NCBI RefSeq assembly: GCF_004104415.1
Contig: NZ_CP034669.1
From: Corallococcus coralloides
GTDB lineage: Bacteria; Myxococcota; Myxococcia; Myxococcales; Myxococcaceae
DNA length: 64,000 nucleotides
Direction: 5' to 3' (one strand)
In this document: piece by piece, positions 1 through 64,000 of the stretch
Layout: every line of letters starts with the position of its first letter
Position numbering within the stretch: the stretch's first letter is position 1
Notes under the pieces: generated by a model
The model's input: the letters and a program-made list of their open reading frames with translations, nothing else
What the model was told of the DNA's origin: nothing
Database searches by the model: none
Position numbers and translations under genes: made by a program

Positions 1-589
1 TCACCACCATCAACGGGATGAGCTTCTCCGGGAACTGGTAGCGGCCGTAGTTGTTCGAGCAGCGCGTCACCACCACGTCCATCTTGAAGGTGTGGTGGTA
101 GGCGAGCGCGACCAGGTCCGAGGACGTCTTGGAGGCGGAGTACGGGCTGGAGGGCTGGAGCGGAGAGGTCTCCGTGAAGGCGCCCGTGGGGCCCAGCGAG
201 CCGTAGACCTCGTCGGTGGAGACCATCAGGAAGCGCTTCACGCCCCGGGCGCGGCAGGCCTCCAGCAGCTGCTGGGTGCCCAGCACGTTGGTGTGGATGA
301 ACACCTCCGGGCCCAGGATGGAGCGGTCCACGTGGCTTTCGGCCGCCAGGTGCATCACCGCGTCGATGCCGTGCTGGACGAGGAGGTGCTCCACCAGCTC
401 CCGGTTGGCGATGTCACCGCGCACGAAGACGTGCCGCGGGTCACCTTCCAGGTCGGCGAGGGTCTCGAGGTTGCCCGCGTACGTGAGCTTGTCGAGGTTG
501 ACGATCTTCCAGTCGGGCCGCTCGCGGCGGAGGTACTTCACCAGGTTGGAGCCGATGAAGCCGCAGCCCCCTGTCACCAGGACGTTCAT
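1..589 (-). CDS. rfbB: dTDP-glucose 4,6-dehydratase (NAD-dependent epimerase/dehydratase). The N-terminus is at 589 and the 3' part runs off the window start.
   Basis: The reverse-strand translation from ATG (cat at 587-589) reads MNVLVTGGCGFIGSNLVKYL...NLDKLTYAGNLETL...STDEVYG...YSASKTSSDLV. This shows a Rossmann GxxGxxG motif plus the YxxxK catalytic motif typical of RmlB. The ORF is absent from the ORF track because it is truncated by the window edge. Confidence 0.85.
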   Translation of the reverse strand, partial: MNVLVTGGCGFIGSNLVKYLRRERPDWKIVNLDKLTYAGNLETLADLEGDPRHVFVRGDIANRELVEHLLVQHGIDAVMHLAAESHVDRSILGPEVFIHTNVLGTQQLLEACRARGVKRFLMVSTDEVYGSLGPTGAFTETSPLQPSSPYSASKTSSDLVALAYHHTFKMDVVVTRCSNNYGRYQFPEKLIPLMVV

Positions 590-703
590 TGACACGCCAC
601 CACTCGTACGTCGGGAGAAAGCGCCCTCCGTAGCGGAGGGACGGATCCCCGTCAAGGCACGCGCGCGCCCACTTGTGGCCGGTGCGGGCCAGGGGTAAAT
701 GCC

Positions 704-2350
704 TTGCCCAACGTGAGCCTCTGGAACAGCAAGCGAGGGACCGCGTCCTCGGGCGCCGGAGCGGTCCACCAGCTCGTACCGCGGCTGGCCTGGGGCGACG
801 CCGTGGGCAACCAGGTGCGCTACCTGCGCGACCTCCTGCGCGGCTGGGGGTACGCGTCGGAGATCTACGCGGAGCAGTGGGACGAGGCGTGCCGGGACGA
901 CGTGCGCCCCGCGCTCGAGTACGCGCGCGACGCGGGCCGGGACACGGCGCTGCTCGTCCACCACAGCTTCGAGTCGCGGCTGGTGCCGCTCGTCGCCAAG
1001 GCGAAGGGGCGCAAGGCGCTGCTGTACCACAACGTCACCCCCGCGCGGTTCTTCGAGGGGACGGACCGCCACGTCGCCCGCGGCTGCATGCTGGCGCGCG
1101 ACGAGCTGCTCCAACTGCGCGAGCACGTGACGCACGCCTGGGCGTACTCGCACTTCAGCGTGGAGGAGCTGTCCGCCGCGGGGTACCCGGACGCGAGCGT
1201 CCTGCCCTTCGCGGTGGACTGGAACGCCTTCGACGTGCCGCCGGACGCGGCCCTGCGCGAGCAGGTGGAGGATGGGTGCGCCAACGTGCTCTTCGTGGGC
1301 CGCACCGTGCCCAGCAAGCGGCTGGAGGACGTGCTGCGCGTCTTCACCGCCTACCAGCGCCTGTACCAGCCCAAGAGCCGGCTGCTGGTGGCGGGGACGC
1401 TCTACAGCAGCGCGCCCTACGACGCGTCCGTGCTGGCGCTGCGCGAGCAGCTGGGGCCGGACCGCGTGGTGTTCCTGGGGCGGGTGGACGCCGCCCAGCT
1501 GTCCGCGTGCTTCGCCTCCGCCACCGCGTACCTCTCCATGAGCCGCCACGAGGGCTTCGGCGTGCCGCTGCTGGAGGCCATGTACCGGGGCGTGCCGGTG
1601 GTGGCCTACGGCGCCGCGGCGGTGCCGGAGACCATGGGCGGCGCGGGCCTCACCACCCTGTCGGACGACCCCGCGCAGGTGGCGGGGCTGCTGGCGGTGC
1701 TGGAGCGCGACCCCGCCCTGCGCGCGAAGGTGGTGGAGGCGCAGCGCCAGCGACTGGCCTCCCTGAACCAGCAGTCCGTGGCCCAGCGCGTGCGCGAGGC
1801 GCTCATGCCCTTCCTCCAGGGGGACGCGCCCCCTCCCCGCCCGTCCGCCGCGTCCGCCGTCACCGTCGTGTGCCCGGGCTTCGACGCCGCGCCGGACGCG
1901 CCCATGTCCCGGTTGGCGCGCGCGGTGGTGGACCGGCTGCCGGACGCGAGCCTGTGGACGGTGCGCCGGCAGGTGCTGCCCCTGCAGCTGGCCCCGGGTG
2001 AAGAGCGCGAGGGGGTGACGCGGGTGCGGCGCTTCACGCCGGACGAGCCCACCTTCGGGTTGGACGGGGTCAGCCCGCCGTCGTCGTCCCTGGAGACGGG
2101 GGTGCGGTGCGCCTCCGGGCCGTTGCTGTTCGCGGGCGCGGGTGAAGAGGTGGCCCGGCGCACGGTGTCGCGGCTGCCGGCGGAGCTGCGCGTCGCGGGC
2201 GTCTGGGAGCCCCGCCGCGCGCCGGACGCGGGCGTCCGCCAGGTCCTGGGAAAGAGGCTGTGGGAGCTCGCCCCGGGGCGCGACCTGACGTCGCTGGCGG
2301 CGGAGCTGGCAAGGGAGCTGGACGTGGGAGGACACCCGCATGCGCGCTGA
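704..2350 (+). CDS. Glycosyltransferase family 4 (GT-B, group 1) with a C-terminal extension
   Basis: The 548-aa ORF contains the GT4 signature region SMSRHEGFGVPLLEAMYRGVPVVAYG (EX7E-like). It is divergent from rfbB and sits in a glycan cluster. Confidence 0.8.
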   Translation: MPNVSLWNSKRGTASSGAGAVHQLVPRLAWGDAVGNQVRYLRDLLRGWGYASEIYAEQWDEACRDDVRPALEYARDAGRDTALLVHHSFESRLVPLVAKAKGRKALLYHNVTPARFFEGTDRHVARGCMLARDELLQLREHVTHAWAYSHFSVEELSAAGYPDASVLPFAVDWNAFDVPPDAALREQVEDGCANVLFVGRTVPSKRLEDVLRVFTAYQRLYQPKSRLLVAGTLYSSAPYDASVLALREQLGPDRVVFLGRVDAAQLSACFASATAYLSMSRHEGFGVPLLEAMYRGVPVVAYGAAAVPETMGGAGLTTLSDDPAQVAGLLAVLERDPALRAKVVEAQRQRLASLNQQSVAQRVREALMPFLQGDAPPPRPSAASAVTVVCPGFDAAPDAPMSRLARAVVDRLPDASLWTVRRQVLPLQLAPGEEREGVTRVRRFTPDEPTFGLDGVSPPSSSLETGVRCASGPLLFAGAGEEVARRTVSRLPAELRVAGVWEPRRAPDAGVRQVLGKRLWELAPGRDLTSLAAELARELDVGGHPHAR

Positions 2351-2867
2351 GGACCTCATCACCGACGACCCCACCGTGGAGGCGGTGCTGGAGTCCCTGG
2401 AGCGGCTGCCCACGCCCGAGCCCGAGAAGGTGGAGGCGCTGCGCCGGCGCCTCGCCGCCACCCAGACACAGGCCCCCAGCGCCGCGTGGCCCCCGTTCCT
2501 GGAGGGCGCGCGGCTGAAGCGCGACGCGCGCTACGCGGATCCGCCCTCGTCCCACCGGCCCCTGGTGGGGCCCGCGCTGGTGATGGCCAAGCGCGCCTTC
2601 CGGCTGGCGTTCCAGCCCTTCATCAACGAGGCGCTCCGGCGGCAGGTGGAGTTCAACGAGGCCATCCTGGATGCGCTCGCGCTCATCCACGAGCACCAGC
2701 GCGTCCAGGCGCGCACGCAGTCCCTGTGGCGCCAGGAGGTGGAGCGCCAGTTGGAGCAGCTGACCTCGCGCGTGCCTCCGGCCCCGCCGGAGCCTTCACC
2801 AGAGCCCGCTGGGGAGCCCGCTCAGGAGCCGCCGCGCCGTGCGCCCTCGCGGCGCCGTGGCCGCTAG
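2340..2867 (+). CDS. Hypothetical protein. Its start overlaps the GT4 stop by 11 nt.
   Basis: The 175-aa ORF begins ATGCGCGCTGA, overlapping the upstream stop. It has a mixed, non-Arg-dominated composition and is co-directional with the flanking glycan genes. No recognisable domain was found. Confidence 0.4.
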   Translation: MRAEDLITDDPTVEAVLESLERLPTPEPEKVEALRRRLAATQTQAPSAAWPPFLEGARLKRDARYADPPSSHRPLVGPALVMAKRAFRLAFQPFINEALRRQVEFNEAILDALALIHEHQRVQARTQSLWRQEVERQLEQLTSRVPPAPPEPSPEPAGEPAQEPPRRAPSRRRGR

Positions 2868-3115
2868 CCCTCCTGTCGGACACGTGACGGGGGACGCGGG
2901 GAACGACAGCCTGGCGGACCGGGCCACGCCCTGAAGCGGCTCCCCCGGCCGCTCGTCTCCCTGGCCGGCCAGGGGCTGGGCGCGGTGGCCCGGGGCCCGA
3001 GCCTGGAGGATGCGGGTATCTTCAAATCGCGCGCGTGAGCGGGAACCGGGCGTAGCGGGTTGTTCCCGTGTGCCCTGAAACGATAGAAGGCCCGGAAGAC
3101 GCAGGAGAGGGCTGA

Positions 3116-3814
3116 ATGGACACCCGACAGGGCCTCATCGTGTTGCTGGCCTTCAACGAAGAGGAGTGCATCGGCTCGACGGTGGCGGAGCTGCGCGAAG
3201 CGCTGCCGGAGTTCGACGTGCTCGTCGTGGACGACGGCTCCCGCGACGCCACGGCGCAGCGCGCGCGGGAGGGCGGTGCGCGGGTGCTCAGCCATCCCTT
3301 CAACCTGGGCGTCGCCGCGGGCGAGGCCAGCGGCCTGCTGTTCGCGTCCCGCAACGGGTACGAGCACGTCATCCGCATGGACGGCGACGGCCAGCATGAT
3401 CCGGCGTCCGTGCCCGCGCTGCGCGAGGCGCTCCAGTCGGGCGTGGAGCTGGTCATCGGCAGCCGCTTCGCGGGCGTCACCAGCTTCCGCTCCACGTGGC
3501 TGCGCCGCTTCGGAAACCGGTTCCTCGCGGGGCTCCTGTCCTCGCTGAGCCGCCACCGCATCACCGACCCCACCTCCGGCTTCCGGGGCTTCGGCCCGCA
3601 GGCGATCCGCTTCTTCGCGCGCGTCCACCCGCACGACTACCCGGAGCCGGAGAGCGTGCTGATGGCGGCGCGCCAGGGCTTCGCCATCGCGGAGGTGCCG
3701 GTGCGCATGCGTCCGCGCCTCACCGGCACCAGCTCGCTGACGCCGTGGAAGTCGGCCTTCTACATGGCGAAGGTGTCCTTCGCCCTGCTCATGGAGCGGG
3801 TCCGTCCCGTCTGA
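3116..3814 (+). CDS. GT2 polyprenyl-phosphate sugar synthase (dolichol-phosphate mannosyltransferase / ArnC / GtrB-like)
   Basis: The 232-aa ORF contains LIVLLAFNEEECIG...VLVVDDGSRDAT...MDGDGQHDP...TSGFRGF, a GT-A fold with DXD and the typical DPM/GtrB length. A GGAGAG RBS lies upstream. Confidence 0.85.
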   Translation: MDTRQGLIVLLAFNEEECIGSTVAELREALPEFDVLVVDDGSRDATAQRAREGGARVLSHPFNLGVAAGEASGLLFASRNGYEHVIRMDGDGQHDPASVPALREALQSGVELVIGSRFAGVTSFRSTWLRRFGNRFLAGLLSSLSRHRITDPTSGFRGFGPQAIRFFARVHPHDYPEPESVLMAARQGFAIAEVPVRMRPRLTGTSSLTPWKSAFYMAKVSFALLMERVRPV

Positions 3815-3819
3815 TTCCC

Positions 3820-4230
3820 ATGTTTCGCTCCAGCCTCATTGGCGTGGCCTTCGCGGCCGCCTTCGCCTTCAGCGTCCTGTGGTCGGCCCGGGGCCGGCGC
3901 ACCAGCGAGCGGCACACCTTCGCGTGGCTGCTGGTGGCGTTGGCCATCGGGGGCCTGTCGCTGTGGCGCCACGGCATCGACGCGCTGGCGACGGCGATGG
4001 GCATCTACTACGCCCCGTCCGCCCTCTTCTTCATCGCCCTGTCGTGCCTCATGTGGCTGGTGTACCGGCTGAGCCTCCAGGTGGCCGACCAGCGCCAGCA
4101 GCTCAAGCGGCTGGCCCAGGAGGTCGCCCTGCTCTCCTCCGCGGAGGCCGAGCGCGCCGCGCGTGCGCAGCTCCGTCCTGAAGCCCTCTCCCCCGCCGTC
4201 GCAGCCCGGCGCGACTCGCACGCCGTCTGA
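3820..4230 (+). CDS. Small 4-TM membrane protein (DUF2304/GtrA-like) partnered with the GT2
   Basis: An ATG at 3820 follows the GT2 stop by 5 nt. The product MFRSSLIGVAFAAAFAFSVLW...LLVALAIGGLSLW...YYAPSALFFIALSCLMWLVY has hydrophobic helices and a charged C-terminal tail. Confidence 0.6.
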   Translation: MFRSSLIGVAFAAAFAFSVLWSARGRRTSERHTFAWLLVALAIGGLSLWRHGIDALATAMGIYYAPSALFFIALSCLMWLVYRLSLQVADQRQQLKRLAQEVALLSSAEAERAARAQLRPEALSPAVAARRDSHAV

Positions 4231-4256
4231 GGGCCCACCGGGCCCCCCCGTCCTCC

Positions 4257-5657
4257 ATGCTTCCGTCTTCCACCCCGTCCCCGTCCCCGCTGCGTCCGTT
4301 CTTCATCGCGCCCGTCGTGGCCTTCCTCGTCGTGGCCGCCGTGCTGGGCGCGGTGCTGAGCTTCCTCACGCCCCCGTTCCAGGTGGCGGACGAGCCGGCG
4401 CACTTCTACCGCGCGTATCAGATCTCCCAGGGGCAGCTGACGGCCACGCGGATTCCCGGAGGTGACGCGGGCGGGCAGCTCCCGCGCAGCATCGTGCGGG
4501 TGGCGCAGGACGTGTCCGCGGGCGTGGGCGGCAATCCCGGGGCGCGCCAGGACCGGCAGCGTCTGCGCGAGGCGATGCACGCGGCGCTGGCCCCCCAGGA
4601 CACCCAGGAGTGGGGCTTCGCCGCGTCCTCCATCTACTTCCCGCTGGTCTACTTCCCGCAGTCGCTGGGCATGGCGCCCGCGCGGATGATGGAGGCGCCC
4701 CCGGTGGTGGTGCTGTGGGCGGGCCGGCTGGCCAACATGCTGGTGGCGCTGGTGCTCACCGCGGTGGCGCTGCGCCTGATGCCCTTCCAGCGGTGGGCCT
4801 TCGCGCTGCTGGCGCTCACGCCCATGGTGCTCTTCCAGCGCGCGTCCGTGTCCGCGGACCCCATCACGATGTCGGCGTGCCTGCTGCTGGTGGCGCTGTC
4901 GCTGCACTTCACGTTCGCGCACCCGGGGCCGCTGGGCGCGAAGCAGCTGGGCCTGCTGCTGGCGAGCGCGGTGTTCGTGGCGCTGTGCAAGCAGGCCTAC
5001 CTGCCGCTGTCGCTGGTGTTCCTGCTGCTGCCGCTCGCCCGGCTGGGGACGCGCGTCCGCTACGCCCTGGCCCTGGCCGCCATCGTCGCCGTGCCCGCGC
5101 TGCTCCAGTTCGCGTGGTCCTCCACGGTGCGGGACATCTTCCGGCCCAGCGAGGTGGTGGCGCAGGTGGCCCACGTGCGCGCGCACCCCTTCCAGGTGCT
5201 GGGCGTGCTGGTGAGTGACTTCTGGAAGAGGCTGCCGGACTTCCTGCACCAGGGCGGCGGCGTGCTGGGCTGGCTGGACACGCCGGTGCCCCGCGCCGCC
5301 CTCTTCGCCCTGGCCGCGCTGCTCTTCGGGGTGATGGCGCTGGACGCCGACAAGGCCGCGCCGAAGGTGGGCTGGCGCGAGCGCGCGGTGGCGCTGGGGG
5401 TGGCGGTGGCGGGCGTGCTGGCCATCCAGGCCATGCTGTACCTGGCGTGGACGGCGCCGGGCGCGAACCACGTGGACGGGGTGCAGGGCCGCTACCTGCT
5501 GCCCTACGCGCCGCTGCTGGTGGTGGCGCTGGCCCCGCCCGCCTGGGTGCCGAGCGGGCTGACGCGCTTCAAGCCGGTGCTCATCGCCGGCTTCCTCCTG
5601 CTCACCGCGGCGGTGACGCTCACCACGGTGTACCAGCGCTACTACGGCCCGGCGTAG
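4257..5657 (+). CDS. Large polytopic membrane protein (DUF2142-like), putative GT-C-type periplasmic glycosyltransferase
   Basis: The 466-aa ORF has more than 10 predicted TM helices and loop motifs (e.g. FQVADEPAHFYRAYQ). It lies immediately downstream of the GT2 and small membrane protein, in the same orientation. Confidence 0.65.
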   Translation: MLPSSTPSPSPLRPFFIAPVVAFLVVAAVLGAVLSFLTPPFQVADEPAHFYRAYQISQGQLTATRIPGGDAGGQLPRSIVRVAQDVSAGVGGNPGARQDRQRLREAMHAALAPQDTQEWGFAASSIYFPLVYFPQSLGMAPARMMEAPPVVVLWAGRLANMLVALVLTAVALRLMPFQRWAFALLALTPMVLFQRASVSADPITMSACLLLVALSLHFTFAHPGPLGAKQLGLLLASAVFVALCKQAYLPLSLVFLLLPLARLGTRVRYALALAAIVAVPALLQFAWSSTVRDIFRPSEVVAQVAHVRAHPFQVLGVLVSDFWKRLPDFLHQGGGVLGWLDTPVPRAALFALAALLFGVMALDADKAAPKVGWRERAVALGVAVAGVLAIQAMLYLAWTAPGANHVDGVQGRYLLPYAPLLVVALAPPAWVPSGLTRFKPVLIAGFLLLTAAVTLTTVYQRYYGPA

Positions 5658-5699
5658 GCGCCGGGCCGGGGCTTCGTCACTCCCAGCCTCCCCCGCGGT

Positions 5700-8600
5700 T
5701 CAGCGGTGGGTGGCCGCGGCGCTGGCGGTCGCGAGGGGCGTGCTTCGCGCGGCGGGCGGCGTCACCAGGCCGGCCAGGAGCCCGTGGAGCTCTCGGGCCT
5801 GGGTCACGTAGTCGCGCACGGCGGCGCGGTGGGGGTTCTGGTACCGCTCCAGACGCTCCGGGTGGGCCATCAGGTCGCGCAGCACGCGGCGGTAGCCTTC
5901 AGCGTCGCCAATGGCCAGGACGTTGCCGTTGACGCCATCCACGATGTCCTCGCTGACGCCACCCGACGCAGTGGTGACGACCCACACGTTCCGGGCCAGG
6001 GCCTCGCGCACCGCCAACCCGAAGCTCTCCTTCCACTGCGAGGGCATCAGCAGCACGTCCACGCCGTCGAAGAAGGCGTCCAGGCCGTCCTGATCATACG
6101 GAGGCACCACCTCCACCTGCCCCTTCACCTTCCATTCCTTCGCGTCGATGGCGGCGGGCCCCAGGCGCAGCTGGATGTCGGTCATCTTCAGGACCCAGTG
6201 GGACTCCGGCACCGACTCCAGGATGTCCTTGAGCCAGAAGTACCCCTTGTGCACCGCGCGGCCGCCCAGGTAGGCGAAGCGCACCGGGGCGTTCGCGGGG
6301 CGCGGGGCGCGCTCGCGGCCGGGCATCAGCACGCCGTTCTTGTTCACGGCGATGCGCTCCGGCGCGATGCCGTTGGCGATGTAGAGCTGGCGCTGGAACT
6401 CGCTGGGCGTCATCAGCAGGGCCGCGCCGTCCAGCACCTTGCGCAGGGCGAACGTGCGCTTGAAGGTGTAGCGCGAGTCCGGCATGCACTTGGAGCACAC
6501 GCGCAGGTCGATGGCCTTCTGGTCGCAGTACGAGTTGTCCTCGCGGACCATGAACTGCCGCTCGCACAGCCACCACGCGTCATGGAGGGTGATGGTGTAC
6601 GGGATGCCCTCCGCGGCGCACGCCGTGGCGAGCGTGGCGCTCAAGAGCTGGATGGAGTGGAAGTGCACCACGTCCGGGCGCACCGTCTTGAGCACCTGGG
6701 TGAAGGTCTCCCCCATGCGCGGGTTCTGGTACTCCTGGGCGCGGTCCGTGAGGGACGGCACCTTGGTGGCGATGACGGGCAGGCCCATCGCCTCGTAGCG
6801 CACCACCGAGTAGTCGGGCAGCGTCGAGCCGACGATGCCGGTGAACACGGTGACGTCGCAGCCCTCCGCCTTCAGCCGGTCCGACACCTGCTCCGCGACG
6901 ATGGTGGCCCCGCCGAAGCTCAGGGGCGCGAAGAGGACGTTGACCGCCAGCACCTTGAGGCGCGGCGGCGGCGCGGGCGGCAGGTGCTGGAGGATGGGCT
7001 GGAGCCGCTCCGTGGCCACCACCGCGGGGTGGTAGCGCGCCATCACGCTGCGGTGGGCCTCCTCGCCCATGCGCTTGCGCAGCGACGCGTCCTGCACCAG
7101 CGCGGACAGCGCGGACTCCCACTCCTCACGGGTGGTGGCGAGGAAGCCGTTGCGGCCATGCTCGAGGATCTCCCGGAACGGCCCGGTGCTGGAGCACACC
7201 GCGGGCACGCGGAAGACGGACGCCTCGATGAACTTGATGTTGCTCTTGGCTTCGTTGAAGACCGTCGGCTCCAGCGGCGCGATGGAGATCTGCCAGGACG
7301 CGAGCGCGCGCAGGTAGTCCTCCGCGTCCAGGAAGGGGATGCGGAAGATGCGGTCGGAGAAGCGCTTGAAGCCCTCCGGCAGCTCCAGGTAGCCGTGGAT
7401 GGCCAGGCGCACGTTCGCATGGCGCTCCATCACCGCGAGGATGGCGTCGGCGGCGATGGTGAAGTCGGCGTCGTGCGTGCGCGTTCCGCTGCCGTAGCCG
7501 ATGGTGACCCAGTCCGGATCCACCGCGGGCGGGCGCGCCTCCATCTCCTTCGCCACCTCCAGGATGACGTCGTCCAGGCAGTTCTCGACGATGTAGACCT
7601 TGCCGGAGTTGGCCTTGGCCATCTCCCTCGCGAGGGTGGGCGTGCTGGCGATGGCGTTCGCGCTCAGGCTGAGCGCCCTGCGGTATTGCCGCACGCCGTT
7701 GACGAGCAGCTCGCGCTCGGCGGCGGGCAGCCGCAGCACGTTGGAGTTCCGCTCGTACTCCTCCACGTCGAAGATGAGGTCGTCGACGTCGAAGAAGTGC
7801 GGGAGGCCCAGGCGCCGGGTCTCCGCCAGCAGCTCCTCCACGGCCGGGTAGGCGGGCACGCGGTAGTAGATGACCAGGCCGTGGAACTGGAGCGCGGCCT
7901 TGCACTCCGCGTGGTCGTGCCAGTTCACGACGGTGACGTCGTACCCGAGCCGGTGGAACATGGCGACCTTCTGATCCACGCGGTAGCGCTTGCACTGGGG
8001 CAGCGACAGCTCCGCGATGATCAGGATGCGCTGTCCCATGCTGGCCTGGGAGACCGGGGTCAGCGGCACGGTCCACGGAGACGGGGGCGCGGGCGGCGCG
8101 CTCGGGGCCGGGGCCACGAGCGCCGAGGAGGGGGCGACGGGGGTGGCCGGCGTGAGGGCGGCCTTGGCGGCGCGCAGCGCCTGGAGCGCGCGCTGCTTCG
8201 CGGGCAGCCGGATCAGCTTCGCGCCCACCTTGTGCAGCGTGCCCTTGCTCTGCTGGTAGAAGTGGCCGCGCTTCGTGCCGGGGGGCAGCACGCGCTCGCG
8301 CATGGCCCAGTAGCGGTTGATGGCCTTCCAGGCGAGGCTGCCGTTGATGTGCGCCAGCTCCGAGCCCTGGCGCGACACGTGCGCGTCCAGTTCGTGGATG
8401 CGGGCGTTCTTGCGGCCCAGCTCGTCCTGGAGCATCCGCTGGGCCAGGCCCAGCCGCGCGAGCCGGCCTTCGGTCTCGCGCAGGGTGCTCGCGGTGTCGC
8501 GCGCCGCTTCACGGGCGGCGTCCAGCTCCGCCTGGAGCTGCTGCGCCTGGCGCGCGTGCTCCGCGGCCTGCTGTTCCTTCTGTCCGTAGGCGTCGCGCAG

Positions 8601-9389
8601 GTGCTGCTGGTGCAGCAGGAGCGACAGGCGCCCGCCCAGCGTGGCGAAGGCCTGCCGCAGGTGTTCGCGCTCCGCGTCGCGGGTGCTCGTCAGGGCCACC
8701 ATCCCTTCCGGCTGCTCCGGGCCCACGGCGAGCACGCCCAGACCGAAGCCGTGCTCGAACTCGAAGGAGGGAAACTGGCCCTGGATCTCCTCCCACAGCC
8801 GCCAGACGCCGAAGTTGCGCTCGCGCACCTGGGTGTCGTGGAAGAGGATGACGCCGCGCGCGCTCATCTTGGGGCGCCAGCGCTCGAAGTCCGCCTTCAC
8901 CTGCTCGTATTCGTGGCAGCCATCGATGTGGAGCAGGTCGACGGAGCCGTCCGCGAACTGGCCCAGGGCCTCGTCGAAGGTCATCGGGTGCAGCTGGGAG
9001 AACCGGCTGTAGCGCGGGTCATGGTGCGCGCGCAGGTCCGCGAGCACCTCCGGCCCGTAGAAGCCCGCTTGCGGGTCACCCTTCCAGGTGTCCACCGCGT
9101 GGCAGCGCGTCTCCAGCTTCAGCGCGTCCACCGCCTGACAGAACGCGGAGTAGGACACGCCGGTGTGCGTGCCCAGCTCCACCAGCGTCGCGGGACGCAG
9201 CAGGTCCACCAGGAACATCGCGAACGGGACGTGCTCCACCCAGGCGGAGGAGGCCAGCAGCCTCAGGGGCTGCGTGAGGCAGAGGGGATGTTCCAGGGGA
9301 TTGAGCTGTGAATGCATGTTCGTGACGTCCGGAAGGCAGACCCTCGCGGCAGGCAAGGCACGCCCCCCTCCTTGGCGGATGTCCTCCAT
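5700..9389 (-). CDS. Multidomain protein: N-terminal class I SAM-dependent methyltransferase (Methyltransf_24/CmcI-like), a coiled-coil region, then tandem GT-B (GT4-like) glycosyltransferase domains. It is WbdD/WbdA-like.
   Basis: The 1229-aa ORF has N-terminal [15 protein letters not shown]...[37 protein letters not shown] and a Gln/Ala/Arg-rich heptad-like segment at about aa 250-340. The C-terminus has ...[29 protein letters not shown] (the GT4 E-x7-E region). A strong GGAGGGGG RBS lies 5 nt upstream of the ATG at 9389. Confidence 0.8.
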
Positions 9390-9466
9390 GGCATCCCCCT
9401 CCGGGGAGCGTCAAGGCTGGCAGGCCGCCCGCTCCTCGTGGGAGGAGGCGCGTTCGCTGTTCTTTT

Positions 9467-11713
9467 CTACGGTGTCTGGACGAAGTCGAGGCGCGGATGG
9501 CCCGAGGCATCGGTCCGCCCCGCGCGGACCCACGCTTCACGCAGCCGCGTGGCGTCGTGGGAAACCGCGAGTGCTCCCTCCCGAGAGCGGGTGCGCACGA
9601 GTCGCGCGTGGGGTGCGTAGAGGACGCGCAGCCCGGCTTCGCTCGCGCGCAGGCACAGCTCCACGCCCCGCGCCTCGTCGGACGTGAAGGCCGCGTCCCA
9701 ACCCCCGAGCGACTCCAGGACCTCGCGGCGGATCATCGCGCAGGCGCTGGAGACGGCGCGCACGTCGCGAGGCCAATGCGAGCCCCCGAACGCGCCGAGC
9801 GTGGGATCGAACAGCCCCGCGAAGGGGCGCAGCACCCGGCCCTCGGCGTCGAAGCGCAGCCCGGCCTCCAGCACCTGCCCCGAGGGAGAGACGATGCGCG
9901 CGCCCACCACGCCGACGCCGGGGCGTAAGGCCTGCGACGCGAGCTCCCTCAGCCACCCCGGTCCGGCCGGGAGCGTGCCTGCCTCCAGGACGAGGATGAG
10001 GTCGCCCCGGGCCTCGCGCAGCAGCTGGTTCGCCACGGCGCCCGGGGTCGCGGCCGCGTCCACCTGGACGTGGATGGCGCTGCCGGTGGAAGAGGCGCCT
10101 GGAGACGAAACAGGGACGCGGACCTCCACGTCCAGGTCGTCCGTGAAGGCGAGGAGCGCCGCGAGCTCTGCCCCGGTGGGCGCTTCCGGCAGCAGCACGG
10201 AGACCCGCGGGCGGCCCACCAGCGGGTGGCGGATCCGGTACAGCCCTGGCGCGACGGTCTCCGCCGAGCCCCCCTCCCCCATGCGCGCCAGGTGCTCCGC
10301 CACGGCCCTGCGGCCCGCTTCGGAGGCCGCGGGCTTCGCGCTGGCGTCCGTGGCCGTGGAGCCGGGCAGCGTCCGCCAGTGGTAGAGCACGCGGGGGATG
10401 TGCTCGAAGCGCCGCGTGCGCTCCATCAGGCGCAGGAGCAGGTCGTGGTCCTGCGCGCCCTCGAAGCCCGGGCGGATGCCGCCCACCTCACGCAGCAGCG
10501 AGGCACGCACCACGAGGAAGTGGCACACGTAGTTCACCGCGCGCAGCAGCTCCGGGGACAGCGCGGGCTTCAGGTAGGGCGCGAAGCGCAGCCCCCGCGC
10601 GTCCACCTTGTCCTCGTCCGAGTAGACGACGTCCGCGTCCGGCGCTTCATCCAGCCGCAGCGCGACCTCGGCCAACGCGTGCGGCGCCAGCAGGTCGTCG
10701 TGGTCGAGGAAGCCCACGTACTCCCCGGTGGCCAGGGCCAGCGCGGCGTTGGTCGCGCGCGCGATGCCCTGGTTCGACTCCAGCCGCGCGAAGCGGATCC
10801 GCGCGTCTCCGGCCGCGGCCTCTCGCAGCGCGTCCGCGACTGACGCCGAGCGCGACCCGTCGTCCACGATGCACAGCTCCCAGTGCGGGTAGACCTGTGC
10901 GCGCACGGACGCGATGCATGCGCGGAGGACGTCCACCGGCGTCTCCCAGGCGGGAGTGATCAGGCTGATCCGCGGCTGACGCTCCAGCCGGGCCAGCGCG
11001 GCGGTCGCGTCGCGGACCTCGCGGGCCTCCCGCGCCAGGGCTTCGCGCGTGTACGTCTCCGGAGCGGGAAAGAGCACGGCGGGACGGGCCGCGCCCAGCA
11101 TGTGCCGCAGCAGGTGGACGGTCGCGTGATTGAAGGCGACCTGCCGCCGCCACAGCTCGCGCCAAAGGGGCAGACCCACCGCGCCGGCCTCTTGCGACAG
11201 CACGTCGCAGCGGGCCTCCAGCGCGTCCAGCGCCTCGGCGGCGCCCTCGGTGCGAAGGGGCCACCCGGCGCCGGAGAGCAGGGCCACGACCGCGAGGTTC
11301 CAGGCCCGCTGCGCCTCCAGCCCCGGCACGGAGGGAAGCCAGCGCCCCACCGCGCCCACGGGCCGAGGATCCGCGAGGCGTGAGAGTTCCTCGCGGGCCA
11401 ACTCCGGCAGCGTCCGCTCCGGCTGCCGGATCAACGCCCGCAGACGCAGGTCGAAGCGCAGCTGGCGCTCCAGCACCCACCACTGCAAGGGCGAAAGCCC
11501 CCGCGTCCCCCAGCGCTTGGCGGCGGTGATGACCGGGCCCCAGCGCGCACGGTGCGACCGCGGCACGTCGAAGCCCAGCACCTCGGCGAAGGCATCGTGC
11601 GGCGCGGTCCGCGCGGAGGAAGACGGCTCCCGGTCGGCCGGGCTCAACGTCAGGTCCTCGACGCCTGGCGTCTCTTGAGGACCACGAGGGCCGTCACTGT
11701 CGGCGGCGCCCAT
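9467..11713 (-). CDS. Two-domain family 2 glycosyltransferase
   Basis: The 748-aa ORF has a first GT-A domain ISLITPAWETPVDVLRACIASVRAQVYPHWELCIVDDGS...FLDHDDLLAPHAL...DED (DXD). A second GT2-like region follows (RVSVLLPE...). Confidence 0.8.
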   Translation of the reverse strand: MGAADSDGPRGPQETPGVEDLTLSPADREPSSSARTAPHDAFAEVLGFDVPRSHRARWGPVITAAKRWGTRGLSPLQWWVLERQLRFDLRLRALIRQPERTLPELAREELSRLADPRPVGAVGRWLPSVPGLEAQRAWNLAVVALLSGAGWPLRTEGAAEALDALEARCDVLSQEAGAVGLPLWRELWRRQVAFNHATVHLLRHMLGAARPAVLFPAPETYTREALAREAREVRDATAALARLERQPRISLITPAWETPVDVLRACIASVRAQVYPHWELCIVDDGSRSASVADALREAAAGDARIRFARLESNQGIARATNAALALATGEYVGFLDHDDLLAPHALAEVALRLDEAPDADVVYSDEDKVDARGLRFAPYLKPALSPELLRAVNYVCHFLVVRASLLREVGGIRPGFEGAQDHDLLLRLMERTRRFEHIPRVLYHWRTLPGSTATDASAKPAASEAGRRAVAEHLARMGEGGSAETVAPGLYRIRHPLVGRPRVSVLLPEAPTGAELAALLAFTDDLDVEVRVPVSSPGASSTGSAIHVQVDAAATPGAVANQLLREARGDLILVLEAGTLPAGPGWLRELASQALRPGVGVVGARIVSPSGQVLEAGLRFDAEGRVLRPFAGLFDPTLGAFGGSHWPRDVRAVSSACAMIRREVLESLGGWDAAFTSDEARGVELCLRASEAGLRVLYAPHARLVRTRSREGALAVSHDATRLREAWVRAGRTDASGHPRLDFVQTP

Positions 11714-11717
11714 CGTC

Positions 11718-13088
11718 TCAGCTTCCGCCGCCGGATTTGATCCGGTTCGCCAGGGCCTTGAGCGTGCCGTGGACCCAGGGGATGCCGTGCACGCGGGCGT
11801 TCAGTGCGTCCACCACCCGGTGGCGGAACTCCCGGGCCTGGAGCGTCTCGTCGCGGATCCGCGCCACGGCGTCCACCCAGGCCTCCAGGGGGCGCACCAG
11901 CCAGGTCCCCGGAGCCACGGCGACGGCCGGCGACTCGCGCGGCCCGCGCACCTCGCACGAGGCGATGCCGGCCACGAACACCGGCGGAAACAGCGCCCCC
12001 AGCCTCGCGGGCAGCTCCCCGAGTCCCGCTTCCATCACCACCGGGAAGGGCCCGATGCGATGACGGTCGATGACCATCGCGTGGACGAGCTCCGGATGGA
12101 CCACCAGGTGCTCCACCTCCAGCCGGTCGCCCAGCGGGAACGGCACCTTCGCGCGCACATAGGGCGGGGTCCCCTCACCGGACGCCCACTCGGTGCGGAA
12201 CGCCCGCGCCAACGCCCAGGCCTCGCGGCCCGTCTGGAGCGCGCGCACCAACTCCACGTAGTGACGCGGGTACACCACGCACCGCGCATCCACGAACGCC
12301 AGGTACTGTCCCCGGGCCTCGCGCACGGCCTCCGCGTACAGGGCTCCCGCGGGCGCTCGCACGGTGCGCGCCCGGAACGACCCCAGCCTGCCGTAGCGCT
12401 CCAGCGCCGCCTCCGCGGCGGACAGGTCCACGCCCTCGGGCGCCGCGAGCAGCAGCTCCAGCGGCTGCTGCTCCTGACACGCCAGCGCGAAGAGGGCCTC
12501 GTCGAGCGCCGCGTCCCGCGTCCCCGGCTCCACCGTGACGACGACGCTGAGCAACCCCGCCACCAGTGCGCGCGCGGGCCCGTCCGGTACCGCGACGTAG
12601 AGCCCCTCCTCCACCTGCGTGGACGGCGACAGCTGGGCCAGCACCGCCCGCAGCGCCTGCGCGGTGTCCTCCGCCAGCGCGGTGCTGCCAGACGCGCACG
12701 GCACCACCTCACGGTGCGCCACGCGGTAGCCCGCCTCGGCCAGCCGCCGCAGCATCCGCTGCTCGGAGAGCCCCGCGCGCACCGGCGCCTCCCCCGTCAG
12801 CGCGCCCATCAGCGCCCGCGCCGAGCCCGCGTTGCGCAGGCCGAACACCAGCTCCGCCCCCGGCGCCTCGCGCCGCAGCGCCTCCAGCCCGTCCTCCAGC
12901 ACCCGCTCGACCGCTTCGCCCTCCAGCACCACCAGCGTCGGCGCGGGTCCCTTGCCCCGCTTCCACTCCGGCCCTGGCAGCTCCCGCACGGAGCAACCCC
13001 GGGCCCGCAGGGCCTCCGCCAGCGAGGGCGACGCGCCCACCAGGCTCACCACCGCGCCCGCGCGCGCACGCGACAGCACCCGCGCCAT
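11718..13088 (-). CDS. Hypothetical protein with degenerate methyltransferase-like and GT-A-like regions. The 5' part of the track ORF is a spurious extension.
   Basis: The track ORF (602 aa) begins with about 145 aa of Arg/Gly/Pro-rich junk. A plausible start is the ATG at 13088 (MARVLSRARAGAVVSLVGASPSL...), giving a gap to the upstream gene's stop. The later segment LAFVDARCVVYPRHYVELVRAL resembles a GT2 DXD region. Confidence 0.45.
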   Translation of the reverse strand: MARVLSRARAGAVVSLVGASPSLAEALRARGCSVRELPGPEWKRGKGPAPTLVVLEGEAVERVLEDGLEALRREAPGAELVFGLRNAGSARALMGALTGEAPVRAGLSEQRMLRRLAEAGYRVAHREVVPCASGSTALAEDTAQALRAVLAQLSPSTQVEEGLYVAVPDGPARALVAGLLSVVVTVEPGTRDAALDEALFALACQEQQPLELLLAAPEGVDLSAAEAALERYGRLGSFRARTVRAPAGALYAEAVREARGQYLAFVDARCVVYPRHYVELVRALQTGREAWALARAFRTEWASGEGTPPYVRAKVPFPLGDRLEVEHLVVHPELVHAMVIDRHRIGPFPVVMEAGLGELPARLGALFPPVFVAGIASCEVRGPRESPAVAVAPGTWLVRPLEAWVDAVARIRDETLQAREFRHRVVDALNARVHGIPWVHGTLKALANRIKSGGGS

Positions 13089-13135
13089 CCACCGCTCGGA
13101 CGCGGCGGACGGGGGCGCCTCTTCGGATAGAGCGT

Positions 13136-14041
13136 TCACCAGCGCCTCCGAGCGAACTCCAGGTGGTGGCTGAAGTCCGCGATGCCCGCGAGCTTCCGCC
13201 CGGGCTTGAGGATGTCGGGCGTCTGGAACGGCTCGCCGCCCAGCTGCGCGTACTCCCGCAGGCGGGCCTTCATGAAGGCCGCGTCCCCGTACTTCGCCCC
13301 GAGCAGGGCCGCGCTGCGGCGGACCATCCGCTCGCGCACCGGGCTCTCCTCCCGGGTGACGGTGTAGTGGTGCACCAGCGCGGCGGGCGCCACCCGGATG
13401 GACAGCCCGGACGCCCTCGCTCGCCACGACAGGTCCACGTCCTCGCAGTACATGAAGAAGCGCTCGTCGAAGCCACCCACCCGCGCGTGCAGCTTCTTCG
13501 TCACCAGCAGCACGCAGCCGCTGCACCAGGGCGTCTCACCCGTCGACGGATGGTACGGCTTGGGGTGCTCGTCCGGGAACAGCCGGGCCTCCACCAGCCC
13601 CGTGTCCGCGCGCTGATCCGCCTCCCGCGCCAGCTCCCGCACGCAGTCCGGATGCAGCAGCCCGTCCGGGTTCACGCAGACGTAGTACCGCGCCCCGCCC
13701 GAGCCGAAGGCCTCCGCCATCATCCGGTTGTGCGCGGCCCCGAAGCCCAGGTTCCTCCCGGCGTGCCGGTAGTCCGCGTCCGCGTCCAGCCGCGCCACCC
13801 GCGCGCGCAGCGTGTCGTCCGGCGAGTTGTCCAGCCAGGCGACCCGGAACGCGGGCGCACCCGGAGCCTCGCGGTTCCACCGGAGCGACTCCCACAGCCG
13901 CTCCAGCTCCCGCTCCGGGTTCCGGTAAAGCACGATGCCCAGCCAGATGCCCGGCCCCCCCCCGTTCGCCGAAGCAGGGCCGCTCACGATCCGACGTCTC
14001 GCACTGGCGCCACGCGAGCCGCGGCGCCCTCCACGATCCAC
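13136..14041 (-). CDS. Family 2 glycosyltransferase (rhamnosyl/galactosyl transferase-like)
   Basis: The 301-aa ORF contains GIVLYRNPEREL...WLDNSPDD...NLGFGAAHNRMM...YCEDVDLSWRA, typical GT-A motifs. It uses a GTG start and overlaps the wzt 3' end by about 58 nt, so the true start may be downstream. Confidence 0.75.
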   Translation of the reverse strand: MDRGGRRGSRGASARRRIVSGPASANGGGPGIWLGIVLYRNPERELERLWESLRWNREAPGAPAFRVAWLDNSPDDTLRARVARLDADADYRHAGRNLGFGAAHNRMMAEAFGSGGARYYVCVNPDGLLHPDCVRELAREADQRADTGLVEARLFPDEHPKPYHPSTGETPWCSGCVLLVTKKLHARVGGFDERFFMYCEDVDLSWRARASGLSIRVAPAALVHHYTVTREESPVRERMVRRSAALLGAKYGDAAFMKARLREYAQLGGEPFQTPDILKPGRKLAGIADFSHHLEFARRRW

Positions 14042-15294
14042 CGGTGCGCAGGCCGCGTCACGCCTCCGTCCTGCACGCTGGAGCGCACCTCGAAGGTGCA
14101 GGCCTCCTCACGCTTCTCCCGCACCAGCCCCGCACGGTCGCGCACCACCACCGTGAACGCGTAGCGCCCCGCGGTGAGGCCCAGCCGGTCCACCACGAAG
14201 CGCACCGTCCCGCTGCCAGCCGCCGCCGCGCAGAAGGGCACGTCCTCCGCGAACGTGTCCGTGGCGTGCATCAGCACCCCGTCCGCCCGGGTGAGCTCCA
14301 GCCCCAGGCCCAGCTCCGGCGCGGGCGTGCGCGCGGTGTACGCCACGCTCAGCTCCAGGCCGTCCTCGGTGTCCACGCACTCCACCGCCCCGCCGTCCCG
14401 GCCCCGCAGCCGCACCGCGTCCACGGTGAGCGCAGACGCTTCGCCCTGGGGCGACGCCAGCGACGGCAGCGCGCCGCCGTCCGACGCCAGCGCGGGCGAC
14501 TCCATGGCCATGCCGCGCTCCTCCGCCAGCGCCACCGCGCGGCGGTAGCTGCGGATGACGTCCGCGGGCGGACCGAACTCGCGGATGCGCCCGGCGTCGA
14601 TCCACGCGCCCAGGTCGCACCAGCGCTCCAGCGTCCCCAGGTCGTGGGTGACGATGACGATGGTCTTCCCGGCCCGCTTGAACTCCGTCATCTTCGCCAG
14701 GCTCTTCTTGCCGAAGTGCTCGTCACCGACGGCGAGGATTTCGTCGATGATGAGGATGTCCGGGTCCACGTGCGTGGCCACGGAGAACGCCAGGCGCATG
14801 TACATGCCGCTGGAGTAGGTGCGCACCGGCTCGTCGATGAAGTCGCCCAGCTCGCTGAAGGCGATGATCTCCTCCATGCGCGCCTTCACCTCCGCGCGCG
14901 ACATCCCCAGGATGATGCCGTTGATGAGGATGTTCTCCCGGCCGGAGAAGTCCGGGTGGAAGCCCGCGCCCAGGTCCAACAGCGCGCTGATGCGCCCGTT
15001 GATGTCGATGGTGCCCGTGGTGGGCGTGTAGATGCCGGTGATGAGCTTGAGCAGCGTGCTCTTGCCGGAGCCGTTGCGCCCGATGATGCCCACCGTCTTG
15101 CCGCGGGGCACCACCAGGTCAATGCCCCGGAGCGCTTCGATCATGGACTTGCCGTCCGTGTCGCGCTGGCCACGCAGGAGGCGGATGAGCTCCGACTTGA
15201 TGGTGGTGTACTCGCGCCGGATGGTGCTCTTCCGGAAGCGCTTCACCACGTTGCGGAGCACGATGGCGTCCGGAGACGCAATGGCGCTGGTCAT
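13984..15294 (-). CDS. wzt: Polysaccharide ABC exporter ATP-binding protein with a C-terminal carbohydrate-binding domain
   Basis: It was trimmed to the ATG at 15294 (MTSAIASPDAIVLRNVVKRF...). Walker A GRNGSGKST, signature YSSGMYMRLAF and Walker B ILIIDEILAVGDE are present. A roughly 180-aa C-terminal extension beyond the NBD (...GLELSVAYTARTP...) is typical of O-antigen-binding Wzt. The ATG overlaps the wzm stop (ATGA). Confidence 0.85.
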   Translation of the reverse strand: MTSAIASPDAIVLRNVVKRFRKSTIRREYTTIKSELIRLLRGQRDTDGKSMIEALRGIDLVVPRGKTVGIIGRNGSGKSTLLKLITGIYTPTTGTIDINGRISALLDLGAGFHPDFSGRENILINGIILGMSRAEVKARMEEIIAFSELGDFIDEPVRTYSSGMYMRLAFSVATHVDPDILIIDEILAVGDEHFGKKSLAKMTEFKRAGKTIVIVTHDLGTLERWCDLGAWIDAGRIREFGPPADVIRSYRRAVALAEERGMAMESPALASDGGALPSLASPQGEASALTVDAVRLRGRDGGAVECVDTEDGLELSVAYTARTPAPELGLGLELTRADGVLMHATDTFAEDVPFCAAAAGSGTVRFVVDRLGLTAGRYAFTVVVRDRAGLVREKREEACTFEVRSSVQDGGVTRPAHRWIVEGAAARVAPVRDVGS

Positions 15295-16091
15295 ATGAAC
15301 TCCGCGAAGTCCTCGCGGCGGCGCTCGAAGATGCCCGCGGCGATCCACAACAGCGCCAGGGAGATGCCCAACCACATCAGGAGCGGGCCGGGCTGTGGCA
15401 GCTGCTGTTCGTAGAAGATGGCCTGGTAGGACGTCACCATCACCGCCATGGGGTTGAGCAGCACGACCGGCGCCCGGACCGCCTCCGGCAGCGAGTCCAC
15501 CTTGTAGAACACCGGCGTGACGAAGAACCACATCGTCAGCAGGTTGGCGATGATCTGCTGCAGGTCCCGGAACGTCACGTTGAGCGCGGACACGATGTAG
15601 ACCAGCGCCACCGTCATGGACAGCTGGGTGAGCAGCACCACCGGGAAGGCCACCACGTGCCAGGTGGGCACGTAGCCCAGCAAGAGCCCCAGCGCGACCA
15701 TCAGCGGCAGGGACAGCACGTAGTTGCACAGGTTGGTCACCACCACCGTGGCCGGCAGCACCTGGGCGGGGAAGCGCACCTTGGTGAGCAGGTCGCGCCG
15801 ATCACTGATGGCGCTGGCACCGGTCCCCAGGGACGTGGCGAACCAGATCCACGGGAGCAATCCCACGAAGACGAAGAACGTGTACCCGGGGATGTTCTGC
15901 CGCATGTAGACGGTGAACAGCAGCGAGTAGACGCCCATCTGGAGCATCGGGTTGAGGAACGTCCAGAAGAAGCCGAGCACCGAGTTCCGGTACCGAGCCT
16001 TCAGCTCGCGCTGGGTCAGGCTGAGCAGGAGGCCCCGGTACTGGTAGAGCTCACGGAGGTTGCGAAGCATGCGGCGCCATCCATACCTCAT
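15291..16091 (-). CDS. wzm: ABC-2 type polysaccharide exporter permease
   Basis: The track ORF extends 5' through the tRNA genes, so it is spurious there. It was trimmed to the ATG at 16091 (MRYGWRRMLRNLRELYQYRGLLLSLTQRELKARYRNSVLGFFW...); 16070 is an alternative start. The product has six TM segments and belongs to the ABC-2 family. Confidence 0.8.
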   Translation of the reverse strand: MRYGWRRMLRNLRELYQYRGLLLSLTQRELKARYRNSVLGFFWTFLNPMLQMGVYSLLFTVYMRQNIPGYTFFVFVGLLPWIWFATSLGTGASAISDRRDLLTKVRFPAQVLPATVVVTNLCNYVLSLPLMVALGLLLGYVPTWHVVAFPVVLLTQLSMTVALVYIVSALNVTFRDLQQIIANLLTMWFFVTPVFYKVDSLPEAVRAPVVLLNPMAVMVTSYQAIFYEQQLPQPGPLLMWLGISLALLWIAAGIFERRREDFAEFI

Positions 16092-16226
16092 GCCCCCGGA
16101 AGGTGTCAGGCACGGGACTCCAGCCATCCACGCGAAAGGCCGTCTGCTCGCCAGGCCTCGCGCGCCCCTCCGTGAGGCCATTTTGGAAAAGAAAAAGGCC
16201 CCCTGGTTTCCCAGAGGGCCTTTGAT

Positions 16227-16301
16227 TGGAGCGGGAAAAGGGATTTGAACCCTCGACCCTCGCCTTGGCAAGGCGATGCTCTACCGCTGAGCTATTCCCG
16301 C
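16227..16301 (-). tRNA. tRNA-Gly (anticodon GCC)
   Basis: The reverse complement GCGGGAATAGCTCAGCGGTAGAGCATCGCCTTGCCAAGGCGAGGGTCGAGGGTTCAAATCCCTTTTCCCGCTCCA folds as a cloverleaf. It has a 7-bp acceptor stem, D-arm GCTC/GAGC, anticodon stem TCGCC/GGCGA with loop TTGCCAA, a T-arm GGTTCAAAT and an encoded CCA. Confidence 0.9.
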
Positions 16302-16332
16302 ATCAGGTGCTGCGGTGCTGCGCGCTTCGTTT

Positions 16333-16407
16333 TGGAGCGGGAAAAGGGATTTGAACCCTCGACCCTCGCCTTGGCAAGGCGATGCTCTACCGCTGAGCTA
16401 TTCCCGC
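16333..16407 (-). tRNA. tRNA-Gly (anticodon GCC), identical second copy
   Basis: This is an exact duplicate of the 75-nt tRNA sequence, 106 bp downstream of the first copy, with a 31-bp spacer. Confidence 0.9.
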
Positions 16408-16492
16408 ATCAGGTACCGCTGTGTTGCTTGCCACCCGCCGGTCGGTGCCGCGCCGGAGGTGGGGTGCGATATACAGAGGCCTCCCGGACACG

Positions 16493-17182
16493 TCAAACAC
16501 TTTTCGCATCCGGATCCGTGCTGCCCCGGCGGGCGAGCATGTTGAGGAACGCGCGGAAGTAGACGACCGCGCTCCACACGGAGAACGCACCGGACAGGTA
16601 CACCAGCACCTTGCCCACCTGGTTGTAGTCCACGGTGACGACGCGGAAGCCCAAGTCCAGCGGGTGCACGTAGTGGACGCACAGGGAGATGATCCCCACC
16701 AGTTGGAGGGACGTCTTCCACTTCCCCTCCTGCCCCGCGGCGATGACCATGCCTTCACTGGCGGCGATGGTGCGCAGGCCGGTGACGATGAACTCGCGGG
16801 CCAGCAGCACGATGACGACCCAGGCGGCGACGCGGCCCAGGCGCACCATCATCACCAGGGCGGCCATGGCGATGAGCTTGTCCGCCAGCGGATCCATGAA
16901 CTTGCCCACCACGGTGATGAGGTTCCAGCGGCGGGCCAGGTAGCCGTCAATCACGTCGGTGATGGCGGCCACCGCGAACACCAGGGCGGCCAGCAGCGAG
17001 TGCAACGGGTCCGCGTCGTAGGTGAGCCAGACGAACACGGGGATGAGGAGGATGCGCCCCAGCGTCAGCATGTTGGGCAGGTTCCAGAACTCCTGCACCA
17101 GGATGCTGGGACGGCGGGACGCGCGGCGGCGGGCCCGCTCCTCACGCTTGCGCTGCTTCCTGAGGGCTCGCTCGGTGGGCAT
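16493..17182 (-). CDS. pgsA: CDP-diacylglycerol--glycerol-3-phosphate 3-phosphatidyltransferase
   Basis: The 229-aa ORF carries the CDP-alcohol phosphotransferase motif DVIDGYLARRWN...GKFMDPLADK and is a multi-TM protein. As in E. coli, it is followed by tRNA-Gly. Confidence 0.85.
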   Translation of the reverse strand: MPTERALRKQRKREERARRRASRRPSILVQEFWNLPNMLTLGRILLIPVFVWLTYDADPLHSLLAALVFAVAAITDVIDGYLARRWNLITVVGKFMDPLADKLIAMAALVMMVRLGRVAAWVVIVLLAREFIVTGLRTIAASEGMVIAAGQEGKWKTSLQLVGIISLCVHYVHPLDLGFRVVTVDYNQVGKVLVYLSGAFSVWSAVVYFRAFLNMLARRGSTDPDAKSV

Positions 17183-17193
17183 GGGCGCGCGTT

Positions 17194-18948
17194 CTACCGG
17201 ACCCCGAGTGCGATGAGGGCAAATCCTTCACCACCCAGCTCCACCGCCGCCTTCAGTGTCTCCCCGCCAGCGGAGGCCACGAGCGGCACCACGCGGGGCG
17301 TGAGGTTGCCCACCCAGCCCACCAGGTGCGTGAGGGGCACCGTCACCGGCTGGTCCATGGCCACCGGCACCGAGCGCAGCGGGCCCGTCAGGCTGAGCAG
17401 CACCCGCCCCTGCCCGCGCAGGTGCACCAGGTCCAGGTCCTGCGCCAGGTCCGACGGCACGCGGCCGTTCTCGAAGACGACGGGCTCCTCGAAGGCGAAG
17501 ACGCACGCGTCGCGCAGGTAGACGGACTCGTCGTCCAGGGACACGGCCACCCACTGCCGCCCGGACACGGGCTCCAGGTGCAGCATCCCCTGCCCCCGGG
17601 CGCGCACCATGGCCTGGTCGCCCTCGCCAAAGGGCTTGTCCGTGGCCCGGCCCCGGAAGCGCTTCATCTCCGGCTCGAAGGTGACCTGGCCGCGCACGGC
17701 GATCAGCCCCTCCAGGCGCGTGAGCAGCTCGCCCTCCACCGCGAGCGCCAGGGCGGACGCGCTCAAGGCGAAGGGCTGGCCCGGCGCCGCGCCCGGCAGC
17801 GCCACCGAGGGCACCCACGCGGTGAGCACGGGAGGATTCGAGCCCGTCGCGGCGTCAGGCGAAGCAGGCGGCTCCGCGGACCGGGTCACCTGAAGCGGCT
17901 CGGCGGGCCGGGTCGTGGGGGGCGGCTCGCTCGTGGCCAGCGCGGCGAAGGTCTCCGCGAAGGTGTCGCCGGGCTCCGACTCCAGGTCGGACGCGAGGAC
18001 GGGCGGCTCCTCGGAGACCTCTATCTCCTCCGACACCGGCGTGGGGGGCAGCTCGTCGGCGACCTCGACGTCGGCCCCGGAGGTGTCCGCGTCCGTGGTG
18101 GCGGCGAGCTCCGCGTCTTCCTCGAAGGTGCTCGCGCCAGCGGCGAGGCTGGGGTCCTCGTCCTCCTGGACCTGGACCTGGGGCGCGGCGCGCGAGGCGA
18201 GGGCCTGGTCGTCCGTGGGAGCGGGCGGGCCTTCGTCCTCCGCGAAGAGCAGGTCGTCGTCCGGTGCCTTCGCGGCGGCCTGGGGCGGCGGCGCGGCGGG
18301 GGTGCGAGGAGCGCGGGGCGCCTCATCCAGACCGAACTGGGCCCCCCAGTCGCTCTCGCCGGAAGCGGACGCGGGCAGCGCGGCGGTCTCCTCCTCCTCG
18401 CGAGGACGGGCCGGGGCGGGGGCCGCGGGCGGACGGCTGTAGACCTCTCCGGCGATGGCGCGCGACATCTTCTCCGCCATGGCGTCGCTGCCGGACAGCA
18501 GGAAGTGCTCGCGCGCGCGGCCGTACTCGCCCATCTGGGCGAAGGTCAGGCCCAGGTAGTTGTGGGCCTTCTTGTGGTCCGGGGCCAGGTCGGTGGCGGT
18601 CTCGAACTCGCGCGCGGCGCGCTGGAGCGCGTTCGTCTTCAGGTAGACGAGCCCCAGGTTCACGCGCAGCGTCGGGTCCACCGGGTTGTCCCGCACGAGC
18701 ATCTCGTACAGGTCGGCGGCGCGGTCGAAGAGGCCCAGCTTGAAATACGTCAGGCCCAGGAGGTTCTGGGCCTTCTCGTGGCGAGGCTGGAGCTGGTGCG
18801 CACGCTCCAGGAAGTCCTTCGCTTCGGTGACCTTGCCGGCGCCCAGCAGCTCGCTCCCGCGTTGGAGCTGCTGCTGGAACTCCTCGTCAGCGGGGCCCGG
18901 CGGCTTTGTCCCCTTCGTGCGCGTCGTCATTCTCGGGTGTGGGCTCAC
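17194..18948 (-). CDS. TPR-repeat protein with a long acidic/Pro/Ala-rich disordered linker and a conserved C-terminal domain
   Basis: The N-terminus has TPR motifs (AQNLLGLTYFKLGLFDRAADLYE..., AHNYLGLTFAQMGEYGRA). The middle of about 250 aa is E/D/P/A-rich. The C-terminal roughly 200 aa is globular (GQGMLHLEPVSGRQWVAVSLDDESVYLRD...). The first 20 codons overlap the slt 3' end, so the start may be the downstream ATG (MTTRTKG, 18930). Confidence 0.6.
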   Translation of the reverse strand: MSPHPRMTTRTKGTKPPGPADEEFQQQLQRGSELLGAGKVTEAKDFLERAHQLQPRHEKAQNLLGLTYFKLGLFDRAADLYEMLVRDNPVDPTLRVNLGLVYLKTNALQRAAREFETATDLAPDHKKAHNYLGLTFAQMGEYGRAREHFLLSGSDAMAEKMSRAIAGEVYSRPPAAPAPARPREEEETAALPASASGESDWGAQFGLDEAPRAPRTPAAPPPQAAAKAPDDDLLFAEDEGPPAPTDDQALASRAAPQVQVQEDEDPSLAAGASTFEEDAELAATTDADTSGADVEVADELPPTPVSEEIEVSEEPPVLASDLESEPGDTFAETFAALATSEPPPTTRPAEPLQVTRSAEPPASPDAATGSNPPVLTAWVPSVALPGAAPGQPFALSASALALAVEGELLTRLEGLIAVRGQVTFEPEMKRFRGRATDKPFGEGDQAMVRARGQGMLHLEPVSGRQWVAVSLDDESVYLRDACVFAFEEPVVFENGRVPSDLAQDLDLVHLRGQGRVLLSLTGPLRSVPVAMDQPVTVPLTHLVGWVGNLTPRVVPLVASAGGETLKAAVELGGEGFALIALGVR

Positions 18949-19576
18949 GGCTGCTGGCCTCGGCCTGGGCGAGCCGCTCGCGCTCCTTGTAGTGTTGGTA
19001 GAGCTGGAGGACCTTGCGCACGTATCCCTGCGTCTCTGCGTACGGCGGCACCTGGCCTCCGTACTTCTTCACCGCGTCCGGTCCAGCGTTGTACGCGGCG
19101 ACCATCTTCACCATGTCGCCGTCGAACATGTTGGCCAGCACGCGCAGGTAGCGCACGCCGCCCTCGATGTTTTCCTTCGAGTCGAAGATGTCCTTCACGT
19201 ACATGTCCGACGCGGTGCCCGGCATGAGCTGCATCAGCCCGCTGGCGCCCTTGTGGCTGAGCGCGTTCGGGTTGAAGTTGCTCTCCGTGTGCATGATGGC
19301 GCGCACCAGCGCCGGCGGGATGCGGTAGCGCAGCGCCGCGGTGGTGATGTGCGGATCCAGCTCCGCGGGCGTCCGCGAGCGGCCCCGCACGGGCGCGGAC
19401 CTGGCCGGCGCGGGCGTGAAGGTCCCGGACAGCTTGCGGGCCTTGCGCGCGCCTCCGGGCGGCACGTTCGTGTAGACGATGGTGCCGTCCTTCTCCACGT
19501 AGCTGTAGATGCCGTCCGAGGCGGCGGCCGGGAGGGCGGCGGTCAGCAGGACGACGAGGGCGGTCAGGACACGCAT
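18887..19576 (-). CDS. Lytic transglycosylase (SLT domain) with a signal peptide
   Basis: The signal peptide is MRVLTALVVLLTAALPAAAS. The SLT catalytic region is AIMHTESNFNPNALSHKGASGLMQLMPGTA...AAYNAGPDAV. Confidence 0.85.
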   Translation of the reverse strand: MRVLTALVVLLTAALPAAASDGIYSYVEKDGTIVYTNVPPGGARKARKLSGTFTPAPARSAPVRGRSRTPAELDPHITTAALRYRIPPALVRAIMHTESNFNPNALSHKGASGLMQLMPGTASDMYVKDIFDSKENIEGGVRYLRVLANMFDGDMVKMVAAYNAGPDAVKKYGGQVPPYAETQGYVRKVLQLYQHYKERERLAQAEASSREPTPENDDAHEGDKAAGPR

Positions 19577-19659
19577 GGCGGCGGTGCGAAACCTTAGACA
19601 ACGCCCGGAAAGTCCTCAAGAAAACGCCTTGTTTCCAGCACTTACCGCCATTAAGCCTG

Positions 19660-21252
19660 TTGGCCATGCCCCATCGGTTTGATTTTCTGGTCATGGGCGG
19701 CGGCGTGGCCGGACTGTCGTTCGCCCTCCAGGCGGCCCGGCACGGCACGGTCGCCGTGCTCACCAAGCGCGAGCGCGGTGAAGGCAACACCGCCTACGCC
19801 CAGGGGGGCATCGCCGGAGTGTTGTCCCCCACGGACACCTTCGACTCGCACATCGATGACACGCTCGTGGCGGGCGCGGGCCTGTGCCACCGCGACGCGG
19901 TGGAGGTGACGGTGCGGGAGGGCCCCGCGCGCCTCAAGGAGCTGGTGGCGCTGGGCGCGGCGTTCGACCAGCGGAGCGGCGAGTTCGACCTCACGCGCGA
20001 GGGGGGCCACTCCGCCCGCCGGATCATCCACGCGGGAGACATCACCGGCCGCGAGGTGCAGCGCGCGCTCTTGGCCGCGTGCGACGCGCAGCCCCACATC
20101 ACCTTCTTCCAGAACACGGCCGCCATCGACCTCATCCTGGACCGGCGTCCGCACACCCCGGCCGGCAGCCGGTGCCTGGGCACGTACGCGCTGATGGAGG
20201 ACGGCTCCATCGAGCGCTTCCTCTCCAAGGTGACGGTGCTGGCCACCGGCGGCGCGGGCAAGGTGTACCTCTACACGTCCAACCCGGACGTCGCGACGGG
20301 TGACGGCGTGGCCATGGCGTACCGCGCGGGCGCGCGCGTGGCGAACATGGAGTTCTACCAGTTCCACCCCACGTGCCTCTTCCACCCGGAGGCCAAGAGC
20401 TTCCTCATCAGCGAAGCGCTGCGCGGCGAGGGCGGCAAGCTGCGGCTCAAGGGCGGCCAGACGTTCATGGACCGCTACCACCCCATGAAGGATCTGGCCC
20501 CGCGCGACGTGGTGGCGCGCGCCATCGACGCGGAGCTCAAGCGCACGGGCAACGACTGCGTCTACCTGGACATGACGCACCTGGGCCGCGCGTACCTCAC
20601 CGAGCGCTTCCCGAACATCTACGCCACCTGCAAGGCCTTCAACATCGACATGGCGGTGCAGCCCATCCCCGTGGTGCCCGCGGCCCACTACCAGTGCGGC
20701 GGCGTGGTGACGGACCTGCACGGGCGCACCAACATCCCGGGCCTCTACGCCATCGGAGAGGTGTCCTGCACGGGCCTGCACGGCGCGAACCGGCTCGCGT
20801 CCAACTCGCTCTTGGAGGGCCTGGTCTTCGGCCACCGCGCGGTGCAGGTGGCGGCGGAGGAGCTGGCGTCGCTGACGCTGCCGAAGGAGGACCCGCCGGC
20901 CTGGGACTCCGGCAGCGCGGTGGACTCCGACGAGAGCGTGGTCGTCACCCACAACTGGGATGAGATCCGCCGGCTGATGTGGAACTACGTGGGCATCGTC
21001 CGCACGGACAAGCGGCTGATGCGCGCGCGGCGGCGGCTGGAGCTCTTGCGCGAGGAGATCCGCGACTACTACTGGCGCTTCAAGGTCACCCGCGACGTCA
21101 TCGAGCTGCGCAACATCGCGGAGGTGGCGCACCTCATCGTGGACTGCGCCAGCCGCCGCAAGGAGAGCCGGGGCCTGCACTACACCCTGGACTATCCCCA
21201 CACGGACGAACACCAGGGCACGCGCGACACCGTCCTTTCGCGGGAGCTGTGA
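19660..21252 (+). CDS. nadB: L-aspartate oxidase
   Basis: The 530-aa ORF has the FAD motif FDFLVMGGGVAGLSFAL...AYAQGGIA and RHSAR...H-P-T regions of the succinate dehydrogenase/fumarate reductase flavoprotein family. The length is typical of NadB. Confidence 0.9.
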   Translation: MAMPHRFDFLVMGGGVAGLSFALQAARHGTVAVLTKRERGEGNTAYAQGGIAGVLSPTDTFDSHIDDTLVAGAGLCHRDAVEVTVREGPARLKELVALGAAFDQRSGEFDLTREGGHSARRIIHAGDITGREVQRALLAACDAQPHITFFQNTAAIDLILDRRPHTPAGSRCLGTYALMEDGSIERFLSKVTVLATGGAGKVYLYTSNPDVATGDGVAMAYRAGARVANMEFYQFHPTCLFHPEAKSFLISEALRGEGGKLRLKGGQTFMDRYHPMKDLAPRDVVARAIDAELKRTGNDCVYLDMTHLGRAYLTERFPNIYATCKAFNIDMAVQPIPVVPAAHYQCGGVVTDLHGRTNIPGLYAIGEVSCTGLHGANRLASNSLLEGLVFGHRAVQVAAEELASLTLPKEDPPAWDSGSAVDSDESVVVTHNWDEIRRLMWNYVGIVRTDKRLMRARRRLELLREEIRDYYWRFKVTRDVIELRNIAEVAHLIVDCASRRKESRGLHYTLDYPHTDEHQGTRDTVLSREL

Positions 21253-21258
21253 GCACCC

Positions 21259-22020
21259 ATGTCCCGTCCGCGCCGCATGTTGGATGACCTCCCCGGCCCC
21301 TCCGGGCTGGGAGACACGCAGGACGACTCGCCACGTGGACAGGGCGGGGACGGGCCGCCCCCGGGCCCCCAGCAGCCCCGGCCCGCGCTGCCCACGCCCT
21401 ACGTCAGCTTCGCCATCATCGCGGGCGCGGTGGTGATGTTCTTCCTCAGCCCGTCGCTGAGCCGGCCGCTCGTGCTGGAGCGAGGGACCTTCCCGGTGGG
21501 GCCGCTGGCGCTCTACGGGCCGTGGGTCCAGGCGGGCGAGTACTGGCGCCTGCTGGGCATGGTGTTCGAGCACGGCGGCGCGATGCACCTGCTCTTCAAC
21601 ATGCTCGCCGTCTATTCGCTGGGCGCGTCGCTGGAGCGCGGCATCGGGAGCCTGAGGTTCCTGGGGCTGTCGCTCGTCACCGCGCTGGGCGGCTCCGCGT
21701 TCGCGCTCTTCTTCAACTTCGACACCGTGACGGTGGGCGCGTCCGGGATGATTCTCGGCTGGGGCGGCGCGATGCTGCCCATCCTCAATCAGCAGGGCCG
21801 CCGGGAGCATCTCTTCTGGCTCCTGCAGGTGGCGGTCATCAGCTTCCTGCCCGGAGTGAGCTGGGCGGGGCACCTGGGCGGCTTCCTCTTCGGCCTGCCC
21901 TGCGGCATGGCGCTGCGCCTGGGCCCGAAGGTCTACTCGCGCGCCATCCCCGTCCTGCTGTTCATCGCCGCGGCGCTGGCCGTGGTCGCCGCCCATCCCG
22001 GGCGCCTTGGAGGCCTTTGA
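21259..22020 (+). CDS. Rhomboid family intramembrane serine protease
   Basis: The multi-TM product has the GxSG motif GASGMILGWGG and a downstream His in AGHLGGFLFG. A Pro-rich cytoplasmic N-terminus precedes six TM segments. Confidence 0.8.
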   Translation: MSRPRRMLDDLPGPSGLGDTQDDSPRGQGGDGPPPGPQQPRPALPTPYVSFAIIAGAVVMFFLSPSLSRPLVLERGTFPVGPLALYGPWVQAGEYWRLLGMVFEHGGAMHLLFNMLAVYSLGASLERGIGSLRFLGLSLVTALGGSAFALFFNFDTVTVGASGMILGWGGAMLPILNQQGRREHLFWLLQVAVISFLPGVSWAGHLGGFLFGLPCGMALRLGPKVYSRAIPVLLFIAAALAVVAAHPGRLGGL

Positions 22021-22022
22021 CG

Positions 22023-22625
22023 ATGGCTGGAACCCCCGTGCGCAGCGTCTGCGTCTTCTGTGGCTCGCGCTCCGGCGTGCGCGCCGGGTACCGCGAGGCC
22101 GCGTCCAGGATGGGCGCCGCGCTGGCGAAGCGGGGCCTGACGCTCGTCTACGGCGGCGCCAGCGTGGGGTTGATGGGCGCGGTGGCGGACGCCGTCATCG
22201 CCAACGGCGGCAAGGCCGTGGGCGTGCTGCCCCACTTCATGGACGCGAAGGAGCTGGCCCACCCGCGGCTGACGGAGCTGCACCGGGTGGACTCCATGCA
22301 CTCGCGCAAGGCGATGATGGCCGAGCGCTCGGACGCCTTCGTCGCCCTGCCCGGCGGCTTCGGCACGCTGGACGAGCTCTTCGAAATCGTCACCTGGGCG
22401 CAGCTGGGCCTGCACAGGAAGCCCATGGGCCTGTTGGACGTGGACGGCTTCTTCCAGCCGCTGCTCGCGATGGCGAAGCAGATGGTGGAGGCGGGCTTCG
22501 TCCCGGAGACGCAGGGCGTGCCCTTCGCGGTGAATGCCTCGCCGGACGCGCTCCTGGACCGCCTGCTCGCGGGGCCCACGATGCCGCTCACGTCGAAGTG
22601 GCTGAAGGACGGCCAGCAGACCTGA
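22023..22625 (+). CDS. LOG family protein (cytokinin riboside 5'-monophosphate phosphoribohydrolase-like, TIGR00730)
   Basis: It was trimmed to the ATG at 22023 (MAGTPVRSVCVFCGSRSG...). Motifs are LVYGGASVGLMGAVA and ALPGGFGTLDELFE. The track ORF has a spurious 5' extension overlapping the rhomboid gene. Confidence 0.85.
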   Translation: MAGTPVRSVCVFCGSRSGVRAGYREAASRMGAALAKRGLTLVYGGASVGLMGAVADAVIANGGKAVGVLPHFMDAKELAHPRLTELHRVDSMHSRKAMMAERSDAFVALPGGFGTLDELFEIVTWAQLGLHRKPMGLLDVDGFFQPLLAMAKQMVEAGFVPETQGVPFAVNASPDALLDRLLAGPTMPLTSKWLKDGQQT

Positions 22626-22645
22626 GGGCCGTCCTTCGCCGCGGT

Positions 22646-23275
22646 TCAGCGCGCGTGGACCTTCAGCGCCGCGTTCCCCAGCGACGAGGCGACGCGGAGC
22701 ATCACCTTCTCGGTGCCTTCCGGGATGACGGGCTGGCCGTCCGCGAACGTCTTGGGGAAGCGCACGCGGTAGCCCACCCAGAAGAGGCTGGCGTACGGGT
22801 AGTAGGCGCGCACGTTGAGGTCCGCCCGGCCCAGGCGGCGGATCTCCATGGGCGTGATTTCACCCGCGGGCGTCACCAGCGCGATCCGCCAGATGCTGTT
22901 GCGGTGGGCGAAGTCGTCGTAGCGGTAGTCGTTGACGTGCACCGCCAGGTAGAACTCGTGGAACTTCGCCGCGTCCGCCTGTTCCTCCGCCAGCAGTTGC
23001 TCCACCTTCGCCGCGGGCAGCGTCTGGAAGATGGCGCGGCGGTGGATGCGGGCCTCGCGGAAGGCGGGCGTCTGGAACGTGGCCCCGGCGAAGACGCGCG
23101 TGTCGAAGCCGTCGTAGATCTCCTTGCGGTCCGAGTACCGGTCCAACACCGCGAGGTAGGCGGACTCCTGCTTGGGGTCATCCAGCGTGGGCGCGGGCTC
23201 ACCGACGACGGGGGGCGCGGTGGAGCAGCCGCCCAGCGCCCCCAGCAGCACCGCGGCCACCAGCAGCCTCCTCAC
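22646..23275 (-). CDS. Lipoprotein of unknown function
   Basis: The signal peptide with lipobox is MRRLLVAAVLLGALGGCS. It is followed by a 190-aa soluble domain. The start overlaps the pyrE stop (ATGA). Confidence 0.6.
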   Translation of the reverse strand: MRRLLVAAVLLGALGGCSTAPPVVGEPAPTLDDPKQESAYLAVLDRYSDRKEIYDGFDTRVFAGATFQTPAFREARIHRRAIFQTLPAAKVEQLLAEEQADAAKFHEFYLAVHVNDYRYDDFAHRNSIWRIALVTPAGEITPMEIRRLGRADLNVRAYYPYASLFWVGYRVRFPKTFADGQPVIPEGTEKVMLRVASSLGNAALKVHAR

Positions 23276-23847
23276 GGGATGAAGTCCTTGCGCGTGAACA
23301 GCGTGGTGAGGCGGTGGCCGGTGGCCTCCACGGCCTCACGTCCGCCCTCCAGCCGGTCCACCAGCGCGAAGGCGCCCAGCACCGTCAGGCCCTCCAGCTT
23401 CGCACGCTCAATCGCCTTGAGCGTGGACGCACCGGTGGTCACCACGTCCTCCACGATGGCCACCGGGGCGCCGGGGCCCAGCGCGGACAGGCCCTCAATC
23501 CACTGGCCGGTGCCGTGGCCCTTGGGCTCCTTGCGCACGATGAACGCGTGCAGGGACTTCTGGCCGCCGCCCTCCAGGAAGCTGGTCAGGCTCACCGCGG
23601 ACGCGAGCGGATCCGCGCCCAGCGTCAGCCCGCCCGCGGCCACCGCGGACGGAGCGTCGCGCCGGATGGCCTCCAGCAGCAGCCGGCCGATGAGGTAGTG
23701 GCCCTCGGCGAGCAGCGCCGTGCGCTTGCAGTCGATGTAGAAGTCCGACTCCTTGCCGGAGGAGAGCACCACGCGCCTGCGCTCGAAGGAGCGCTGCGTG
23801 AGCACCTCCAGGAGCCGGGCGCGGTCGCGTTCGAGCGTTTCCGCCAT
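23272..23847 (-). CDS. pyrE: Orotate phosphoribosyltransferase
   Basis: The 191-aa ORF has the PRPP-binding motif VAIVEDVVTTGASTLKAIE and the OPRTase N-terminal region FYIDCKRTALLAEGH. Confidence 0.9.
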   Translation of the reverse strand: MAETLERDRARLLEVLTQRSFERRRVVLSSGKESDFYIDCKRTALLAEGHYLIGRLLLEAIRRDAPSAVAAGGLTLGADPLASAVSLTSFLEGGGQKSLHAFIVRKEPKGHGTGQWIEGLSALGPGAPVAIVEDVVTTGASTLKAIERAKLEGLTVLGAFALVDRLEGGREAVEATGHRLTTLFTRKDFIP

Positions 23848-23850
23848 GGC

Positions 23851-25185
23851 CTACAGACCCTCCAGGTACGCCACCAGCTGCGCCGAGTAGCGCAGCTGCA
23901 TCAGCAGCTCCGCCTTGCGGGATTCGTCCAGCGCGGCGAACACGTCCGCGAGCAGCGACAGGTCCTGGTTGAGGGCGCCCATGCGCTGCGCGACGTCCAC
24001 CGCCAGCTCGTCCGCGTCGATTTCTTCCTCGACGCCCTCCGGAGCCAGCGACTCCTCGGTGGCGAGCGCCTTCTCCAGCATGTCGCGCACCGGCGCCGTC
24101 AGCCGGCCTTCGGCCTCCAGCGACTCGCGCTTGGCCTGCAGCACGTCGTGCTCCACCGGCGAGGCGTGGATGGCCTCCGCCAGGGACAGCAGGAGCGCGT
24201 CCTCGTCGGACAGCTCCTCGTGCACGCGCACCTGGACCTGGTCGCGCTTGAGGAAGCGCAGCGCCGCCACGCGCCGGAAGCCGCAGATGAGCTGGTAGCG
24301 CTCCTCGCCGCGCGGGCGCACGTCCACCGGGAACAGCTGGCCCAGGCGCGCCAGGTCCGTGGCCAGCTCGGACACGTCGCCCTCGTCCCGCAGGCGGAAG
24401 GTGGTGTCCTCCTCCAGTCGCTCCAGCGGCAACACCATCGACGTCACCTGTCCCATCACGCGCGGCTCGATGGCCTGCGCGTGGGGCTCCCCTTCCGAAG
24501 TCGCCGCGCCGTCGTTGGCGCCCTGTTCCGAACTTTCGCCGGAGCCCGTGGAGCCCGTGGAGCCCGCGTCCTCCTGGCTCGCACGGCTCGCCACGTCCCA
24601 GATGCCGGCGCTCAGCAGCGCGTCGTCCGCGCCCGACACCGGACCGGAGGGCGGCTCCGCCACCACGTCCTTCGCCTCGCCGCCACCGTCGCTGCCCGTG
24701 CCGGAGGCGTCCTGGACGCGCTCACCCGAGGACAGCTCCACGTAGCGGCCGGGGCCGGCAGAGGCCTCCGCGTCCGCCGGGGGGCGGGTGCCCTCGTCCT
24801 GCCCGGCCGCGCCTGCGCCCTCCGGTTCGCCACCGTGGGCAGCGGCTTCGCCCGGCGTCGCGGCGTCCCCGGCGGGCGTCTCCTCTCCGGTGCGGCTCGG
24901 CGACTCGCCGCCCCCGGTGCGCGCCTCCGGCTCACCGGTGGCTCCGGCGGCCGTGCTGGCCTCGGTCGCGCTCGCGGCGGCCTGCCCACCCTCTCCGGGC
25001 AGGTCGGGCTGGGCCCCACCCGCTTCGGCCTGGGGGGCACCTTCCGGCGTCACGTCTCCACTCGCGCCCTCGCCGTGCTTCGGCGCGGACGCGTCAGCCG
25101 CTCCCTCTTGCTGGGACGGCGTTGCGTTCTCCCCAGGTGTGCCCGGCATCCCTTCCTGTCCCTCGGCCCTGTGCTCGGCGTCCAT
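23851..25185 (-). CDS. padC: ParB/Srx-like domain protein with a long disordered G/E/A/T-rich N-terminus (bactofilin-associated PadC-like)
   Basis: About 230 aa of low-complexity N-terminus precede a ParB-type N-terminal domain: [28 protein letters not shown] (GxRR CTP-binding box). The gene lies immediately downstream of three bactofilin genes, as in the M. xanthus bacNOP-padC locus. Confidence 0.75.
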
Positions 25186-25246
25186 GGTGGCACCCCCGGT
25201 TGTTCCACCCCCGCGCCGCCGGAAACGACGGCGCGGCGGGCGGGCT

Positions 25247-25954
25247 CTAACGGGACTTCTTCACCACGACCTTCTTCTTCGCGCCAGCACCCATCACGCG
25301 GGGGACGGGCGCGCCGGCACTGCTCGCCTGCTCAGTGGCGGCCGGACGCGGAGGCTCCGGAGCCCGGGTCGCGGCGGGCGGCGGAGGCGGCGGCAGCGGC
25401 TTGGCCGACGGACGGGCCACGACGGTGGCCGGCGCCGACGCGGGCTGCGTGCGCGCGGGAGGCGGGGGCGGCGTCGGGGCGGCGCGCGGCGGGGCGGCCG
25501 GCGGCGTCGGAGGACGCGGCGGGGTGGCGCCCGGACGCACCGTGGGGCGCGTCACCGCCTGGGGGCGGGCCACGGCGGGGCGCTCGGACGGCAGCCGGCC
25601 CGGTTCCACGTCGCCCATGTCCACGCGGCCGCGGAAGCTGGCACCGTCCACGATGATGACGCGGGGGGCGCGGATGTCACCCACCATGCGGCCTTCGCGG
25701 GTGAGCTCCACGCTCTCCGTGGCGTTGATGTTGCCCACCACCACGCCGCTGACGATGGCGTTCTTCACCGCCACGTTGGCCTTCACCACGCCGGACGGCT
25801 CCACGATGAGGGTGCGGCTGAGGGTGAGCTCACCCTCGACGCGCCCGCGGACCGTGAGGTCCTCGTCACCCGTGAGCCGACCGCTGATGAGGATGGAGGG
25901 CCCCACCACGGTGTTGTCGACGGCGTTGCCTGCAAGATCCTTCGCGGTCGCCAC
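25247..25954 (-). CDS. bacP: Bactofilin with a Pro/Ala-rich C-terminal tail
   Basis: The N-terminal DUF583 beta-helical repeat is [25 protein letters not shown]...[38 protein letters not shown]. It is followed by about 110 aa of P/A/T-rich tail ending KKKVVVKK. Confidence 0.85.
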
Positions 25955-25957
25955 GGA

Positions 25958-26281
25958 TCAGCGCTCCTTCATGTCCATGTCGACGTTGCCCTTGAAGGAG
26001 GCACCGTCGGCGATGAGGATGCGCGGGGCCTTGATGTCGCCCACCACGCGGCAGTCCGTCTTCAGCTCGACCTTGTCGCTGGCGGCGATGTTGCCCGTCA
26101 CGCGGCCGGCGATCTCCACGTTCTGCGTCTCGATGTCCGCCTCGACGACGCCCGAGCCCTCCACGTAGAGGCTCTCCTTGAGGGAGATCTTCCCCTTCAC
26201 GGTGCCCTGGATGACCAGGTCCTCGTCCCCGGAAATCTCCCCGTCGATGACGATGCTCGAGCCAATGATCGTATTCGCCAT
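25958..26281 (-). CDS. bacO: Bactofilin
   Basis: The 107-aa ORF is composed of bactofilin repeats (IVIDGEISGDEDLVIQGTVKGKISL...VTGNIAASDKVELKTDCRVVGDIKAPRILIADGASFKG). Confidence 0.85.
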   Translation of the reverse strand: MANTIIGSSIVIDGEISGDEDLVIQGTVKGKISLKESLYVEGSGVVEADIETQNVEIAGRVTGNIAASDKVELKTDCRVVGDIKAPRILIADGASFKGNVDMDMKER

Positions 26282-26343
26282 GAGTGTGTCCGCCTTCTCG
26301 AAGCTGTGCGCCTGGGGGGCCGTGGGTCGGTCCCCGGTGGATG

Positions 26344-26685
26344 CTAGATGTCGTCCGGCAACTTCACGTCCATCTCGATGGAGCCGTTGAACACGGCACC
26401 ATCCTCGATGACGACCCGCGGGGCCTTGATGTCGCCCGCGACCTTCGCCGAGGCGTTGATGGCCACGCGCGTGGAGGCGTCGATGTTGCCGCTCGCCTCG
26501 CCGTTGATGGTCAGTTCCTCGGCGCGGATGTCCGCCTGCACCTTGCCGGTGCCTTCGATGGTGAGGTGGTTCTTCAGGGCGATCTGCCCCTCCACACGCC
26601 CTTCGATGACCAGGTCCCCTCCGCCCGTGAGGTTGCCCCTGATGACGATGCCCTTGCCAATGATGCCCGTTTCACCCTGTGCCAT
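26344..26685 (-). CDS. bacN: Bactofilin
   Basis: The 113-aa ORF has bactofilin repeats (IVIRGNLTGGGDLVIEGRVEGQIAL...ASGNIDASTRVAINASAKVAGDIKAPRVVIEDGAVFNG). Confidence 0.85.
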   Translation of the reverse strand: MAQGETGIIGKGIVIRGNLTGGGDLVIEGRVEGQIALKNHLTIEGTGKVQADIRAEELTINGEASGNIDASTRVAINASAKVAGDIKAPRVVIEDGAVFNGSIEMDVKLPDDI

Positions 26686-26738
26686 GAGGTGATCCTCGCC
26701 AGCGCCTGCTCCAGTGGGAGCGGGGCGACCTGATTATG

Positions 26739-27575
26739 TCAGAGATGCGCGGAGATCCAGCCGGAGATGTCCTGGAACACCGTCGCGCGGTCCCGCTCGT
26801 TGAGCGGCTCGTGCCGCATGCCGGGGTACTCCTTGAACTTCTTGTCCGCCGTCCCCGCCGCCTCGAAGAAGGACCGCGCCGCCGCCGGCAGCGCCACCCC
26901 GTCCTCCTGGCCGCACAGCACGAACAGCGGCACTTGAATCTTCGGCGCCAGCGCGAGCGTCTGCGCCTGGGCGGCCGTGGACTCCACGAACCAGCGGGGC
27001 GTGGCGAAGGGCACGTAGAGCGGGTCTGCCCCGACCGCCTTCTGGATGTCCGGGTCGGTGCTGAGCATGTCCGGGGCCAGGCCCGAGGGGACCTTCATCC
27101 ACGGCACCAGGGTGCCCACCATGCGCGCGGCGAGCACCTTCGCGGCCGGCGGAGTGATGGCGAGCTTGAGGTAGGGCGCGGAGAGGATGGCGCCGGAGAG
27201 GCCCTCCAGCCTCCCGGCCAGGGCGTGCGCGGCCATCAGGCCGCCGTGGCTGTGGGCGAGCAGGAAGATCTTCTCGTTGCCCGCGGCCTTGCGCACGCGC
27301 TGCCAGAAGCCGTCCAGGTCGTCGAGGAACTCGGTCCACTTCGCGGCGTAGGCGCGCCGGCCGTCCGCGCGGCCGTGGCCCCGGTAGTCGAAGCCGTGCA
27401 CGGCGAAGCCGTCCTGCACCAGCGCGTCGATGACGGGCCGGTAGCGGCCGATGTGGTCGCCGTAGCCGTGGACGATGGCCACGTGCGCGCGGGGGGCCGC
27501 GTCCGGCAGGTCGAGCGTCCAGAACAGCCGGGTGTTGTCCTTCCCGGTGAAGAAGCCTTCGTCGTGGCGGGCCAT
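26739..27575 (-). CDS. Alpha/beta hydrolase (lysophospholipase/monoacylglycerol lipase family)
   Basis: The 278-aa ORF has HGYGDH (oxyanion region), the nucleophile elbow LLAHSHGGL, and later D and H residues (GQEDGV...MRHEP). Confidence 0.8.
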   Translation of the reverse strand: MARHDEGFFTGKDNTRLFWTLDLPDAAPRAHVAIVHGYGDHIGRYRPVIDALVQDGFAVHGFDYRGHGRADGRRAYAAKWTEFLDDLDGFWQRVRKAAGNEKIFLLAHSHGGLMAAHALAGRLEGLSGAILSAPYLKLAITPPAAKVLAARMVGTLVPWMKVPSGLAPDMLSTDPDIQKAVGADPLYVPFATPRWFVESTAAQAQTLALAPKIQVPLFVLCGQEDGVALPAAARSFFEAAGTADKKFKEYPGMRHEPLNERDRATVFQDISGWISAHL

Positions 27576-27587
27576 GAGCCCGGGACC

Positions 27588-29438
27588 TTAGCGGCCCGGC
27601 GCGGTCGAGGGTAGCGCCTTCAACTTGCGCTCCAGGGTGATGCGCTGGTCCGCGGGCTCGGCGGCCTCCGGCTCCAGCGTCAGCACCTCCAGCGCGCGCT
27701 CCCAGGTCCGGACGGCCTCCGGGGCGCGGCCCGCCTTGAGGTACGCGTCCCCCAGGTGCTCCAGGATGGCGGGGTCGTCCGGGGACAGCTCCACCGCGCG
27801 CTCCAGGACCTCCACGGCCTTCTTCGCGTCGCCGCGCTGGAAGAGCACCCACCCCAGCGAATCCACGTAGGCGCCGTTGTCCGGCCGGAGCGCCAGCGCG
27901 CGGCGCACCAGCCGCTCCGCCTCGTCCAGGTCCCGGCCCCGCTGCGCCATCACGTAGCCCATGAAGTTCAGCGCGGCGGAGTGGTCCGGCTTCAGCGCGA
28001 GCACCGCCCGCATGCGCGACAGCGCCCCCGGTACATCCCCCTGGCGCTCCAGCAGGGTGGCCAGGGCGAACTGCAGGTCCTGGTTCCTCGGCGCCTTCGC
28101 GACGGCGGCCCTCAAGAGCGCGAGCGCCTCCGGAGCCCGGCCCTGGCGCTCCAGCAGCGTGGCCAGCGCGTCGTACGCCAGCACCCCGCCCTCCCCCGCC
28201 AGCGCCTCGCGCAGCAGGCCTTCCGCTCGCGCGGCGTCCCCGCTCCGCTCCAGCGCCCGGGCATAGCCGATGCGCACCTCCACGTCGTCAGGCGCTTCCG
28301 ACATGGCCGCCCGGTAGAGCGCCAGCGCGCGCGGGTGGTCTCCCATGAGCGACAGGCAGCGGGCCTGGCGCACGCGGGCGTCGGGGAACACCTCCGAGTC
28401 CGGAGACACGCCCGCGAAGTCCGCGGCGGCGACGGAGAAGCGGCGGGTGCGCTCCGCGACGAGGCCGGCGTAGTACGCCAGCCGGGGCTCGTCCGGCGCG
28501 TCCTTGCGCGCGGCGTCCAGCACCTCCTTCGCGGCAGCCGGCTCTCCGGAGGCCAGGTAGCTGAAGGCCACGCGCACGGCCAGCTCCGGCGACGCGGAGA
28601 GCGACAGCAGCCGGTCGAAGTACGCCCGCGCCCGGGTCGCGGATCCACCCTTCAGCGCGGCACGGCCCGCGGACAGCAGCACCTCCCGGCTGTCCGGATC
28701 CGCCTCCAGCGCGCGGGCCAGCGCGTCCTCCGCCTCCTTCGGCCGGCCGGAGCTCTCGTAGAGCCGGGCCAGCGTGGACCACACCTCCACGTCGCCCGGG
28801 TCGCGCTCGGAGGCCTTCGCGAGCAGGCGCTCGGCGCGGGTCGCGTCGCCGCGCTCGGCCAGGACGAGCCCCAGCCGCCGGTAGCCAGAGGCCTCTCCCG
28901 GCAGCGCGTGGGCCAGCGACTCCACCACCTTCACCGCCTCGTCGGGGGCCTTCGCGTCCAGGTACAGCTGCGACAGGACGAGGTACGCCTCCGGCTCGCG
29001 CGGACGCAGGGCCACCGCGCGGCGCAGGTGCTGCTTCGCGCGCGCCGTGCGGCCGGACTCCAGCAACACCCGGCCCAGGAGCACGTGGGCGGCGTAGTGC
29101 GTGGGGGCCTTCTCCACGGCCCGGCGCAGCTCGCGCTCGGCGCGCCCCAGGTCGCCCAGGCGCGCGTACTCCTCGCCCAGCTGGGTGAGCAGGGTCGGGT
29201 TGCCGTCGTCGGTGGCGAGCGCCAGCCGCAGCTCGTCCACCGAGGCCCGGTGGTTGCCCTCCAGGTGCAGCAGCCGCGCCTGGAGGTAGTGCGCGTAGCT
29301 GGCGGACGACGCGGACGGCTCGTCGTCGCGGCTGCTCGCGTCCATGGCCTCGCGCATCGCCTCGCGGTCGACGTGCGGGGCCGGGGCCTTCCTCGCGGGC
29401 GCGGCCCCCGAACCTCCGGCGGCCAGCGCGAGGCACAT
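27588..29438 (-). CDS. TPR-repeat protein with a probable signal peptide
   Basis: It was trimmed to the ATG at 29438 (MCLALAAGGSGAAP...). At least 12 TPR-like 34-aa repeats follow (AHVLLGRVLLESGRTARAKQHLRRAVAL...). The 5' part of the track ORF is Arg/Gly-rich junk. Confidence 0.7.
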   Translation of the reverse strand: MCLALAAGGSGAAPARKAPAPHVDREAMREAMDASSRDDEPSASSASYAHYLQARLLHLEGNHRASVDELRLALATDDGNPTLLTQLGEEYARLGDLGRAERELRRAVEKAPTHYAAHVLLGRVLLESGRTARAKQHLRRAVALRPREPEAYLVLSQLYLDAKAPDEAVKVVESLAHALPGEASGYRRLGLVLAERGDATRAERLLAKASERDPGDVEVWSTLARLYESSGRPKEAEDALARALEADPDSREVLLSAGRAALKGGSATRARAYFDRLLSLSASPELAVRVAFSYLASGEPAAAKEVLDAARKDAPDEPRLAYYAGLVAERTRRFSVAAADFAGVSPDSEVFPDARVRQARCLSLMGDHPRALALYRAAMSEAPDDVEVRIGYARALERSGDAARAEGLLREALAGEGGVLAYDALATLLERQGRAPEALALLRAAVAKAPRNQDLQFALATLLERQGDVPGALSRMRAVLALKPDHSAALNFMGYVMAQRGRDLDEAERLVRRALALRPDNGAYVDSLGWVLFQRGDAKKAVEVLERAVELSPDDPAILEHLGDAYLKAGRAPEAVRTWERALEVLTLEPEAAEPADQRITLERKLKALPSTAPGR

Positions 29439-29479
29439 CACGGCGGCGCGGCTGAGGAGCGGGAGGGGGCGCACGCGGG

Positions 29480-31993
29480 CTAGTGGACCTCGGGCGGGGG
29501 CGCCCCCAGCTTCTCCAGCAGCTTCTCCACCGGGTCGCTGTCCTGGCTGACGTCCGCCATGGCGGCCCGGTACTCGATGGAGGTCACCTGCTCCACGTCC
29601 GGCATCAGGCGGTTGATGACCGTGCGCGCCGCGTCCGCGTTGCACTCGGGCAGCACCACCGCGAAGACGCCCAGCCCCAGGTGGGCGATGGAGTCCGGGT
29701 GGCGCACGCGCTTGCGCATCACCTCCGCCATGTTGGGCGGCATGACGTCCAGCTCGCGGTCCGGACGCAGCACCGCCAGCGTGAGGGCGCGGTGGTAGCG
29801 CCGGCTGCGGGCCACCTCCTGCTCCAAGCGCAGGAGCAGGCCGCGGCGGTCGAGCAGGCCCGTCACGGGGTCGCTGCCCGTGCGGCGCTGGAGCGAGTTC
29901 GTCTTGTCCTGCTGATCCTTGTCACCCTGGCGCAGCTTGAGCGCGCGCTCGGTGCGGTTGAGCAGCTCCACCGCGTTGAAGGGCTTGGCCATGTAGTCCA
30001 CCGCGCCCAGGTTGAGCGCGCGGACCTTGTCGGCCACGCCCTGGTGGGCGGACAGGAGGATGACGGGGATGTGCGCCGTGTCCGACGAGGACTTGAGCGC
30101 CATGGCCGCGTCCAGGCCGTCCAGCTTGGGAAGGAACACGTCCATCACCACCAGGTCCGGCCGGGACGCACGCGCCTTCGCCAGGCCCTCCGCGCCGTCG
30201 CGCGCCACCTCCACGCGGTACTTCGAGCGCAGCACCTCCGACAGCACCGCCGCGATTTCGGGCTCGTCCTCCACCACCAGCACGCGCGGCTGCTCGGGCG
30301 CGGCGCCGGGCGCGGGCTGCGGCCGGGGGTTGCGCGCGGCCTCCTGCGCCAGGGGCAGCGTGAAGACGAAGGTGCAGCCGCCGTCGGCCGGGCTCTCCGC
30401 CCAGATCTCACCGCCGTGCAGCTCCACGAACTCCTTGCAGATGGCCAGCCCCAGCCCCGTGCCCTTGGGCCCGTGGCGGTAGCGGTCGAAGACGAGGTGC
30501 AGCTCGTCCGGCGGGATGCCCACGCCGTTGTCGCTCACCATCACCCGCACCGCGTCGCCGTCCGGCCGCGACAGGCGCTGCGTGCGCACCACCACCGCGC
30601 CCGGGTCGCTGGCGTGCTGGATGGCGTTGCTGATGAGGTTCTGCAGCACCTCGTGCAGCTTCACCTCGTCGCCAATCAGCATCAGGCTGTCGGGGCACTC
30701 GGAGCGCAGCGACACGGCCTTCTCCGCCGCCAGGATTTCGAGCTCCGCCACGGCGTCGCGGCACAGCTGCGCCACGTCCAGCACGCGGGGCTCGATGGAG
30801 AGGCGCGCCGCCTCGCCCTTGCCCTTCTCCAGCAGGGACTCGACCAGGGTGAGGATCTTCCGGCCCTGGCGGATCATCGCCTCCGCGGACTGCTTCTGCT
30901 GCGTCTCCAGCGGCCCTTCCAACAGCAGCCGGCCGTGGCCCAGGAGCACCTGGAGCGGCGCGCGCAGGTCGTGGCTGCACACCGCGATGATCTCATCCTT
31001 GAGGCGGTTGAGCTCCTTCAGGCGGCGGTTCGCGTCGTTGAGCTCGCGGTAGCGCTCCACGTACGCCAGCTCCAGGTCCTCGCGCTTCTTCTTCACCGCC
31101 GTGTGCAGGCGCGCGTTGCGGATGGAGTTGGCGAGCACGCCCGCCACCGCCTCCGCGAACTCCTGCTCGTCGCGCCCGATGGACGCCTCGCCCTTGGACA
31201 CGCGCAGGAAGAGCGCGCCCAACAGGTCGTCCTGGCAGATGAGCGGCTGCACCAGGATGGACTTCACGCCCTGCGGCAGCAGCGACGTGCGCACCTCCGC
31301 CATCAGCGGGTCGCGCTGCGCCTCTTCAATCAGGACGGGCTGCCGCGTCTCCAGCGCGCGGCGCAGCTCCGGGTAGCGCGCCACCTCGATGTCCAGCTGG
31401 ACGAGGCTGGGGTCCTCCTGCGTCGCGACGACCGTGGCCGTGCGCGCGTGGCTGCCCTCCACCAGCACCACGGAGCAGCGGTCCGTGCCCGTCACCTGGC
31501 CGACCTTCTCCACCGCGATGCGGAGGATCTCCTCCAGCTCCAGCGAGCTGGTGGCCGCCTGGGTGATTTCGAGCAGCATCCCCATGCGCATCCGGATGCG
31601 CTCCTCGCGCTCCTTGAGCCTCCACGCGCGCAGGGCGGACTCCAGCCGGGGCACCAGCTCATCCGCGCCGCGCACGAAGTCGTCCACCGCCAGCCGCTTG
31701 AAGGCCTCCGCCGAGCGCGCGCGGCCCTGATCCACCAGCACCGGCAGGCGCTGGAGCTTGTCCGTCTTGCGCACCGTCTCCAGCAGCTCCGCCGCCCGCT
31801 TGGCCGTCACGGCCAGGAGCACCACCTCCGGCTGGAGCTGATCCACCATCTCCGCCAGCCCGGTCTCCCGCTCCGTGGAGGCGCACTGGTAGCCACTCGC
31901 CGTGAGCCGCTCCACCAGCGCGTCACCCGCGGCCTTCGCCGCGAGCACCAGCACCCGCCCCCGCTGCTCAGACGACAACATCTCGATCCTCAC
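29480..31993 (-). CDS. Hybrid sensor histidine kinase/response regulator. Domain order is N-terminal receiver-like, GAF, HisKA, HATPase_c, REC, then a degenerate GGDEF-like C-terminal domain.
   Basis: HisKA H-box is IIAVCSHDLRAPL. HATPase regions are NLISNAIQH...DNGVGI...GTGLGLAICKEF. The REC domain has VLVVEDEPEIA...LVVMDVFLPKLDG...AVDYMAKPF. The C-terminal TGLLDRRGL...LAVLRPD...HLGLGVFAVVLPE aligns to a GGDEF domain but lacks D-x-D and GG[DE]EF. Confidence 0.85.
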   Translation of the reverse strand: MRIEMLSSEQRGRVLVLAAKAAGDALVERLTASGYQCASTERETGLAEMVDQLQPEVVLLAVTAKRAAELLETVRKTDKLQRLPVLVDQGRARSAEAFKRLAVDDFVRGADELVPRLESALRAWRLKEREERIRMRMGMLLEITQAATSSLELEEILRIAVEKVGQVTGTDRCSVVLVEGSHARTATVVATQEDPSLVQLDIEVARYPELRRALETRQPVLIEEAQRDPLMAEVRTSLLPQGVKSILVQPLICQDDLLGALFLRVSKGEASIGRDEQEFAEAVAGVLANSIRNARLHTAVKKKREDLELAYVERYRELNDANRRLKELNRLKDEIIAVCSHDLRAPLQVLLGHGRLLLEGPLETQQKQSAEAMIRQGRKILTLVESLLEKGKGEAARLSIEPRVLDVAQLCRDAVAELEILAAEKAVSLRSECPDSLMLIGDEVKLHEVLQNLISNAIQHASDPGAVVVRTQRLSRPDGDAVRVMVSDNGVGIPPDELHLVFDRYRHGPKGTGLGLAICKEFVELHGGEIWAESPADGGCTFVFTLPLAQEAARNPRPQPAPGAAPEQPRVLVVEDEPEIAAVLSEVLRSKYRVEVARDGAEGLAKARASRPDLVVMDVFLPKLDGLDAAMALKSSSDTAHIPVILLSAHQGVADKVRALNLGAVDYMAKPFNAVELLNRTERALKLRQGDKDQQDKTNSLQRRTGSDPVTGLLDRRGLLLRLEQEVARSRRYHRALTLAVLRPDRELDVMPPNMAEVMRKRVRHPDSIAHLGLGVFAVVLPECNADAARTVINRLMPDVEQVTSIEYRAAMADVSQDSDPVEKLLEKLGAPPPEVH

Positions 31994-32432
31994 GGCGCGC
32001 CTCCGCCCCGCCCAGACAGGGAACGACGTCGCGGAAACCCGTTGGGTGCGAAAGGGCTCATGGTCGATTCCGGATCATGCCGTCTAACCCGTCCGCGGGC
32101 CAGCGGATGAACGGGGCTCTCCTCAAGAGAGAGGGGTGGGAAAAGGCGCGCGACGTATACCCCGGACCGGTGTTCTTCCTCCGGAATCCCGCATGCGCGT
32201 GACGGTCCGATGACCGGAAACCGCTCGCCCACCTCATGTAGCGGTGGAATCCCACGAAAACAGTCTGGCTGTCACTTTCTTCCAATACCACCCTTGTCGG
32301 CCGGCCGGAGGCAGGGCGGGCGGGCAGGCGCCGGCAGGGTATTTCAGGGGTTCTCGCGATCAGGATTCCAGGGAAGGGCCTCGGGACGTGGCCCCGCCCG
32401 CTTCCCGAGGGAGCGCGGTAGAGTGCGAAACC
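31994..32432. promoter_or_regulatory. A 439-bp divergent intergenic region of comparatively low GC between the histidine kinase and lipoprotein genes. It is a probable bidirectional promoter/regulatory region.
   Basis: This is the longest non-coding gap in the window. It is AT-richer than the surrounding DNA and flanked by divergent starts at 31993 (-) and 32433 (+). Confidence 0.35.
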
Positions 32433-34004
32433 ATGCACTCCGTCCCTTCGCGCCCGTTCGCGGCGCGGGCCTTCCTGGCCACGCTGACCCTCTGTGCTTC
32501 CGTGTTCGCCGCCTGTGGTGGCGAGAAGCCGGCTCCCATCCCGGACCCGCCGACGGTGACGCTCACCGTGCCGCAGCCGAACACGGCGGCCCCGTCGCTG
32601 GCGGTGCGGGTCATCGTGTCCGGGTGTGACGCCGTGTCGCGGGTGGACATCTACGACCGGGACACGTTCCTGAAGACCGTGCCCTACACCAGCGGGTCCA
32701 TGGACTTCGAGCTGGCCTCGAATGAAATCAAGTACGACCGCGGGCTCGCCGTGAGCCTGTCGCTCAACGCGCGGGCGACGTGCTCGGACGGCCGGACGAA
32801 CTCGTCCCAGCCGCAGCCGGCCACGTTCCTGCCGGTGACGAAGGTCATCAAGGATCCGGACCCCAACGGCCAGGTGGTGACGGACTTCTTCACCGCCGAG
32901 GGCAGCGGCAACACCGCCGCCTTCATCGGGTGCGGCAACACCACGACCGGCAGCGGCACGCTCTACCGCGTGGACTCGACGGGCGTGGTGAGGAACACCC
33001 TGGAGATGCAGATCCCCTGCAGCGCGTCCACGGTCGTCACCGAACTGAATCCGACCAGCAACAAGCGCTGGGTGTGGACCCCGGGCGTCGGCGCGATCGC
33101 CGTGGACTCGAACTTCGTCGTCACGGGCAAGACGGCGCCGTCCTACGCGCTGAAGAACCTGTCCGTCATGAGCAACGGCGACGCGCTCGTGAGTGACGGT
33201 CCTTCCGTGTCGCGGCTCCAGCACACGGCGACGGGCGGCACCTTCCAGTGGACCTACCAGGGACTGTGGGCGCCCGTGGGGCCGGCGAAGCAGCGGGCCG
33301 AGCAGGTGCTCATCCCCATCGTGCGCGTGCCCCAGGAGTCGACCGGGCTCCTGGTGGAGCTGGTGGTGATCACGGTCGATGCGACCAAGACGGGGAGCAT
33401 TCCCGCTGTCAGTGAGCGCACCATCCTGCAGTTCACGGGCGCGGTGGAGCATCCCCCGCTCACCGCGTTCAACACCGACGGCTCGGTCATCTACATCTCG
33501 TTCCCCTTCAACAACAACCAGTCGCGCGTGCAGGCGTGCCTGACCGCCCAGAGCGGCTGCGAGGGCTCGGCGCACAAGTGGGATTCGCAATTCTTCCCCG
33601 TGGAGATCCAGGGCGTGTTCCCCTATGCGGCGGGCTCGCGGCTGGCCATCGTGGGCCTGCAGCGCGTCTGGTTCCTGGACAGCGAGAGCGGCCTCGTCGT
33701 CAACAAGGGCGGCACCTCCGTGGACGCGTCCGGCCAGCTGCAGATCCTCCAGGTCCAGATGGGCCGCGCCACCACCTCCGAGTTCTACATCCTGGCCGGC
33801 CCGGCCTCGGGGTCCTCCGGCCTGCCCACCATGCCCCAGGAGATCGTCGCGGTGGACTCCGCCGAACAGGGCGAGCTGTTCCGCTACGAGGTCTCCAGCA
33901 GCCTGTCCTGCTCCGTGGATGACAGCGGGCGGCTGTGGATGCGCCTGGGCAACAACCTGGTGCAGGCCCTCACGCTGCCCGAGTACCGCGCCGTCAAGAA
34001 GTGA
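32433..34004 (+). CDS. Secreted lipoprotein of unknown function (S/T/N/G-rich, beta-rich)
   Basis: It was trimmed to the ATG at 32433. The signal peptide plus lipobox is MHSVPSRPFAARAFLATLTLCASVFAACGG. The 523-aa product has an unusual composition for this genome, with many S, T, N, Q and V residues. Confidence 0.7.
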   Translation: MHSVPSRPFAARAFLATLTLCASVFAACGGEKPAPIPDPPTVTLTVPQPNTAAPSLAVRVIVSGCDAVSRVDIYDRDTFLKTVPYTSGSMDFELASNEIKYDRGLAVSLSLNARATCSDGRTNSSQPQPATFLPVTKVIKDPDPNGQVVTDFFTAEGSGNTAAFIGCGNTTTGSGTLYRVDSTGVVRNTLEMQIPCSASTVVTELNPTSNKRWVWTPGVGAIAVDSNFVVTGKTAPSYALKNLSVMSNGDALVSDGPSVSRLQHTATGGTFQWTYQGLWAPVGPAKQRAEQVLIPIVRVPQESTGLLVELVVITVDATKTGSIPAVSERTILQFTGAVEHPPLTAFNTDGSVIYISFPFNNNQSRVQACLTAQSGCEGSAHKWDSQFFPVEIQGVFPYAAGSRLAIVGLQRVWFLDSESGLVVNKGGTSVDASGQLQILQVQMGRATTSEFYILAGPASGSSGLPTMPQEIVAVDSAEQGELFRYEVSSSLSCSVDDSGRLWMRLGNNLVQALTLPEYRAVKK

Positions 34005-34013
34005 CGGCGGGCC

Positions 34014-34754
34014 TCAGGGCCTGTCGGCGACGAGGAGCGCCTCCACGTTGCCGGCGGGCCCGGGCACGGGCGAGTCCATCACCCCGCGCACGCTGAGCCC
34101 GTGCTCGCGCACGAAGGCCGTCACGGTGTCGATGGCGTCCTGCCGCGCCTCCGGGTCGCGCACCACGCCGCCCTTGCCCACGCGCTCCGGGCCCACCTCG
34201 AACTGGGGCTTCACCAGGGCGATGAGCAGGCCGCCCGGTGAGAGGAACGGCAGCACCGACGGCAGCACCTGGGTGAGCGAGATGAAGCTCACGTCGATGA
34301 CGACCACGCCCACCTTCTCCGGCAGGTCCTCGTCCGTGAGGTAGCGCGCGTTGACCCGCTCGCGGGAGCGCACGCGGGGGTCCACGCGCAGCTTCTCATG
34401 CAGCTGGCCGTAGCCCACGTCGATGGCGTGCACCCGCACCGCGCCGTGCTGGAGCAGGCAGTCGGTGAAGCCGCCGGTGCTGGCGCCGATGTCCGCGCCC
34501 ACGCGGCCCGTCACGTCCAGGCCGAAGCGGTCCATGGCCGCCTTCAGCTTGAGGCCGCCGCGCGACACGTACGGCAGCACCTCGCCCTTGAGGCGCAGCT
34601 CGGCCTCCACGGGCACCAGGGAGCCGGGCTTGTCCACGCGCTGATCCGCCACCACCACCTGGCCGGCGAGGATGAGCGCCTGGGCCTTGGTGCGCGACTC
34701 GGCGAGCCCGCGCTCCACCACCAGCACGTCCAGACGTTCCTTCTTCGGCTTCAC
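34014..34754 (-). CDS. tlyA: TlyA family rRNA (cytidine-2'-O)-methyltransferase
   Basis: An S4-like N-terminus (RLDVLVVERGLAESRTKAQALILAG) is followed by the FtsJ-like SAM motif DIGASTGGFTDCLLQHGA. Confidence 0.9.
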   Translation of the reverse strand: MKPKKERLDVLVVERGLAESRTKAQALILAGQVVVADQRVDKPGSLVPVEAELRLKGEVLPYVSRGGLKLKAAMDRFGLDVTGRVGADIGASTGGFTDCLLQHGAVRVHAIDVGYGQLHEKLRVDPRVRSRERVNARYLTDEDLPEKVGVVVIDVSFISLTQVLPSVLPFLSPGGLLIALVKPQFEVGPERVGKGGVVRDPEARQDAIDTVTAFVREHGLSVRGVMDSPVPGPAGNVEALLVADRP

Positions 34755-36508
34755 CGGCGCTCCTCTCCCAGCAGCGCACGGCCCGTTCTCCGCAGGCCCG
34801 CCGCGTCCAGTCCCAGCTGCGTGCGCTGCACCCGCGCGTCCCCGTGCGGCAGGAAGACGTCCGGCATGCCCAGCAGCGTCACCCGGGGGGACACGCCGGA
34901 GGCCGCATACAACTCCAGCACCGCGCTGCCCAGGCCGCCCCGGACGGTGCCCTCCTCCGCCACCACCACGTGCCCGCCCGCCGCGGCCTCCAGGAGCGCG
35001 GCCTCATCCAGGGGCCACGCCCGGCGCACGTCCAGCACGCTCCAGTCCGGCTCGGACCGGGCCGCCTCCAGCGCGGACAGGCCCAGCGGGCCCAGCGTCA
35101 CCAGCGTCAGCCGCGAGCCCGCCACGCGCTTCAGCCAGCGGGCGCCCGGCATGGACACCTCGGAGTCCGTTCGCGCCAGCTCCGGCGGGAGGTCCGGCAG
35201 CGTGCCACGCGGGAAGCGCAGCACGGAGGGCCCGGGGGCCTGGAGCGCGGTGGCGAGCATGGGCTCCAGGTCCTCGCCCACCATCGGGGCCCACTGCGTG
35301 AGGCCCGGCAGCGGCCGGAGGAAGGACACGTCGTAGGCGCCCTGGTGCGTGGCGCCGTCCGCGCCCACGAGCCCCGCCCGGTCCACCGCGAAGACGACGG
35401 GCAGCCCCGGCAGGCACACGTCGTGGACCACCTGGTCGTACGCGCGCTGGAGGAAGGTGGAGTAGATGACGCAGACCGGCTTCGCGCCCGCCGCGGCAAG
35501 CCCCGCGCAGAACGTCACCGCGTGCTGCTCCGCGATGCCCACGTCGTGCACGCGGTCCGGGAAGCGCGCCTTCAAGCCGGTGAGCGCGCTGCCCTCCAGC
35601 ATCGCGGGCGTCACGGCCACCACGCGCGGATCCCTCTCCAGCGCGTCACCCAATACCTGGGCGAAGGCCTCGCTGTACGTGGGCCGTCCCCCGCGCGAGC
35701 GCACCAGCTTGCCGTCGCGCCACTCGTACGGCCCCATCGCGTGGCCGCGCGTCTGCTCGTCCGCCTCCGCGGGCGGGAAGCCGCGCCCCTTCTTCGTCAG
35801 CGCGTGCACCACCACCGGGCGCGATGACGCCTTCGCCTCGCGCAGCGTCCGGGTGAGCGCGCCCAGGTCGTGCCCGTCCACCGGGCCCAGGTAGGTGAAG
35901 CCCAGCGACTCGAAGAAGGCACGGGCGTTGCGCGTGCGCAGGAGCGCGGGGATGGCGCCCACGTTCGCGCTGATGGACATCTGGTTGTCGTTGAGCACCA
36001 CCACGAGCGGCAGCGGGCTGCCCCCCGCGTTGTTGAGCCCCTCGAAGCTCAGGCCGCCGGTGAGCGCGCCGTCGCCCACCACCGCCACCACGTGGCCCGT
36101 GTGGCCCAGCTGCCTTCGCCCGGAGAGCAGGCCCAGCGCCGCGGAGATGGCCGTGCACGCATGCCCGGCCGCCAGCGCGTCATGGCGGCTCTCCCGCGGA
36201 TCCAGGAACGGCGCGATGCCGTCCGCCTGCCGCAGCGTGTGCATCCGGTCGCGCCGACCGGTGAGCAGCTTGTGCGCGTACGCCTGGTGCCCCACGTCGA
36301 AGAGGAGCGCATCCTGCGGCGTGTGGAAGACGCGGTGCAGGGCCACGATCAACTCGACCGCGCCCAGTGACGCGCCCAGGTGGCCCCCCACGCGTCCGCA
36401 CGTGGTGATGATGGCCTCACGCAGCGACTCACACAGGCCGGGCAGCGCGTCCTCGGGGAGCGCGCGCACATCCGCGGGAGACGCGACACCGGACAGCACG
36501 TCCGCCAT
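34751..36508 (-). CDS. dxs: 1-deoxy-D-xylulose-5-phosphate synthase
   Basis: The 585-aa ORF has the TPP-binding region GGHLGASLGAVELIVALHRVF...GHQAYAHKLLTGRR...GDGALTGG and a transketolase-like C-terminus. Its stop overlaps the tlyA start. Confidence 0.9.
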   Translation of the reverse strand: MADVLSGVASPADVRALPEDALPGLCESLREAIITTCGRVGGHLGASLGAVELIVALHRVFHTPQDALLFDVGHQAYAHKLLTGRRDRMHTLRQADGIAPFLDPRESRHDALAAGHACTAISAALGLLSGRRQLGHTGHVVAVVGDGALTGGLSFEGLNNAGGSPLPLVVVLNDNQMSISANVGAIPALLRTRNARAFFESLGFTYLGPVDGHDLGALTRTLREAKASSRPVVVHALTKKGRGFPPAEADEQTRGHAMGPYEWRDGKLVRSRGGRPTYSEAFAQVLGDALERDPRVVAVTPAMLEGSALTGLKARFPDRVHDVGIAEQHAVTFCAGLAAAGAKPVCVIYSTFLQRAYDQVVHDVCLPGLPVVFAVDRAGLVGADGATHQGAYDVSFLRPLPGLTQWAPMVGEDLEPMLATALQAPGPSVLRFPRGTLPDLPPELARTDSEVSMPGARWLKRVAGSRLTLVTLGPLGLSALEAARSEPDWSVLDVRRAWPLDEAALLEAAAGGHVVVAEEGTVRGGLGSAVLELYAASGVSPRVTLLGMPDVFLPHGDARVQRTQLGLDAAGLRRTGRALLGEERR

Positions 36509-37401
36509 CAGGACTTCCGCTCCACCGTGTAGCGCGCCAGCGCCGCCAGCGGACCGGCCACGCCCTCCAGCGGGCGCACCGCGGCTTCCGCGCGGGCCAC
36601 CAGCTCGTCGGCCATGCGGCGGGACTCGTCCAGCCCCACCACCGCCGGGAAGGTGAAGCGCCCGGCCTCCGCGTCCGCGCCCACCGGCTTGCCCATGGCC
36701 TCCGCGCTGGAGGTCACGTCCAGCACGTCGTCGGCGATCTGGAAGGCCAGGCCCACCGCCTCACCGTACGTCACCGCGCTCACGAGCGCCGCCGCGTCGC
36801 CGCCAGCCGCCAGGACGCCCATCCGGCACGCCGCGAGGATGAGCGCGCCCGTCTTCATCCGGTGCAGCCGCAGGAGGTAGTCCAGCGTCGCGGTCCGGTC
36901 CGCCGCGATGTCCAGCACCTGCCCGCCCACCATCCCGCTCGCGCCCGCCGCGCGCGCCAACTCCACGCACAGGATGCCGCGCACCGGCTCCGGCCCTCCG
37001 GCGAGCACGTGGAAGGCCTCCGTCAACAGGCCGTCTCCGGCCAGCAGCGCCAGCGGTTCGCCGAAGGCTTTGTGGCTCGTGGGCAGGCCCCGGCGCAGGT
37101 CGTCGTTGTCCAGGCAGGGCAGGTCGTCGTGCACCAGCGAATAGGTGTGCACGTACTCCAGCGCGCACGCCGCGTCCGCCACCACGGCGCTGTCGGTGCT
37201 CGCCTTCGTCACCGCGTCCGCGAAGGCCAGGCACAGCACGGGGCGCAGGCGCTTGCCGCCCGCGAGCAGCGAGTAGCGCATGGCCTCCGCCAGCCGGGGC
37301 GGCGTGCCCGCGGGCCCCAGGCGGTCCGCGCGTTCGAGCAGGAGCGCCTCCACCCGCGCCTGTTGCGTGCGCATGAAGGGTTCCAGGTTGAAAGCGGCCA
37401 T
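36508..37401 (-). CDS. ispA: (2E,6E)-farnesyl/geranyl diphosphate synthase
   Basis: It was trimmed to the ATG at 37401 (MAAFNLEPFM...). The first Asp-rich motif is LVHDDLPCLDNDDLRRG and the second is FQIADDVLD. The 5' part of the track ORF is Arg-rich junk overlapping the RR gene. Confidence 0.9.
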   Translation of the reverse strand: MAAFNLEPFMRTQQARVEALLLERADRLGPAGTPPRLAEAMRYSLLAGGKRLRPVLCLAFADAVTKASTDSAVVADAACALEYVHTYSLVHDDLPCLDNDDLRRGLPTSHKAFGEPLALLAGDGLLTEAFHVLAGGPEPVRGILCVELARAAGASGMVGGQVLDIAADRTATLDYLLRLHRMKTGALILAACRMGVLAAGGDAAALVSAVTYGEAVGLAFQIADDVLDVTSSAEAMGKPVGADAEAGRFTFPAVVGLDESRRMADELVARAEAAVRPLEGVAGPLAALARYTVERKS

Positions 37402-37406
37402 CGGCG

Positions 37407-37796
37407 TCAGGGCTCCTTCGCCACGTCGGCGGGGATGAGTTCGCGGATGCGATTGACGAGCGCGTCCAGCTCCAGCGGCTTCACGAAGTAGTCGGCCGCG
37501 CCGACCTCCATGCCGCGCCGCTTGTCCTCCGGGTCTCCCCGCCCGCTGATGAAGATGATGGGGATGTCCCGGAACTGCTTGTTCTGCTTCACGGCCTGAC
37601 ACAGCTCGAAGCCGTTGATCCAGGACATGTTCACGTCCAGGAGGATGGCGTGCGGCCGGTGAAGCTCCAGCGACGCGACGAGCCGCAGGCCATTGGCCGC
37701 GGACATGACCTCGAACCCCTCGGCCCCCAGGGCCTCGGCGAGCAGCTCGCGCGTGTCGCGGTCGTCATCGACAATCGTAATCTTCGGCTTCGACAT
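37407..37796 (-). CDS. Single-domain response regulator (CheY-like receiver)
   Basis: The 129-aa ORF reads MSKPKITIVDDDRDTRELL...HAILLDVNMSWINGFEL...IIFISGRGD...ADYFVKPL. The phospho-acceptor Asp is in LLDVNM. A GGAGG RBS lies upstream. Confidence 0.85.
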   Translation of the reverse strand: MSKPKITIVDDDRDTRELLAEALGAEGFEVMSAANGLRLVASLELHRPHAILLDVNMSWINGFELCQAVKQNKQFRDIPIIFISGRGDPEDKRRGMEVGAADYFVKPLELDALVNRIRELIPADVAKEP

Positions 37797-38164
37797 GCCC
37801 GGCCTCCGCCCTTCCCCAGCTGATGCCTAGAACGGGACATCGTCCTCCGGTGGCGGACGCGCCTGCGCGGTCGTCCGGGGGCAGCCTGGGGAGCGGGCCG
37901 GGCCGCCACCGCCAGCGGCGCCACGACGTCCTGGCCGTCCTCGTCCACCAGCAGCTGCTCGATGCGCTGCTCGGCCTCCGTGAGCAGCTTCTCGCCCCGG
38001 CGCACGAGGCGGATGCCCTCCTCGAACGCCTTGAGCGACTCTTCCAACGACAGGTCGCCGCCTTCCAGCCGCGCCACCGTCTCTTCCAGGCGCGACACCA
38101 CGTCTCCGTACTGCTCCGGAGCGGGCTCCACCTTGGGGTTCTTGTCCGACTTCGCCACGGCCAT
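37631..38164 (-). CDS. xseB: Exodeoxyribonuclease VII small subunit. The ORF lacks an in-frame stop until 166 nt into the RR gene, so the 3' end is uncertain.
   Basis: The N-terminal roughly 90 aa (MAVAKSDKNPKVEPAPEQYGDVVSRLEETVARLEGGDLSLEESLKAFEEGIRLVRRGEKLLTEAEQRIEQLL) match the XseB family. The remaining roughly 85 aa are Arg-rich and overlap the RR gene out of frame. A TAG at 37827-37829 in another frame would give a normal acidic C-terminus (…PPPEDDVPF). Confidence 0.7.
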   Translation of the reverse strand: MAVAKSDKNPKVEPAPEQYGDVVSRLEETVARLEGGDLSLEESLKAFEEGIRLVRRGEKLLTEAEQRIEQLLVDEDGQDVVAPLAVAARPAPQAAPGRPRRRVRHRRTMSRSRHQLGKGGGRACRSRRLRLSMTTATRASCSPRPWGPRGSRSCPRPMACGSSRRWSFTGRTPSSWT

Positions 38165-38205
38165 CCACCTCCCCGAGCGGGGCGCGGAATGTAGAGGGTG
38201 GCCCG

Positions 38206-39903
38206 CTAGCAGTCCACCGGGCCTTTCAGGCTGGTAACGGTCGCTTCGATTTCTTCACACCCGCCCAGGGTCTTCGCCCCGTGGGCCGCCAGCTTGATGC
38301 CCAGCACGTCCCCCACCACCACGTCCGCCATGGAGCGCACCACGACGCCGTCCCGCTGGCGGAACGTCACCGCGTAGCCGCGGGACATCACCTTCAGGGG
38401 GCTCAGGGCGTCCAGGCGGCCCCCCAGCCGGCCGAAGTGCGTCTGCGCGGACGCCAGCGTGCCCCGCTGCAGCTCCAGGAGCCGCGAGCGCGCCTGGGCC
38501 ACCTTCGCCCGCTCGGCCGCCACCCGCGCCGTGGGGGATTGCCGCTCCAGCCCCAGCCGCGCGTCCGCCAGCGCGCCCCGCCGCCGGGTGACGCCCGCGC
38601 GCGCCGCCTCCGACAGGCGCATGGCCAGCTTGAGCAGGTGCGCCCGCTGCTCCGACAGCCGCGTCTGGGGCCGCGCCCGCTGCAGCCGCTCCTGCAAGGC
38701 GCGCAGCGTCTCCCGGTGCTCGCGCGTGCGGGGGCGCAGCACGCGCATCATCGCCTCCACCTGTTCGGACAGGTGCAGGCGCTGGTGGTTCACCTCGCGG
38801 CGAGGGTCCGGCAGCCGCGCGCGAAGCTGGCCCTGGCGCTGGCGCAGCTCCAGCACCCGGCGCTCCATGGCCCGGCGCAGCCGGCCGGACTGCGTGGCCA
38901 GCGTCAGCTCCAGGTCGGCCAGCACCGGCGCCAGCCGCTCCGCCGCCGCGCTGGGCGTGGGCGCGCGCAGGTCCGCGACGAAGTCGGAGATGGTGAAGTC
39001 GATCTCGTGGCCGATGGCGGACACCACCGGCACCGGCGAGGCGAAGATGGCGCGCGCCACCCGCTCCTCGTTGAACGTCCAGAGGTCCTCCACGGAGCCT
39101 CCGCCGCGCGTCACGACGATGACGTCCACGTCGGTGCGCGAAAGCCGCTCGATGGCCCGCGCCACGTCCTCCGCGGAGCCTTCCCCCTGCACGCGCGCGT
39201 CCGCCAGCAGCACGCCCAGCCGGGGGTTGCGCGAGTGCAGCACGCGCAGGAAGTCCTGGAGCGCCGCGCCGGTGCGGCTGGTGACGACGCCGATGCGCCG
39301 GGGCAGGAACGGCACGGGCCGGGGCGGCCGCACGCGCCGGTCGCCGATGAGCCCCTCCGCCGCCAGCCGCTGCTTGAGCTGCTCGAACGCGAGCGCCAGC
39401 GCGCCCTCGCCCACCGGCTCCAGCCGGGACACGATGAGGCTGTAGCGGCCCTGCGGCTCGTACAGGTCCACGCTGCCCTCGGCCACCACCTCCATGCCGT
39501 CGCGCAGCGCGAAGCGGATCCGCGACGCCATGGACGCCCACACCTTCGCGTCGATGGAGGCGTCCGAGTCCTTCAGCGTGAAGTACCAGTGGCCGCGCGC
39601 GTTGGCGCCGCGGAAGCTGGACACCTCGCCGCGCACCATCACGCGCGGGAAGCGCGACTCCACCGTCTGCTTGATCTGCCGGGTGAGCTCGCCCACCGAC
39701 AACACCGTGCGCTCCGGACGCGGCGTCTGAGCGATTTCAGCCACCGGCGCGGTGGAAGGAGCCTGGGGGGCCGCGGGCGGCTTGCCTCCGCTGGCGGCCT
39801 TCGCCGGCGCGGGACGCAAGGGGGGCAGCAGCGACGTGCCGAACAGGTCGCCCTGCCCCGGCTCGTCGGCCGGAGGCGGCTCCAGCCCCTTGCGCTTCTT
39901 CAT
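38206..39903 (-). CDS. xseA: Exodeoxyribonuclease VII large subunit
   Basis: It was trimmed to the ATG at 39903 (MKKRKGLEPP...). The OB-fold N-terminus is LSVGELTRQIKQTVESRFPRVMVRGEVSSFRGANARGHWYFTLKD. The catalytic region is VVTRGGGSVEDLWTFNEE and a long coiled-coil C-terminus follows. The 5' part of the track ORF is junk. Confidence 0.9.
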   Translation of the reverse strand: MKKRKGLEPPPADEPGQGDLFGTSLLPPLRPAPAKAASGGKPPAAPQAPSTAPVAEIAQTPRPERTVLSVGELTRQIKQTVESRFPRVMVRGEVSSFRGANARGHWYFTLKDSDASIDAKVWASMASRIRFALRDGMEVVAEGSVDLYEPQGRYSLIVSRLEPVGEGALALAFEQLKQRLAAEGLIGDRRVRPPRPVPFLPRRIGVVTSRTGAALQDFLRVLHSRNPRLGVLLADARVQGEGSAEDVARAIERLSRTDVDVIVVTRGGGSVEDLWTFNEERVARAIFASPVPVVSAIGHEIDFTISDFVADLRAPTPSAAAERLAPVLADLELTLATQSGRLRRAMERRVLELRQRQGQLRARLPDPRREVNHQRLHLSEQVEAMMRVLRPRTREHRETLRALQERLQRARPQTRLSEQRAHLLKLAMRLSEAARAGVTRRRGALADARLGLERQSPTARVAAERAKVAQARSRLLELQRGTLASAQTHFGRLGGRLDALSPLKVMSRGYAVTFRQRDGVVVRSMADVVVGDVLGIKLAAHGAKTLGGCEEIEATVTSLKGPVDC

Positions 39904-41648
39904 CGCGACAGCTTCTCGACCCAGCCCTGGGCCTTGCCGTGCAGCTCGTCGTCGGGCGGCGTCATCGCGACGACGTCGCGGAACTTGGGCAGCGCGTCCT
40001 CCGGGCTGGAGTCCTTGATGGAGTAGGCCTGCATGTACAGGTCCTTCGCCTTGCCCTTGAGGTCGTTGACGATGTTGGCGGCGCCCGCGTGGCTGGGGTC
40101 CGCCTGGAGCGCGCGGCGGGCGAACTCCATGGCGCGCGACCACTGGCCGGCGGCCTTCGCGCCCGCGGCGCTCTTGTAATAGATGTTGCCCGCGCGGGTG
40201 CCCGCGTTGCGCGCCATCTTGCTCGTGCGCCCGTCGGTGATGTCCTTGTCCAGCGCGAGCAGGCGGGTGAGGCCCTTGGCGTCCAGGCCCTCCAGCTTCT
40301 TGTAAAGGTTGCCGAACTCCGTCATCTGCGCCATCAGCCGCTTGCACTGGGCCGTCTTGGCCGAGCACGCGTTGAGGATGGCCACCGCGCCGGTGATGTC
40401 CGCGTCGCGGAAGCGGTCCACCGCGGGCTCCCACGGCTTGGGCGCCGCGGCCACGCGCACGGGGTCCGGACGCGTCAGGTCCGCGATGACGCGCACGGCG
40501 TCGTCATTGACGAGCTTGCCGTCGCGGTGCTCCGGGAAGGTCGCGAGCACGTCGTCGGTGATGGCCTTGGCATTCTGCACGTTCTCCAGCGCGCGGGTGT
40601 CCAGCAGCCGCTTGGCCTCCTTCGTGCGCGTGTCGGCGGCGTCCGTCAGGTTCTTGCGCGCCGTCTTCAGCTGCTCGTAGAGCTGGGTGTCGCTGCTCAC
40701 CTTCTCGATGGACGCCTTCGCGGCGGCGAGCTGCCCCTTGTCCAGCGCCGCCTGGGCCGCGCCCAGGTGCTTCTGGTTGGGAATCTCCCGCTCCGCGGCC
40801 TTCAGGTAGTCCTCCACGCCGGGGTAGGCCGGCGCCTGCGTGTGGAGCTCCTCCAGCTTCGCCTTGGCCTGCTCCCACTGGCCCTCGCGCACCAGGTTCT
40901 TGGCCTCCTGGAAGAGGCCGCCCAGCTGCTCGCGGTACTTGCGCTGCTCCGCCTCGATGCGGCCCTGCTCCTCCTGCTGCTGCCGCATGCGCGAGCGCGC
41001 GACGCCCAGGCCCGCGAAGAGCACCACCAGCACGGCGACGCCCGCGAGCTTCATCCGCATGCGCTTGCGCTGCGCTTCCGGCGTGAGCTCCGCGGCGGCC
41101 GCGGCCCGCGACGTCTGCGGGCGCGCGCGGCCCTCCCGGGCGGGGCGCGAGGGGACGGCCGTGGGGCCGCGGCCCGCCGCCGTGGACGGACGGGGCCGGG
41201 GGCTGGAGGGGGCCTGCACCTTGGCGGTGCTGTTGGCGGTGTCCTCGTAGCGCAGCTCCGAGTCGCCCAGCGTGATGACGTCGCCGTTGGCGAGGAGCGT
41301 CTCCTCGGCGATGGGCTCGCCGTTGACGATGGTGCCGTTGCCGGAGCCCATGTCACTGACCATCCAGCCGGCGGACTCCTTGCGCAGCGTCACGTGCTTG
41401 CGGGAGACGGACGTGTCCTGGATGCAGATGGGGTTGTCGGTGGCGCGGCCGACCGTGTACTCGAGCTCGGAGAGCGCGAACTCCTCGCCCTCCATGGGGC
41501 CGGCGACGACGACGAGCTTCGCGGGGCGGGCCGCGGCGGCACCGGCGGTCGACCGGCGGACCGGCGCGCGCGAACCCGTCCCGGAGGAGGGCGTACCGGA
41601 CGTAGGCCGTCGGCGGGCGGGGGGAGGTGCGTTCGACATGGCGGTCAC
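39900..41648 (-). CDS. FHA-domain protein with one TM segment and a C-terminal TPR-like/helical periplasmic region (Tad/Kil-locus associated)
   Basis: The FHA core is VGRATDNPICIQDTSVSRKHVTLRKESAGWMVSDMGSGNGTIVNGEPI. The TM helix is LAGVAVLVVLFAGLGVA. A roughly 330-aa helical repeat domain follows. The stop overlaps the xseA start. Confidence 0.75.
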   Translation of the reverse strand: MTAMSNAPPPARRRPTSGTPSSGTGSRAPVRRSTAGAAAARPAKLVVVAGPMEGEEFALSELEYTVGRATDNPICIQDTSVSRKHVTLRKESAGWMVSDMGSGNGTIVNGEPIAEETLLANGDVITLGDSELRYEDTANSTAKVQAPSSPRPRPSTAAGRGPTAVPSRPAREGRARPQTSRAAAAAELTPEAQRKRMRMKLAGVAVLVVLFAGLGVARSRMRQQQEEQGRIEAEQRKYREQLGGLFQEAKNLVREGQWEQAKAKLEELHTQAPAYPGVEDYLKAAEREIPNQKHLGAAQAALDKGQLAAAKASIEKVSSDTQLYEQLKTARKNLTDAADTRTKEAKRLLDTRALENVQNAKAITDDVLATFPEHRDGKLVNDDAVRVIADLTRPDPVRVAAAPKPWEPAVDRFRDADITGAVAILNACSAKTAQCKRLMAQMTEFGNLYKKLEGLDAKGLTRLLALDKDITDGRTSKMARNAGTRAGNIYYKSAAGAKAAGQWSRAMEFARRALQADPSHAGAANIVNDLKGKAKDLYMQAYSIKDSSPEDALPKFRDVVAMTPPDDELHGKAQGWVEKLSR

Positions 41649-41675
41649 CGCGTCCTGCTGAGGGGGGCACGAGCC

Positions 41676-44597
41676 CTAAAGCTCGTGCTCATAGGCTTTT
41701 TCCTGCGCGAGATTGTGGCAGCGATGCTCGGCCGTAGGGAAGCGTCTCCGTACGTCTTCCAGGGTCGCGACCGCATCCCGTCGGCTGCGGAACTGAACCG
41801 CCCGCTGGAACTGCATCATCAGCTGGCTGCAGCGGTGGTCCAGCTCCGTTGAAATCTGGGCGATCCGCTCCCGGACGTCCTCGTAGAGCTCCGGCTTGTC
41901 GTCCAGCGCCTCCAGGGTGATCCACGCGGCGCGGTATTCCCGCCACGCCTTGAACAGGTTCTCCGCGCCCACGTCCTTGAGCTCGTAGAAGCGGGCCCCC
42001 GCCTTCGCGGCCTCCCGGGCGGAGAGGATCAGCTGCTCCGGCGTCGCCTCCGGCACCGGGATGATCTCCAGCCGCAGGTTCCAGATGCGCCACGGGTCAC
42101 GGCCGGGCGGGTTGAGGGCGTTGTCGAAGAGGAGCTGGTTGTTGGCGTTGCGCCGCAGGAGGCTGGGCGGGAGGATCTGCTCCAGCTCACGCTCGGCTGT
42201 CTGTGCGGTATCCGGGGGCACCCAGCCCAGGGACACGCCGTTGAGGGACAGGTTGACCTCGTCCCGGGCGATGTTGCTGGCCTGGTAGTGCAGCACGGCC
42301 ACCGCGCGCGTGGGGGACACGAAGCGGAAGTCGAAGAGCTTGTCGTCGGCGTGGACCCAGCGCACGCCCTCGCCCAGGCCGAAGGAGTCCGTCACCGGCT
42401 CCATGCCCAGCTTGGAGGGTTCGCGGCCCGGGAGCCGGATGGCCGTGGGGAACACGAGCGCCACGAGCAGCGTCACCACGCCCAGCGCGGCCACGGCCGC
42501 CAGCGACGCGAAGCCGATGCGCCTGGGCAGCGACTGGCGCTGCCAGAAGAGGACGAGCTGCCCCTGGAGCGACCGGGCCAGTTGACGCCGCCTGCGGGCC
42601 TTGTCGGCGGCGGAAGAGGGCTCGACCTTCGCGACGACCGTCACCGGGCCGTTGGGCACGGGCTGGACGAAGGAGTCCTCCAGGTCGGCCGGCACGGGCT
42701 GGGGGGCTTCGCCCTCCCCGTTCGGAGCGGGCGCGCGGGCCAGCAGTGGGATTTCACCCGGCGGCAGGCCGGGGTCCAGGGTCGGGGCCGGCGCGGCGCG
42801 ATCCCTGCCGACGAACGTCACCGGCTCCGGCTCCGGCGAGGGCGGCGGGACGGGAGGGCTCCAGGCCGGCGGAGGCGCCGGTGCGGCGGACCCGGGCGCG
42901 ACCTGGCCCGAGAAGGTCCCCGAGGCCCGGGTCTCCTCGGGGGCCGCGGAGAGGTCATCGTCCTGGCCGACGAAGGTCGAGGGCTCGCTGGAGTTGATCG
43001 CGGCGGCGGGCGCGCTCACGACGCGCACCGGAGGGGCCACGAGCGGACGGACCGGCGTGATGGGCCGGAGGTCGAGGACCGTCCGCTCCTCGGGCTCCTC
43101 CATCATCGGCGGAGGCAGCGCGGGCGAGGCGTCCTGAGGAGGCGGCGCCTTTTCCAGCGGCGGAGCTTCCCGGGTCGCCGGAATCGCCATCAGCGTGCGC
43201 TCCTCGGGCTCGTCCGGCTCCGGGAAGGGCAGCATGGGCGGCGGCGCGCTGGGCACGGGCGAGTCCACCGTGGAGATCGCCATCAGCGTGCGCTCCTCGG
43301 GCTCGTCCAGCTCCGGGAAGGGCGGCACGGGAAGCGGCGCGGCGGGCACGAGCGGGTCCACCGTGGAGATCGCCATCAGCGTGCGCTCCTCGGGCTCGTC
43401 CAGCTCCGGGAAGGGCAGCACGGGCGGCGGCGCGGCGGAGGGCACGGGCGAGTCCGCCGAGGGAATCGCCATCAGCGTGCGCTCCTCGGGTTCATCCGGC
43501 GCCACGGGTGCCAGGCCCACGGGAGGCGATACGGCGGAAGGCCGTGCTGGAGGCGGCGGAGCCATGAGCCCCGGCGGCGTCATCAACGGCAGGCCCGGTG
43601 AGGAAGCCGGGGCACCCCGGGCCGCCGGAGCAGCGGACGCGCGCGCGGCGCCAGGCCCCAGCGAGGGACGGTTCAGCGCGGGCGCACCGACACCGGGAAG
43701 GTCCGCGGCAGTCTCCGGCGCGGACGACCGGCCCGGCTCCGAGGTACCCACGGCTGACAGTCCCGGCCCGGAGGGCCGGACGGAGGCGGGAGCTCCCGAA
43801 GCCCGGTTCGCCGCCGAGGCGCTCGGCGCCGGGGGGCCAGCAGGAGCCTTGGCCGGAGCGCCCACGCCCGGAGCAGCGGAACCCAACACCGGGGGGCCCG
43901 CGGGAGTTCTGGCCGGCGCTCCCGGCCCTGAAGTCCCCAACACAGGAGGCGCGGCGGGAACCTTGCCCGAAGCAGCCGACGCGGAGGCGCCCAGCGCAGG
44001 AGGCCGCACCGCAGCAGCCGCGGCTGGAGAGGAAGCGCCCAGCACAGGAGGCCCTGGCGGAGGCCGCACCGGAGCAGCCGCGACCGGCGCGGAGACATTG
44101 ACCGCCGGCAGATCCGGAGCGGAGGGCCGCTTCGGCGTGGCGGCCGGCATCGGCATCGCCGGGGTCGCCCCACCCTTCGCGGCGGGCACGGCCATTCCCG
44201 GGCGCGGCGGAGCTGCCGGCCGGGCCATGGCCGGCATCGACGGCTGGAAGCTCGTGGGCGCCGCTTCAATCTCCGCGAGCGAAGCCTGCTCCAGGCCCTG
44301 CGGCGACACCTTCGCATGGGGCGGCGCGAGCGCCCGCCGGATGGGCCGGGTGACGTCGTCATCATCCTCCGGCGGCATCCACACGAAGGTGAACTCCACC
44401 GGCCCCACGGTGATGCGGTCGCCGTCGCGCAGCTGCTTCTCGCCGCCCAGCGGCTGGCCGTTCAGCTGCGTGCCGTTCGCGCTGCCGACGTCCTCCGCGA
44501 AGTAGCGCCCATCCCTCGCCGTGATGCGGGCATGACGCCGGGAGACCCCGTGGTCATGCAGGACCAGGTCGTTCTCCGAGGTCCGGCCGATCTTCAC
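41676..44597 (-). CDS. FHA-domain protein with a very long Pro/Ala-rich repetitive linker, one TM segment and a C-terminal periplasmic domain
   Basis: N-terminal FHA: KIGRTSENDLVLHDHGVSRRHARITARDGRYFAEDVGSANGTQLNGQPL. About 600 aa are P/A/G-rich and include four 31-aa tandem repeats (…EPEERTLMAIS…). The TM segment is IGFASLAAVAALGVVTLLVALVF. The annotated start is GTG; the FHA N-terminus probably extends about 20 codons upstream with a non-canonical start. Confidence 0.75.
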   Translation of the reverse strand: MKIGRTSENDLVLHDHGVSRRHARITARDGRYFAEDVGSANGTQLNGQPLGGEKQLRDGDRITVGPVEFTFVWMPPEDDDDVTRPIRRALAPPHAKVSPQGLEQASLAEIEAAPTSFQPSMPAMARPAAPPRPGMAVPAAKGGATPAMPMPAATPKRPSAPDLPAVNVSAPVAAAPVRPPPGPPVLGASSPAAAAAVRPPALGASASAASGKVPAAPPVLGTSGPGAPARTPAGPPVLGSAAPGVGAPAKAPAGPPAPSASAANRASGAPASVRPSGPGLSAVGTSEPGRSSAPETAADLPGVGAPALNRPSLGPGAARASAAPAARGAPASSPGLPLMTPPGLMAPPPPARPSAVSPPVGLAPVAPDEPEERTLMAIPSADSPVPSAAPPPVLPFPELDEPEERTLMAISTVDPLVPAAPLPVPPFPELDEPEERTLMAISTVDSPVPSAPPPMLPFPEPDEPEERTLMAIPATREAPPLEKAPPPQDASPALPPPMMEEPEERTVLDLRPITPVRPLVAPPVRVVSAPAAAINSSEPSTFVGQDDDLSAAPEETRASGTFSGQVAPGSAAPAPPPAWSPPVPPPSPEPEPVTFVGRDRAAPAPTLDPGLPPGEIPLLARAPAPNGEGEAPQPVPADLEDSFVQPVPNGPVTVVAKVEPSSAADKARRRRQLARSLQGQLVLFWQRQSLPRRIGFASLAAVAALGVVTLLVALVFPTAIRLPGREPSKLGMEPVTDSFGLGEGVRWVHADDKLFDFRFVSPTRAVAVLHYQASNIARDEVNLSLNGVSLGWVPPDTAQTAERELEQILPPSLLRRNANNQLLFDNALNPPGRDPWRIWNLRLEIIPVPEATPEQLILSAREAAKAGARFYELKDVGAENLFKAWREYRAAWITLEALDDKPELYEDVRERIAQISTELDHRCSQLMMQFQRAVQFRSRRDAVATLEDVRRRFPTAEHRCHNLAQEKAYEHEL
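43183..43560 (-). repeat. About four tandem copies of a 93-bp coding repeat inside the FHA protein gene
   Basis: The unit atcgccatcagcgtgcgctcctcgggctcgtccagctccgggaagggcagcacgggcggcggcgcggc...ccaccgtggag recurs starting at about 43183, 43276, 43369 and 43465. Each encodes about ERTLMAISTVDxPVPSAxPPxLPFPELDEPE. Confidence 0.8.
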
Positions 44598-44670
44598 TTC
44601 GGCCTGCTCGAAGGCGAGCTCCCGTCCGACCTGGAGCCCCTGGGTGATGGTGAGCAGGATGGGCAGAGGA

Positions 44671-45561
44671 CTAGCCCCCGACGTTGCCGAACATGAACTG
44701 GAACACGATGGGCCCGAAGAGCACCATGAACACCGTCGGGAAGATGCAGGCGATGAGCGGGAAGAGCATCTTCACCGGCGCCTCGCCCGCGAGCTTCTCC
44801 GCGCGCTGCGTGCGGTCGATGCGCATCTGCGTGGACTGGATGCGCAGCACCTTGCCCAGGCTCGTCCCCATCTTGTCCGCCTGGATCAGCGCCGTGACGA
44901 ACGTCGTCAGCGACGGCAGGTCCACGCGCACGATCATGCTCTTGAGCCCCTCTTCACGCGTCTTGCCCATCTTGAGCTGCTTGAGCACCAGCTGCAGCTC
45001 TTCACGCAGCGGCCCCTGGCGGCCCTTCTCCACCACCTTCGCCAGCGCGCCCGTGAAGTCCATGCCCGCTTCCACCGACAGCGTCAGCAGGTCCAGGTTG
45101 TACGGAAGCGCGCGGCTGATGGCCAGGTGACGGCGCTTCACCTGGTCGTTCAACCAGATGAGCGGATAGAACAGGCCCAGCAGCATCACCACCAGCGACC
45201 AGGCCAGGTTCGCCCCGATGCCGTTGGCGACGAACAGGCCCACCAGCAGGCCCAGGAAGGCGCTCACTTCCTGCAGCGCCATGATGTCCTCGGGCTTGTA
45301 CTGGGACGGCTCGCCCGCCTTGATCAGCTTGCGGCGCGTCTTGGACTCGTAGCCCGGCCACATGAAGCGCCGGTTCATCGAACCCAGCTTGCGGATGGCG
45401 ACGGAGCCCGCGCCCTTCATGCCGCCCGCGGACTCGTCCCGGACTTCCGTGAGGAAGCGCTCCAGGAGGTTGGAGTACAGGCCGATGCCCAGGAACGCCA
45501 CCGCGCCCGCGGTCAGCAGTGCCGAGCCGCCCATCAGCAGAAATGTCAGGACTTCCTGCAC
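44671..45561 (-). CDS. Type II secretion system F-family inner-membrane platform protein (TadC-like)
   Basis: The 296-aa ORF has three TM helices. The conserved T2SSF region is SRALPYNLDLLTLSVEAGMDFTGAL...TALIQADKMGTSLGKVL. Confidence 0.8.
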   Translation of the reverse strand: MQEVLTFLLMGGSALLTAGAVAFLGIGLYSNLLERFLTEVRDESAGGMKGAGSVAIRKLGSMNRRFMWPGYESKTRRKLIKAGEPSQYKPEDIMALQEVSAFLGLLVGLFVANGIGANLAWSLVVMLLGLFYPLIWLNDQVKRRHLAISRALPYNLDLLTLSVEAGMDFTGALAKVVEKGRQGPLREELQLVLKQLKMGKTREEGLKSMIVRVDLPSLTTFVTALIQADKMGTSLGKVLRIQSTQMRIDRTQRAEKLAGEAPVKMLFPLIACIFPTVFMVLFGPIVFQFMFGNVGG

Positions 45562-45574
45562 GGTGCGCCTCGTT

Positions 45575-46420
45575 TCAGATGTCGATGTTGACGATGCGCC
45601 GGATGATGAGGATGCCCATGATCTCCATGATGGCGATGATGGTCACCAGGATGTAGCCGAAGATGTGGTTCATCATCGGCTCCATCAGGTCCGGACGCAT
45701 GTAGTTGAGCACCATGCCCAGCACCGCCGGCATGGCCGCGACGATCCACCCTTGAAGCTTGCCCTGGGACGTCAGCGCGTCGATCTTGCCTTCCAGGCGG
45801 AAGCGCTCGCGGATCACCGTGGAGATGGTCTCGAACATCTCCGCCATGTTGCCGCCCAGCTGGCGCGCGATGTTGGTGGACACCACCACCAGCTCCAGGT
45901 CGTCGCTGCCCACGCGCTTGCCCATGTTGACGAGCGCCTCTTCCAGGGGCACGCCCAGCTTCACTTCCTTCACGAAGAGGCCGAACTCCTGGGACAGGGG
46001 CGGCAGCGCTTCGCGCGCCACGTGCTCGATGGCCTGCGGGAACGTGAGGCCCGCCTTGAACGCGTTGGCCATGGCCTGCAGCGCGTCCACCAGCTGCACG
46101 TTGAACTTCTTGATGCGGCGCTTGCGGTAGTGCTTCACGAGCAGCATCGGCAGGAAGAAGCCGAAGATGGTCGCGAGCACCGCCAGGATGGGGTTGAAGA
46201 CGATGTAGCTGAGGATGCCCAGGAGGCACATGCAGGCGATGTTGAGGATCAACATCTGCCGCGCGTCGATGAAGAGGAACATGTCGCTCAAGTCGTTCAT
46301 CGACTTGGCGACGTACCGCTCCTGGTACTGCTCATACGCCTTCGACAGGACGCTGAAGATCACCAGGCTGAAGAAGAACACCGAGCCGGTGACGAGGAGG
46401 AGGACGATACCTGCGAGCAT
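45575..46420 (-). CDS. Type II secretion system F-family inner-membrane platform protein (TadB-like)
   Basis: The 281-aa ORF has TM helices at both ends. The T2SSF region is LVDALQAMANAFKAGLTFPQAI...STNIARQLGGNMAEMF. Confidence 0.8.
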   Translation of the reverse strand: MLAGIVLLLVTGSVFFFSLVIFSVLSKAYEQYQERYVAKSMNDLSDMFLFIDARQMLILNIACMCLLGILSYIVFNPILAVLATIFGFFLPMLLVKHYRKRRIKKFNVQLVDALQAMANAFKAGLTFPQAIEHVAREALPPLSQEFGLFVKEVKLGVPLEEALVNMGKRVGSDDLELVVVSTNIARQLGGNMAEMFETISTVIRERFRLEGKIDALTSQGKLQGWIVAAMPAVLGMVLNYMRPDLMEPMMNHIFGYILVTIIAIMEIMGILIIRRIVNIDI

Positions 46421-46499
46421 GGGCGCGAATCCCCGGGGGATGAGGGAGGGGTCGGCAGGGCCGCTTCAGCCTTGAAGCGAAGCGGCCCCGCGCGCGGGA

Positions 46500-47318
46500 C
46501 TACGGAGCTCCGGCCGAGGCCTTCTCGCCGCCGCCACTGCCCTTGATGATCTGGATGATCTCCCGGCGCTTCTGCTCGAGCACGCGGGTGCGCTCGCCGG
46601 ACAGCAGCGTGCTGATGGTCGCGCGGCCACGCTCTTCGATGAGGTCCACGTCGTCCTCGTTGCGCAGCGACAGGGTCAGCTGCCCCAGCTCCGCCGCCAG
46701 CACCAGGATCTCCGCCTCTTCCGGCAGCACCATCAGCGAGACGTTGGAGTACTCGCGCTGGTTCTCCGGGATGAGGTTGATGTTCGTGGTACCGGTGATC
46801 TTGCCCGTGGCGACCACGATGATGTTCTGCAGCAGCGTCACCGCGACGCTCTCATCCGTCTGCGGATCGCGGAACGTGCCGATGATGTCCACGTGGTCGT
46901 TCGGACGGATCCACCCGCCCACGGACGTGGTCTGCTTCGCCTCGATGGTGATGGCGCGCGCCTTCTTCTGCACCTTCGTGGACAGGCGCTCGGCGGCCTT
47001 CGTCGTCTCGAACTGGCTCCAGAGGATGGGGTCGCCGGCCTGCAGCGCCACCAGCACCTTCTGGTTCACGATGTAGTTGGCGGAGTCCGGCTTCACCACC
47101 GACGAGGTGACGAACTGCTCCGGCACGGAGCGCTGGGAGATCATCTCGTACGTGATGACCGAACCCTCGGGCATGTCCTGGCCCGCCACCACCACGGGCA
47201 CCAGGTTCCACCCGCGGCGCACATCCGATTCCTTCTTCTTGATGGCCGAGTAGGCCACGATGCCCGCGAGCAAACCGAGCACCAGTGCGACGACGAGCGG
47301 GGTCTTACCCTTCAACAT
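46500..47318 (-). CDS. cpaB: Flp pilus assembly protein CpaB/RcpC family
   Basis: An N-terminal TM anchor (PLVVALVLGLLAGIVAY) is followed by SAF-like and CpaB beta domains (...GDPILWSQF...NIIVVATGKITG...). It lies directly upstream of the tadB/tadC-like genes. Confidence 0.75.
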   Translation of the reverse strand: MLKGKTPLVVALVLGLLAGIVAYSAIKKKESDVRRGWNLVPVVVAGQDMPEGSVITYEMISQRSVPEQFVTSSVVKPDSANYIVNQKVLVALQAGDPILWSQFETTKAAERLSTKVQKKARAITIEAKQTTSVGGWIRPNDHVDIIGTFRDPQTDESVAVTLLQNIIVVATGKITGTTNINLIPENQREYSNVSLMVLPEEAEILVLAAELGQLTLSLRNEDDVDLIEERGRATISTLLSGERTRVLEQKRREIIQIIKGSGGGEKASAGAP

Positions 47319-47551
47319 GGTTCAAGGTCCTCCAGAACGGTGGGGCGCCGTCGTGGCGGCAGGACTGCTTTGGACGAGGGGGCAATGCCAGGGCGCGAAC
47401 GGGGCAAGATGTTAGCCATGCCCCAGAGCAGGTGTCAAAACCACCTCTCGCGACAAAGCGGAATCCCGGGACCTCCGGAGCTCACGGAGCCTGCCCGCCC
47501 AGGGGGGAGGACGGCTCGACGCAGCGTGCGGACCCGCGGCCTCTGCGTCCC

Positions 47552-47854
47552 TCAGGGGAACGGCAGGTTCAGCACGAAGTAGAACGAGTCGTAATAAATC
47601 TGGTACGCCTCGAGGAACAGGTCGATGACGTTGGTCTGCCGGTCGTCCGTCCAGCGGATCCGCACCGTGGCGCCAATGACGAGCCCGACGATCAACACCC
47701 AGTTGATCATCGAGTACTCCACCATGGCCTGGCCACGGCGGGCCCGGCGCGGGGAGCGCGGCGGTGACTTCCGGGAGCTGTTCACGGGGGGAGCGGGCAC
47801 GTCCGACGTCATGTCCCCATTATCCAGGACCCGGGCCCCGGACGCATCGGTCAT
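47552..47854 (-). CDS. TadE/Flp-family prepilin-like protein with a G/xxxxEY prepilin peptidase motif
   Basis: The sequence ...RRARRGQAMVEYSMINWVLIVGLVIGATV matches the Flp/TadE class III signal (G↓xxxxEY followed by a hydrophobic helix). The predicted mature part is about 58 aa. The leader of 42 aa is unusually long; 27 aa if the start is the ATG at 47812. Confidence 0.6.
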   Translation of the reverse strand: MTDASGARVLDNGDMTSDVPAPPVNSSRKSPPRSPRRARRGQAMVEYSMINWVLIVGLVIGATVRIRWTDDRQTNVIDLFLEAYQIYYDSFYFVLNLPFP

Positions 47855-47872
47855 GTGGACTGCCGCCCTCCC

Positions 47873-49321
47873 CTACTGCGCGGGCTGGGCGGGAGCGGCC
47901 TTGGCCGGAGCCGTGGGGGGCGAAGCCTGACGCAGGCGGCGCTGGGCCAGCTGCGCCGCGCTGGAGCCGGGGGCCTCGGAGATGATCTGCCCGCAGACGG
48001 CGGCGGCCTCCTGGGTCCGGCCCTGGACGGACTCCGACTCGCAGAGCCGTGAGAGCAGGGCCAGCCGCTCGCTGCCGCTGGCTCCGGCCGACAGCGCGGC
48101 GCGCAGCAGCTGGGCCTCCCGGGCGCGGTCACCCTGGTTCGCGGCGGCCTGGGCCTGGGCGGACAGGTCGCGCGCCGTCATCGCCTCCTTGGACGCGGAC
48201 TTCTCCAGGGGGACAGGCTTCGCGGCCTCGGCGCGGGCGGACTCCTGCTTGGGCGTGGCGGTCGAAAGCGCCGGGGGCGTGGACGGGGGCCGCGCACCGC
48301 CGATGGAGCCCACGGCGGCGGGGGCCATGGGCTCGGCCTGGACCACGGGCGCGGAGGCCACGGCGGGAGGGGGCGGAGGCGCGCCCGCGGCGACACTCTG
48401 GTCGTCATCCATGCCGAGCCCACGGCCATAGGCCGCCTCACCCAGCCGCAGGGAGTCACCCGCCGAGCCCATGGCCTTGTCGCCGAGCTTGCCCGGGGAA
48501 CTCCGTCGCGCGGGTTCATCCTTCGCGGCGTAGCCTTCGTCGGCCGCCTCTTCCTTCGGAGGCGACACCGGCATGACCGCCCCGGCCGGCGCCTGCTCGA
48601 GCGCGGCGAACTCGCCGTCCGCGTCCCGGACGGCCTTGGACATCTTCTTCCTGGGAGCCTCGGCGTCCGCGCGGCGCTCCAGCAGCGCGCCACCGCTGCC
48701 CGCGTTCATCCAGTCCGACGGACGGGCCGCGGCGGTGCCCTTGCGCTGCACCTTGGCCTCCACCCGGTTCTTGTCGAACTCCCTCTCGCTCGGAGCGGCC
48801 GCAAGTGCGTCCGAGGCACCTTCGGGCACGTCCTCTTCGAGGGTCGCGCTCGAGGGCGCGGGGGCCATCGCGGTCGGGGCGCTCTTCTCCCGCGTCCGAG
48901 AATCCTGCTTCGCCGCCTCCATCGCCGGGCTGGGCGCGGCCCGCTGCGACAGGTTCGGCGACAGGTCCAGGTTCTCGCTCACCGTCAACGTCAGGAGGCC
49001 GAAGGTGCTCACCGTGGCCAGGCCCACCGCGGGCAACAGCCAGCGGCGCCAGCGCGAGGGCTTCGGCTCGGGGCCGGCGGCGGCGCGGCGCGCGGACTGC
49101 TGCGCGTACGCGAGCAGCGACTCCAGGCCCGCGTCCGGCGCGGGCTCTGACGACAGCTGCGCCATGGTGGTGCGCACGCCGCGGATGTCCGCCAGCGCCT
49201 TCGTGCAGCGCGCGCACCCCTGGACGTGCTGCTCCAGCGCGTGGGCCTCCGACGCGGGCAGCTCGCCATAGGCGAAGTCGAGGAGCCGGTCCTCGTGCGC
49301 GTGGGCATTCTGGGCATTCAT
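47873..49321 (-). CDS. Anti-sigma factor (zinc-finger ZAS-like N-terminus, single TM, long low-complexity C-terminal region)
   Basis: N-terminus: DFAYGELPASEAHALEQHVQGCARCTKAL (HxxxCxxC). TM: WLLPAVGLATVSTFGLLTL. A roughly 370-aa A/P/S/E-rich extracytoplasmic region follows. Its start overlaps the stop of the ECF sigma gene. Confidence 0.75.
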   Translation of the reverse strand: MNAQNAHAHEDRLLDFAYGELPASEAHALEQHVQGCARCTKALADIRGVRTTMAQLSSEPAPDAGLESLLAYAQQSARRAAAGPEPKPSRWRRWLLPAVGLATVSTFGLLTLTVSENLDLSPNLSQRAAPSPAMEAAKQDSRTREKSAPTAMAPAPSSATLEEDVPEGASDALAAAPSEREFDKNRVEAKVQRKGTAAARPSDWMNAGSGGALLERRADAEAPRKKMSKAVRDADGEFAALEQAPAGAVMPVSPPKEEAADEGYAAKDEPARRSSPGKLGDKAMGSAGDSLRLGEAAYGRGLGMDDDQSVAAGAPPPPPAVASAPVVQAEPMAPAAVGSIGGARPPSTPPALSTATPKQESARAEAAKPVPLEKSASKEAMTARDLSAQAQAAANQGDRAREAQLLRAALSAGASGSERLALLSRLCESESVQGRTQEAAAVCGQIISEAPGSSAAQLAQRRLRQASPPTAPAKAAPAQPAQ

Positions 49322-49998
49322 CCCGCCACCGTCCTTCCATCCTCCGACAGGTCGCCGTCCACGCCCAGCTCACCCAGGCGGCGGCGCAGGCCCTCCAGCG
49401 CGTAGCGCATGCGGCTCTTCACCGTGTTCTCGGACACGCCCGTCACCTCGGCGATCTCCTTGAACGGGATGCCGCTGTACTCGCGCAGCACGAACACCTC
49501 GCGCTGCTCCTCCGGCAGGGCGGACAGGGCCCGCTCCAGCAGGGGCCGGAGGCGGGCGTTGTGGGCGCCGCGCTCCGGGCTGGCCCCGGCATCCGGCAGC
49601 CCCTCGCCCAGCGGACGTCCCTCGTCGCCGTCGGCGCCCGCCGCGGGGGCTTCCAGGGACGTCGCCTGGCGGTAGCTCTCTTTGCGCGTGCTGTCCACGC
49701 AGAGGTTCCTCGCGATGGTGTACAGCCAGGTCGTGAACCGGGCCTTGGGCTCGTATTCCCGGGCGCTGCGGACCACCTTGAGCCAGGTCTCCTGCAGCAC
49801 GTCCTCCGCCCGCGCCCTGTGGCCTACGAAGCGCAGGATGAAGTTGAACACCGGCGCGCGGTGCTTGCGCACCAACGCATCGAACGCACGCGCGTTTCCC
49901 GCCTGGAAGGCGAGCATCAGCTGCTCGTCTGAGGTTTCGGGTGCCAAACTTCCCCCAGTGCCCATGAAGCCACGGGTGCCATCCCCTTCACCGCCCAC
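49318..49998 (-). CDS. ECF (sigma-70 family, group 4) RNA polymerase sigma factor
   Basis: Region 2 is FDALVRKHRAPVFNFILRFVG...DVLQETWLKV. Region 4 is LPEEQREVFVLREYSGIPFKEIAEVTGVSENTVKSRMRYAL. The start is at 49998 or the internal ATG at 49965. Confidence 0.85.
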   Translation of the reverse strand: MGGEGDGTRGFMGTGGSLAPETSDEQLMLAFQAGNARAFDALVRKHRAPVFNFILRFVGHRARAEDVLQETWLKVVRSAREYEPKARFTTWLYTIARNLCVDSTRKESYRQATSLEAPAAGADGDEGRPLGEGLPDAGASPERGAHNARLRPLLERALSALPEEQREVFVLREYSGIPFKEIAEVTGVSENTVKSRMRYALEGLRRRLGELGVDGDLSEDGRTVAG

Positions 49999-50029
49999 GG
50001 CCTGTAACGGACAGCCGTGCGCGAAAGGT

Positions 50030-50443
50030 CTATTCCGGCCGTGGCCGCCGGTAAGTGGCGAGAATGACAGGGACCGCCACCCCTGTCACCAGAAGTGCCT
50101 GCGCCAGCAATACCGCCGGCAACGGGCGCTGCACATGCACGTACAGCGAGCGGCCGAGCCCCGCTCCCAACAGGACGCCCGTCAGCGTGCGCACCGCGTT
50201 GGAACCCGAAGCGGGCCGGAAGCGTCCCACCGCCCAGTCCACGAGCGCGGGCAGCGTGAGGGCCAGCACCACCGGCACGTCCCACTCCCACCGCAGCGGC
50301 GCCTTCAGCGCGAACAGTCCGAGGAACACGCCAGCGAGCACCGGATACGTGCCCAGGCACCGCGCGCACACGCGCACGCCCGCGAGCACGTACGTGCGGT
50401 TGTACTCATCCGGGTGATGATGGCTGAGCCAGAACACCGGCAC
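50030..50443 (-). CDS. Small membrane protein (DUF2085-like, CARC motif)
   Basis: After about 45 junk codons the track ORF contains [40 protein letters not shown] plus three further hydrophobic helices. A plausible GTG start at 50443 overlaps the upstream ATPase stop. Confidence 0.45.
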
Positions 50444-51457
50444 CTCCTCCGGACGCGGAAACAGCGGGCCCGTCCTGCACGTCGCGCGAATCCCCTTCGG
50501 CCAGGAAGCACGCCGCGGCGTGGCCTCCGCCCAGGGGATACAGCGGCGGTGACTCGCGGCGGCAGCGCTCCATCGCATGCGGGCAGCGCGGATGGAATGC
50601 GCAGCCGGCCGGCGGCGACAGGGGCGAAGGCGGCTCTCCCGGCAGCAGCAGGCGCGTGCGGGGGTGCTCCGGATCCGGCACCGGCACCGCGGACAGCAGC
50701 GCCTGCGTGTACGGATGGCGAGGCCCTGCGTACAGCGACCGGGACGGCGCCACCTCCACGATGCGGCCCAGGTACATCACCGCCACGCGCGTGGACACGT
50801 ACTCAACAATCTTCAGGTCGTGCGCGATGAAGACGTACGTGAGCCCGCGCTCGCGCTGCAGGTCCACCAGCAGGTTGACGATCTGCGCCTGGATGGAGAC
50901 GTCCAGCGCGCTGATGGGCTCGTCCGCCACCACCAGGTCCGGACGCAACGCGATGGCACGTGCAATGCCGATGCGTTGACGCTGGCCGCCGGAGAACTCG
51001 TGCGGGTAGCGCTGGCGCGCCTCGCGGGGCAGCCCCATGGCGTCGAGCAGCGCCAGCACCTCGTCCTCGCGCGCCTTGCCCTTCGCCAGGCCGTGGATGG
51101 CGAAGGGCTCCGCGAGGATGTCCCCCACCGTCATGCGCGGGTTGAGCGACGCGTAGGGGTCCTGGAAGACGAGCTGCATCTGGCGGCGCAGCGGCCGCAA
51201 TTCGCGCTGCGACAGGCCGGTCAGCTCGCGCCCGGCCACGCGGATGGAGCCGGAGGTCGGATCGATGAGGCGCAGCACCGCGCGCCCCAGCGTGCTCTTG
51301 CCGCAGCCGCTCTCCCCCACCAGGCCCAGCGTCTCGCCGCGGGCCACGTCGAAGGACACGCCGTCCACCGCGCGCACCGTGCCGCGCGTGCGGCCCAGCA
51401 GGCCGCCCTTCACCGGGAAGTGCACCTTCAGGTCGCGCACCTGGACCAGCGGTTCGC

Positions 51458-51461
<4 letters not shown>
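50406..51461 (-). CDS. OppF/DppF-type ABC transporter ATP-binding protein
   Basis: It was trimmed to the ATG at 51461 ([15 protein letters not shown]...). Walker A is GESGCGKST, signature [14 protein letters not shown] and Walker [13 protein letters not shown]. The C-terminal oligopeptide-type extension has RHPYTQALL and a CxxxC...C cluster. Its start overlaps the upstream stop (ATGA). Confidence 0.85.
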
Positions 51462-52464
<1,003 letters not shown>

Positions 52465-52468
<4 letters not shown>

Positions 52469-53484
52469 TTCTGGGCCAGCTCCTCCAGGAACTCCGCCTC
52501 CTGGATGAGCCCCTTGCGGATGAGCAGGCGGATGAGGCTCGCGACCATGCGCGCGGGCTTCACCTTCTCCGTGTCCAGGCTGGCCTCTTCACCGCGCGAG
52601 ATGCGGTCGATGTCGTCCAGCACCGCCAGGTCCTCCTCGGAGAAGTCCGGCTTGGGCGTGAGCGCCACGGACGGCTTCACGCCCTGCGCGGCGCCGCCGA
52701 AGAGCACCACCGGCACGCGCGGCTTGCTCGGGTCCTCCGGCTCCGCGGGGGGCGGAGGCGGGGCCGGCGGACGGGCCGCGGCGGGGGGCGGCGGCGGACG
52801 CGGGGCCTTGGGGACCTTGGGACGGGGCGTGGAGCCCAGGATGTCCTCCAGCACCTCCGCGCCGTCGGCGGACGCGTCGCCCTCGTGCGGCGGCGGCGGC
52901 GGCAGATCCCAGTCCAGCGGCGGCGGCGCGGGCGGACGCGGCGGCGTGGGCGCGCGCGCGGCGGCGGGAGGGGCCGGCGGCGACGGCAGGATGTCCGGCG
53001 AATCGTCCTCGTCCATGTCCATCGGTTCAGCCTCCACGATGTCCAGGGGCTCGCCCCGGCCTCTCGCCAGTGCCTGCTCCAGGTCGTCCGACGCGGCGAC
53101 GAACACCTTGAGCGGCTTGCGCAGCTGGAAGCGCAGCTCATCCACCAGCATCAGGTTGCCCGGGTCCTCCACCGCGACGTGGATCTTCTCGCCGCGGCCG
53201 TCCTGCTCCAAAGCGAAGAGGAGCACCCGGTGCTCGGTCTGGAAGTCCATGGACACCAGCGAGGACACCGCATGCGGGATGTACTCGGGGAGCTCCACGA
53301 AGGGCAGCTCGTGCTGCGCCGCCAGCGCCTTCGCGATGTCCCGGCCCGTGCACAGGCCCATGGACACCAGCACCTCGCCCAGCTTGCGGCCCTGGCCGCG
53401 CCGTCCGGACGCGAGGGCCTGCTTCACCTGCTCGTCCGTCACCACTCCGGCCTGGACGAGGAGTTCACCAATCTTCTTGCGCAT
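52465..53484 (-). CDS. Stand-alone MshEN (T2SS GspE N-terminal-like) domain protein with a Pro-rich linker and short C-terminal helix. No ATPase domain.
   Basis: The N-terminus has paired motifs [24 protein letters not shown]...[33 protein letters not shown], the 2 x 24-aa signature of MshEN c-di-GMP-binding domains. A P/A-rich linker of about 100 aa and a C-terminal [19 protein letters not shown] follow. Confidence 0.7.
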
Positions 53485-53493
53485 GGCCGGGGG

Positions 53494-54246
53494 CTACCGC
53501 TTGACCTTGGCGAGGTATTCCTCGCGGGAGAAAATGCCCTTCTCGATGAGCAGCTCCACCATGGCCTTCAGCGCCGCGACCTCCTTGCGCTGGACCTCCT
53601 CCACGCTCTTGAGCAGGTCCGCGGGGCTGCCGGACGGGGCCTGACGGGGGGGCTCCGCCGGGGGGGCCTGACGGGGGGGCGGCGCGGCGGCGGGCTTGGG
53701 GGACATGGCGACGGCGGCGGCCGGGTCCAGGTCCTTGAGGTTCTTCACGACGGTGCGGCCCTGCGCGTCCACCACCTTGAAGTTGGTGTCCGCGTCCTCC
53801 AGCTCCGCCGTCTCCTCGTAGAGGCGCGCGAACGCCCGCGCCACGGAGGTGCGCCCGGCCACGTTGGCCACGATGCGGCACTTGGACAGGGCCCGCAGCT
53901 CGTCCAGCACCCGCACGTTGAGCGGGTCCGACATGGCGACCACCAGCGTCTTGCCGTCGTCGCGCAGCTGCAGCGGCACCACGGAGAAATCGCGCGCCGT
54001 CTGCGCCGGAATCTTGGCCTTCACGTGCGGCGGAACCATCTGCACGGAGTCCAGGTTCACCGCCGGCATGCCCAGCTGCTTCGACAAGGCGCGCACGAGG
54101 ATGTCCTCTGAGACGAGGTTCATCCGGACGAGGATCTCGCCCAGCTTCCCGCCCCACTTGGCCTGCTCGGCGAGCGCCGCCTTGAGCTGGCTCTCCTGCA
54201 GGACGTTCGCCTTGATCAGCAGTTCTCCAAGCTTGATCTGTGCCAT
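53494..54246 (-). CDS. Stand-alone MshEN (GspE N-terminal-like) domain protein, paralogue of the preceding gene
   Basis: IKLGELLIKANVLQESQLKAALAEQAKWGGKLGEILVRMNLVSEDILVRALSKQLGMPAVNL. It has the same two-motif architecture, a Pro-rich linker, and a C-terminal LIEKGIFSREEYLAKVKR similar to the paralogue. Confidence 0.7.
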   Translation of the reverse strand: MAQIKLGELLIKANVLQESQLKAALAEQAKWGGKLGEILVRMNLVSEDILVRALSKQLGMPAVNLDSVQMVPPHVKAKIPAQTARDFSVVPLQLRDDGKTLVVAMSDPLNVRVLDELRALSKCRIVANVAGRTSVARAFARLYEETAELEDADTNFKVVDAQGRTVVKNLKDLDPAAAVAMSPKPAAAPPPRQAPPAEPPRQAPSGSPADLLKSVEEVQRKEVAALKAMVELLIEKGIFSREEYLAKVKR

Positions 54247-54305
54247 GTCGTGCGCGCCATAGTACCCGGTTTGCGCCGGGACGCTGCCTTTCGACGCCTG
54301 GAAGC

Positions 54306-55136
54306 TCAGGAACCCGGCGCTGGGGGCGGCTGAGACACCGGCCCCTCCGGGCGGACCTCCTGGCCCCGCGCGTCGACGTCCACCACCTTCGCCCCCTCGG
54401 GAGCGCCCAGCTCATAGAGCGTCAGGTCCGGGCGGCCGTTGAGGCGGATGTCCGTGTACTTCAGGTCCAGCTTCGTGCCCGCCGAGGCGGCGACCAGGTG
54501 CACCTTGTTGGGAAAGAGCTGGTCGTCCCGCAGCTCGAAGTCCTCGAACGCCAGGTCGTAGCCCGGCACGCCCCGGACCTCGCTCTTCACCACGCGCAGG
54601 TGCTTGGGATCCACGCGCAGTGTCTGTGTCGCCGGTCCCCGCTGGAGCTTGAGCACGTACACGCGCTCCTTCTCGTCCAGCTCCAGGGTCATGGACTCCG
54701 GCGGCAGGAGGGGGACCTGCCCCAGCATCACCGCCACCAGCTCCTCGCTCGGCAGGACGACAGGCAGGAAGCGGGACACGTTCTCCGCGCTGGCCGGGCC
54801 CTGGAGGTACGTGTTCTCCCCCGCCTGGTAGATGCCGAAGCGCTCACCGTCGGACACGAGCGAGGCCACCGGGCGGTTGAAGAAGTCGTAGGTCTCCAGG
54901 TGGATGAGGGCCGGGCGGGTGATGGAGAGGTACGTGGAGAGCGTGCCGCTGCCCTGGGGCGAGTCCACGTGCAGCTTGGCGTCCCCCTCCAGGTTCACGA
55001 CCTTCGCCTGCCGCTCGCGCACGTGCTGGTAGAGCGTCTGGGCGTCCTCGATGCGGCCCTCCGGACCGAACTCAAGACGTTTGGGGCAGGCCGAACAGAG
55101 GAGGACCAGGAAGATTGCGGCGGCTGCGCGGTTCAT
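54306..55136 (-). CDS. Outer-membrane lipoprotein (DUF4292/LolB-like fold)
   Basis: The signal peptide with Cys is MNRAAAAIFLVLLCSAC. The 255-aa soluble domain has a LolB-like beta-rich composition. Confidence 0.6.
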   Translation of the reverse strand: MNRAAAAIFLVLLCSACPKRLEFGPEGRIEDAQTLYQHVRERQAKVVNLEGDAKLHVDSPQGSGTLSTYLSITRPALIHLETYDFFNRPVASLVSDGERFGIYQAGENTYLQGPASAENVSRFLPVVLPSEELVAVMLGQVPLLPPESMTLELDEKERVYVLKLQRGPATQTLRVDPKHLRVVKSEVRGVPGYDLAFEDFELRDDQLFPNKVHLVAASAGTKLDLKYTDIRLNGRPDLTLYELGAPEGAKVVDVDARGQEVRPEGPVSQPPPAPGS

Positions 55137-55178
55137 ATGTCCTAGTGTGAGCCAGGGCCGCCTGCCCGGTCATCCATC

Positions 55179-55910
55179 ATGAGCCTGAACGATCTACTTC
55201 ATTACCTTCGCCTGGGCGGCGTCACCCTCGCCCTCCTCCTGGGCGCCTCCGTGGTGGCCCTGGGCGTGGCCATCGAGCGGCTCATCGCCCTCTGGGGCGT
55301 GAGCGAGCGCTCCCGCAACCTGGGGGAGATCGTCCAGAAGCACCTCCTCCGGGGTGACCTGGCCGCCGCCCGCACCGCCGCCGAGCGCTCCGACGCCGTG
55401 GCGGCCGACATCTTCCTCGCCGGGTTCGACCGCTGGGAGCGCTCCCGCTCCTCCGGCGGCAACGGCATCGAGTCCGCCGTGGAGCGCGAGCGCGCCCAGG
55501 TGGGGCTCAAGCTGCGGCGCAACCTGTGGCTGCTCGCCACCATCGGTTCGACGACGCCCTTCGTGGGCCTCTTCGGCACCGTGGCCGGCATCATGCGCTC
55601 CTTCAAGGACCTGGGCGTGGACGTGGAGGCCGGCGGCACCGGCGGCTCCGCGGCCGTGATGACGGGCATCTCCGAGGCGCTCGTCGCCACCGCCGTGGGC
55701 ATCCTCGTCGCCGTGCAGGCGATGGTCTTCTACAACTACTTCCAGGCCCGGCTGTCCCGCGTGCTGGTGGAGCTGCGCCTGTTGGGCGACGAGTTCGCGG
55801 AGGTCCTCAAGGAGCGCTCCGCCGGCGGCCCGCTGCCGGAAGCCACGCCGCCCCCGCGCGAGGGCGCCACGCCGCCTGCTCCCCGCCCGGATCCGCAGCC
55901 CGCCTCGTAA
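55179..55910 (+). CDS. MotA/TolQ/ExbB proton-channel family protein
   Basis: It has three TM helices. The conserved C-terminal channel region is LATIGSTTPFVGLFGTVAGIMRSF...MTGISEALVATAVGILVAV. Confidence 0.85.
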   Translation: MSLNDLLHYLRLGGVTLALLLGASVVALGVAIERLIALWGVSERSRNLGEIVQKHLLRGDLAAARTAAERSDAVAADIFLAGFDRWERSRSSGGNGIESAVERERAQVGLKLRRNLWLLATIGSTTPFVGLFGTVAGIMRSFKDLGVDVEAGGTGGSAAVMTGISEALVATAVGILVAVQAMVFYNYFQARLSRVLVELRLLGDEFAEVLKERSAGGPLPEATPPPREGATPPAPRPDPQPAS

Positions 55911-55925
55911 GGAGACACGCCCACC

Positions 55926-56381
55926 ATGGCCATGGGAAAGACGCCCGGCTCGGGCGACGACGAGGTGGAGGGCGCGGGCTTCGCGGAGATCAACATCACG
56001 CCGCTGACGGACGTGATGCTCGTGCTGCTCATCATCTTCATGGTGACCAGCTCGGTCATCACCCAGCAGGGCCCGGGCGGCGGCGCCAAGGCGGGCCTCA
56101 AGGTGAACCTGCCCAAGGGCGGCGCCGCGGACGTCACCGCGCGCACCACCGACCTGTCCGTGGCGGTGCTGGCGGATGGCCGCTTCGTGCTCGCGGGCAA
56201 CGTCGTCGCGGAGGCGGAGCTGAAGCAGGCCTTCGACAACGCGAAGAACCAGAACCCCGACACCGTGGTGATTGTCCAGGCGGACGAAGGCGTCCCCCAC
56301 GGCACCGTGGTGCAGGTGATGGAGCTGGCGAAGAAGGCCGGCCTCGCGCAGCTCGCCATCGGCGTGCGCGAAGGCGACTAG
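55926..56381 (+). CDS. ExbD/TolR biopolymer transport protein
   Basis: The 151-aa ORF reads EINITPLTDVMLVLLIIFMVTS. A single TM helix is followed by a periplasmic domain ending VVIVQADEGVPHGTVVQVMELAKKAG. Confidence 0.85.
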   Translation: MAMGKTPGSGDDEVEGAGFAEINITPLTDVMLVLLIIFMVTSSVITQQGPGGGAKAGLKVNLPKGGAADVTARTTDLSVAVLADGRFVLAGNVVAEAELKQAFDNAKNQNPDTVVIVQADEGVPHGTVVQVMELAKKAGLAQLAIGVREGD

Positions 56382-56402
56382 GCTCAGGCCCGAAAAAGAA
56401 AA

Positions 56403-56440
56403 GGCCCCCCGGCGCGTCACGTGCCGGAGGGCCTTCTTCA
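56403..56440. terminator. Bidirectional rho-independent terminator between convergent exbD and acyl-CoA dehydrogenase genes
   Basis: The GC stem GGCCCCCCGGC / GCCGGAGGGCC has a 9-nt loop. It is preceded by AAAAAGAAAAG and followed by TTCTTCATTTC, a rare A/T-flanked hairpin in this GC-rich DNA. Confidence 0.6.
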
Positions 56441-56462
56441 TTTCAGGACTTCAGACGCTGCT

Positions 56463-58307
<1,845 letters not shown>

Positions 58308-58505
58308 GGCCACTCCTGCGTAGGGGCTCGCTGCCTGCCTGCTTCCCGCAGGGCGGGAAAAAGTAAGGGTCAGCGGCACATGTGACGCAGGAAGTGTGGC
58401 GTCGACTGATTTTTGAGTCAACCCAAGATGACACCCCGCGTTGACGAGCGGTTGAAGCCGCCCTTCTCGAACGCGGGATTTCGCCTTGGAACGCCCCTGG
58501 AAAGC

Positions 58506-59210
58506 CTACTTCTTGGCCTTCTTCGCGGCCGGGAGGGACGCCGTCTTGGCGGCCGGCTTCTCCCGGGGTGCGGTCTTCTTGGACGAGGCGCCGGAGCGGG
58601 GCTCGTCCGCCTCCTCGTCATCGTCCTCGTCGTCCTCGTCCCGGTCGCGCTCCGGGGCGGCGGGCGGCGGGGCGCTGGTGGCGGCCTCCGGGGAGGCGGG
58701 CGCCGGGACGACCAGGCTCTCGCGGGGCACCTCCACCACGATGGGGGACTGGCCGGAGCGCTGCCGGTTCTCGTCCTCCAGGGAGTAGAAGAGCTGGATC
58801 TGCGAGCCGCCCTTCATGACGAGCTCGCCCTTCTGGTTCTCCGCCCAGAGGTCGATTTCGACGAAGTACCGGCCGCCGGAGCCGTGGCGGTCGCTCACGC
58901 GGCCCTTGCAGACCACGGTGTCGCCCGGCCACACCATCTTGATGAAGCGGACGTTGTAGCGCCGCAGCTGGCCGCCGCGGGCCCAGTCGCTGATGAGCTG
59001 GCCCAGCATGCCCATGACGAGCATGCCGGGGGCGTAGACGGACGGCATGCCCACGCTCTTGGCGTAGAGCTCGTCCACGTGCACGGGGTTGTAGTCGCCG
59101 GAGGCGCCCGCGTAGCGCGACAGCTGGACGCGGTCCACCGGGGCCTTGGCCAGCGCCGGCAGCTCGTCACCGACGCGGATGGATTCGAAGTAGAGCTTGC
59201 GCGCGGGCAT
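58506..59210 (-). CDS. MaoC-like (R)-specific enoyl-CoA hydratase (hot-dog fold) with a highly charged C-terminal tail
   Basis: The hot-dog motif is DYNPVHVDELYAKSVGMPSVYAPGML. The C-terminal 80 aa comprise a D/E run followed by KKTAPREKPAAKTASLPAAKKAKK. Confidence 0.8.
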   Translation of the reverse strand: MPARKLYFESIRVGDELPALAKAPVDRVQLSRYAGASGDYNPVHVDELYAKSVGMPSVYAPGMLVMGMLGQLISDWARGGQLRRYNVRFIKMVWPGDTVVCKGRVSDRHGSGGRYFVEIDLWAENQKGELVMKGGSQIQLFYSLEDENRQRSGQSPIVVEVPRESLVVPAPASPEAATSAPPPAAPERDRDEDDEDDDEEADEPRSGASSKKTAPREKPAAKTASLPAAKKAKK

Positions 59211-59659
59211 CAGGCGTTCTCCTTGGCGGCACGCACCACGAGGGTCCGGCGGGCGCGGAAGACGAGGTTGCCCTCTTCGTCCCGGCCTTCGTCCTCGATG
59301 ACCGCGATGTCCATCTTGCCGGACATGCCCGGCCGCTCGAAGACGTCCGACACGCGGGTGGACACGTAGATGCGGTCCCCCGCGAAGATGGGCCGCTCGT
59401 AGTCGAAGCCCTGCTCGGCGTGCAGCAGGCTCTTGATGCCCACCCCCAACAGCTCCCGGAGGTCCGCGGCGGAATGGAACGACGCGGGGAACGTGGGCGG
59501 CGCGACGATGGTGGGGTAGCCCGAGGCGCGGGCGTACTCCTCATCGTAGTAGATGGGATTGTAGTCGCCGATTGCCTCGGCGAAGCGCCGGATGGCGCCC
59601 TTCTCCACCTCGTTGAGCGTCGGCGGCGAGGCGCGGCCAATCGCGTTCTTGTCCAGCAT
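59210..59659 (-). CDS. MaoC N-terminal-like hot-dog protein (partner of the adjacent MaoC dehydratase)
   Basis: The 149-aa ORF reads AEAIGDYNPIYYDEEYARASGYPTIVAPPTF. Its stop overlaps the downstream MaoC start by 1 nt. Confidence 0.75.
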   Translation of the reverse strand: MLDKNAIGRASPPTLNEVEKGAIRRFAEAIGDYNPIYYDEEYARASGYPTIVAPPTFPASFHSAADLRELLGVGIKSLLHAEQGFDYERPIFAGDRIYVSTRVSDVFERPGMSGKMDIAVIEDEGRDEEGNLVFRARRTLVVRAAKENA

Positions 59660-59679
59660 TTCCCTCTCCTGATGAGTCT

Positions 59680-60681
59680 TCAGCGTCCTGACGGAAGCTC
59701 GAGCACCGTCAGGAGCCCGGCCTCCGCGGCCGTCAAACGTGGCGCGGCATTCACCAGCGCGTTCGCGGTGGCCCGGTCGCCCGCCACTCCCCCCGGTATC
59801 TCCAGCACCAGCTTCGGATCCGCGTCGATTTCGATGCGATCTCGTGGGTTGTCCGCCCCTACCGCGATGGTCAGCTCCAGGCGGACCCGCTCCTGCCCCT
59901 CCTCCAAACCCACCACGGACTGGAACATGCCCGCGACGCGGCCTTTCTTCACGACAAATGCGCCGCCGTTGATGTCCTCCTCGGCGAACACGGGAGTCAC
60001 TTCCTCCTCGAAGTCGTCACAATCCAGCCCCAGCCCCACCGCCGCCAGCGCCGCGGACTCCACCAGCCCCACGTGGCCCAGCTCCTCGCGGTCCACCAGG
60101 TCGAAGAACTCCTCCTCCGTCAGGCCCGCGCCCACCTTGCGCTGCAGGGCCTCACGGCGCGTGCGGGCATCCACCACGCGGCTGGCCGTCACCTTGCGCA
60201 CGGGGCCGCACACCTGACCGGCGGTGGCCACCAGGCGGTCCAGCACGAAGCCCGGGTTCACGCCCGTGCCCACGATGGCGACGCCCGCCTTCAGCGCGGC
60301 GCGCTCCAGCTTGTCCGCCAGCTCCGGGTACTTGAGGTGCGGGAACGCCAGCTCCTCGCAGGTGCTGGCCACCGGCAGGCCCAGCTTCAGCGCTTCCAGC
60401 AGCTGATCCATCACCTGGGCGAGCCGCGAGCTGGTGGCGTGCAGCACCACCACGCCCTTGCGGCGCCCCACGGCCTTCTCCAGCGAGTCCGCCACCTTGA
60501 AGCGCGGGCCCGCCAGCCCCAGCACGTCGCCCAGGGGACGACCCACCAGGGAGGGCTGCGGATCCACCGCGCCCATCAGCTCCACTTCGGGGGACGACAG
60601 GGCTGCCCTGGCAATCTCCTGCCCGATGAACCCCAGCCCCATCACCACCACCGGCACCGGCCCATCAGGGGCTCTAGCCAT
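59680..60681 (-). CDS. DapB-like NAD(P)-dependent oxidoreductase / amine dehydrogenase family protein
   Basis: The Rossmann N-terminus is VPVVVMGLGFIGQEIARAAL. The 333-aa length and C-terminal domain resemble dihydrodipicolinate-reductase-like amine dehydrogenases. Confidence 0.55.
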   Translation of the reverse strand: MARAPDGPVPVVVMGLGFIGQEIARAALSSPEVELMGAVDPQPSLVGRPLGDVLGLAGPRFKVADSLEKAVGRRKGVVVLHATSSRLAQVMDQLLEALKLGLPVASTCEELAFPHLKYPELADKLERAALKAGVAIVGTGVNPGFVLDRLVATAGQVCGPVRKVTASRVVDARTRREALQRKVGAGLTEEEFFDLVDREELGHVGLVESAALAAVGLGLDCDDFEEEVTPVFAEEDINGGAFVVKKGRVAGMFQSVVGLEEGQERVRLELTIAVGADNPRDRIEIDADPKLVLEIPGGVAGDRATANALVNAAPRLTAAEAGLLTVLELPSGR

Positions 60682-60927
60682 CGGAGATTGCTCCCGAATT
60701 CCAAGGGGTTACAGCCATTTACGTTGGGTAGGAGGCCACCATAGAACACGGCTCGACGGGCAGGCAAGCAGGACGTGGAATCCCGCGACCGCCTGTTTAA
60801 GGGAAACCTCAAGAATTCCGGTAGTTTGGCGGTACTGGAAAGCTTGGGGGGGCCTGTTTGGCCGCCTGCGGACCGGCTATAAGAGTCTGAGAAAAACGCA
60901 GCCCACTCGCTCGGAGCGTATCAGCCC

Positions 60928-62049
60928 ATGGCCCGAATCCTCGTGGTGGACGACGACGTGCTCATCCTCGCGGCGCTGTCCCGGATCCTCCACGCGGAGG
61001 GCTACGAGGTCGTGACGCACAGCGACCCGGTGCTGGCGGCGCGGGAGCAGGGGTTCGACGTCGTCCTCACGGACTTCATGATGCCGTACCTCAACGGCAT
61101 CGAGCTGTTGTCAGCGCTCCGGGAGAAGAACCCTCGCGCGGTGCGGCTGATGCTGACGGCGGCGGCGGACTTCAAGACGGCGTCGGAGGCGGTGAACCGG
61201 GGCGAGGTCTTCCGGTTGCTGGGCAAGCCGTGGGCGATGAGCGAGCTGACCAGCAGCGTGCGGCAGGCCATCGAGCACCACCGGCTGGTGGCGGCCAACG
61301 AGCGGCTGACACGCGAGGTCGCGGAGAAGAACGCGGAGCTCCTGGACATCAACGCGGGGCTGGAGCGCCGGGTCATCGAGCGCACCACGGGGCTCCTGGA
61401 CGGACTCATCAGCGCGCTGGACTACCGCGACACGGAGACGCAGTGGCACTCCAGGCGCGTGTCGCTGTACGCGCGGCGGCTGGCGCAGGAGATCGGCCTC
61501 ACCGGGCCGGCGCTGGACGTGGTGGAGCAGGGCGCGCTGCTGCACGACATCGGGAAGATTGGCGTGCGCGACTCCATCCTGCTCAAGCCCGGGCCGCTCA
61601 CGCCGGATGAGTGGGTGGAGATGAAGCTGCACCCGGAGTTCGGCTACCGGATGCTGGCGAAGATGCCGTACCTGCACGAGGCGGCGCTCATCGTCCTGCA
61701 GCACCAGGAGCGCTGGGACGGCAAGGGCTACCCGCTGGGGCTCCAGGGCGAGGAGATCGTCATCGGGGCGCGCATCTTCTGCCTCGTGGACACGCTGGAC
61801 GCCATCACCTCCGACCGGCCCTATCGCAAGGGGCGCCCCATGAGCGTGGCGCGCGACGAGGTCCGCCGCTGCGCGGGCACGCAGTTCGATCCGATGCTCG
61901 CGGAGGCGTTCCTCGGCCTGCCGGAGACGGAGTGGGCGCGCATCCGCCGTGAGGTGGAGGTGATGGAGGAGTCGGAGAGCCACCGCTGGACGGGCGCGAA
62001 GCTCAACGCCCAGGGCGAGCCCGTGCCCGCGCGCGCCGCCGGGGCCTGA
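60928..62049 (+). CDS. Response regulator with HD-GYP domain (c-di-GMP phosphodiesterase-type)
   Basis: REC: MARILVVDDDVLIL...VVLTDFMMPYLNG. The HD-GYP domain has HDIGKIGV and WDGKGYPLGL motifs. Confidence 0.85.
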   Translation: MARILVVDDDVLILAALSRILHAEGYEVVTHSDPVLAAREQGFDVVLTDFMMPYLNGIELLSALREKNPRAVRLMLTAAADFKTASEAVNRGEVFRLLGKPWAMSELTSSVRQAIEHHRLVAANERLTREVAEKNAELLDINAGLERRVIERTTGLLDGLISALDYRDTETQWHSRRVSLYARRLAQEIGLTGPALDVVEQGALLHDIGKIGVRDSILLKPGPLTPDEWVEMKLHPEFGYRMLAKMPYLHEAALIVLQHQERWDGKGYPLGLQGEEIVIGARIFCLVDTLDAITSDRPYRKGRPMSVARDEVRRCAGTQFDPMLAEAFLGLPETEWARIRREVEVMEESESHRWTGAKLNAQGEPVPARAAGA

Positions 62050-62068
62050 CGCGCGCGAGGAGCCCGCC

Positions 62069-64000
62069 TCAGGGGGCGCGGGTGCCGACCAGGACGTCGT
62101 CGATGACCGTGCCCTCCAGGAGCGCGTCCACGACGTCCATGCCCTTCTCGACCCGGCCGAAGGCCGTGTAGCGGCCGTCCAGGTGCGGTTGGGGGGAGTG
62201 GGTGATGAAGAACTGGCTGCCGCCGGTGTCCTTGCCCGACAGCGCCATCCCCACGGTGCCCCGGACGAACTTCTCGTGGGTCATTTCACAGCGGATGGAG
62301 TGCCCGGGCCCCCCCTCCCCGTCTCCGCGTGGATCTCCGCCCTGCGCGACGAAGTCCGGCACCACGCGGTGGAACGTGACGCCCCGGAAGTAACCCTTCC
62401 GCGCGAGCGCCGCCAGGTTGCCGACCGTGAGCGGCGACTCCACGCCCACCCGGATGACGATGTCGCCCTTGCGCGTGCGCAGCGTGAGGAACACGACCTC
62501 GGCTCCCGAAGGTGGCCGGTAGGTGTCCGGGGGCAGCTCCACGCGCGAGGAGCGGACGGGCTTGCCCGTGAGCGAGGTGAGGGACTCGGCCGCCACCCGG
62601 CGCACGTTCGCGTGGGGATGCTTCAGCCACTCGCGCAGGCGGGGTTCCGCCGCGCGACCCTTCAACGCGACGAGGGCGCCCGCGACCGCCTCCGCGAGGT
62701 CCGGCTCCCGGGGGACTCGCGCCGCCAGGGCCTCCACGGAGGGCAGGGCTTCCGCGTCCCTCAGCTTGCCGGCGGTGGCCGCGGCGAGTCCCGCGACCAC
62801 CGCGTCATCCCCGGCGATGAGGGCGCGCACCGGCGCCTTCGCTTCAGGCACGGGGTGCTCGGCGAGCGCGTCCAGCGCGGCACCGCGCACCACCGGACTG
62901 GCGTGGTTCAGGAGGCGCACCGCGAAGGCTGCTCCAGGCACCGAAGGCGGCGTGCCGCCTGGCGATCCCTTGAACCGGGCCACCTCGTGCAGTCCCAGCG
63001 CAAGCCGCCGGGGTTCGGGAACGCGGCCGTAGCCGCAGTGGAGCACCTTCTCCAGCCCACCGACCTGCCGGTCCATCGCCGCGGCGAACCGGCAATCCAG
63101 CCAGGCGACGTCTTCGCGGGCATCATCGGACAGGGCGGCGGCGCTGGCTTGCGCCAGGGCACTCCTCAGTTGCGACAGCACGGTCCGGCCCTGGAGCGGA
63201 AGTCCCTGCTGGGCCACTGCCAGCAATGCATGGCCCCGCGCCGCCTTCCCCTCCGCCACCTGCTTCGCGTGGAGCTCGATGCCGTCCAGCGCGAGGAGCG
63301 GCTCACAGGGCGCATTCGCCGCGCACTTCGCCGCGAGCTTCGCCAGCGTCCTCGCCGCCTCCGCCGAAACGCGCGGCGTCTCATCCTCCAGCAGCGGGCT
63401 CAATGCCGCCGCATCCCCGGGACCGCCAACGTCCCCCAGCCCCTTCGCGCAGAGGGCCCTCACGTCGGGTTGGGCATGGGCCAGACAGGAGCGCAGCAAC
63501 GCCACGGAGTCCGGCCGCTTCGCCGCCGACAGGAAGTACGCCCCTGCGAGGCTCCATTCCGGGCGCTCGGTGTCCGTCAGCAATGCGCGGATCGGCTCCA
63601 GGGGGATGCTCGCCACCGCAGCCGGTCCTGCCTTGCGCGCCGCCACGCCCAGGGCCATCGCGGCCTCGTAGACGGTCCAGGGTTTGCCGGACGGCGACAG
63701 GCGTGCCGTCAGTGCCTCCACCGCGCCCGGCGTGGCCAGCTTCCCCAGCGACTCGATGACCCGGGCGCGCACCATTTCATCGGTCTGGGTGGCGTCGTTG
63801 GCGACCAGCACCTCGGTCAACTTCGCCAGGGTGGCCTCCGGCAGGGATTCCCACGACAGCGCCAGCTGGCCCAGCGCGAAGGCGGCCGCATCGCGCGTGG
63901 GCGCTCCCGGCGACTCCAGCGCGGGAAGGATCGTGTCCAGCGTCTCCACGTCCTGGATGCGCGCCAGGGCCAGGAGGGCGCGGCTCCGTAGGAAGATGGT
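62069..64000 (-). CDS. HEAT-repeat protein fused to a C-terminal cyclophilin-type peptidyl-prolyl cis-trans isomerase domain. The N-terminus probably lies beyond the window end.
   Basis: The C-terminus FHRVVPDFVAQGGDP...GTVGMALSGKDTGGSQFFITHSPQPHLDGRYTAFGRV is cyclophilin. The upstream roughly 480 aa are Ala/Leu-rich HEAT/ARM-like repeats. The frame stays open from the GTG at 63949 to position 64000. Confidence 0.75.
   Translation of the reverse strand, partial: TIFLRSRALLALARIQDVETLDTILPALESPGAPTRDAAAFALGQLALSWESLPEATLAKLTEVLVANDATQTDEMVRARVIESLGKLATPGAVEALTARLSPSGKPWTVYEAAMALGVAARKAGPAAVASIPLEPIRALLTDTERPEWSLAGAYFLSAAKRPDSVALLRSCLAHAQPDVRALCAKGLGDVGGPGDAAALSPLLEDETPRVSAEAARTLAKLAAKCAANAPCEPLLALDGIELHAKQVAEGKAARGHALLAVAQQGLPLQGRTVLSQLRSALAQASAAALSDDAREDVAWLDCRFAAAMDRQVGGLEKVLHCGYGRVPEPRRLALGLHEVARFKGSPGGTPPSVPGAAFAVRLLNHASPVVRGAALDALAEHPVPEAKAPVRALIAGDDAVVAGLAAATAGKLRDAEALPSVEALAARVPREPDLAEAVAGALVALKGRAAEPRLREWLKHPHANVRRVAAESLTSLTGKPVRSSRVELPPDTYRPPSGAEVVFLTLRTRKGDIVIRVGVESPLTVGNLAALARKGYFRGVTFHRVVPDFVAQGGDPRGDGEGGPGHSIRCEMTHEKFVRGTVGMALSGKDTGGSQFFITHSPQPHLDGRYTAFGRVEKGMDVVDALLEGTVIDDVLVGTRAP

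Follow-up and report, generated by a model that had tools for sequence, protein, structure and literature searches.

The 1229-residue protein encoded on the minus strand at 5700..9389 of the window (the whole 64,000-nucleotide stretch of Corallococcus coralloides contig NZ_CP034669.1 analysed here) combines an O-methyltransferase, a heptad helix, a basic/Pro-rich linker, and two GT-B modules, in this order. This one-polypeptide design, claimed in a preliminary description of the DNA, is confirmed in the Corallococcus gene cluster by Pfam and AlphaFold2 (AF2) models, whose domains and folds agree with the claimed architecture. Our computations cover the folds and motifs of the domains, the helix with its heptads, the carbohydrate-binding domain (CBD) of Wzt, and the position of the gene in a locus with wzm/wzt and rml. 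Read against WbdD/WbdA, WbbB, ORF6 of Klebsiella pneumoniae O7, and WsaE, the analogues on which the functional proposals below are based, the protein is probably a cytoplasmic, membrane-peripheral enzyme that polymerises, measures, and caps an ABC-transporter-dependent, rhamnose-containing glycan. The gene and its parts are as follows.

5700..9389, minus strand: whole fusion gene (methyltransferase, coiled coil, and two GT modules); ORF list, GC3 of 0.958, and Pfam
8688..9317, minus strand: N-terminal class I cation-dependent-type O-methyltransferase, putative chain terminator (aa 25-234)
8340..8678, minus strand: coiled-coil spacer and candidate 'ruler', 113 residues in one helix (aa 238-350); AF2 and heptad register
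8289..8339, minus strand: post-coil motif S351-x-x-W354-K...R on a short helix; orthologue invariance and motif count
8031..8288, minus strand: basic stretch, then Pro/Ala-rich flexible linker (aa 368-453); pLDDT and a scan of charge and hydrophobic moment
6990..8030, minus strand: GT-B module 1 (aa 454-800); Glyco_trans_1_2 and AF2 fold
5760..6956, minus strand: GT-B/GT4 module 2 (aa 812-1210); Glyco_transf_4, Glycos_transf_1, AF2, and Foldseek

The ORF counted from its first ATG showed GC contents of 0.70, 0.45, and 0.96 at codon positions 1, 2, and 3, respectively, which is a coding signature for a genome of 72% GC. An overlapping plus-strand ORF (5706..9311, 1201 aa) was rejected as a shadow, its GC peak sitting in codon position 1. 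Most orthologues begin at the counterpart of M25 (nt 9317; a protein of 1205 aa), and GGAGGGGG, a Shine-Dalgarno-like sequence, lies 5 nt upstream of the ATG at 9389; therefore, both starts are possible. A protein of Corallococcus sp. AB045 is 98% identical to the fusion protein. No transmembrane segment was found in the fusion protein by a hydropathy scan.

Pfam Methyltransf_24 matched the N-terminal domain at aa 70-186 with 89.8 bits (cut-off, 26.3), and AF2 (pLDDT 84.8 for the model of methyltransferase and coil) placed a Rossmann domain at aa 25-234 ahead of a single unbroken helix, bearing out the Methyltransf_24-type assignment made earlier. Its motif I is rich in glycine and its strand 2 ends in an acidic residue, the pattern of cation-dependent class I O-methyltransferases. 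SAM motif I (V70-E-L-G-T-H-x-G-x-S79), the acidic D100, and the HIDG and FHD blocks were invariant in 47 diverse homologues, and all family-invariant residues of the domain are kept in the Corallococcus protein; the SAM-binding residues are thus present. D156 (HIDG) and D185 (FHD) are among these invariant residues, and the block aligns in sequence with 'IDGGH...HD' of MeT1; the two aspartates are candidate members of a metal-binding acidic triad.

In Foldseek, the domain matched sugar and catechol O-methyltransferases. The closest solved relative was MeT1, the methylmannose polysaccharide 1-O-methyltransferase of Mycobacterium hassiacum (E 1.7e-10), and Mg-dependent O-methyltransferases including SpnH and CalS11 were also close in fold; MeT1 was also the only PDB sequence-profile match of the domain, at 16-18% identity. 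MeT1 methylates an oligosaccharide end and thereby blocks it. However, it is a stand-alone enzyme of 220-231 aa with neither a coil nor a GT fusion, and its target is the 1-OH at the reducing end of a polysaccharide in the cytoplasm. SpnH is a PDB entry deposited as a rhamnosyl 4'-O-methyltransferase. By analogy with the capping systems named above, the N-terminal domain may terminate the chain, with methylation predicted at the terminal sugar and not within the chain.

The helix (residues 214-326 of the AF2 model, aa 238-350 of the protein) would be ca. 17 nm long if straight. Within the whole protein, only the coil region rose above the 99.9th percentile of the heptad score. A single heptad register ran through aa 257-347 (z = 5.7 against shuffles of local composition, with 0 of 5000 shuffles as high), while the score taken as a window maximum was marginal against such shuffles (p = 0.065). 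This register, together with the AF2 helix, agrees with the coiled coil placed at aa 250-340 in the preliminary description, and a composition of A19, L17, R15, Q13, and E11 among 111 residues shows that 'Q/A/R-rich' was a correct label.

Among homologues, the spacer between two conserved anchors varied about six-fold in length, from 61 to 362 residues (ca. 9 to 52 heptads). One mod-7 length class held 37 of 80 homologues (Bonferroni p = 5e-11), and when only distinct lengths were counted, 20 of 57 still fell into one class (p = 5e-4). No enrichment was observed for periods of 5, 6, 8, 9, or 11 in the same homologue set. Additionally, 16 of the 22 orthologues differed from the Corallococcus protein by an exact multiple of seven residues. 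Since length varies by whole heptads, it appears to be free while the register is constrained, and this combination matches the expectation for a spacer. By analogy, and with indirect support from this natural variation in whole heptads, the coil may serve as a ruler for chain length; it is likely to be oligomeric.

The motif at the foot of the coil has the family consensus S-T-S-W-R-x-T-x-P-L-R and was found in 66 of 120 homologues versus 8 of 120 shuffles; S351 and W354 were invariant in 23 orthologues. The basic stretch after the coil carries a net charge of +3 to +5 per 18 aa, and the linker has low pLDDT.

AF2 folded the GT tandem into two complete GT-B modules (pLDDT 89.5, pTM 0.86). Module 2 contains Glyco_transf_4 (aa 825-1020) and Glycos_transf_1 (aa 1083-1185), an invariant E1121-x7-E1129, and four invariant cysteines (C942, C955, C965, and C968), and matched MshA, ManT, BshA, and PimA in Foldseek (TM-score normalised to target, ca. 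0.75). With its two Rossmann domains, Pfam matches, and E-x7-E, it has the features of a retaining GT4 enzyme of the GT-B fold. Module 1 matched Glyco_trans_1_2 at aa 651-794 (34.4 bits; cut-off, 25) and showed a complete two-Rossmann fold; orthologues that are 38-86% identical share ca. 50 residues in it without change. It carries the non-canonical K715-S-N-I-K-x-x-E722 in the absence of the canonical E-x7-E, and its assignment to GT4 is less certain than that of module 2. In homologues whose second module differs, module 1 stays with the methyltransferase-coil unit.

The remaining genes considered here are the following.

5..583, minus strand: 5' part of rmlB (dTDP-glucose 4,6-dehydratase), truncated where the window ends; tblastn
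704-2350, plus strand: GT4; Pfam and NCBIfam
2340-2867, plus strand: 175-aa protein
3116-3814, plus strand: GT2 resembling polyprenyl-phosphate-sugar synthases; Pfam and NCBIfam
4257-5657, plus strand: DUF2142 multi-pass membrane protein; Pfam, NCBIfam, and hydropathy
9467..11713, minus strand: dual GT2 protein, 748 aa; two Glycos_transf_2 stretches
about 11718..13130, minus strand: GT2-like gene, 470 aa; Pfam
13136..14041, minus strand: GT2-like gene, 301 aa; Pfam
13984..15294, minus strand: Wzt, ABC-transporter ATPase with C-terminal CBD, 436 aa; ABC_tran and Wzt_C
nt 13987-14469, minus strand: CBD of Wzt (aa 276-436); Wzt_C and profile match to solved CBDs
15291..16271, minus strand: Wzm, ABC-2 permease; ABC2_membrane, NCBIfam galactan_ABC_perm, and hydrophobic segments

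The dual GT2 protein is a conserved partner of the fusion gene and was found in 23 loci; in those of Caballeronia and Burkholderia, a homologue (36-38% identical) directly adjoins the fusion gene. It probably acts as an additional polymerase component or as an adaptor. The two GT2-like genes are separated by a GC3 frame switch at ca. 13130 and are kept as separate neighbours in Corallococcus loci. The rmlB fragment shares 56% identity with residues 2-203 of Caballeronia RmlB and occupies the same position as rmlBDAC in two related loci (L011 and L005); in the closest relatives, rmlB-D-A-C continue past rmlB. Furthermore, in Myxococcaceae, Burkholderiaceae, Halomonadaceae, and Luteibacter, the fused orthologue has rmlBACD no more than 10 kb away. 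By analogy with the known systems, rhamnose is the presumed sugar. The plus-strand block at 704..5657 consists of divergent accessory genes that are syntenic in Corallococcus loci, and its pair of DUF2142 and GT2 genes is also present in Burkholderia loci.

The wzm and wzt genes lie 4.6 kb upstream of the fusion gene on the same strand. The nucleotide-binding domain (NBD) of Wzt matched that of Aquifex aeolicus Wzt (7K2T/8DKU; E ca. 1e-60). Wzt_C scored 45.9 bits (cut-off, 30.4), and a profile built from 12 Wzt C-termini aligned with the entire A. aeolicus CBD (6O14/8DKY; E 1e-9 to 4e-10) and gave a weak match to the E. coli O9a Wzt-C (2R5O; E 0.12). The Wzt_C score and the homology to the A. 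aeolicus CBD uphold the earlier claim of a C-terminal glycan-binding domain. In Corallococcus loci, the CBD is 69-88% identical versus 95-99% for the NBD, and thus evolves faster, in step with the methyltransferase and GT modules. Among the 20 fused loci in which Wzt was detectable, 9 (Burkholderiaceae and Luteibacter) encode a Wzt that lacks a CBD. Therefore, the cap is not always the export signal, and the link between the fusion protein and a Wzt binding domain is not obligatory. In Corallococcus, Wzt may well recognise the cap, as in the systems compared below.

In the proposed mechanism, the two C-terminal GT-B modules would extend the chain on an undecaprenyl-diphosphate-linked primer, joined probably by the dual GT2 neighbour and possibly by the other GT2 proteins. 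The SAM-dependent, metal-type O-methyltransferase would be held ca. 13–17 nm off by an oligomeric coiled coil and would be reached only by chains grown long enough. An O-methyl group on the non-reducing terminal sugar would then stop extension and give a modal chain length, and the CBD of Wzt would bind the capped end of the chain, which Wzm/Wzt would export. Judged from the analogues, this sequence of polymerising, measuring, capping, and exporting by recognition appears to be the best reading. The preliminary description had further proposed that length is set intramolecularly. This part was too strong: coiled coils oligomerise, WbdD forming a trimer (PMC5082667), so the head may cap the chains of a neighbouring protomer.

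The same description had set the fusion against WbdD and WbdA of E. coli O9a, as if these were the only paradigm, implying that a one-polypeptide fusion is novel. This does not hold, because WbbB, O7 ORF6, and WsaE are already characterised single polypeptides. WbbB of K. pneumoniae O12 and Raoultella terrigena likewise unites a terminator at the N-terminus, a ruler formed by a coiled coil, and two polymerising GTs at the C-terminus, and export there needs recognition of the terminal residue by the Wzt CBD (PMC11231755). Its terminator is a β-Kdo glycosyltransferase (GT99), whereas that of Corallococcus is a methyltransferase. WbbB was not among the PDB sequence matches of the fusion protein, which comprised only nine GT4-type chains. 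In K. pneumoniae O7, ORF6 (Kelly et al., J Biol Chem 2024) shows the same order, with a methyltransferase at the N-terminus, a coiled coil in the middle, and two GT modules at the C-terminus, and its L-rhamnose-containing, ABC-transporter-dependent polymer, made with an extra GT in trans, is a further likeness (PMC11231755). However, in O7 ORF6 a methyltransferase and a kinase act as a pair to add methyl-phosphate, and a CBM precedes the coil (PMC11231755); neither a kinase nor a CBM was found in the fusion protein by Pfam or in the AF2 model. The GT modules of O7 ORF6 are GT2, in contrast to the GT-B modules of Corallococcus. The features of the WbbB/O7 ORF6 type found here are thus the N-terminal methyltransferase, the coil, the C-terminal GT modules, and wzm/wzt with a Wzt CBD.

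WsaE of Geobacillus stearothermophilus NRS 2004/3a, acting on an S-layer poly-L-rhamnan, likewise has a chain-capping N-terminal methyltransferase (2-O-methyltransferase) and two rhamnosyltransferase domains (PMC2943079, PMC3898925) and is encoded with wzm/wzt and rml genes, a likeness of domain order and locus description. Wzt has already been proposed to bind the methylated chain end in that system (PMC2943079). WsaE serves Gram-positive protein glycosylation, whereas the Corallococcus product is probably an LPS O-antigen, and its literature (PMC2943079, PMC3898925) does not describe a coiled-coil ruler, which is present in the Corallococcus protein. In E. coli O9a and K. pneumoniae O3 and O5, WbdD adds a methyl or methyl-phosphate cap and has a trimeric coil of ca. 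20 nm, WbdA is a GT4-type multi-module polymerase, and a Wzt CBD recognises the cap (PMC11231755, PMC5082667); the terminator and polymerase, fused in Corallococcus, are separate there. The WbdD methyltransferase was absent from the sequence and fold matches (PDB search and Foldseek). Membership in the WbdD family was rejected: the WbdD-type methyltransferase and kinase pair with a C-terminal membrane-binding, WbdA-recruiting region was not found.

Other readings have to be weighed against polymerise-measure-cap. The methyltransferase might decorate internal repeat residues, with the coil as a scaffold for a multi-GT complex and length arising from polymerase or exporter kinetics. Methylation by WsaE is chain-length independent in vitro (PMC2943079). 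The Wzt that accompanies many fused orthologues is without a CBD, like systems that need no terminal signal, and the constant company of GT module 1 with the methyltransferase-coil unit would suit a scaffold. M. xanthus has its O-antigen methyltransferase, SgmR, as a protein of its own, and MacLean and colleagues reportedly placed O-antigen methylation on internal GalNAc residues in 2007; methylation of myxobacterial O-antigen therefore need not be terminal. However, internal decoration offers no obvious reason for a methyltransferase at the far end of a heptad-quantised spacer of 60 to 360 residues, and the Wzt encoded in the Corallococcus locus does have the CBD that is a hallmark of cap-dependent export. 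The terminator also sits at the coiled-coil protein's distal end in every characterised system (PMC11231755), and we regard internal decoration as unlikely, though deserving some weight. A degenerate, non-catalytic remnant in the methyltransferase or GT module 1, which would leave in effect a GT of single or dual function whose N-terminus is structural, is highly improbable. The methyltransferase motifs are degenerate in some orthologues (P0014-P0016 and P0018), and module 1 combines its missing E-x7-E with a modest Pfam score of 34 bits; against this, the Corallococcus protein retains every family-invariant methyltransferase residue, and module 1 has its conserved residues and confident GT-B fold.

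As for the product, the LPS O-antigen of Corallococcus is the most likely glycan. The wzm/wzt genes of M. xanthus are assigned to O-antigen export, with the priming enzyme and ligase encoded elsewhere; rml, wzm/wzt, and a Gtr-like side-chain system are typical of O-antigen loci; and the content is common to Burkholderiaceae loci with rfb-like genes (rml, wzm, and wzt). These points count against a locus that makes another ABC-exported glycan (capsule-like, spore or cell-surface, or protein-linked) by the same enzymology, which we consider distinctly unlikely. That reading is favoured by the S-layer glycoprotein glycan made by WsaE, the closest functional analogue (PMC2943079, PMC3898925), and by the window genes scanned with Pfam, among which neither a WaaL ligase nor an initiating phosphoglycosyltransferase was identified. 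Myxobacteria also make several surface polysaccharides.

Under polymerise-measure-cap, the Corallococcus protein would be a myxobacterial example of the established ruler-plus-cap control of length in ABC-transporter-dependent glycans, and that paradigm is unchanged by our findings. The O-antigen locus of Corallococcus gains a concrete, testable annotation, which matters because gliding and development in myxobacteria are influenced by the O-antigen.

The results of the comparison may prove of more use than the single gene. A search for the fusion architecture in other genomes, as suggested earlier, matched the methyltransferase-coil region to 3544 cluster representatives at E<=1e-30, and the methyltransferase-coil-GT design is, judged from these matches, present in thousands of bacteria. 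Natural ruler lengths quantised by heptads over a six-fold range form a ready series for relating coil length to chain length, and the CBD-less Wzt of Burkholderiaceae casts doubt on whether the cap always signals export. A bolder and rather doubtful proposal is that the MeT1-like methyltransferase, heptad-quantised coil, S-T-S-W-R motif, and GT-B module 1 define a distinct, very large measure-and-cap family, of which apparently no Gram-negative member has been characterised. Its ruler would be tuned by whole heptads (ca. 9 to 52) with the azimuth between head and base fixed, S-x-x-W-R and the basic segment would form an undescribed docking element or membrane anchor, and capping would be separable from export recognition, since, where Wzt is detectable beside a fused orthologue, it is CBD-less in about half of the cases. 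If true, heptad tuning, the foot-of-coil element, and capping apart from export recognition would be new relative to the Klebsiella and E. coli paradigms.

Two observations on orthologues weigh against polymerise-measure-cap: the methyltransferase motifs are degenerate in some of them, and the Variovorax copy is an orphan outside any glycan locus. In other bacteria, the methyltransferase-coil-GT unit is fused to WsaF-type rhamnosyltransferase domains. The GT-GT tandem also occurs unfused, with a separate Methyltransf_24 gene nearby in a WbdA/WbdD-like arrangement, so that one polymerase tandem is found both fused and unfused.

The G+C content of the window is ~72%, and every frame holds long ORFs. 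The fusion ORF (5700..9389, minus strand; 1229 aa) has GC values of 0.70/0.45/0.96 by codon position, and this pattern is kept in each 100-codon block. A 1201-aa ORF overlapping it on the plus strand has its GC peak at codon position 1 and was rejected as a shadow. The start is at 9389 or 9317, since the M25-equivalent residue is the first residue in most orthologues but a good ribosome-binding sequence (GGAGGGGG) lies 5 nt upstream of the first ATG. Pfam searches of the protein identified the following domains, from the methyltransferase (MT) to the glycosyltransferase (GT) modules.

Pfam domains of the fusion protein
aa 70-186, Methyltransf_24 (89.8 bits)
aa 651-794, Glyco_trans_1_2, the C-lobe of the first GT-B
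aa 825-1020 (Glyco_transf_4) and aa 1083-1185 (Glycos_transf_1), a full GT4

The nearest database match was a protein of Corallococcus sp. AB045 (98% identity), and full-length orthologues were found in Corallococcus, Pyxidicoccus, and Cystobacter (60-86% identity), Variovorax (50%), and Caballeronia, Paraburkholderia, and others (about 40%). The fusion protein showed no transmembrane segment. A search of PDB sequences with the whole protein gave only weak GT4 matches and none for the MT or coil. The preliminary description regarded this protein as a terminating MT, a coiled-coil 'ruler', and GTs in one polypeptide, and the Pfam domains together with the AlphaFold2 models indicate that this architecture is correct.

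An AlphaFold2 model of aa 25-450, built from 47 aligned sequences (pLDDT 84.8), contained a Rossmann domain at aa 25-234 (pLDDT about 95). Motif I (V70-E-L-G-T-H-T-G-V-S79), D100, H154-I-D156-G, and H184-D185 were invariant across 47 diverse homologues. Since motif I and the acidic residues are invariant, the SAM-binding residues are in place, and the SAM-binding N-terminal domain proposed earlier has all of its blocks (motif I, D100, HIDG, and HD). MT relatives were missed by the whole-protein search and were reached with fold searches and a domain profile. The sole PDB match of this profile was MeT1, via the block 'IDG-H...D-F...W...HD'. MeT1 methylates an oligosaccharide end, which blocks that end. 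An exhaustive search with aa 25-450 yielded 9781 cluster representatives at a threshold of E<=1e-3, or 3544 at the stricter E<=1e-30, and 68 of the best 149 were at least 850 aa long. Degenerate MT motifs were observed in proteins of Myxococcaceae MAGs (P0014-P0016) and Variovorax (P0018; L003/L004), which keep the coil and both GTs but show loss or deletion of ELGTHxG, HIDG, and FHD. The Variovorax gene is an orphan and does not lie in a polysaccharide locus.

Following the MT, aa 238-350 was modeled as a single unbroken helix of 113 residues, corresponding to about 17 nm if straight. With a home-made heptad score, only aa about 262-313 exceeded the 99.9th percentile of composition shuffles, and the window-maximum score was not significant against local-composition shuffles (p = 0.065). 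This score was replaced with a whole-segment single-register test and a mod-7 length analysis. One register over aa 257-347 gave z = 5.7, and none of 5000 same-residue shuffles scored as high. A coiled coil is thus predicted, as had been proposed, by the continuous helix and the single heptad register.

For the length analysis, the spacer was measured between two anchors, the motif HGxGLGV that ends the MT and the post-coil S-x-x-W-[RK]; it is 131 residues here. Among the 80 homologues having both anchors, 37 shared a single mod-7 class of spacer length (Bonferroni p = 5e-11), and 20 of 57 remained in that class when each distinct length was counted once (p = 5e-4). Periods of 5, 6, 8, 9, and 11 showed no enrichment in these 80 homologues. 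The favoured class runs 61, 68, 75 ... 131 ... 362 residues. In 16 of 22 orthologues, the offset from the fusion protein was -56, -7, 0, +7, +21, or +28, and two of the exceptions were stutter-like (n x 7 + 4). This comparative length evidence is independent of, and stronger than, heptad scoring, and it indicates that natural ruler length is quantised in heptads, the length being free and the head-base register conserved. A spacer or ruler would be expected to combine free length with conserved register in this way. Such heptad-quantised variation is a modest observation, but it is worth following.

A motif S-[TL]-[SGA]-W-[RK]-x-[TI]-x-P-[LVM]-R ('STSWRITAPLR') lies precisely where the coil ends on its C-terminal side (aa 351-367; 8289-8339, minus strand). 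It occurred in 66 of 120 homologues, P0020-P0063 included, versus 8 of 120 shuffles. AlphaFold2 placed a short helix at aa 352-367, followed by a segment of low confidence, strongly basic directly after the motif and then Pro/Ala-rich. A WbdD-like amphipathic membrane-binding helix in this linker was unsupported, because the hydrophobic moment was <=0.42 and the segment is merely basic. At the foot of the ruler, the motif may act as a docking element or a membrane-proximal one.

A second AlphaFold2 model (aa 441-1229; pLDDT 89.5, pTM 0.86) contained two complete two-Rossmann GT-B modules at aa about 454-800 and about 812-1210. GT module 1, a Glyco_trans_1_2-type GT-B, has the invariant residues D536-D537, G633-S-G635, H639, K715-S-N-I-K719, and E722. 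GT module 2 has the character of a typical GT4, E1121-x7-E1129 being invariant, and its structural neighbours are MshA, ManT (MMP mannosyltransferase), BshA, and PimA. Among homologues sharing the MT, coil, and module 1, the second module differs: it is GT4 in the fusion protein and WsaF-type or GT2 in others. Additionally, C942, C955, C965, and C968 (aa 942-968; 6564-6644, minus strand) are invariant in module 2, forming the pattern HDAWWxCxRQF...YCxQ...CxxC in a lower-confidence loop of the N-terminal Rossmann lobe. These four cysteines are a candidate structural zinc site, which is unusual among GT4 enzymes.

The fusion gene is accompanied by genes for an ABC transporter (wzm and wzt), further GTs, and rmlB.

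Genes near the fusion gene
15291-16271, same strand as the fusion gene, wzm, most upstream in the series
13984-15294, same strand, wzt, after wzm
13136-14041, same strand, GT2 of 301 aa, after wzt
11718-13130, same strand, GT2-like protein of 470 aa
9467-11713, same strand, dual GT2 of 748 aa, directly upstream of the fusion gene in gene order
between the fusion gene and rmlB, plus strand, a GT4, a 175-aa protein, a polyprenyl-phosphate-sugar-synthase-like GT2, and a DUF2142 multi-pass membrane protein
583..5, minus strand, 5' part of rmlB (first 200 or so RmlB residues) at the left edge of the window

A GC3 frame switch occurs at about 13130 between the two overlapping long ORFs of 11718-14041 (minus strand). 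These are not one frameshifted GT2, since both parts are separate adjacent genes in related Corallococcus loci. In an 86%-identical C. coralloides locus, rmlB-D-A-C lie in that order at the same relative position. Beyond wzm, there are unrelated housekeeping genes. The interval separating the convergent stops (5657 and 5700) contained no intrinsic-terminator-like site. In 2340-5657 (plus strand), the 175-aa protein has no Pfam match or hydrophobic segment, and the PpgS/AglJ-like polyprenyl-phosphate sugar synthase (GT2, 232 aa) and the DUF2142 protein (466 aa) look like a lipid-linked-donor synthase and a GT-C-type transferase for Gtr-type periplasmic side-chain glycosylation. This DUF2142 and GT2 pair was seen again in Burkholderia loci with a fusion-gene orthologue.

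The nucleotide-binding domain (NBD) of Wzt matches A. aeolicus Wzt (E about 1e-60), and Pfam Wzt_C scored above the cut-off in the C-terminal 160 residues. A single-sequence search of PDB with this C-terminus gave no significant match. A profile of 12 Wzt C-termini matched the whole of the solved A. aeolicus carbohydrate-binding domain (CBD; E 4e-10 to 1e-9) and gave a weak match to E. coli O9a Wzt-C. The Wzt_C match and the homology with the A. aeolicus CBD bear out the glycan-binding C-terminal domain suggested for Wzt, and the match to the solved CBD means that a carbohydrate-binding fold is indicated.

To compare loci, one genome per species was scanned, which yielded 362 relatives, and the best 80 loci were examined. 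In these loci, fusion of the GT-GT tandem to the MT-coil was seen in Myxococcaceae, Burkholderiaceae, Halomonadaceae, Luteibacter, and some Alphaproteobacteria. A stand-alone tandem of ~780 aa was found in Nitrosomonas and Azonexus (L020-L023, L033) and many Acetobacteraceae (L036, L040-L063). The Acetobacteraceae have a separate Methyltransf_24 gene ~2.9 kb from the tandem on the opposite strand. No such gene was found near the tandem in the Nitrosomonas/Azonexus loci, yet their Wzt has a C-terminal extension of ~170 residues, implying a different chain terminator. Since the tandem occurs both fused and unfused, the same parts are used in 'WbbB-like' and 'WbdA/WbdD-like' arrangements. Most fused loci have rmlBACD within 10 kb. 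In Caballeronia and Burkholderia, the dual-GT2 partner (36-38% identity) is also conserved beside the fusion gene.

In the 20 fused loci where Wzt was detectable, a C-terminal extension of 174-199 residues was present in 11 (Myxococcaceae, including the window, and Halomonadaceae) and absent (0-6 residues) in nine (Burkholderiaceae and Luteibacter). Wzt of ~250 aa without CBD was seen beside a fused orthologue in L001/L002 (Caballeronia insecticola), L016, L024, L032, L037, L055, and L064. Because Wzt has no CBD in these Burkholderiaceae and Luteibacter loci, a terminal cap may exist there without cap-dependent export recognition. This frequent pairing is a modest observation worth following. 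Among Corallococcus loci, the CBD diverges faster than the NBD (69-88% vs 95-99%), and the MT and GT modules diverge in parallel with it.

The chains of E. coli O9a are polymerised by WbdA and capped by a separate protein, WbdD, a methyltransferase-kinase with a trimeric coiled coil of ~20 nm, and chain length shifts when the length of this coil is altered (PMC11231755, PMC5082667). K. pneumoniae O12 WbbB carries a terminator, a coil, and two polymerising GTs on one polypeptide (PMC11231755). The authors of PMC11231755 describe the strategy as widespread. G. stearothermophilus WsaE is trifunctional, with an N-terminal 2-O-methyltransferase and alpha-1,2- and alpha-1,3-rhamnosyltransferases, and its methyl cap has been proposed to stop chain growth and to be bound by Wzt (PMC2943079, PMC3898925). 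WsaE is nearest in predicted chemistry (methyl cap, rhamnose locus), and Klebsiella O7 ORF6 and WbbB are nearest in layout. The architecture is already known rather than new, and the fusion protein joins the WsaE/O7 ORF6/WbbB kind. In contrast to the characterised Gram-negative examples, its MT is MeT1/CCoAOMT-like without a kinase, its GT modules are GT-B and not GT2, and a conserved S-x-x-W-R stands at the foot of the coil. By analogy with these systems, from which we infer each functional step past the domain identities, the best-supported mechanism is the one proposed in the preliminary description, in which the coil would set chain length and Wzt would recognise the methyl cap. In M. xanthus, the O-antigen locus comprises wzm-wzt-wbgA-sgmR-wbgB, and the methyltransferase is a separate protein. 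Literature on the O-antigen structure of M. xanthus and the O-antigen of Caballeronia insecticola yielded nothing directly usable.

Elsewhere in the window, a 586-aa ORF at 32244-34004 (plus strand) has a good coding signal without a Pfam match, and two large FHA-domain proteins of 582 and 973 aa lie side by side at 39900-44597 (minus strand). A bactofilin gene (25247-25954, minus strand) adjoins a gene for a ParB_N-domain protein (23851-25185, minus strand), and this pair at 23851-25954 is reminiscent of the Myxococcus bactofilin/ParB-like chromosome-organisation module.

Follow-up and report, generated by a model that had tools for sequence, protein, structure and literature searches.

A compact Corallococcus coralloides locus very probably orthologous to Myxococcus xanthus kil gene cluster II

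The closest described system is the Kil Tad-like apparatus of Myxococcus xanthus, whose inner-membrane platform consists of KilG and KilH and is connected to the secretin KilC by KilB (CpaB). The Flp pilin KilK acts as an adapter: it joins Tip complexes of minor pilins to the KilP filament, and is the adapter minor pilin of Tip1, Tip2 and Tip4 (PMC12075869). A second locus carries the genes for KilF (motor ATPase), KilC (secretin), KilA (prepilin peptidase) and KilD, and the KilP, Tip1 and Tip2 genes are located elsewhere again. Deletion of M. xanthus kil genes abolishes prey killing (PMC8460266). MXAN_4649 was called PrgH-like by HHpred (Seef 2021, PMC8460266) and MXAN_4661 is listed as 'putative zinc-finger' in Supplementary file 1 of the same paper. 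For C. coralloides, the available portion of a published complete-genome table places KilH/G/B at gene indices 4609-4611 and KilA/C/D/F at 4689-4692.

The region 49998-39900 on the minus strand of the window, the whole 64-kb stretch of DNA analysed, is very probably the Corallococcus ortholog of kil gene cluster II and would encode that half of the Kil machine which sits in the inner membrane and periplasm. Eight genes, all on the minus strand, and several associated elements were identified.

50005..50088, minus strand: conserved non-coding-type elements 5' of the sigma gene, namely palindrome TGACAG-N12-CTGTCA (50065-50088) and TAGACC-N16-CGTTA (50005-50032)
49318..49998, minus strand: ECF-type sigma factor gene, GTG start; Pfam Sigma70_r2, r4_2 and Sigma70_ECF; NCBIfam PRK12513, 267 bits (cutoff 206)
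47873..49321, minus strand: ZAS-type zinc-finger anti-sigma, MXAN_4661 ortholog; Pfam zf-HC2, E=7.7e-6; NCBIfam anti-sigma models all below cutoff
47552..47854, minus strand: kilK ortholog, Flp-type prepilin, 100 aa; leader ...RRARRG / QAMVEYSMINWVLIVGLVIG; no Pfam match
47409..47438, minus strand: sigma-70-like promoter TTGACA-N18-TAACAT predicted from sequence, some 90 nt 5' of the kilB ATG
46500..47318, minus strand: kilB (CpaB/RcpC family); TIGR03177, 190 bits; Pfam RcpC and SAF
45575..46420, minus strand: kilG (TadB/CpaG-like T2SS-F platform protein); Pfam T2SSF; 95% identity to M. xanthus
44671..45561, minus strand: kilH (TadC/CpaH-like T2SS-F platform protein); Pfam T2SSF; 83% identity to M. 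xanthus
41676..44666, minus strand: MXAN_4649 ortholog, 996 aa with the probable CTG start; listed as ORF 44597-41676 (GTG); Pfam FHA
43183..43497, no strand: 93-nt tandem repeat (Tandem Repeats Finder; 3.4 copies, 88% match) inside the linker of the MXAN_4649 ortholog
39900..41648, minus strand: MXAN_4648 ortholog, FHA+TPR, 582 aa; Pfam FHA, Yop-YscD_cpl and weak TPR

The gene content given in the initial annotation (two T2SS-F genes, cpaB, a G/xxxxEY prepilin, two FHA transmembrane proteins and a sigma/anti-sigma pair) was borne out by Pfam, NCBIfam and the sequence itself; the T2SSF and CpaB models match, but the prepilin has no Pfam match and is recognized by its processing-type motif RRG/QAMVEY. 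Its proposed equivalence to M. xanthus Kil cluster 2 also held in the comparison with MXAN_4648-4661, which returned one-to-one syntenic orthologs in an order agreeing with the published gene table, with 83-95% identity for the core (KilB 92%, KilG 95%, KilH 83%). KilK is 75-77% identical to the ORF that occupies the MXAN_4655 position in Myxococcus, and the upstream ORF in the compared Myxococcus locus is MXAN_4659 itself (89% identity). The window is Corallococcus DNA, with 99% identity to C. coralloides. Within the species and genus, KilB, which carries an N-terminal TM segment or signal anchor, is 100% identical to C. coralloides KYC2213, and KilG shows 99% identity to Corallococcus species. 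Corallococcus loci agree gene for gene: ABC ATPase genes, sigma, anti-sigma, kilK, kilB, kilG, kilH, FHA, FHA and xseA-xseB-RR-ispA-dxs. The core kil order is likewise kept in the loci of Myxococcus, Archangium and Cystobacter. Since the locus is a syntenic ortholog of cluster II and its published C. coralloides partner genes lie about 80 genes off, the Kil system found here is already known, and it is ordinary apart from the loss of the Tip4 minor-pilin genes that the tree described below indicates. A role in contact-dependent prey killing would be transferred from M. xanthus by orthology alone.

All 13 Corallococcus loci (13/13) are compact, lacking the minor-pilin genes of Tip4 along with four others. 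Tip4 genes gave no tblastn match within the window, and no protein from Corallococcus sensu stricto is present among the best 120 KilN4 homologs. Corallococcus is nested among Tip4-bearing genera in a simple neighbor-joining tree of three proteins, drawn without support values. The tree indicates that Corallococcus lost Tip4 and the four neighbouring genes secondarily at the kil cluster II locus; the absence applies to the locus, the window and the best 120 KilN4 homologs, and a Tip4 set at some other place in Corallococcus genomes may still exist.

The two FHA proteins each possess a single hydrophobic segment, rich in Arg/Lys on its N-terminal side, which fits a cytoplasmic FHA domain and the periplasmic C-terminus that had been claimed for them. 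The MXAN_4648 ortholog (99% identity to a C. coralloides protein, 60% to M. xanthus) consists of FHA (44-135), a disordered linker, a TM helix (about 197-221) and an all-helical TPR-like periplasmic domain in an AF2 model. The MXAN_4649 ortholog is arranged as FHA domain, Pro/Ala-rich linker of about 600 aa, TM segment, periplasmic beta-sandwich and helical bundle, the last two as modelled by AF2 for the C-terminal 313 aa (pLDDT 87.5). Orthologs of this protein range from 940 to 1124 aa in Corallococcus and from 483 to 678 aa elsewhere; the protein of this locus is twice the usual length because of the Pro/Ala-rich linker with its 93-nt tandem repeat, which encodes a 31-aa unit ...DEPEERTLMAI.... 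In the listed ORF, with its GTG start, the Pfam FHA match already begins at residue 2, which means that the N-terminus is truncated there. A conserved peptide, LPILLTITQGLQVGRELAFEQAEV, is encoded upstream of GTG 44597 in a region without ATG, GTG or TTG, and the start codon at the homologous site is CTG in 39 loci, GTG in 8, ATG in 4 and TTG in 1. The most likely start, judged from this alignment, is CTG 44666, which sits 4 nt past the kilH TAG.

In both FHA domains, which are closest to GarA/OdhI, the canonical pThr-binding residues (GR, SxxH, NGT) are present, from which we infer that the domains are canonical and pThr-competent. The Ser/Thr-kinase input suggested initially would fit these residues, but no kinase gene was found in the window. 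A Pfam scan covering the 64-kb window's ORFs of coding-type GC3, with two small bactofilin-like ORFs left out, revealed no pilus ATPase (T2SSE/CpaF), Secretin, Peptidase_A24 or Pkinase, in agreement with the statement that the window holds no ATPase, secretin or prepilin peptidase. An ATPase and secretin at a second locus, as the initial annotation had it, are consistent with the C. coralloides gene indices, which, in the portion of the table available, put that cluster about 80 genes away.

The incompleteness of the locus on its own and the lack of a canonical start codon in the long FHA gene are what one would expect of a decaying remnant, left over as paralogs of a complete tad operon elsewhere. 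Against this, all ORFs of the locus are intact with coding-type GC3 of 0.84-0.97, and synonymous changes far outnumber non-synonymous ones (55 versus 14 in KilG codons compared with M. xanthus), a pattern that suggests purifying selection. The CTG aligns with ATG, GTG or TTG of orthologs, with the upstream peptide conserved. In the published table as available, this 49998-39900 locus supplies the top KilB/G/H matches of complete C. coralloides genomes, and the partner cluster (KilA, C, D, F) lists no platform genes; a remnant is scarcely conceivable. A Tad/Flp pilus of the usual adhesive kind, serving in surface attachment or biofilm and having nothing to do with predation, would likewise possess a Flp-type prepilin, CpaB and two TadB/C-like genes, and Tad pili are usually adhesins (PMC8460266). 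It is nevertheless a very unlikely reading against the one-to-one synteny with kil genes at 83-95% identity and the FHA pair, a Kil-specific signature; TadZ, TadA, RcpA and TadV were not found at the locus or in the scanned ORFs of the window. We also consider it unlikely that the FHA proteins are SctD/PrgH-like ring or T6SS TagH/Fha-like parts that would couple the locus to a machine of T3SS or T6SS type instead of working in the Tad machine. Pfam Yop-YscD_cpl matches (54 and 71 bits), sub-threshold TagH and SctD NCBIfam matches and the PrgH-like label point in that direction, as does the requirement of M. xanthus Tip function for a needleless T3SS* reported in PMC12075869. The FHA domain is the sole basis of the PrgH-like label of the MXAN_4649 family, and the FHA domain of the MXAN_4648 ortholog is nearest to GarA/OdhI (41% identity) and distant from YscD (19%). 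Likeness to T3SS SctD goes no further than the FHA domain.

The relation of the sigma pair to the kil genes is more evenly balanced. The end of the sigma gene and the beginning of the anti-sigma gene share 4 nt, and the sigma gene adjoins kil genes in every fetched locus with a flank reaching that far. In the anti-sigma protein, the N-terminal region carries an H-x3-C-x2-C motif, residues 94-114 form the only TM segment, and the long extracytoplasmic part is of low complexity, with a conserved C-terminal stretch of about 90 aa (50-58% identity to the same-position Myxococcus ORF). The palindrome and the TAGACC element each occur once in the window (0.00 and 0.05 expected) and are possibly the sigma gene's putative promoter or operator; of the 34 loci whose sequence covers this position, 27 carry the palindrome, in each case 50-90 nt ahead of the sigma start; one more locus has it at another computed offset, and the fetched loci show it nowhere else. 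That the pair is a mere syntenic neighbour with its own unrelated regulon, exerting no control of kil genes, is a possibility we hold as tentative but appreciable. Its linkage could simply mirror conserved gene order because unrelated flanking genes (ABC ATPases, DUF2085, xseAB, dxs) are conserved too, so adjacency alone is weak evidence. The sigma-upstream motifs have no copy before kilK or kilB in the window or fetched loci, and the core kil genes own a separate sigma-70-type promoter, the sole promoter-like match in 11.2 kb (0.3 expected); TTTGACAC...TAACAT or TAGCAT lies upstream of kilB in nearly all of 80 related loci, regardless of the upstream gene. On the other side, kilK begins 18 nt past the anti-sigma stop with no terminator-like site found between, Tip4 genes in Tip4-bearing genera begin about 100 nt past the anti-sigma gene on the same strand, and the pairing is kept from the deepest compact lineages to Myxococcus through gain and loss of the 6-kb Tip4 block. 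It can be argued that the ECF pair controls at most kilK, via co-transcription; envelope-signal control, as initially proposed, might then reach kilK but would not extend to the kilB-to-FHA core with its own promoter. Our literature search found no experimental test, in any species, of the roles of the sigma/anti-sigma pair or of the two FHA proteins.

In the working model for the Kil locus, KilG/KilH platform, KilB-KilC link and KilK adapter roles would carry over to Corallococcus by orthology. kilK would be co-transcribed with the sigma pair, and kilB-kilG-kilH-FHA-FHA from its own conserved sigma-70-type promoter. Translation of the long FHA gene from CTG may be coupled to kilH termination, as judged from alignment only. 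Both FHA proteins would span the membrane once as probable transmembrane scaffolds or regulators, probably connecting what happens in the periplasm with the recruitment of KilF and KilD, the cytoplasmic parts that bear FHA domains.

M. xanthus Kil cluster II (MXAN_4648-4661; Seef et al. 2021 eLife, PMC8460266; Herrou et al. 2025 Nat Commun, PMC12075869) has the same genes, order, orientation and flanks, sharing anti-sigma (4661), KilK (4655), KilB (4652), KilG (4651), KilH (4650), FHA (4649) and FHA+TPR (4648), with ATPase, secretin and peptidase at a second locus in both. Unlike M. xanthus, Corallococcus lacks KilM4, KilN4 and KilL4 (Tip4; MXAN_4658-4660) and MXAN_4653, 4654, 4656 and 4657, and the distance from sigma gene to kilB is 2.0 kb compared with about 8.5 kb. 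The 4649 ortholog has about 1000 aa and CTG, whereas that of M. xanthus has about 484 aa and GTG; the distance to cluster I is about 80 genes in C. coralloides and about 1500 in M. xanthus.

Canonical Tad/Flp/Cpa loci (Aggregatibacter tad, Caulobacter cpa) are alike in the Flp-type G/XXXXEY prepilin, CpaB/RcpC and two TadB/TadC-type proteins, whereas the Corallococcus locus is without TadA/CpaF, RcpA/CpaC, TadV/CpaA, TadZ/CpaE, TadD and TadE/F/G and adds two FHA transmembrane proteins and the ECF sigma/anti-sigma pair. T3SS SctD (PrgH/YscD) resembles the FHA proteins in membrane-spanning layout, N-terminal cytoplasmic FHA fold, periplasmic C-terminal part and Pfam PF16697 matches, but the Corallococcus periplasmic parts have no ring-building motifs and their FHA domains keep the pThr-binding residues, which to our knowledge are absent from SctD FHA-fold domains. 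The T6SS threonine-phosphorylation pathway of Pseudomonas aeruginosa (Fha1/TagH, PpkA/PppA) also places FHA proteins on a contact-triggered envelope machine, an analogy invoked by Seef et al. (PMC8460266); in contrast, no kinase, phosphatase or T6SS genes lie near the Corallococcus locus, whose FHA proteins cross the membrane and carry large periplasmic domains. The Tad system of Bdellovibrio bacteriovorus (bioRxiv 10.64898/2026.07.08.737194), likened here by description, belongs to another lineage and is organised differently, with a TadZA fusion and RomR-dependent polar control, but is similarly a predator's dispersed Tad system with TPR and FHA genes nearby.

Genes were called by third-position GC (GC3), both in the locus and over the whole window, because the G+C content of the window is 72%. 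A succession of eight minus-strand genes with very short gaps runs from 49998 down to 39900. Based upon Pfam, NCBIfam and sequence motifs, the Tad-like locus with two FHA-domain proteins and an ECF sigma/anti-sigma pair, as proposed in the initial annotation, is confirmed in full.

Genes of the locus, in the order of transcription.
49998-49318, minus strand: ECF sigma factor (Sigma70_r2 and r4; NCBIfam PRK12513, 267 bits)
49321-47873, minus strand: zf-HC2 anti-sigma factor (HVQGCARC zinc motif, one TM segment; overlaps the sigma stop)
47854-47552, minus strand: KilK prepilin, 100 aa (Flp prepilin motif RRG/QAMVEY)
47318-46500, minus strand: CpaB, KilB (TIGR03177, 190 bits)
46420-45575, minus strand: first T2SS-F protein, KilG (Pfam domain)
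45561-44671, minus strand: second T2SS-F protein, KilH (Pfam domain)
ending at 41676, minus strand: long FHA protein (Pfam FHA)
41648-39900, minus strand: short FHA protein (Pfam FHA, TPR)

The first T2SS-F protein was searched against one genome per species, and 80 loci were obtained. Its identity is 99% at best in Corallococcus, 95% in M. xanthus and about 90% in Archangium and Cystobacter, and falls to 74% in a series of Myxococcaceae MAGs. Searching all window proteins against these loci with tblastn showed that the gene order is constant, and that the flanks are conserved both upstream (ABC ATPases and a DUF2085 gene) and downstream (xseA, xseB, a response regulator, ispA and dxs). The kilB, kilG and kilH products are 92%, 95% and 83% identical to those of M. 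xanthus AM003 (MXAN_4652, 4651 and 4650), with order and flanks shared. Both FHA genes lie directly 3' of kilH, as do MXAN_4649 (FHA) and MXAN_4648 (FHA+TPR); identity to the Myxococcus ORF at the same position is 57-59% for the C-terminal region of the long protein and 60-62% for the short one. At its C-terminus, the anti-sigma factor shows homology to the Myxococcus ORF occupying the position of MXAN_4661, the zinc finger at the upstream border. The small prepilin carries the G/XXXXE cleavage motif, shares 75-77% identity with the ORF in the place of MXAN_4655 and, judged by sequence and position, is the ortholog of KilK, which as an adapter minor pilin serves Tip1, Tip2 and Tip4 (Herrou 2025, PMC12075869). 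The gene of the major pilin, KilP, lies at another site.

The published table of M. xanthus cluster II lists MXAN_4648 as FHA+TPR, 4649 as FHA, 4650 as KilH, 4651 as KilG, 4652 as KilB, 4653-4660 as KilK, KilL, KilM, a TadG-like protein and unknowns, and 4661 as zinc finger (Seef 2021, Supplementary file 1, PMC8460266). The window genes follow this order, and the large upstream ORF of the Myxococcus locus, 89% identical to the protein named MXAN_4659, anchors the correspondence of that locus with the table. A paralogous remnant was also considered for the Corallococcus locus and rejected: KilG differs from M. xanthus at 55 synonymous and 14 amino-acid-changing codons, which shows purifying selection on the genes. 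With 83-95% core identity, the same order and the same flanks, the locus is real and its assignment to cluster II of Kil, the Tad-like pilus that in M. xanthus kills prey on contact, is correct; the system has been published and its genes were already catalogued in Corallococcus.

Essentially all GC3-supported ORFs of the 64 kb other than two bactofilin-like ones were scanned with Pfam, and neither a T2SSE/CpaF ATPase nor a secretin, an A24 prepilin peptidase or a TadZ-like (ParA/MinD-type) ATPase was found. The claimed absence of ATPase, secretin and prepilin peptidase thus stands. Ser/Thr kinase genes, which the initial annotation suggested seeking nearby, gave no Pfam match among the same ORFs of the 64-kb window. 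Placement of the ATPase and secretin at a second locus was right, and already documented. According to the C. coralloides entries in Supplementary Data 1 of Herrou 2025 (PMC12075869), from which the presence of KilF, KilC and KilA elsewhere is taken, KilA, KilC, KilF and KilD of the complete genome have gene indices 4689-4692, and KilH, KilG and KilB have 4609-4611. By these indices, cluster I lies about 80 genes past the high-coordinate end of the window. The Corallococcus entries also include KilP, Tip1 and one Tip2 gene. The two clusters are about 80-85 genes apart in the two complete Corallococcus genomes entered there (PMC12075869). In M. xanthus the distance is about 1500 genes, so by these entries the degree of splitting differs between genera.

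The main difference from M. xanthus lies between the sigma gene and kilB. This stretch is 8.2-8.8 kb in Myxococcus, Pyxidicoccus, Citreicoccus, Hyalangium, Archangium, Cystobacter and Vitiosangium, and holds KilM4, KilN4 and KilL4 (the Tip4 minor pilins), homologs of MXAN_4656 and 4657, KilK, and a homolog of 4654, with MXAN_4653 additionally present in the Myxococcus group. In the window and in 13 of 13 Corallococcus loci it is about 2.0 kb, with kilK as sole occupant, and no tblastn match to KilL4, KilM4 or KilN4 (MXAN_4658-4660) was found in any of them. An apparent MXAN_4654 match in the window proved an artefact, as the Myxococcus query ORF overlapped kilK in a different frame. A simple neighbor-joining tree of KilB, KilG and KilH, drawn with no support values, places Corallococcus as sister to Citreicoccus within the Tip4-bearing clade, and the deepest MAG lineages have the compact locus. 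The simplest reading is that the Tip4 block was gained and later lost in Corallococcus. No Corallococcus sensu stricto name occurs among the best 120 KilN4 homologs (reaching 44% identity), which is suggestive of the loss but not proof of it. Two loci of the survey are likely mislabelled or contaminated. One, L029 (JBLZWL010000017.1, 'Corallococcus terminator BB12-2'), clusters with Myxococcus eversor and has Tip4; the other, L012 (BNCN01000007.1, 'Comamonas sp. KCTC 72670'), holds kil genes of the Myxococcus xanthus type, at 96% KilG identity.

The ECF sigma factor consists of regions 2 and 4 only, and its gene overlaps by 4 nt that of the anti-sigma factor, which bears an H-x3-C-x2-C motif (HVQGCARC). 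A perfect palindrome, TGACAG-N12-CTGTCA (50065-50088), followed by TTCTCGCCACTTAC, is located about 70-90 nt before the sigma start, within the final codons of the DUF2085 gene. It is conserved nearly base for base, rare A/T-ending codons included, from Corallococcus to MAGs with 74-77% KilG identity. We further found a motif TAGACC-N16-CGTTA (50005-50032), ending 6 nt before the sigma GTG. Within the window each of the two occurs only once; both are conserved between genera, and together they may represent an operator and an autoregulated promoter. These conserved motifs occur before the sigma gene only, and the promoter of kilB is sigma-70-like: TTGACA-N18-TAACAT, about 90 nt before the gene and the sole such match in 11 kb. 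Its retention in nearly all 80 loci, independent of which gene is upstream, argues that the core kil genes are probably not dependent on the ECF sigma factor. No separate recognisable promoter was seen for kilK. Since kilK begins 18 nt past the anti-sigma gene here, and Tip4 about 100 nt past it in other genera, it is plausible, though unproven, that the pilin genes are transcribed together with the sigma operon.

When ORFs are called automatically, the long FHA gene loses part of its FHA domain. The earliest ATG, GTG or TTG (44597) removes the first two strands of the domain, and the peptide LPILLTITQGLQVGRELAFEQAEV is conserved upstream of it. A CTG codon (44664-44666, minus strand) lies 4 nt past the kilH stop and 8 nt past a GGGGG run. 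The homologous codon in related loci is CTG in 39, GTG in 8, ATG in 4 and TTG in one; it is CTG in every Corallococcus locus and GTG in M. xanthus. From the conserved peptide and these homologous codons, the gene most likely starts at CTG 44666, giving 996 aa, and its position just past the kilH stop and behind the GGGGG run suggests translational coupling. We rejected the idea that the FHA N-terminus arises by readthrough of the kilH stop, since kilH and the FHA gene share a frame in Myxococcus but not in Corallococcus. In Corallococcus the long FHA protein has 940-1124 aa, against 483-678 aa in other genera; the added length is a Pro/Ala-rich cytoplasmic linker containing a 93-nt tandem repeat. 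Long Corallococcus orthologs were recovered only by the representative search (for example P0362, a protein of 1021 aa).

A single hydrophobic segment, with Arg/Lys-rich sequence just before it, is present in each FHA protein and points to a cytoplasmic FHA domain and a periplasmic C-terminus. The GR, SxxH and NG(T) residues are present in both FHA domains. These match PF16697 with 54 and 71 bits, and are closest to GarA/OdhI by sequence and fold and far from YscD (identity 41% to GarA vs 19% to YscD). The periplasmic module of the long protein belongs to a family of 396 cluster representatives, and in full-length members it is C-terminal in proteins of roughly 450-1000 aa. The model of the short protein displays an FHA domain, a disordered linker, a TM helix and an all-helical TPR-like solenoid. 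Sequence searches of PDB, by profile for the long protein and with the short protein also searched, gave no match to either periplasmic part, only to FHA domains and designed TPRs; Foldseek with the short protein returned FHA and generic TPR matches only.

A signalling role has been suggested for the FHA proteins by Seef et al. (PMC8460266), and no functional study of MXAN_4648, 4649, 4661 or 4662 was found in our literature searches. We infer that they might act as transmembrane scaffolds or regulators, coupling periplasmic events to a pThr-dependent recruitment of KilF and KilD. One possible role of the FHA proteins is that of the contact sensors still missing from the Kil machine: the periplasmic beta-sandwich and TPR domains could detect a prey- or envelope-derived cue, and the pThr-binding cytoplasmic FHA domains could nucleate KilD and KilF at its site. 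The ECF pair, with its conserved palindromic putative operator, could adjust the supply of kilK everywhere and of Tip4 where present. If all this were true, the Tip4 deletion and the doubled, repeat-bearing linker of Corallococcus would have retuned prey range and assembly at the level of the genus. The whole, joining FHA contact sensors, ECF-tuned pilin supply and this retuning, seems unlikely to us.

Several other features were seen in the window. Four genes ahead of the sigma gene, in an arrangement kept in Corallococcus loci, lies the gene of a 339-aa protein (52465-53484, minus strand) whose sole domain is MshEN, which is N-terminal in GspE/MshE-type ATPases; the ATPase domain is absent. 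Rfam gave two tRNA genes only, a tandem tRNA-Gly(GCC) pair with equal scores (16227-16301 and 16333-16407, minus strand). The region 704-16271 looks like an O-antigen or polysaccharide locus, with a large glycosyltransferase cluster (GT1, GT2, GT4), a DUF2142 membrane protein, a Wzm/Wzt-type ABC transporter and a 1229-aa methyltransferase-glycosyltransferase fusion. A ParB_N-domain protein adjoins the two bactofilin-like ORFs, their sequences judged by eye (23851-26685, minus strand); the arrangement is similar to the M. xanthus padC-bacNOP neighbourhood and consistent with MXAN_46xx synteny. Two well-supported ORFs with GC3 of about 0.91 are without Pfam match (32244-34004, plus strand, 586 aa; 53465-54415, minus strand, 316 aa).

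As a discovery the locus carries limited weight, since the literature already describes the Kil system, its two-cluster split and its occurrence in Corallococcus. What this work adds is minor and comparative: the compact locus without Tip4, the CTG start and expanded linker of the long FHA gene, the character of the periplasmic domains, and the conserved promoter and palindrome. The kilB promoter, CTG start, FHA architecture and palindrome offer handles on the way in which contact with prey sets off the assembly of Kil. As a natural strain that lacks Tip4 and retains KilK, Corallococcus is useful comparative material; this retention fits KilK serving Tip1 and Tip2 too. MXAN_4653, 4654, 4656 and 4657 are also marked as dispensable in a functioning predator genus.

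The locus shares with the canonical Tad/Flp operon the Flp prepilin, RcpC/CpaB and the TadB/TadC platform pair, but TadA/CpaF, RcpA/CpaC, TadV/CpaA and TadZ/CpaE are missing from both locus and window. It differs from M. xanthus cluster II in that the Tip4 minor pilins are inside the cluster there. Although the periplasmic domains of the Corallococcus FHA proteins are not built of the ring-building motifs of T3SS SctD (PrgH/YscD), both share a cytoplasmic FHA-fold domain (PF16697), which in Corallococcus is yet nearer to the canonical FHA.
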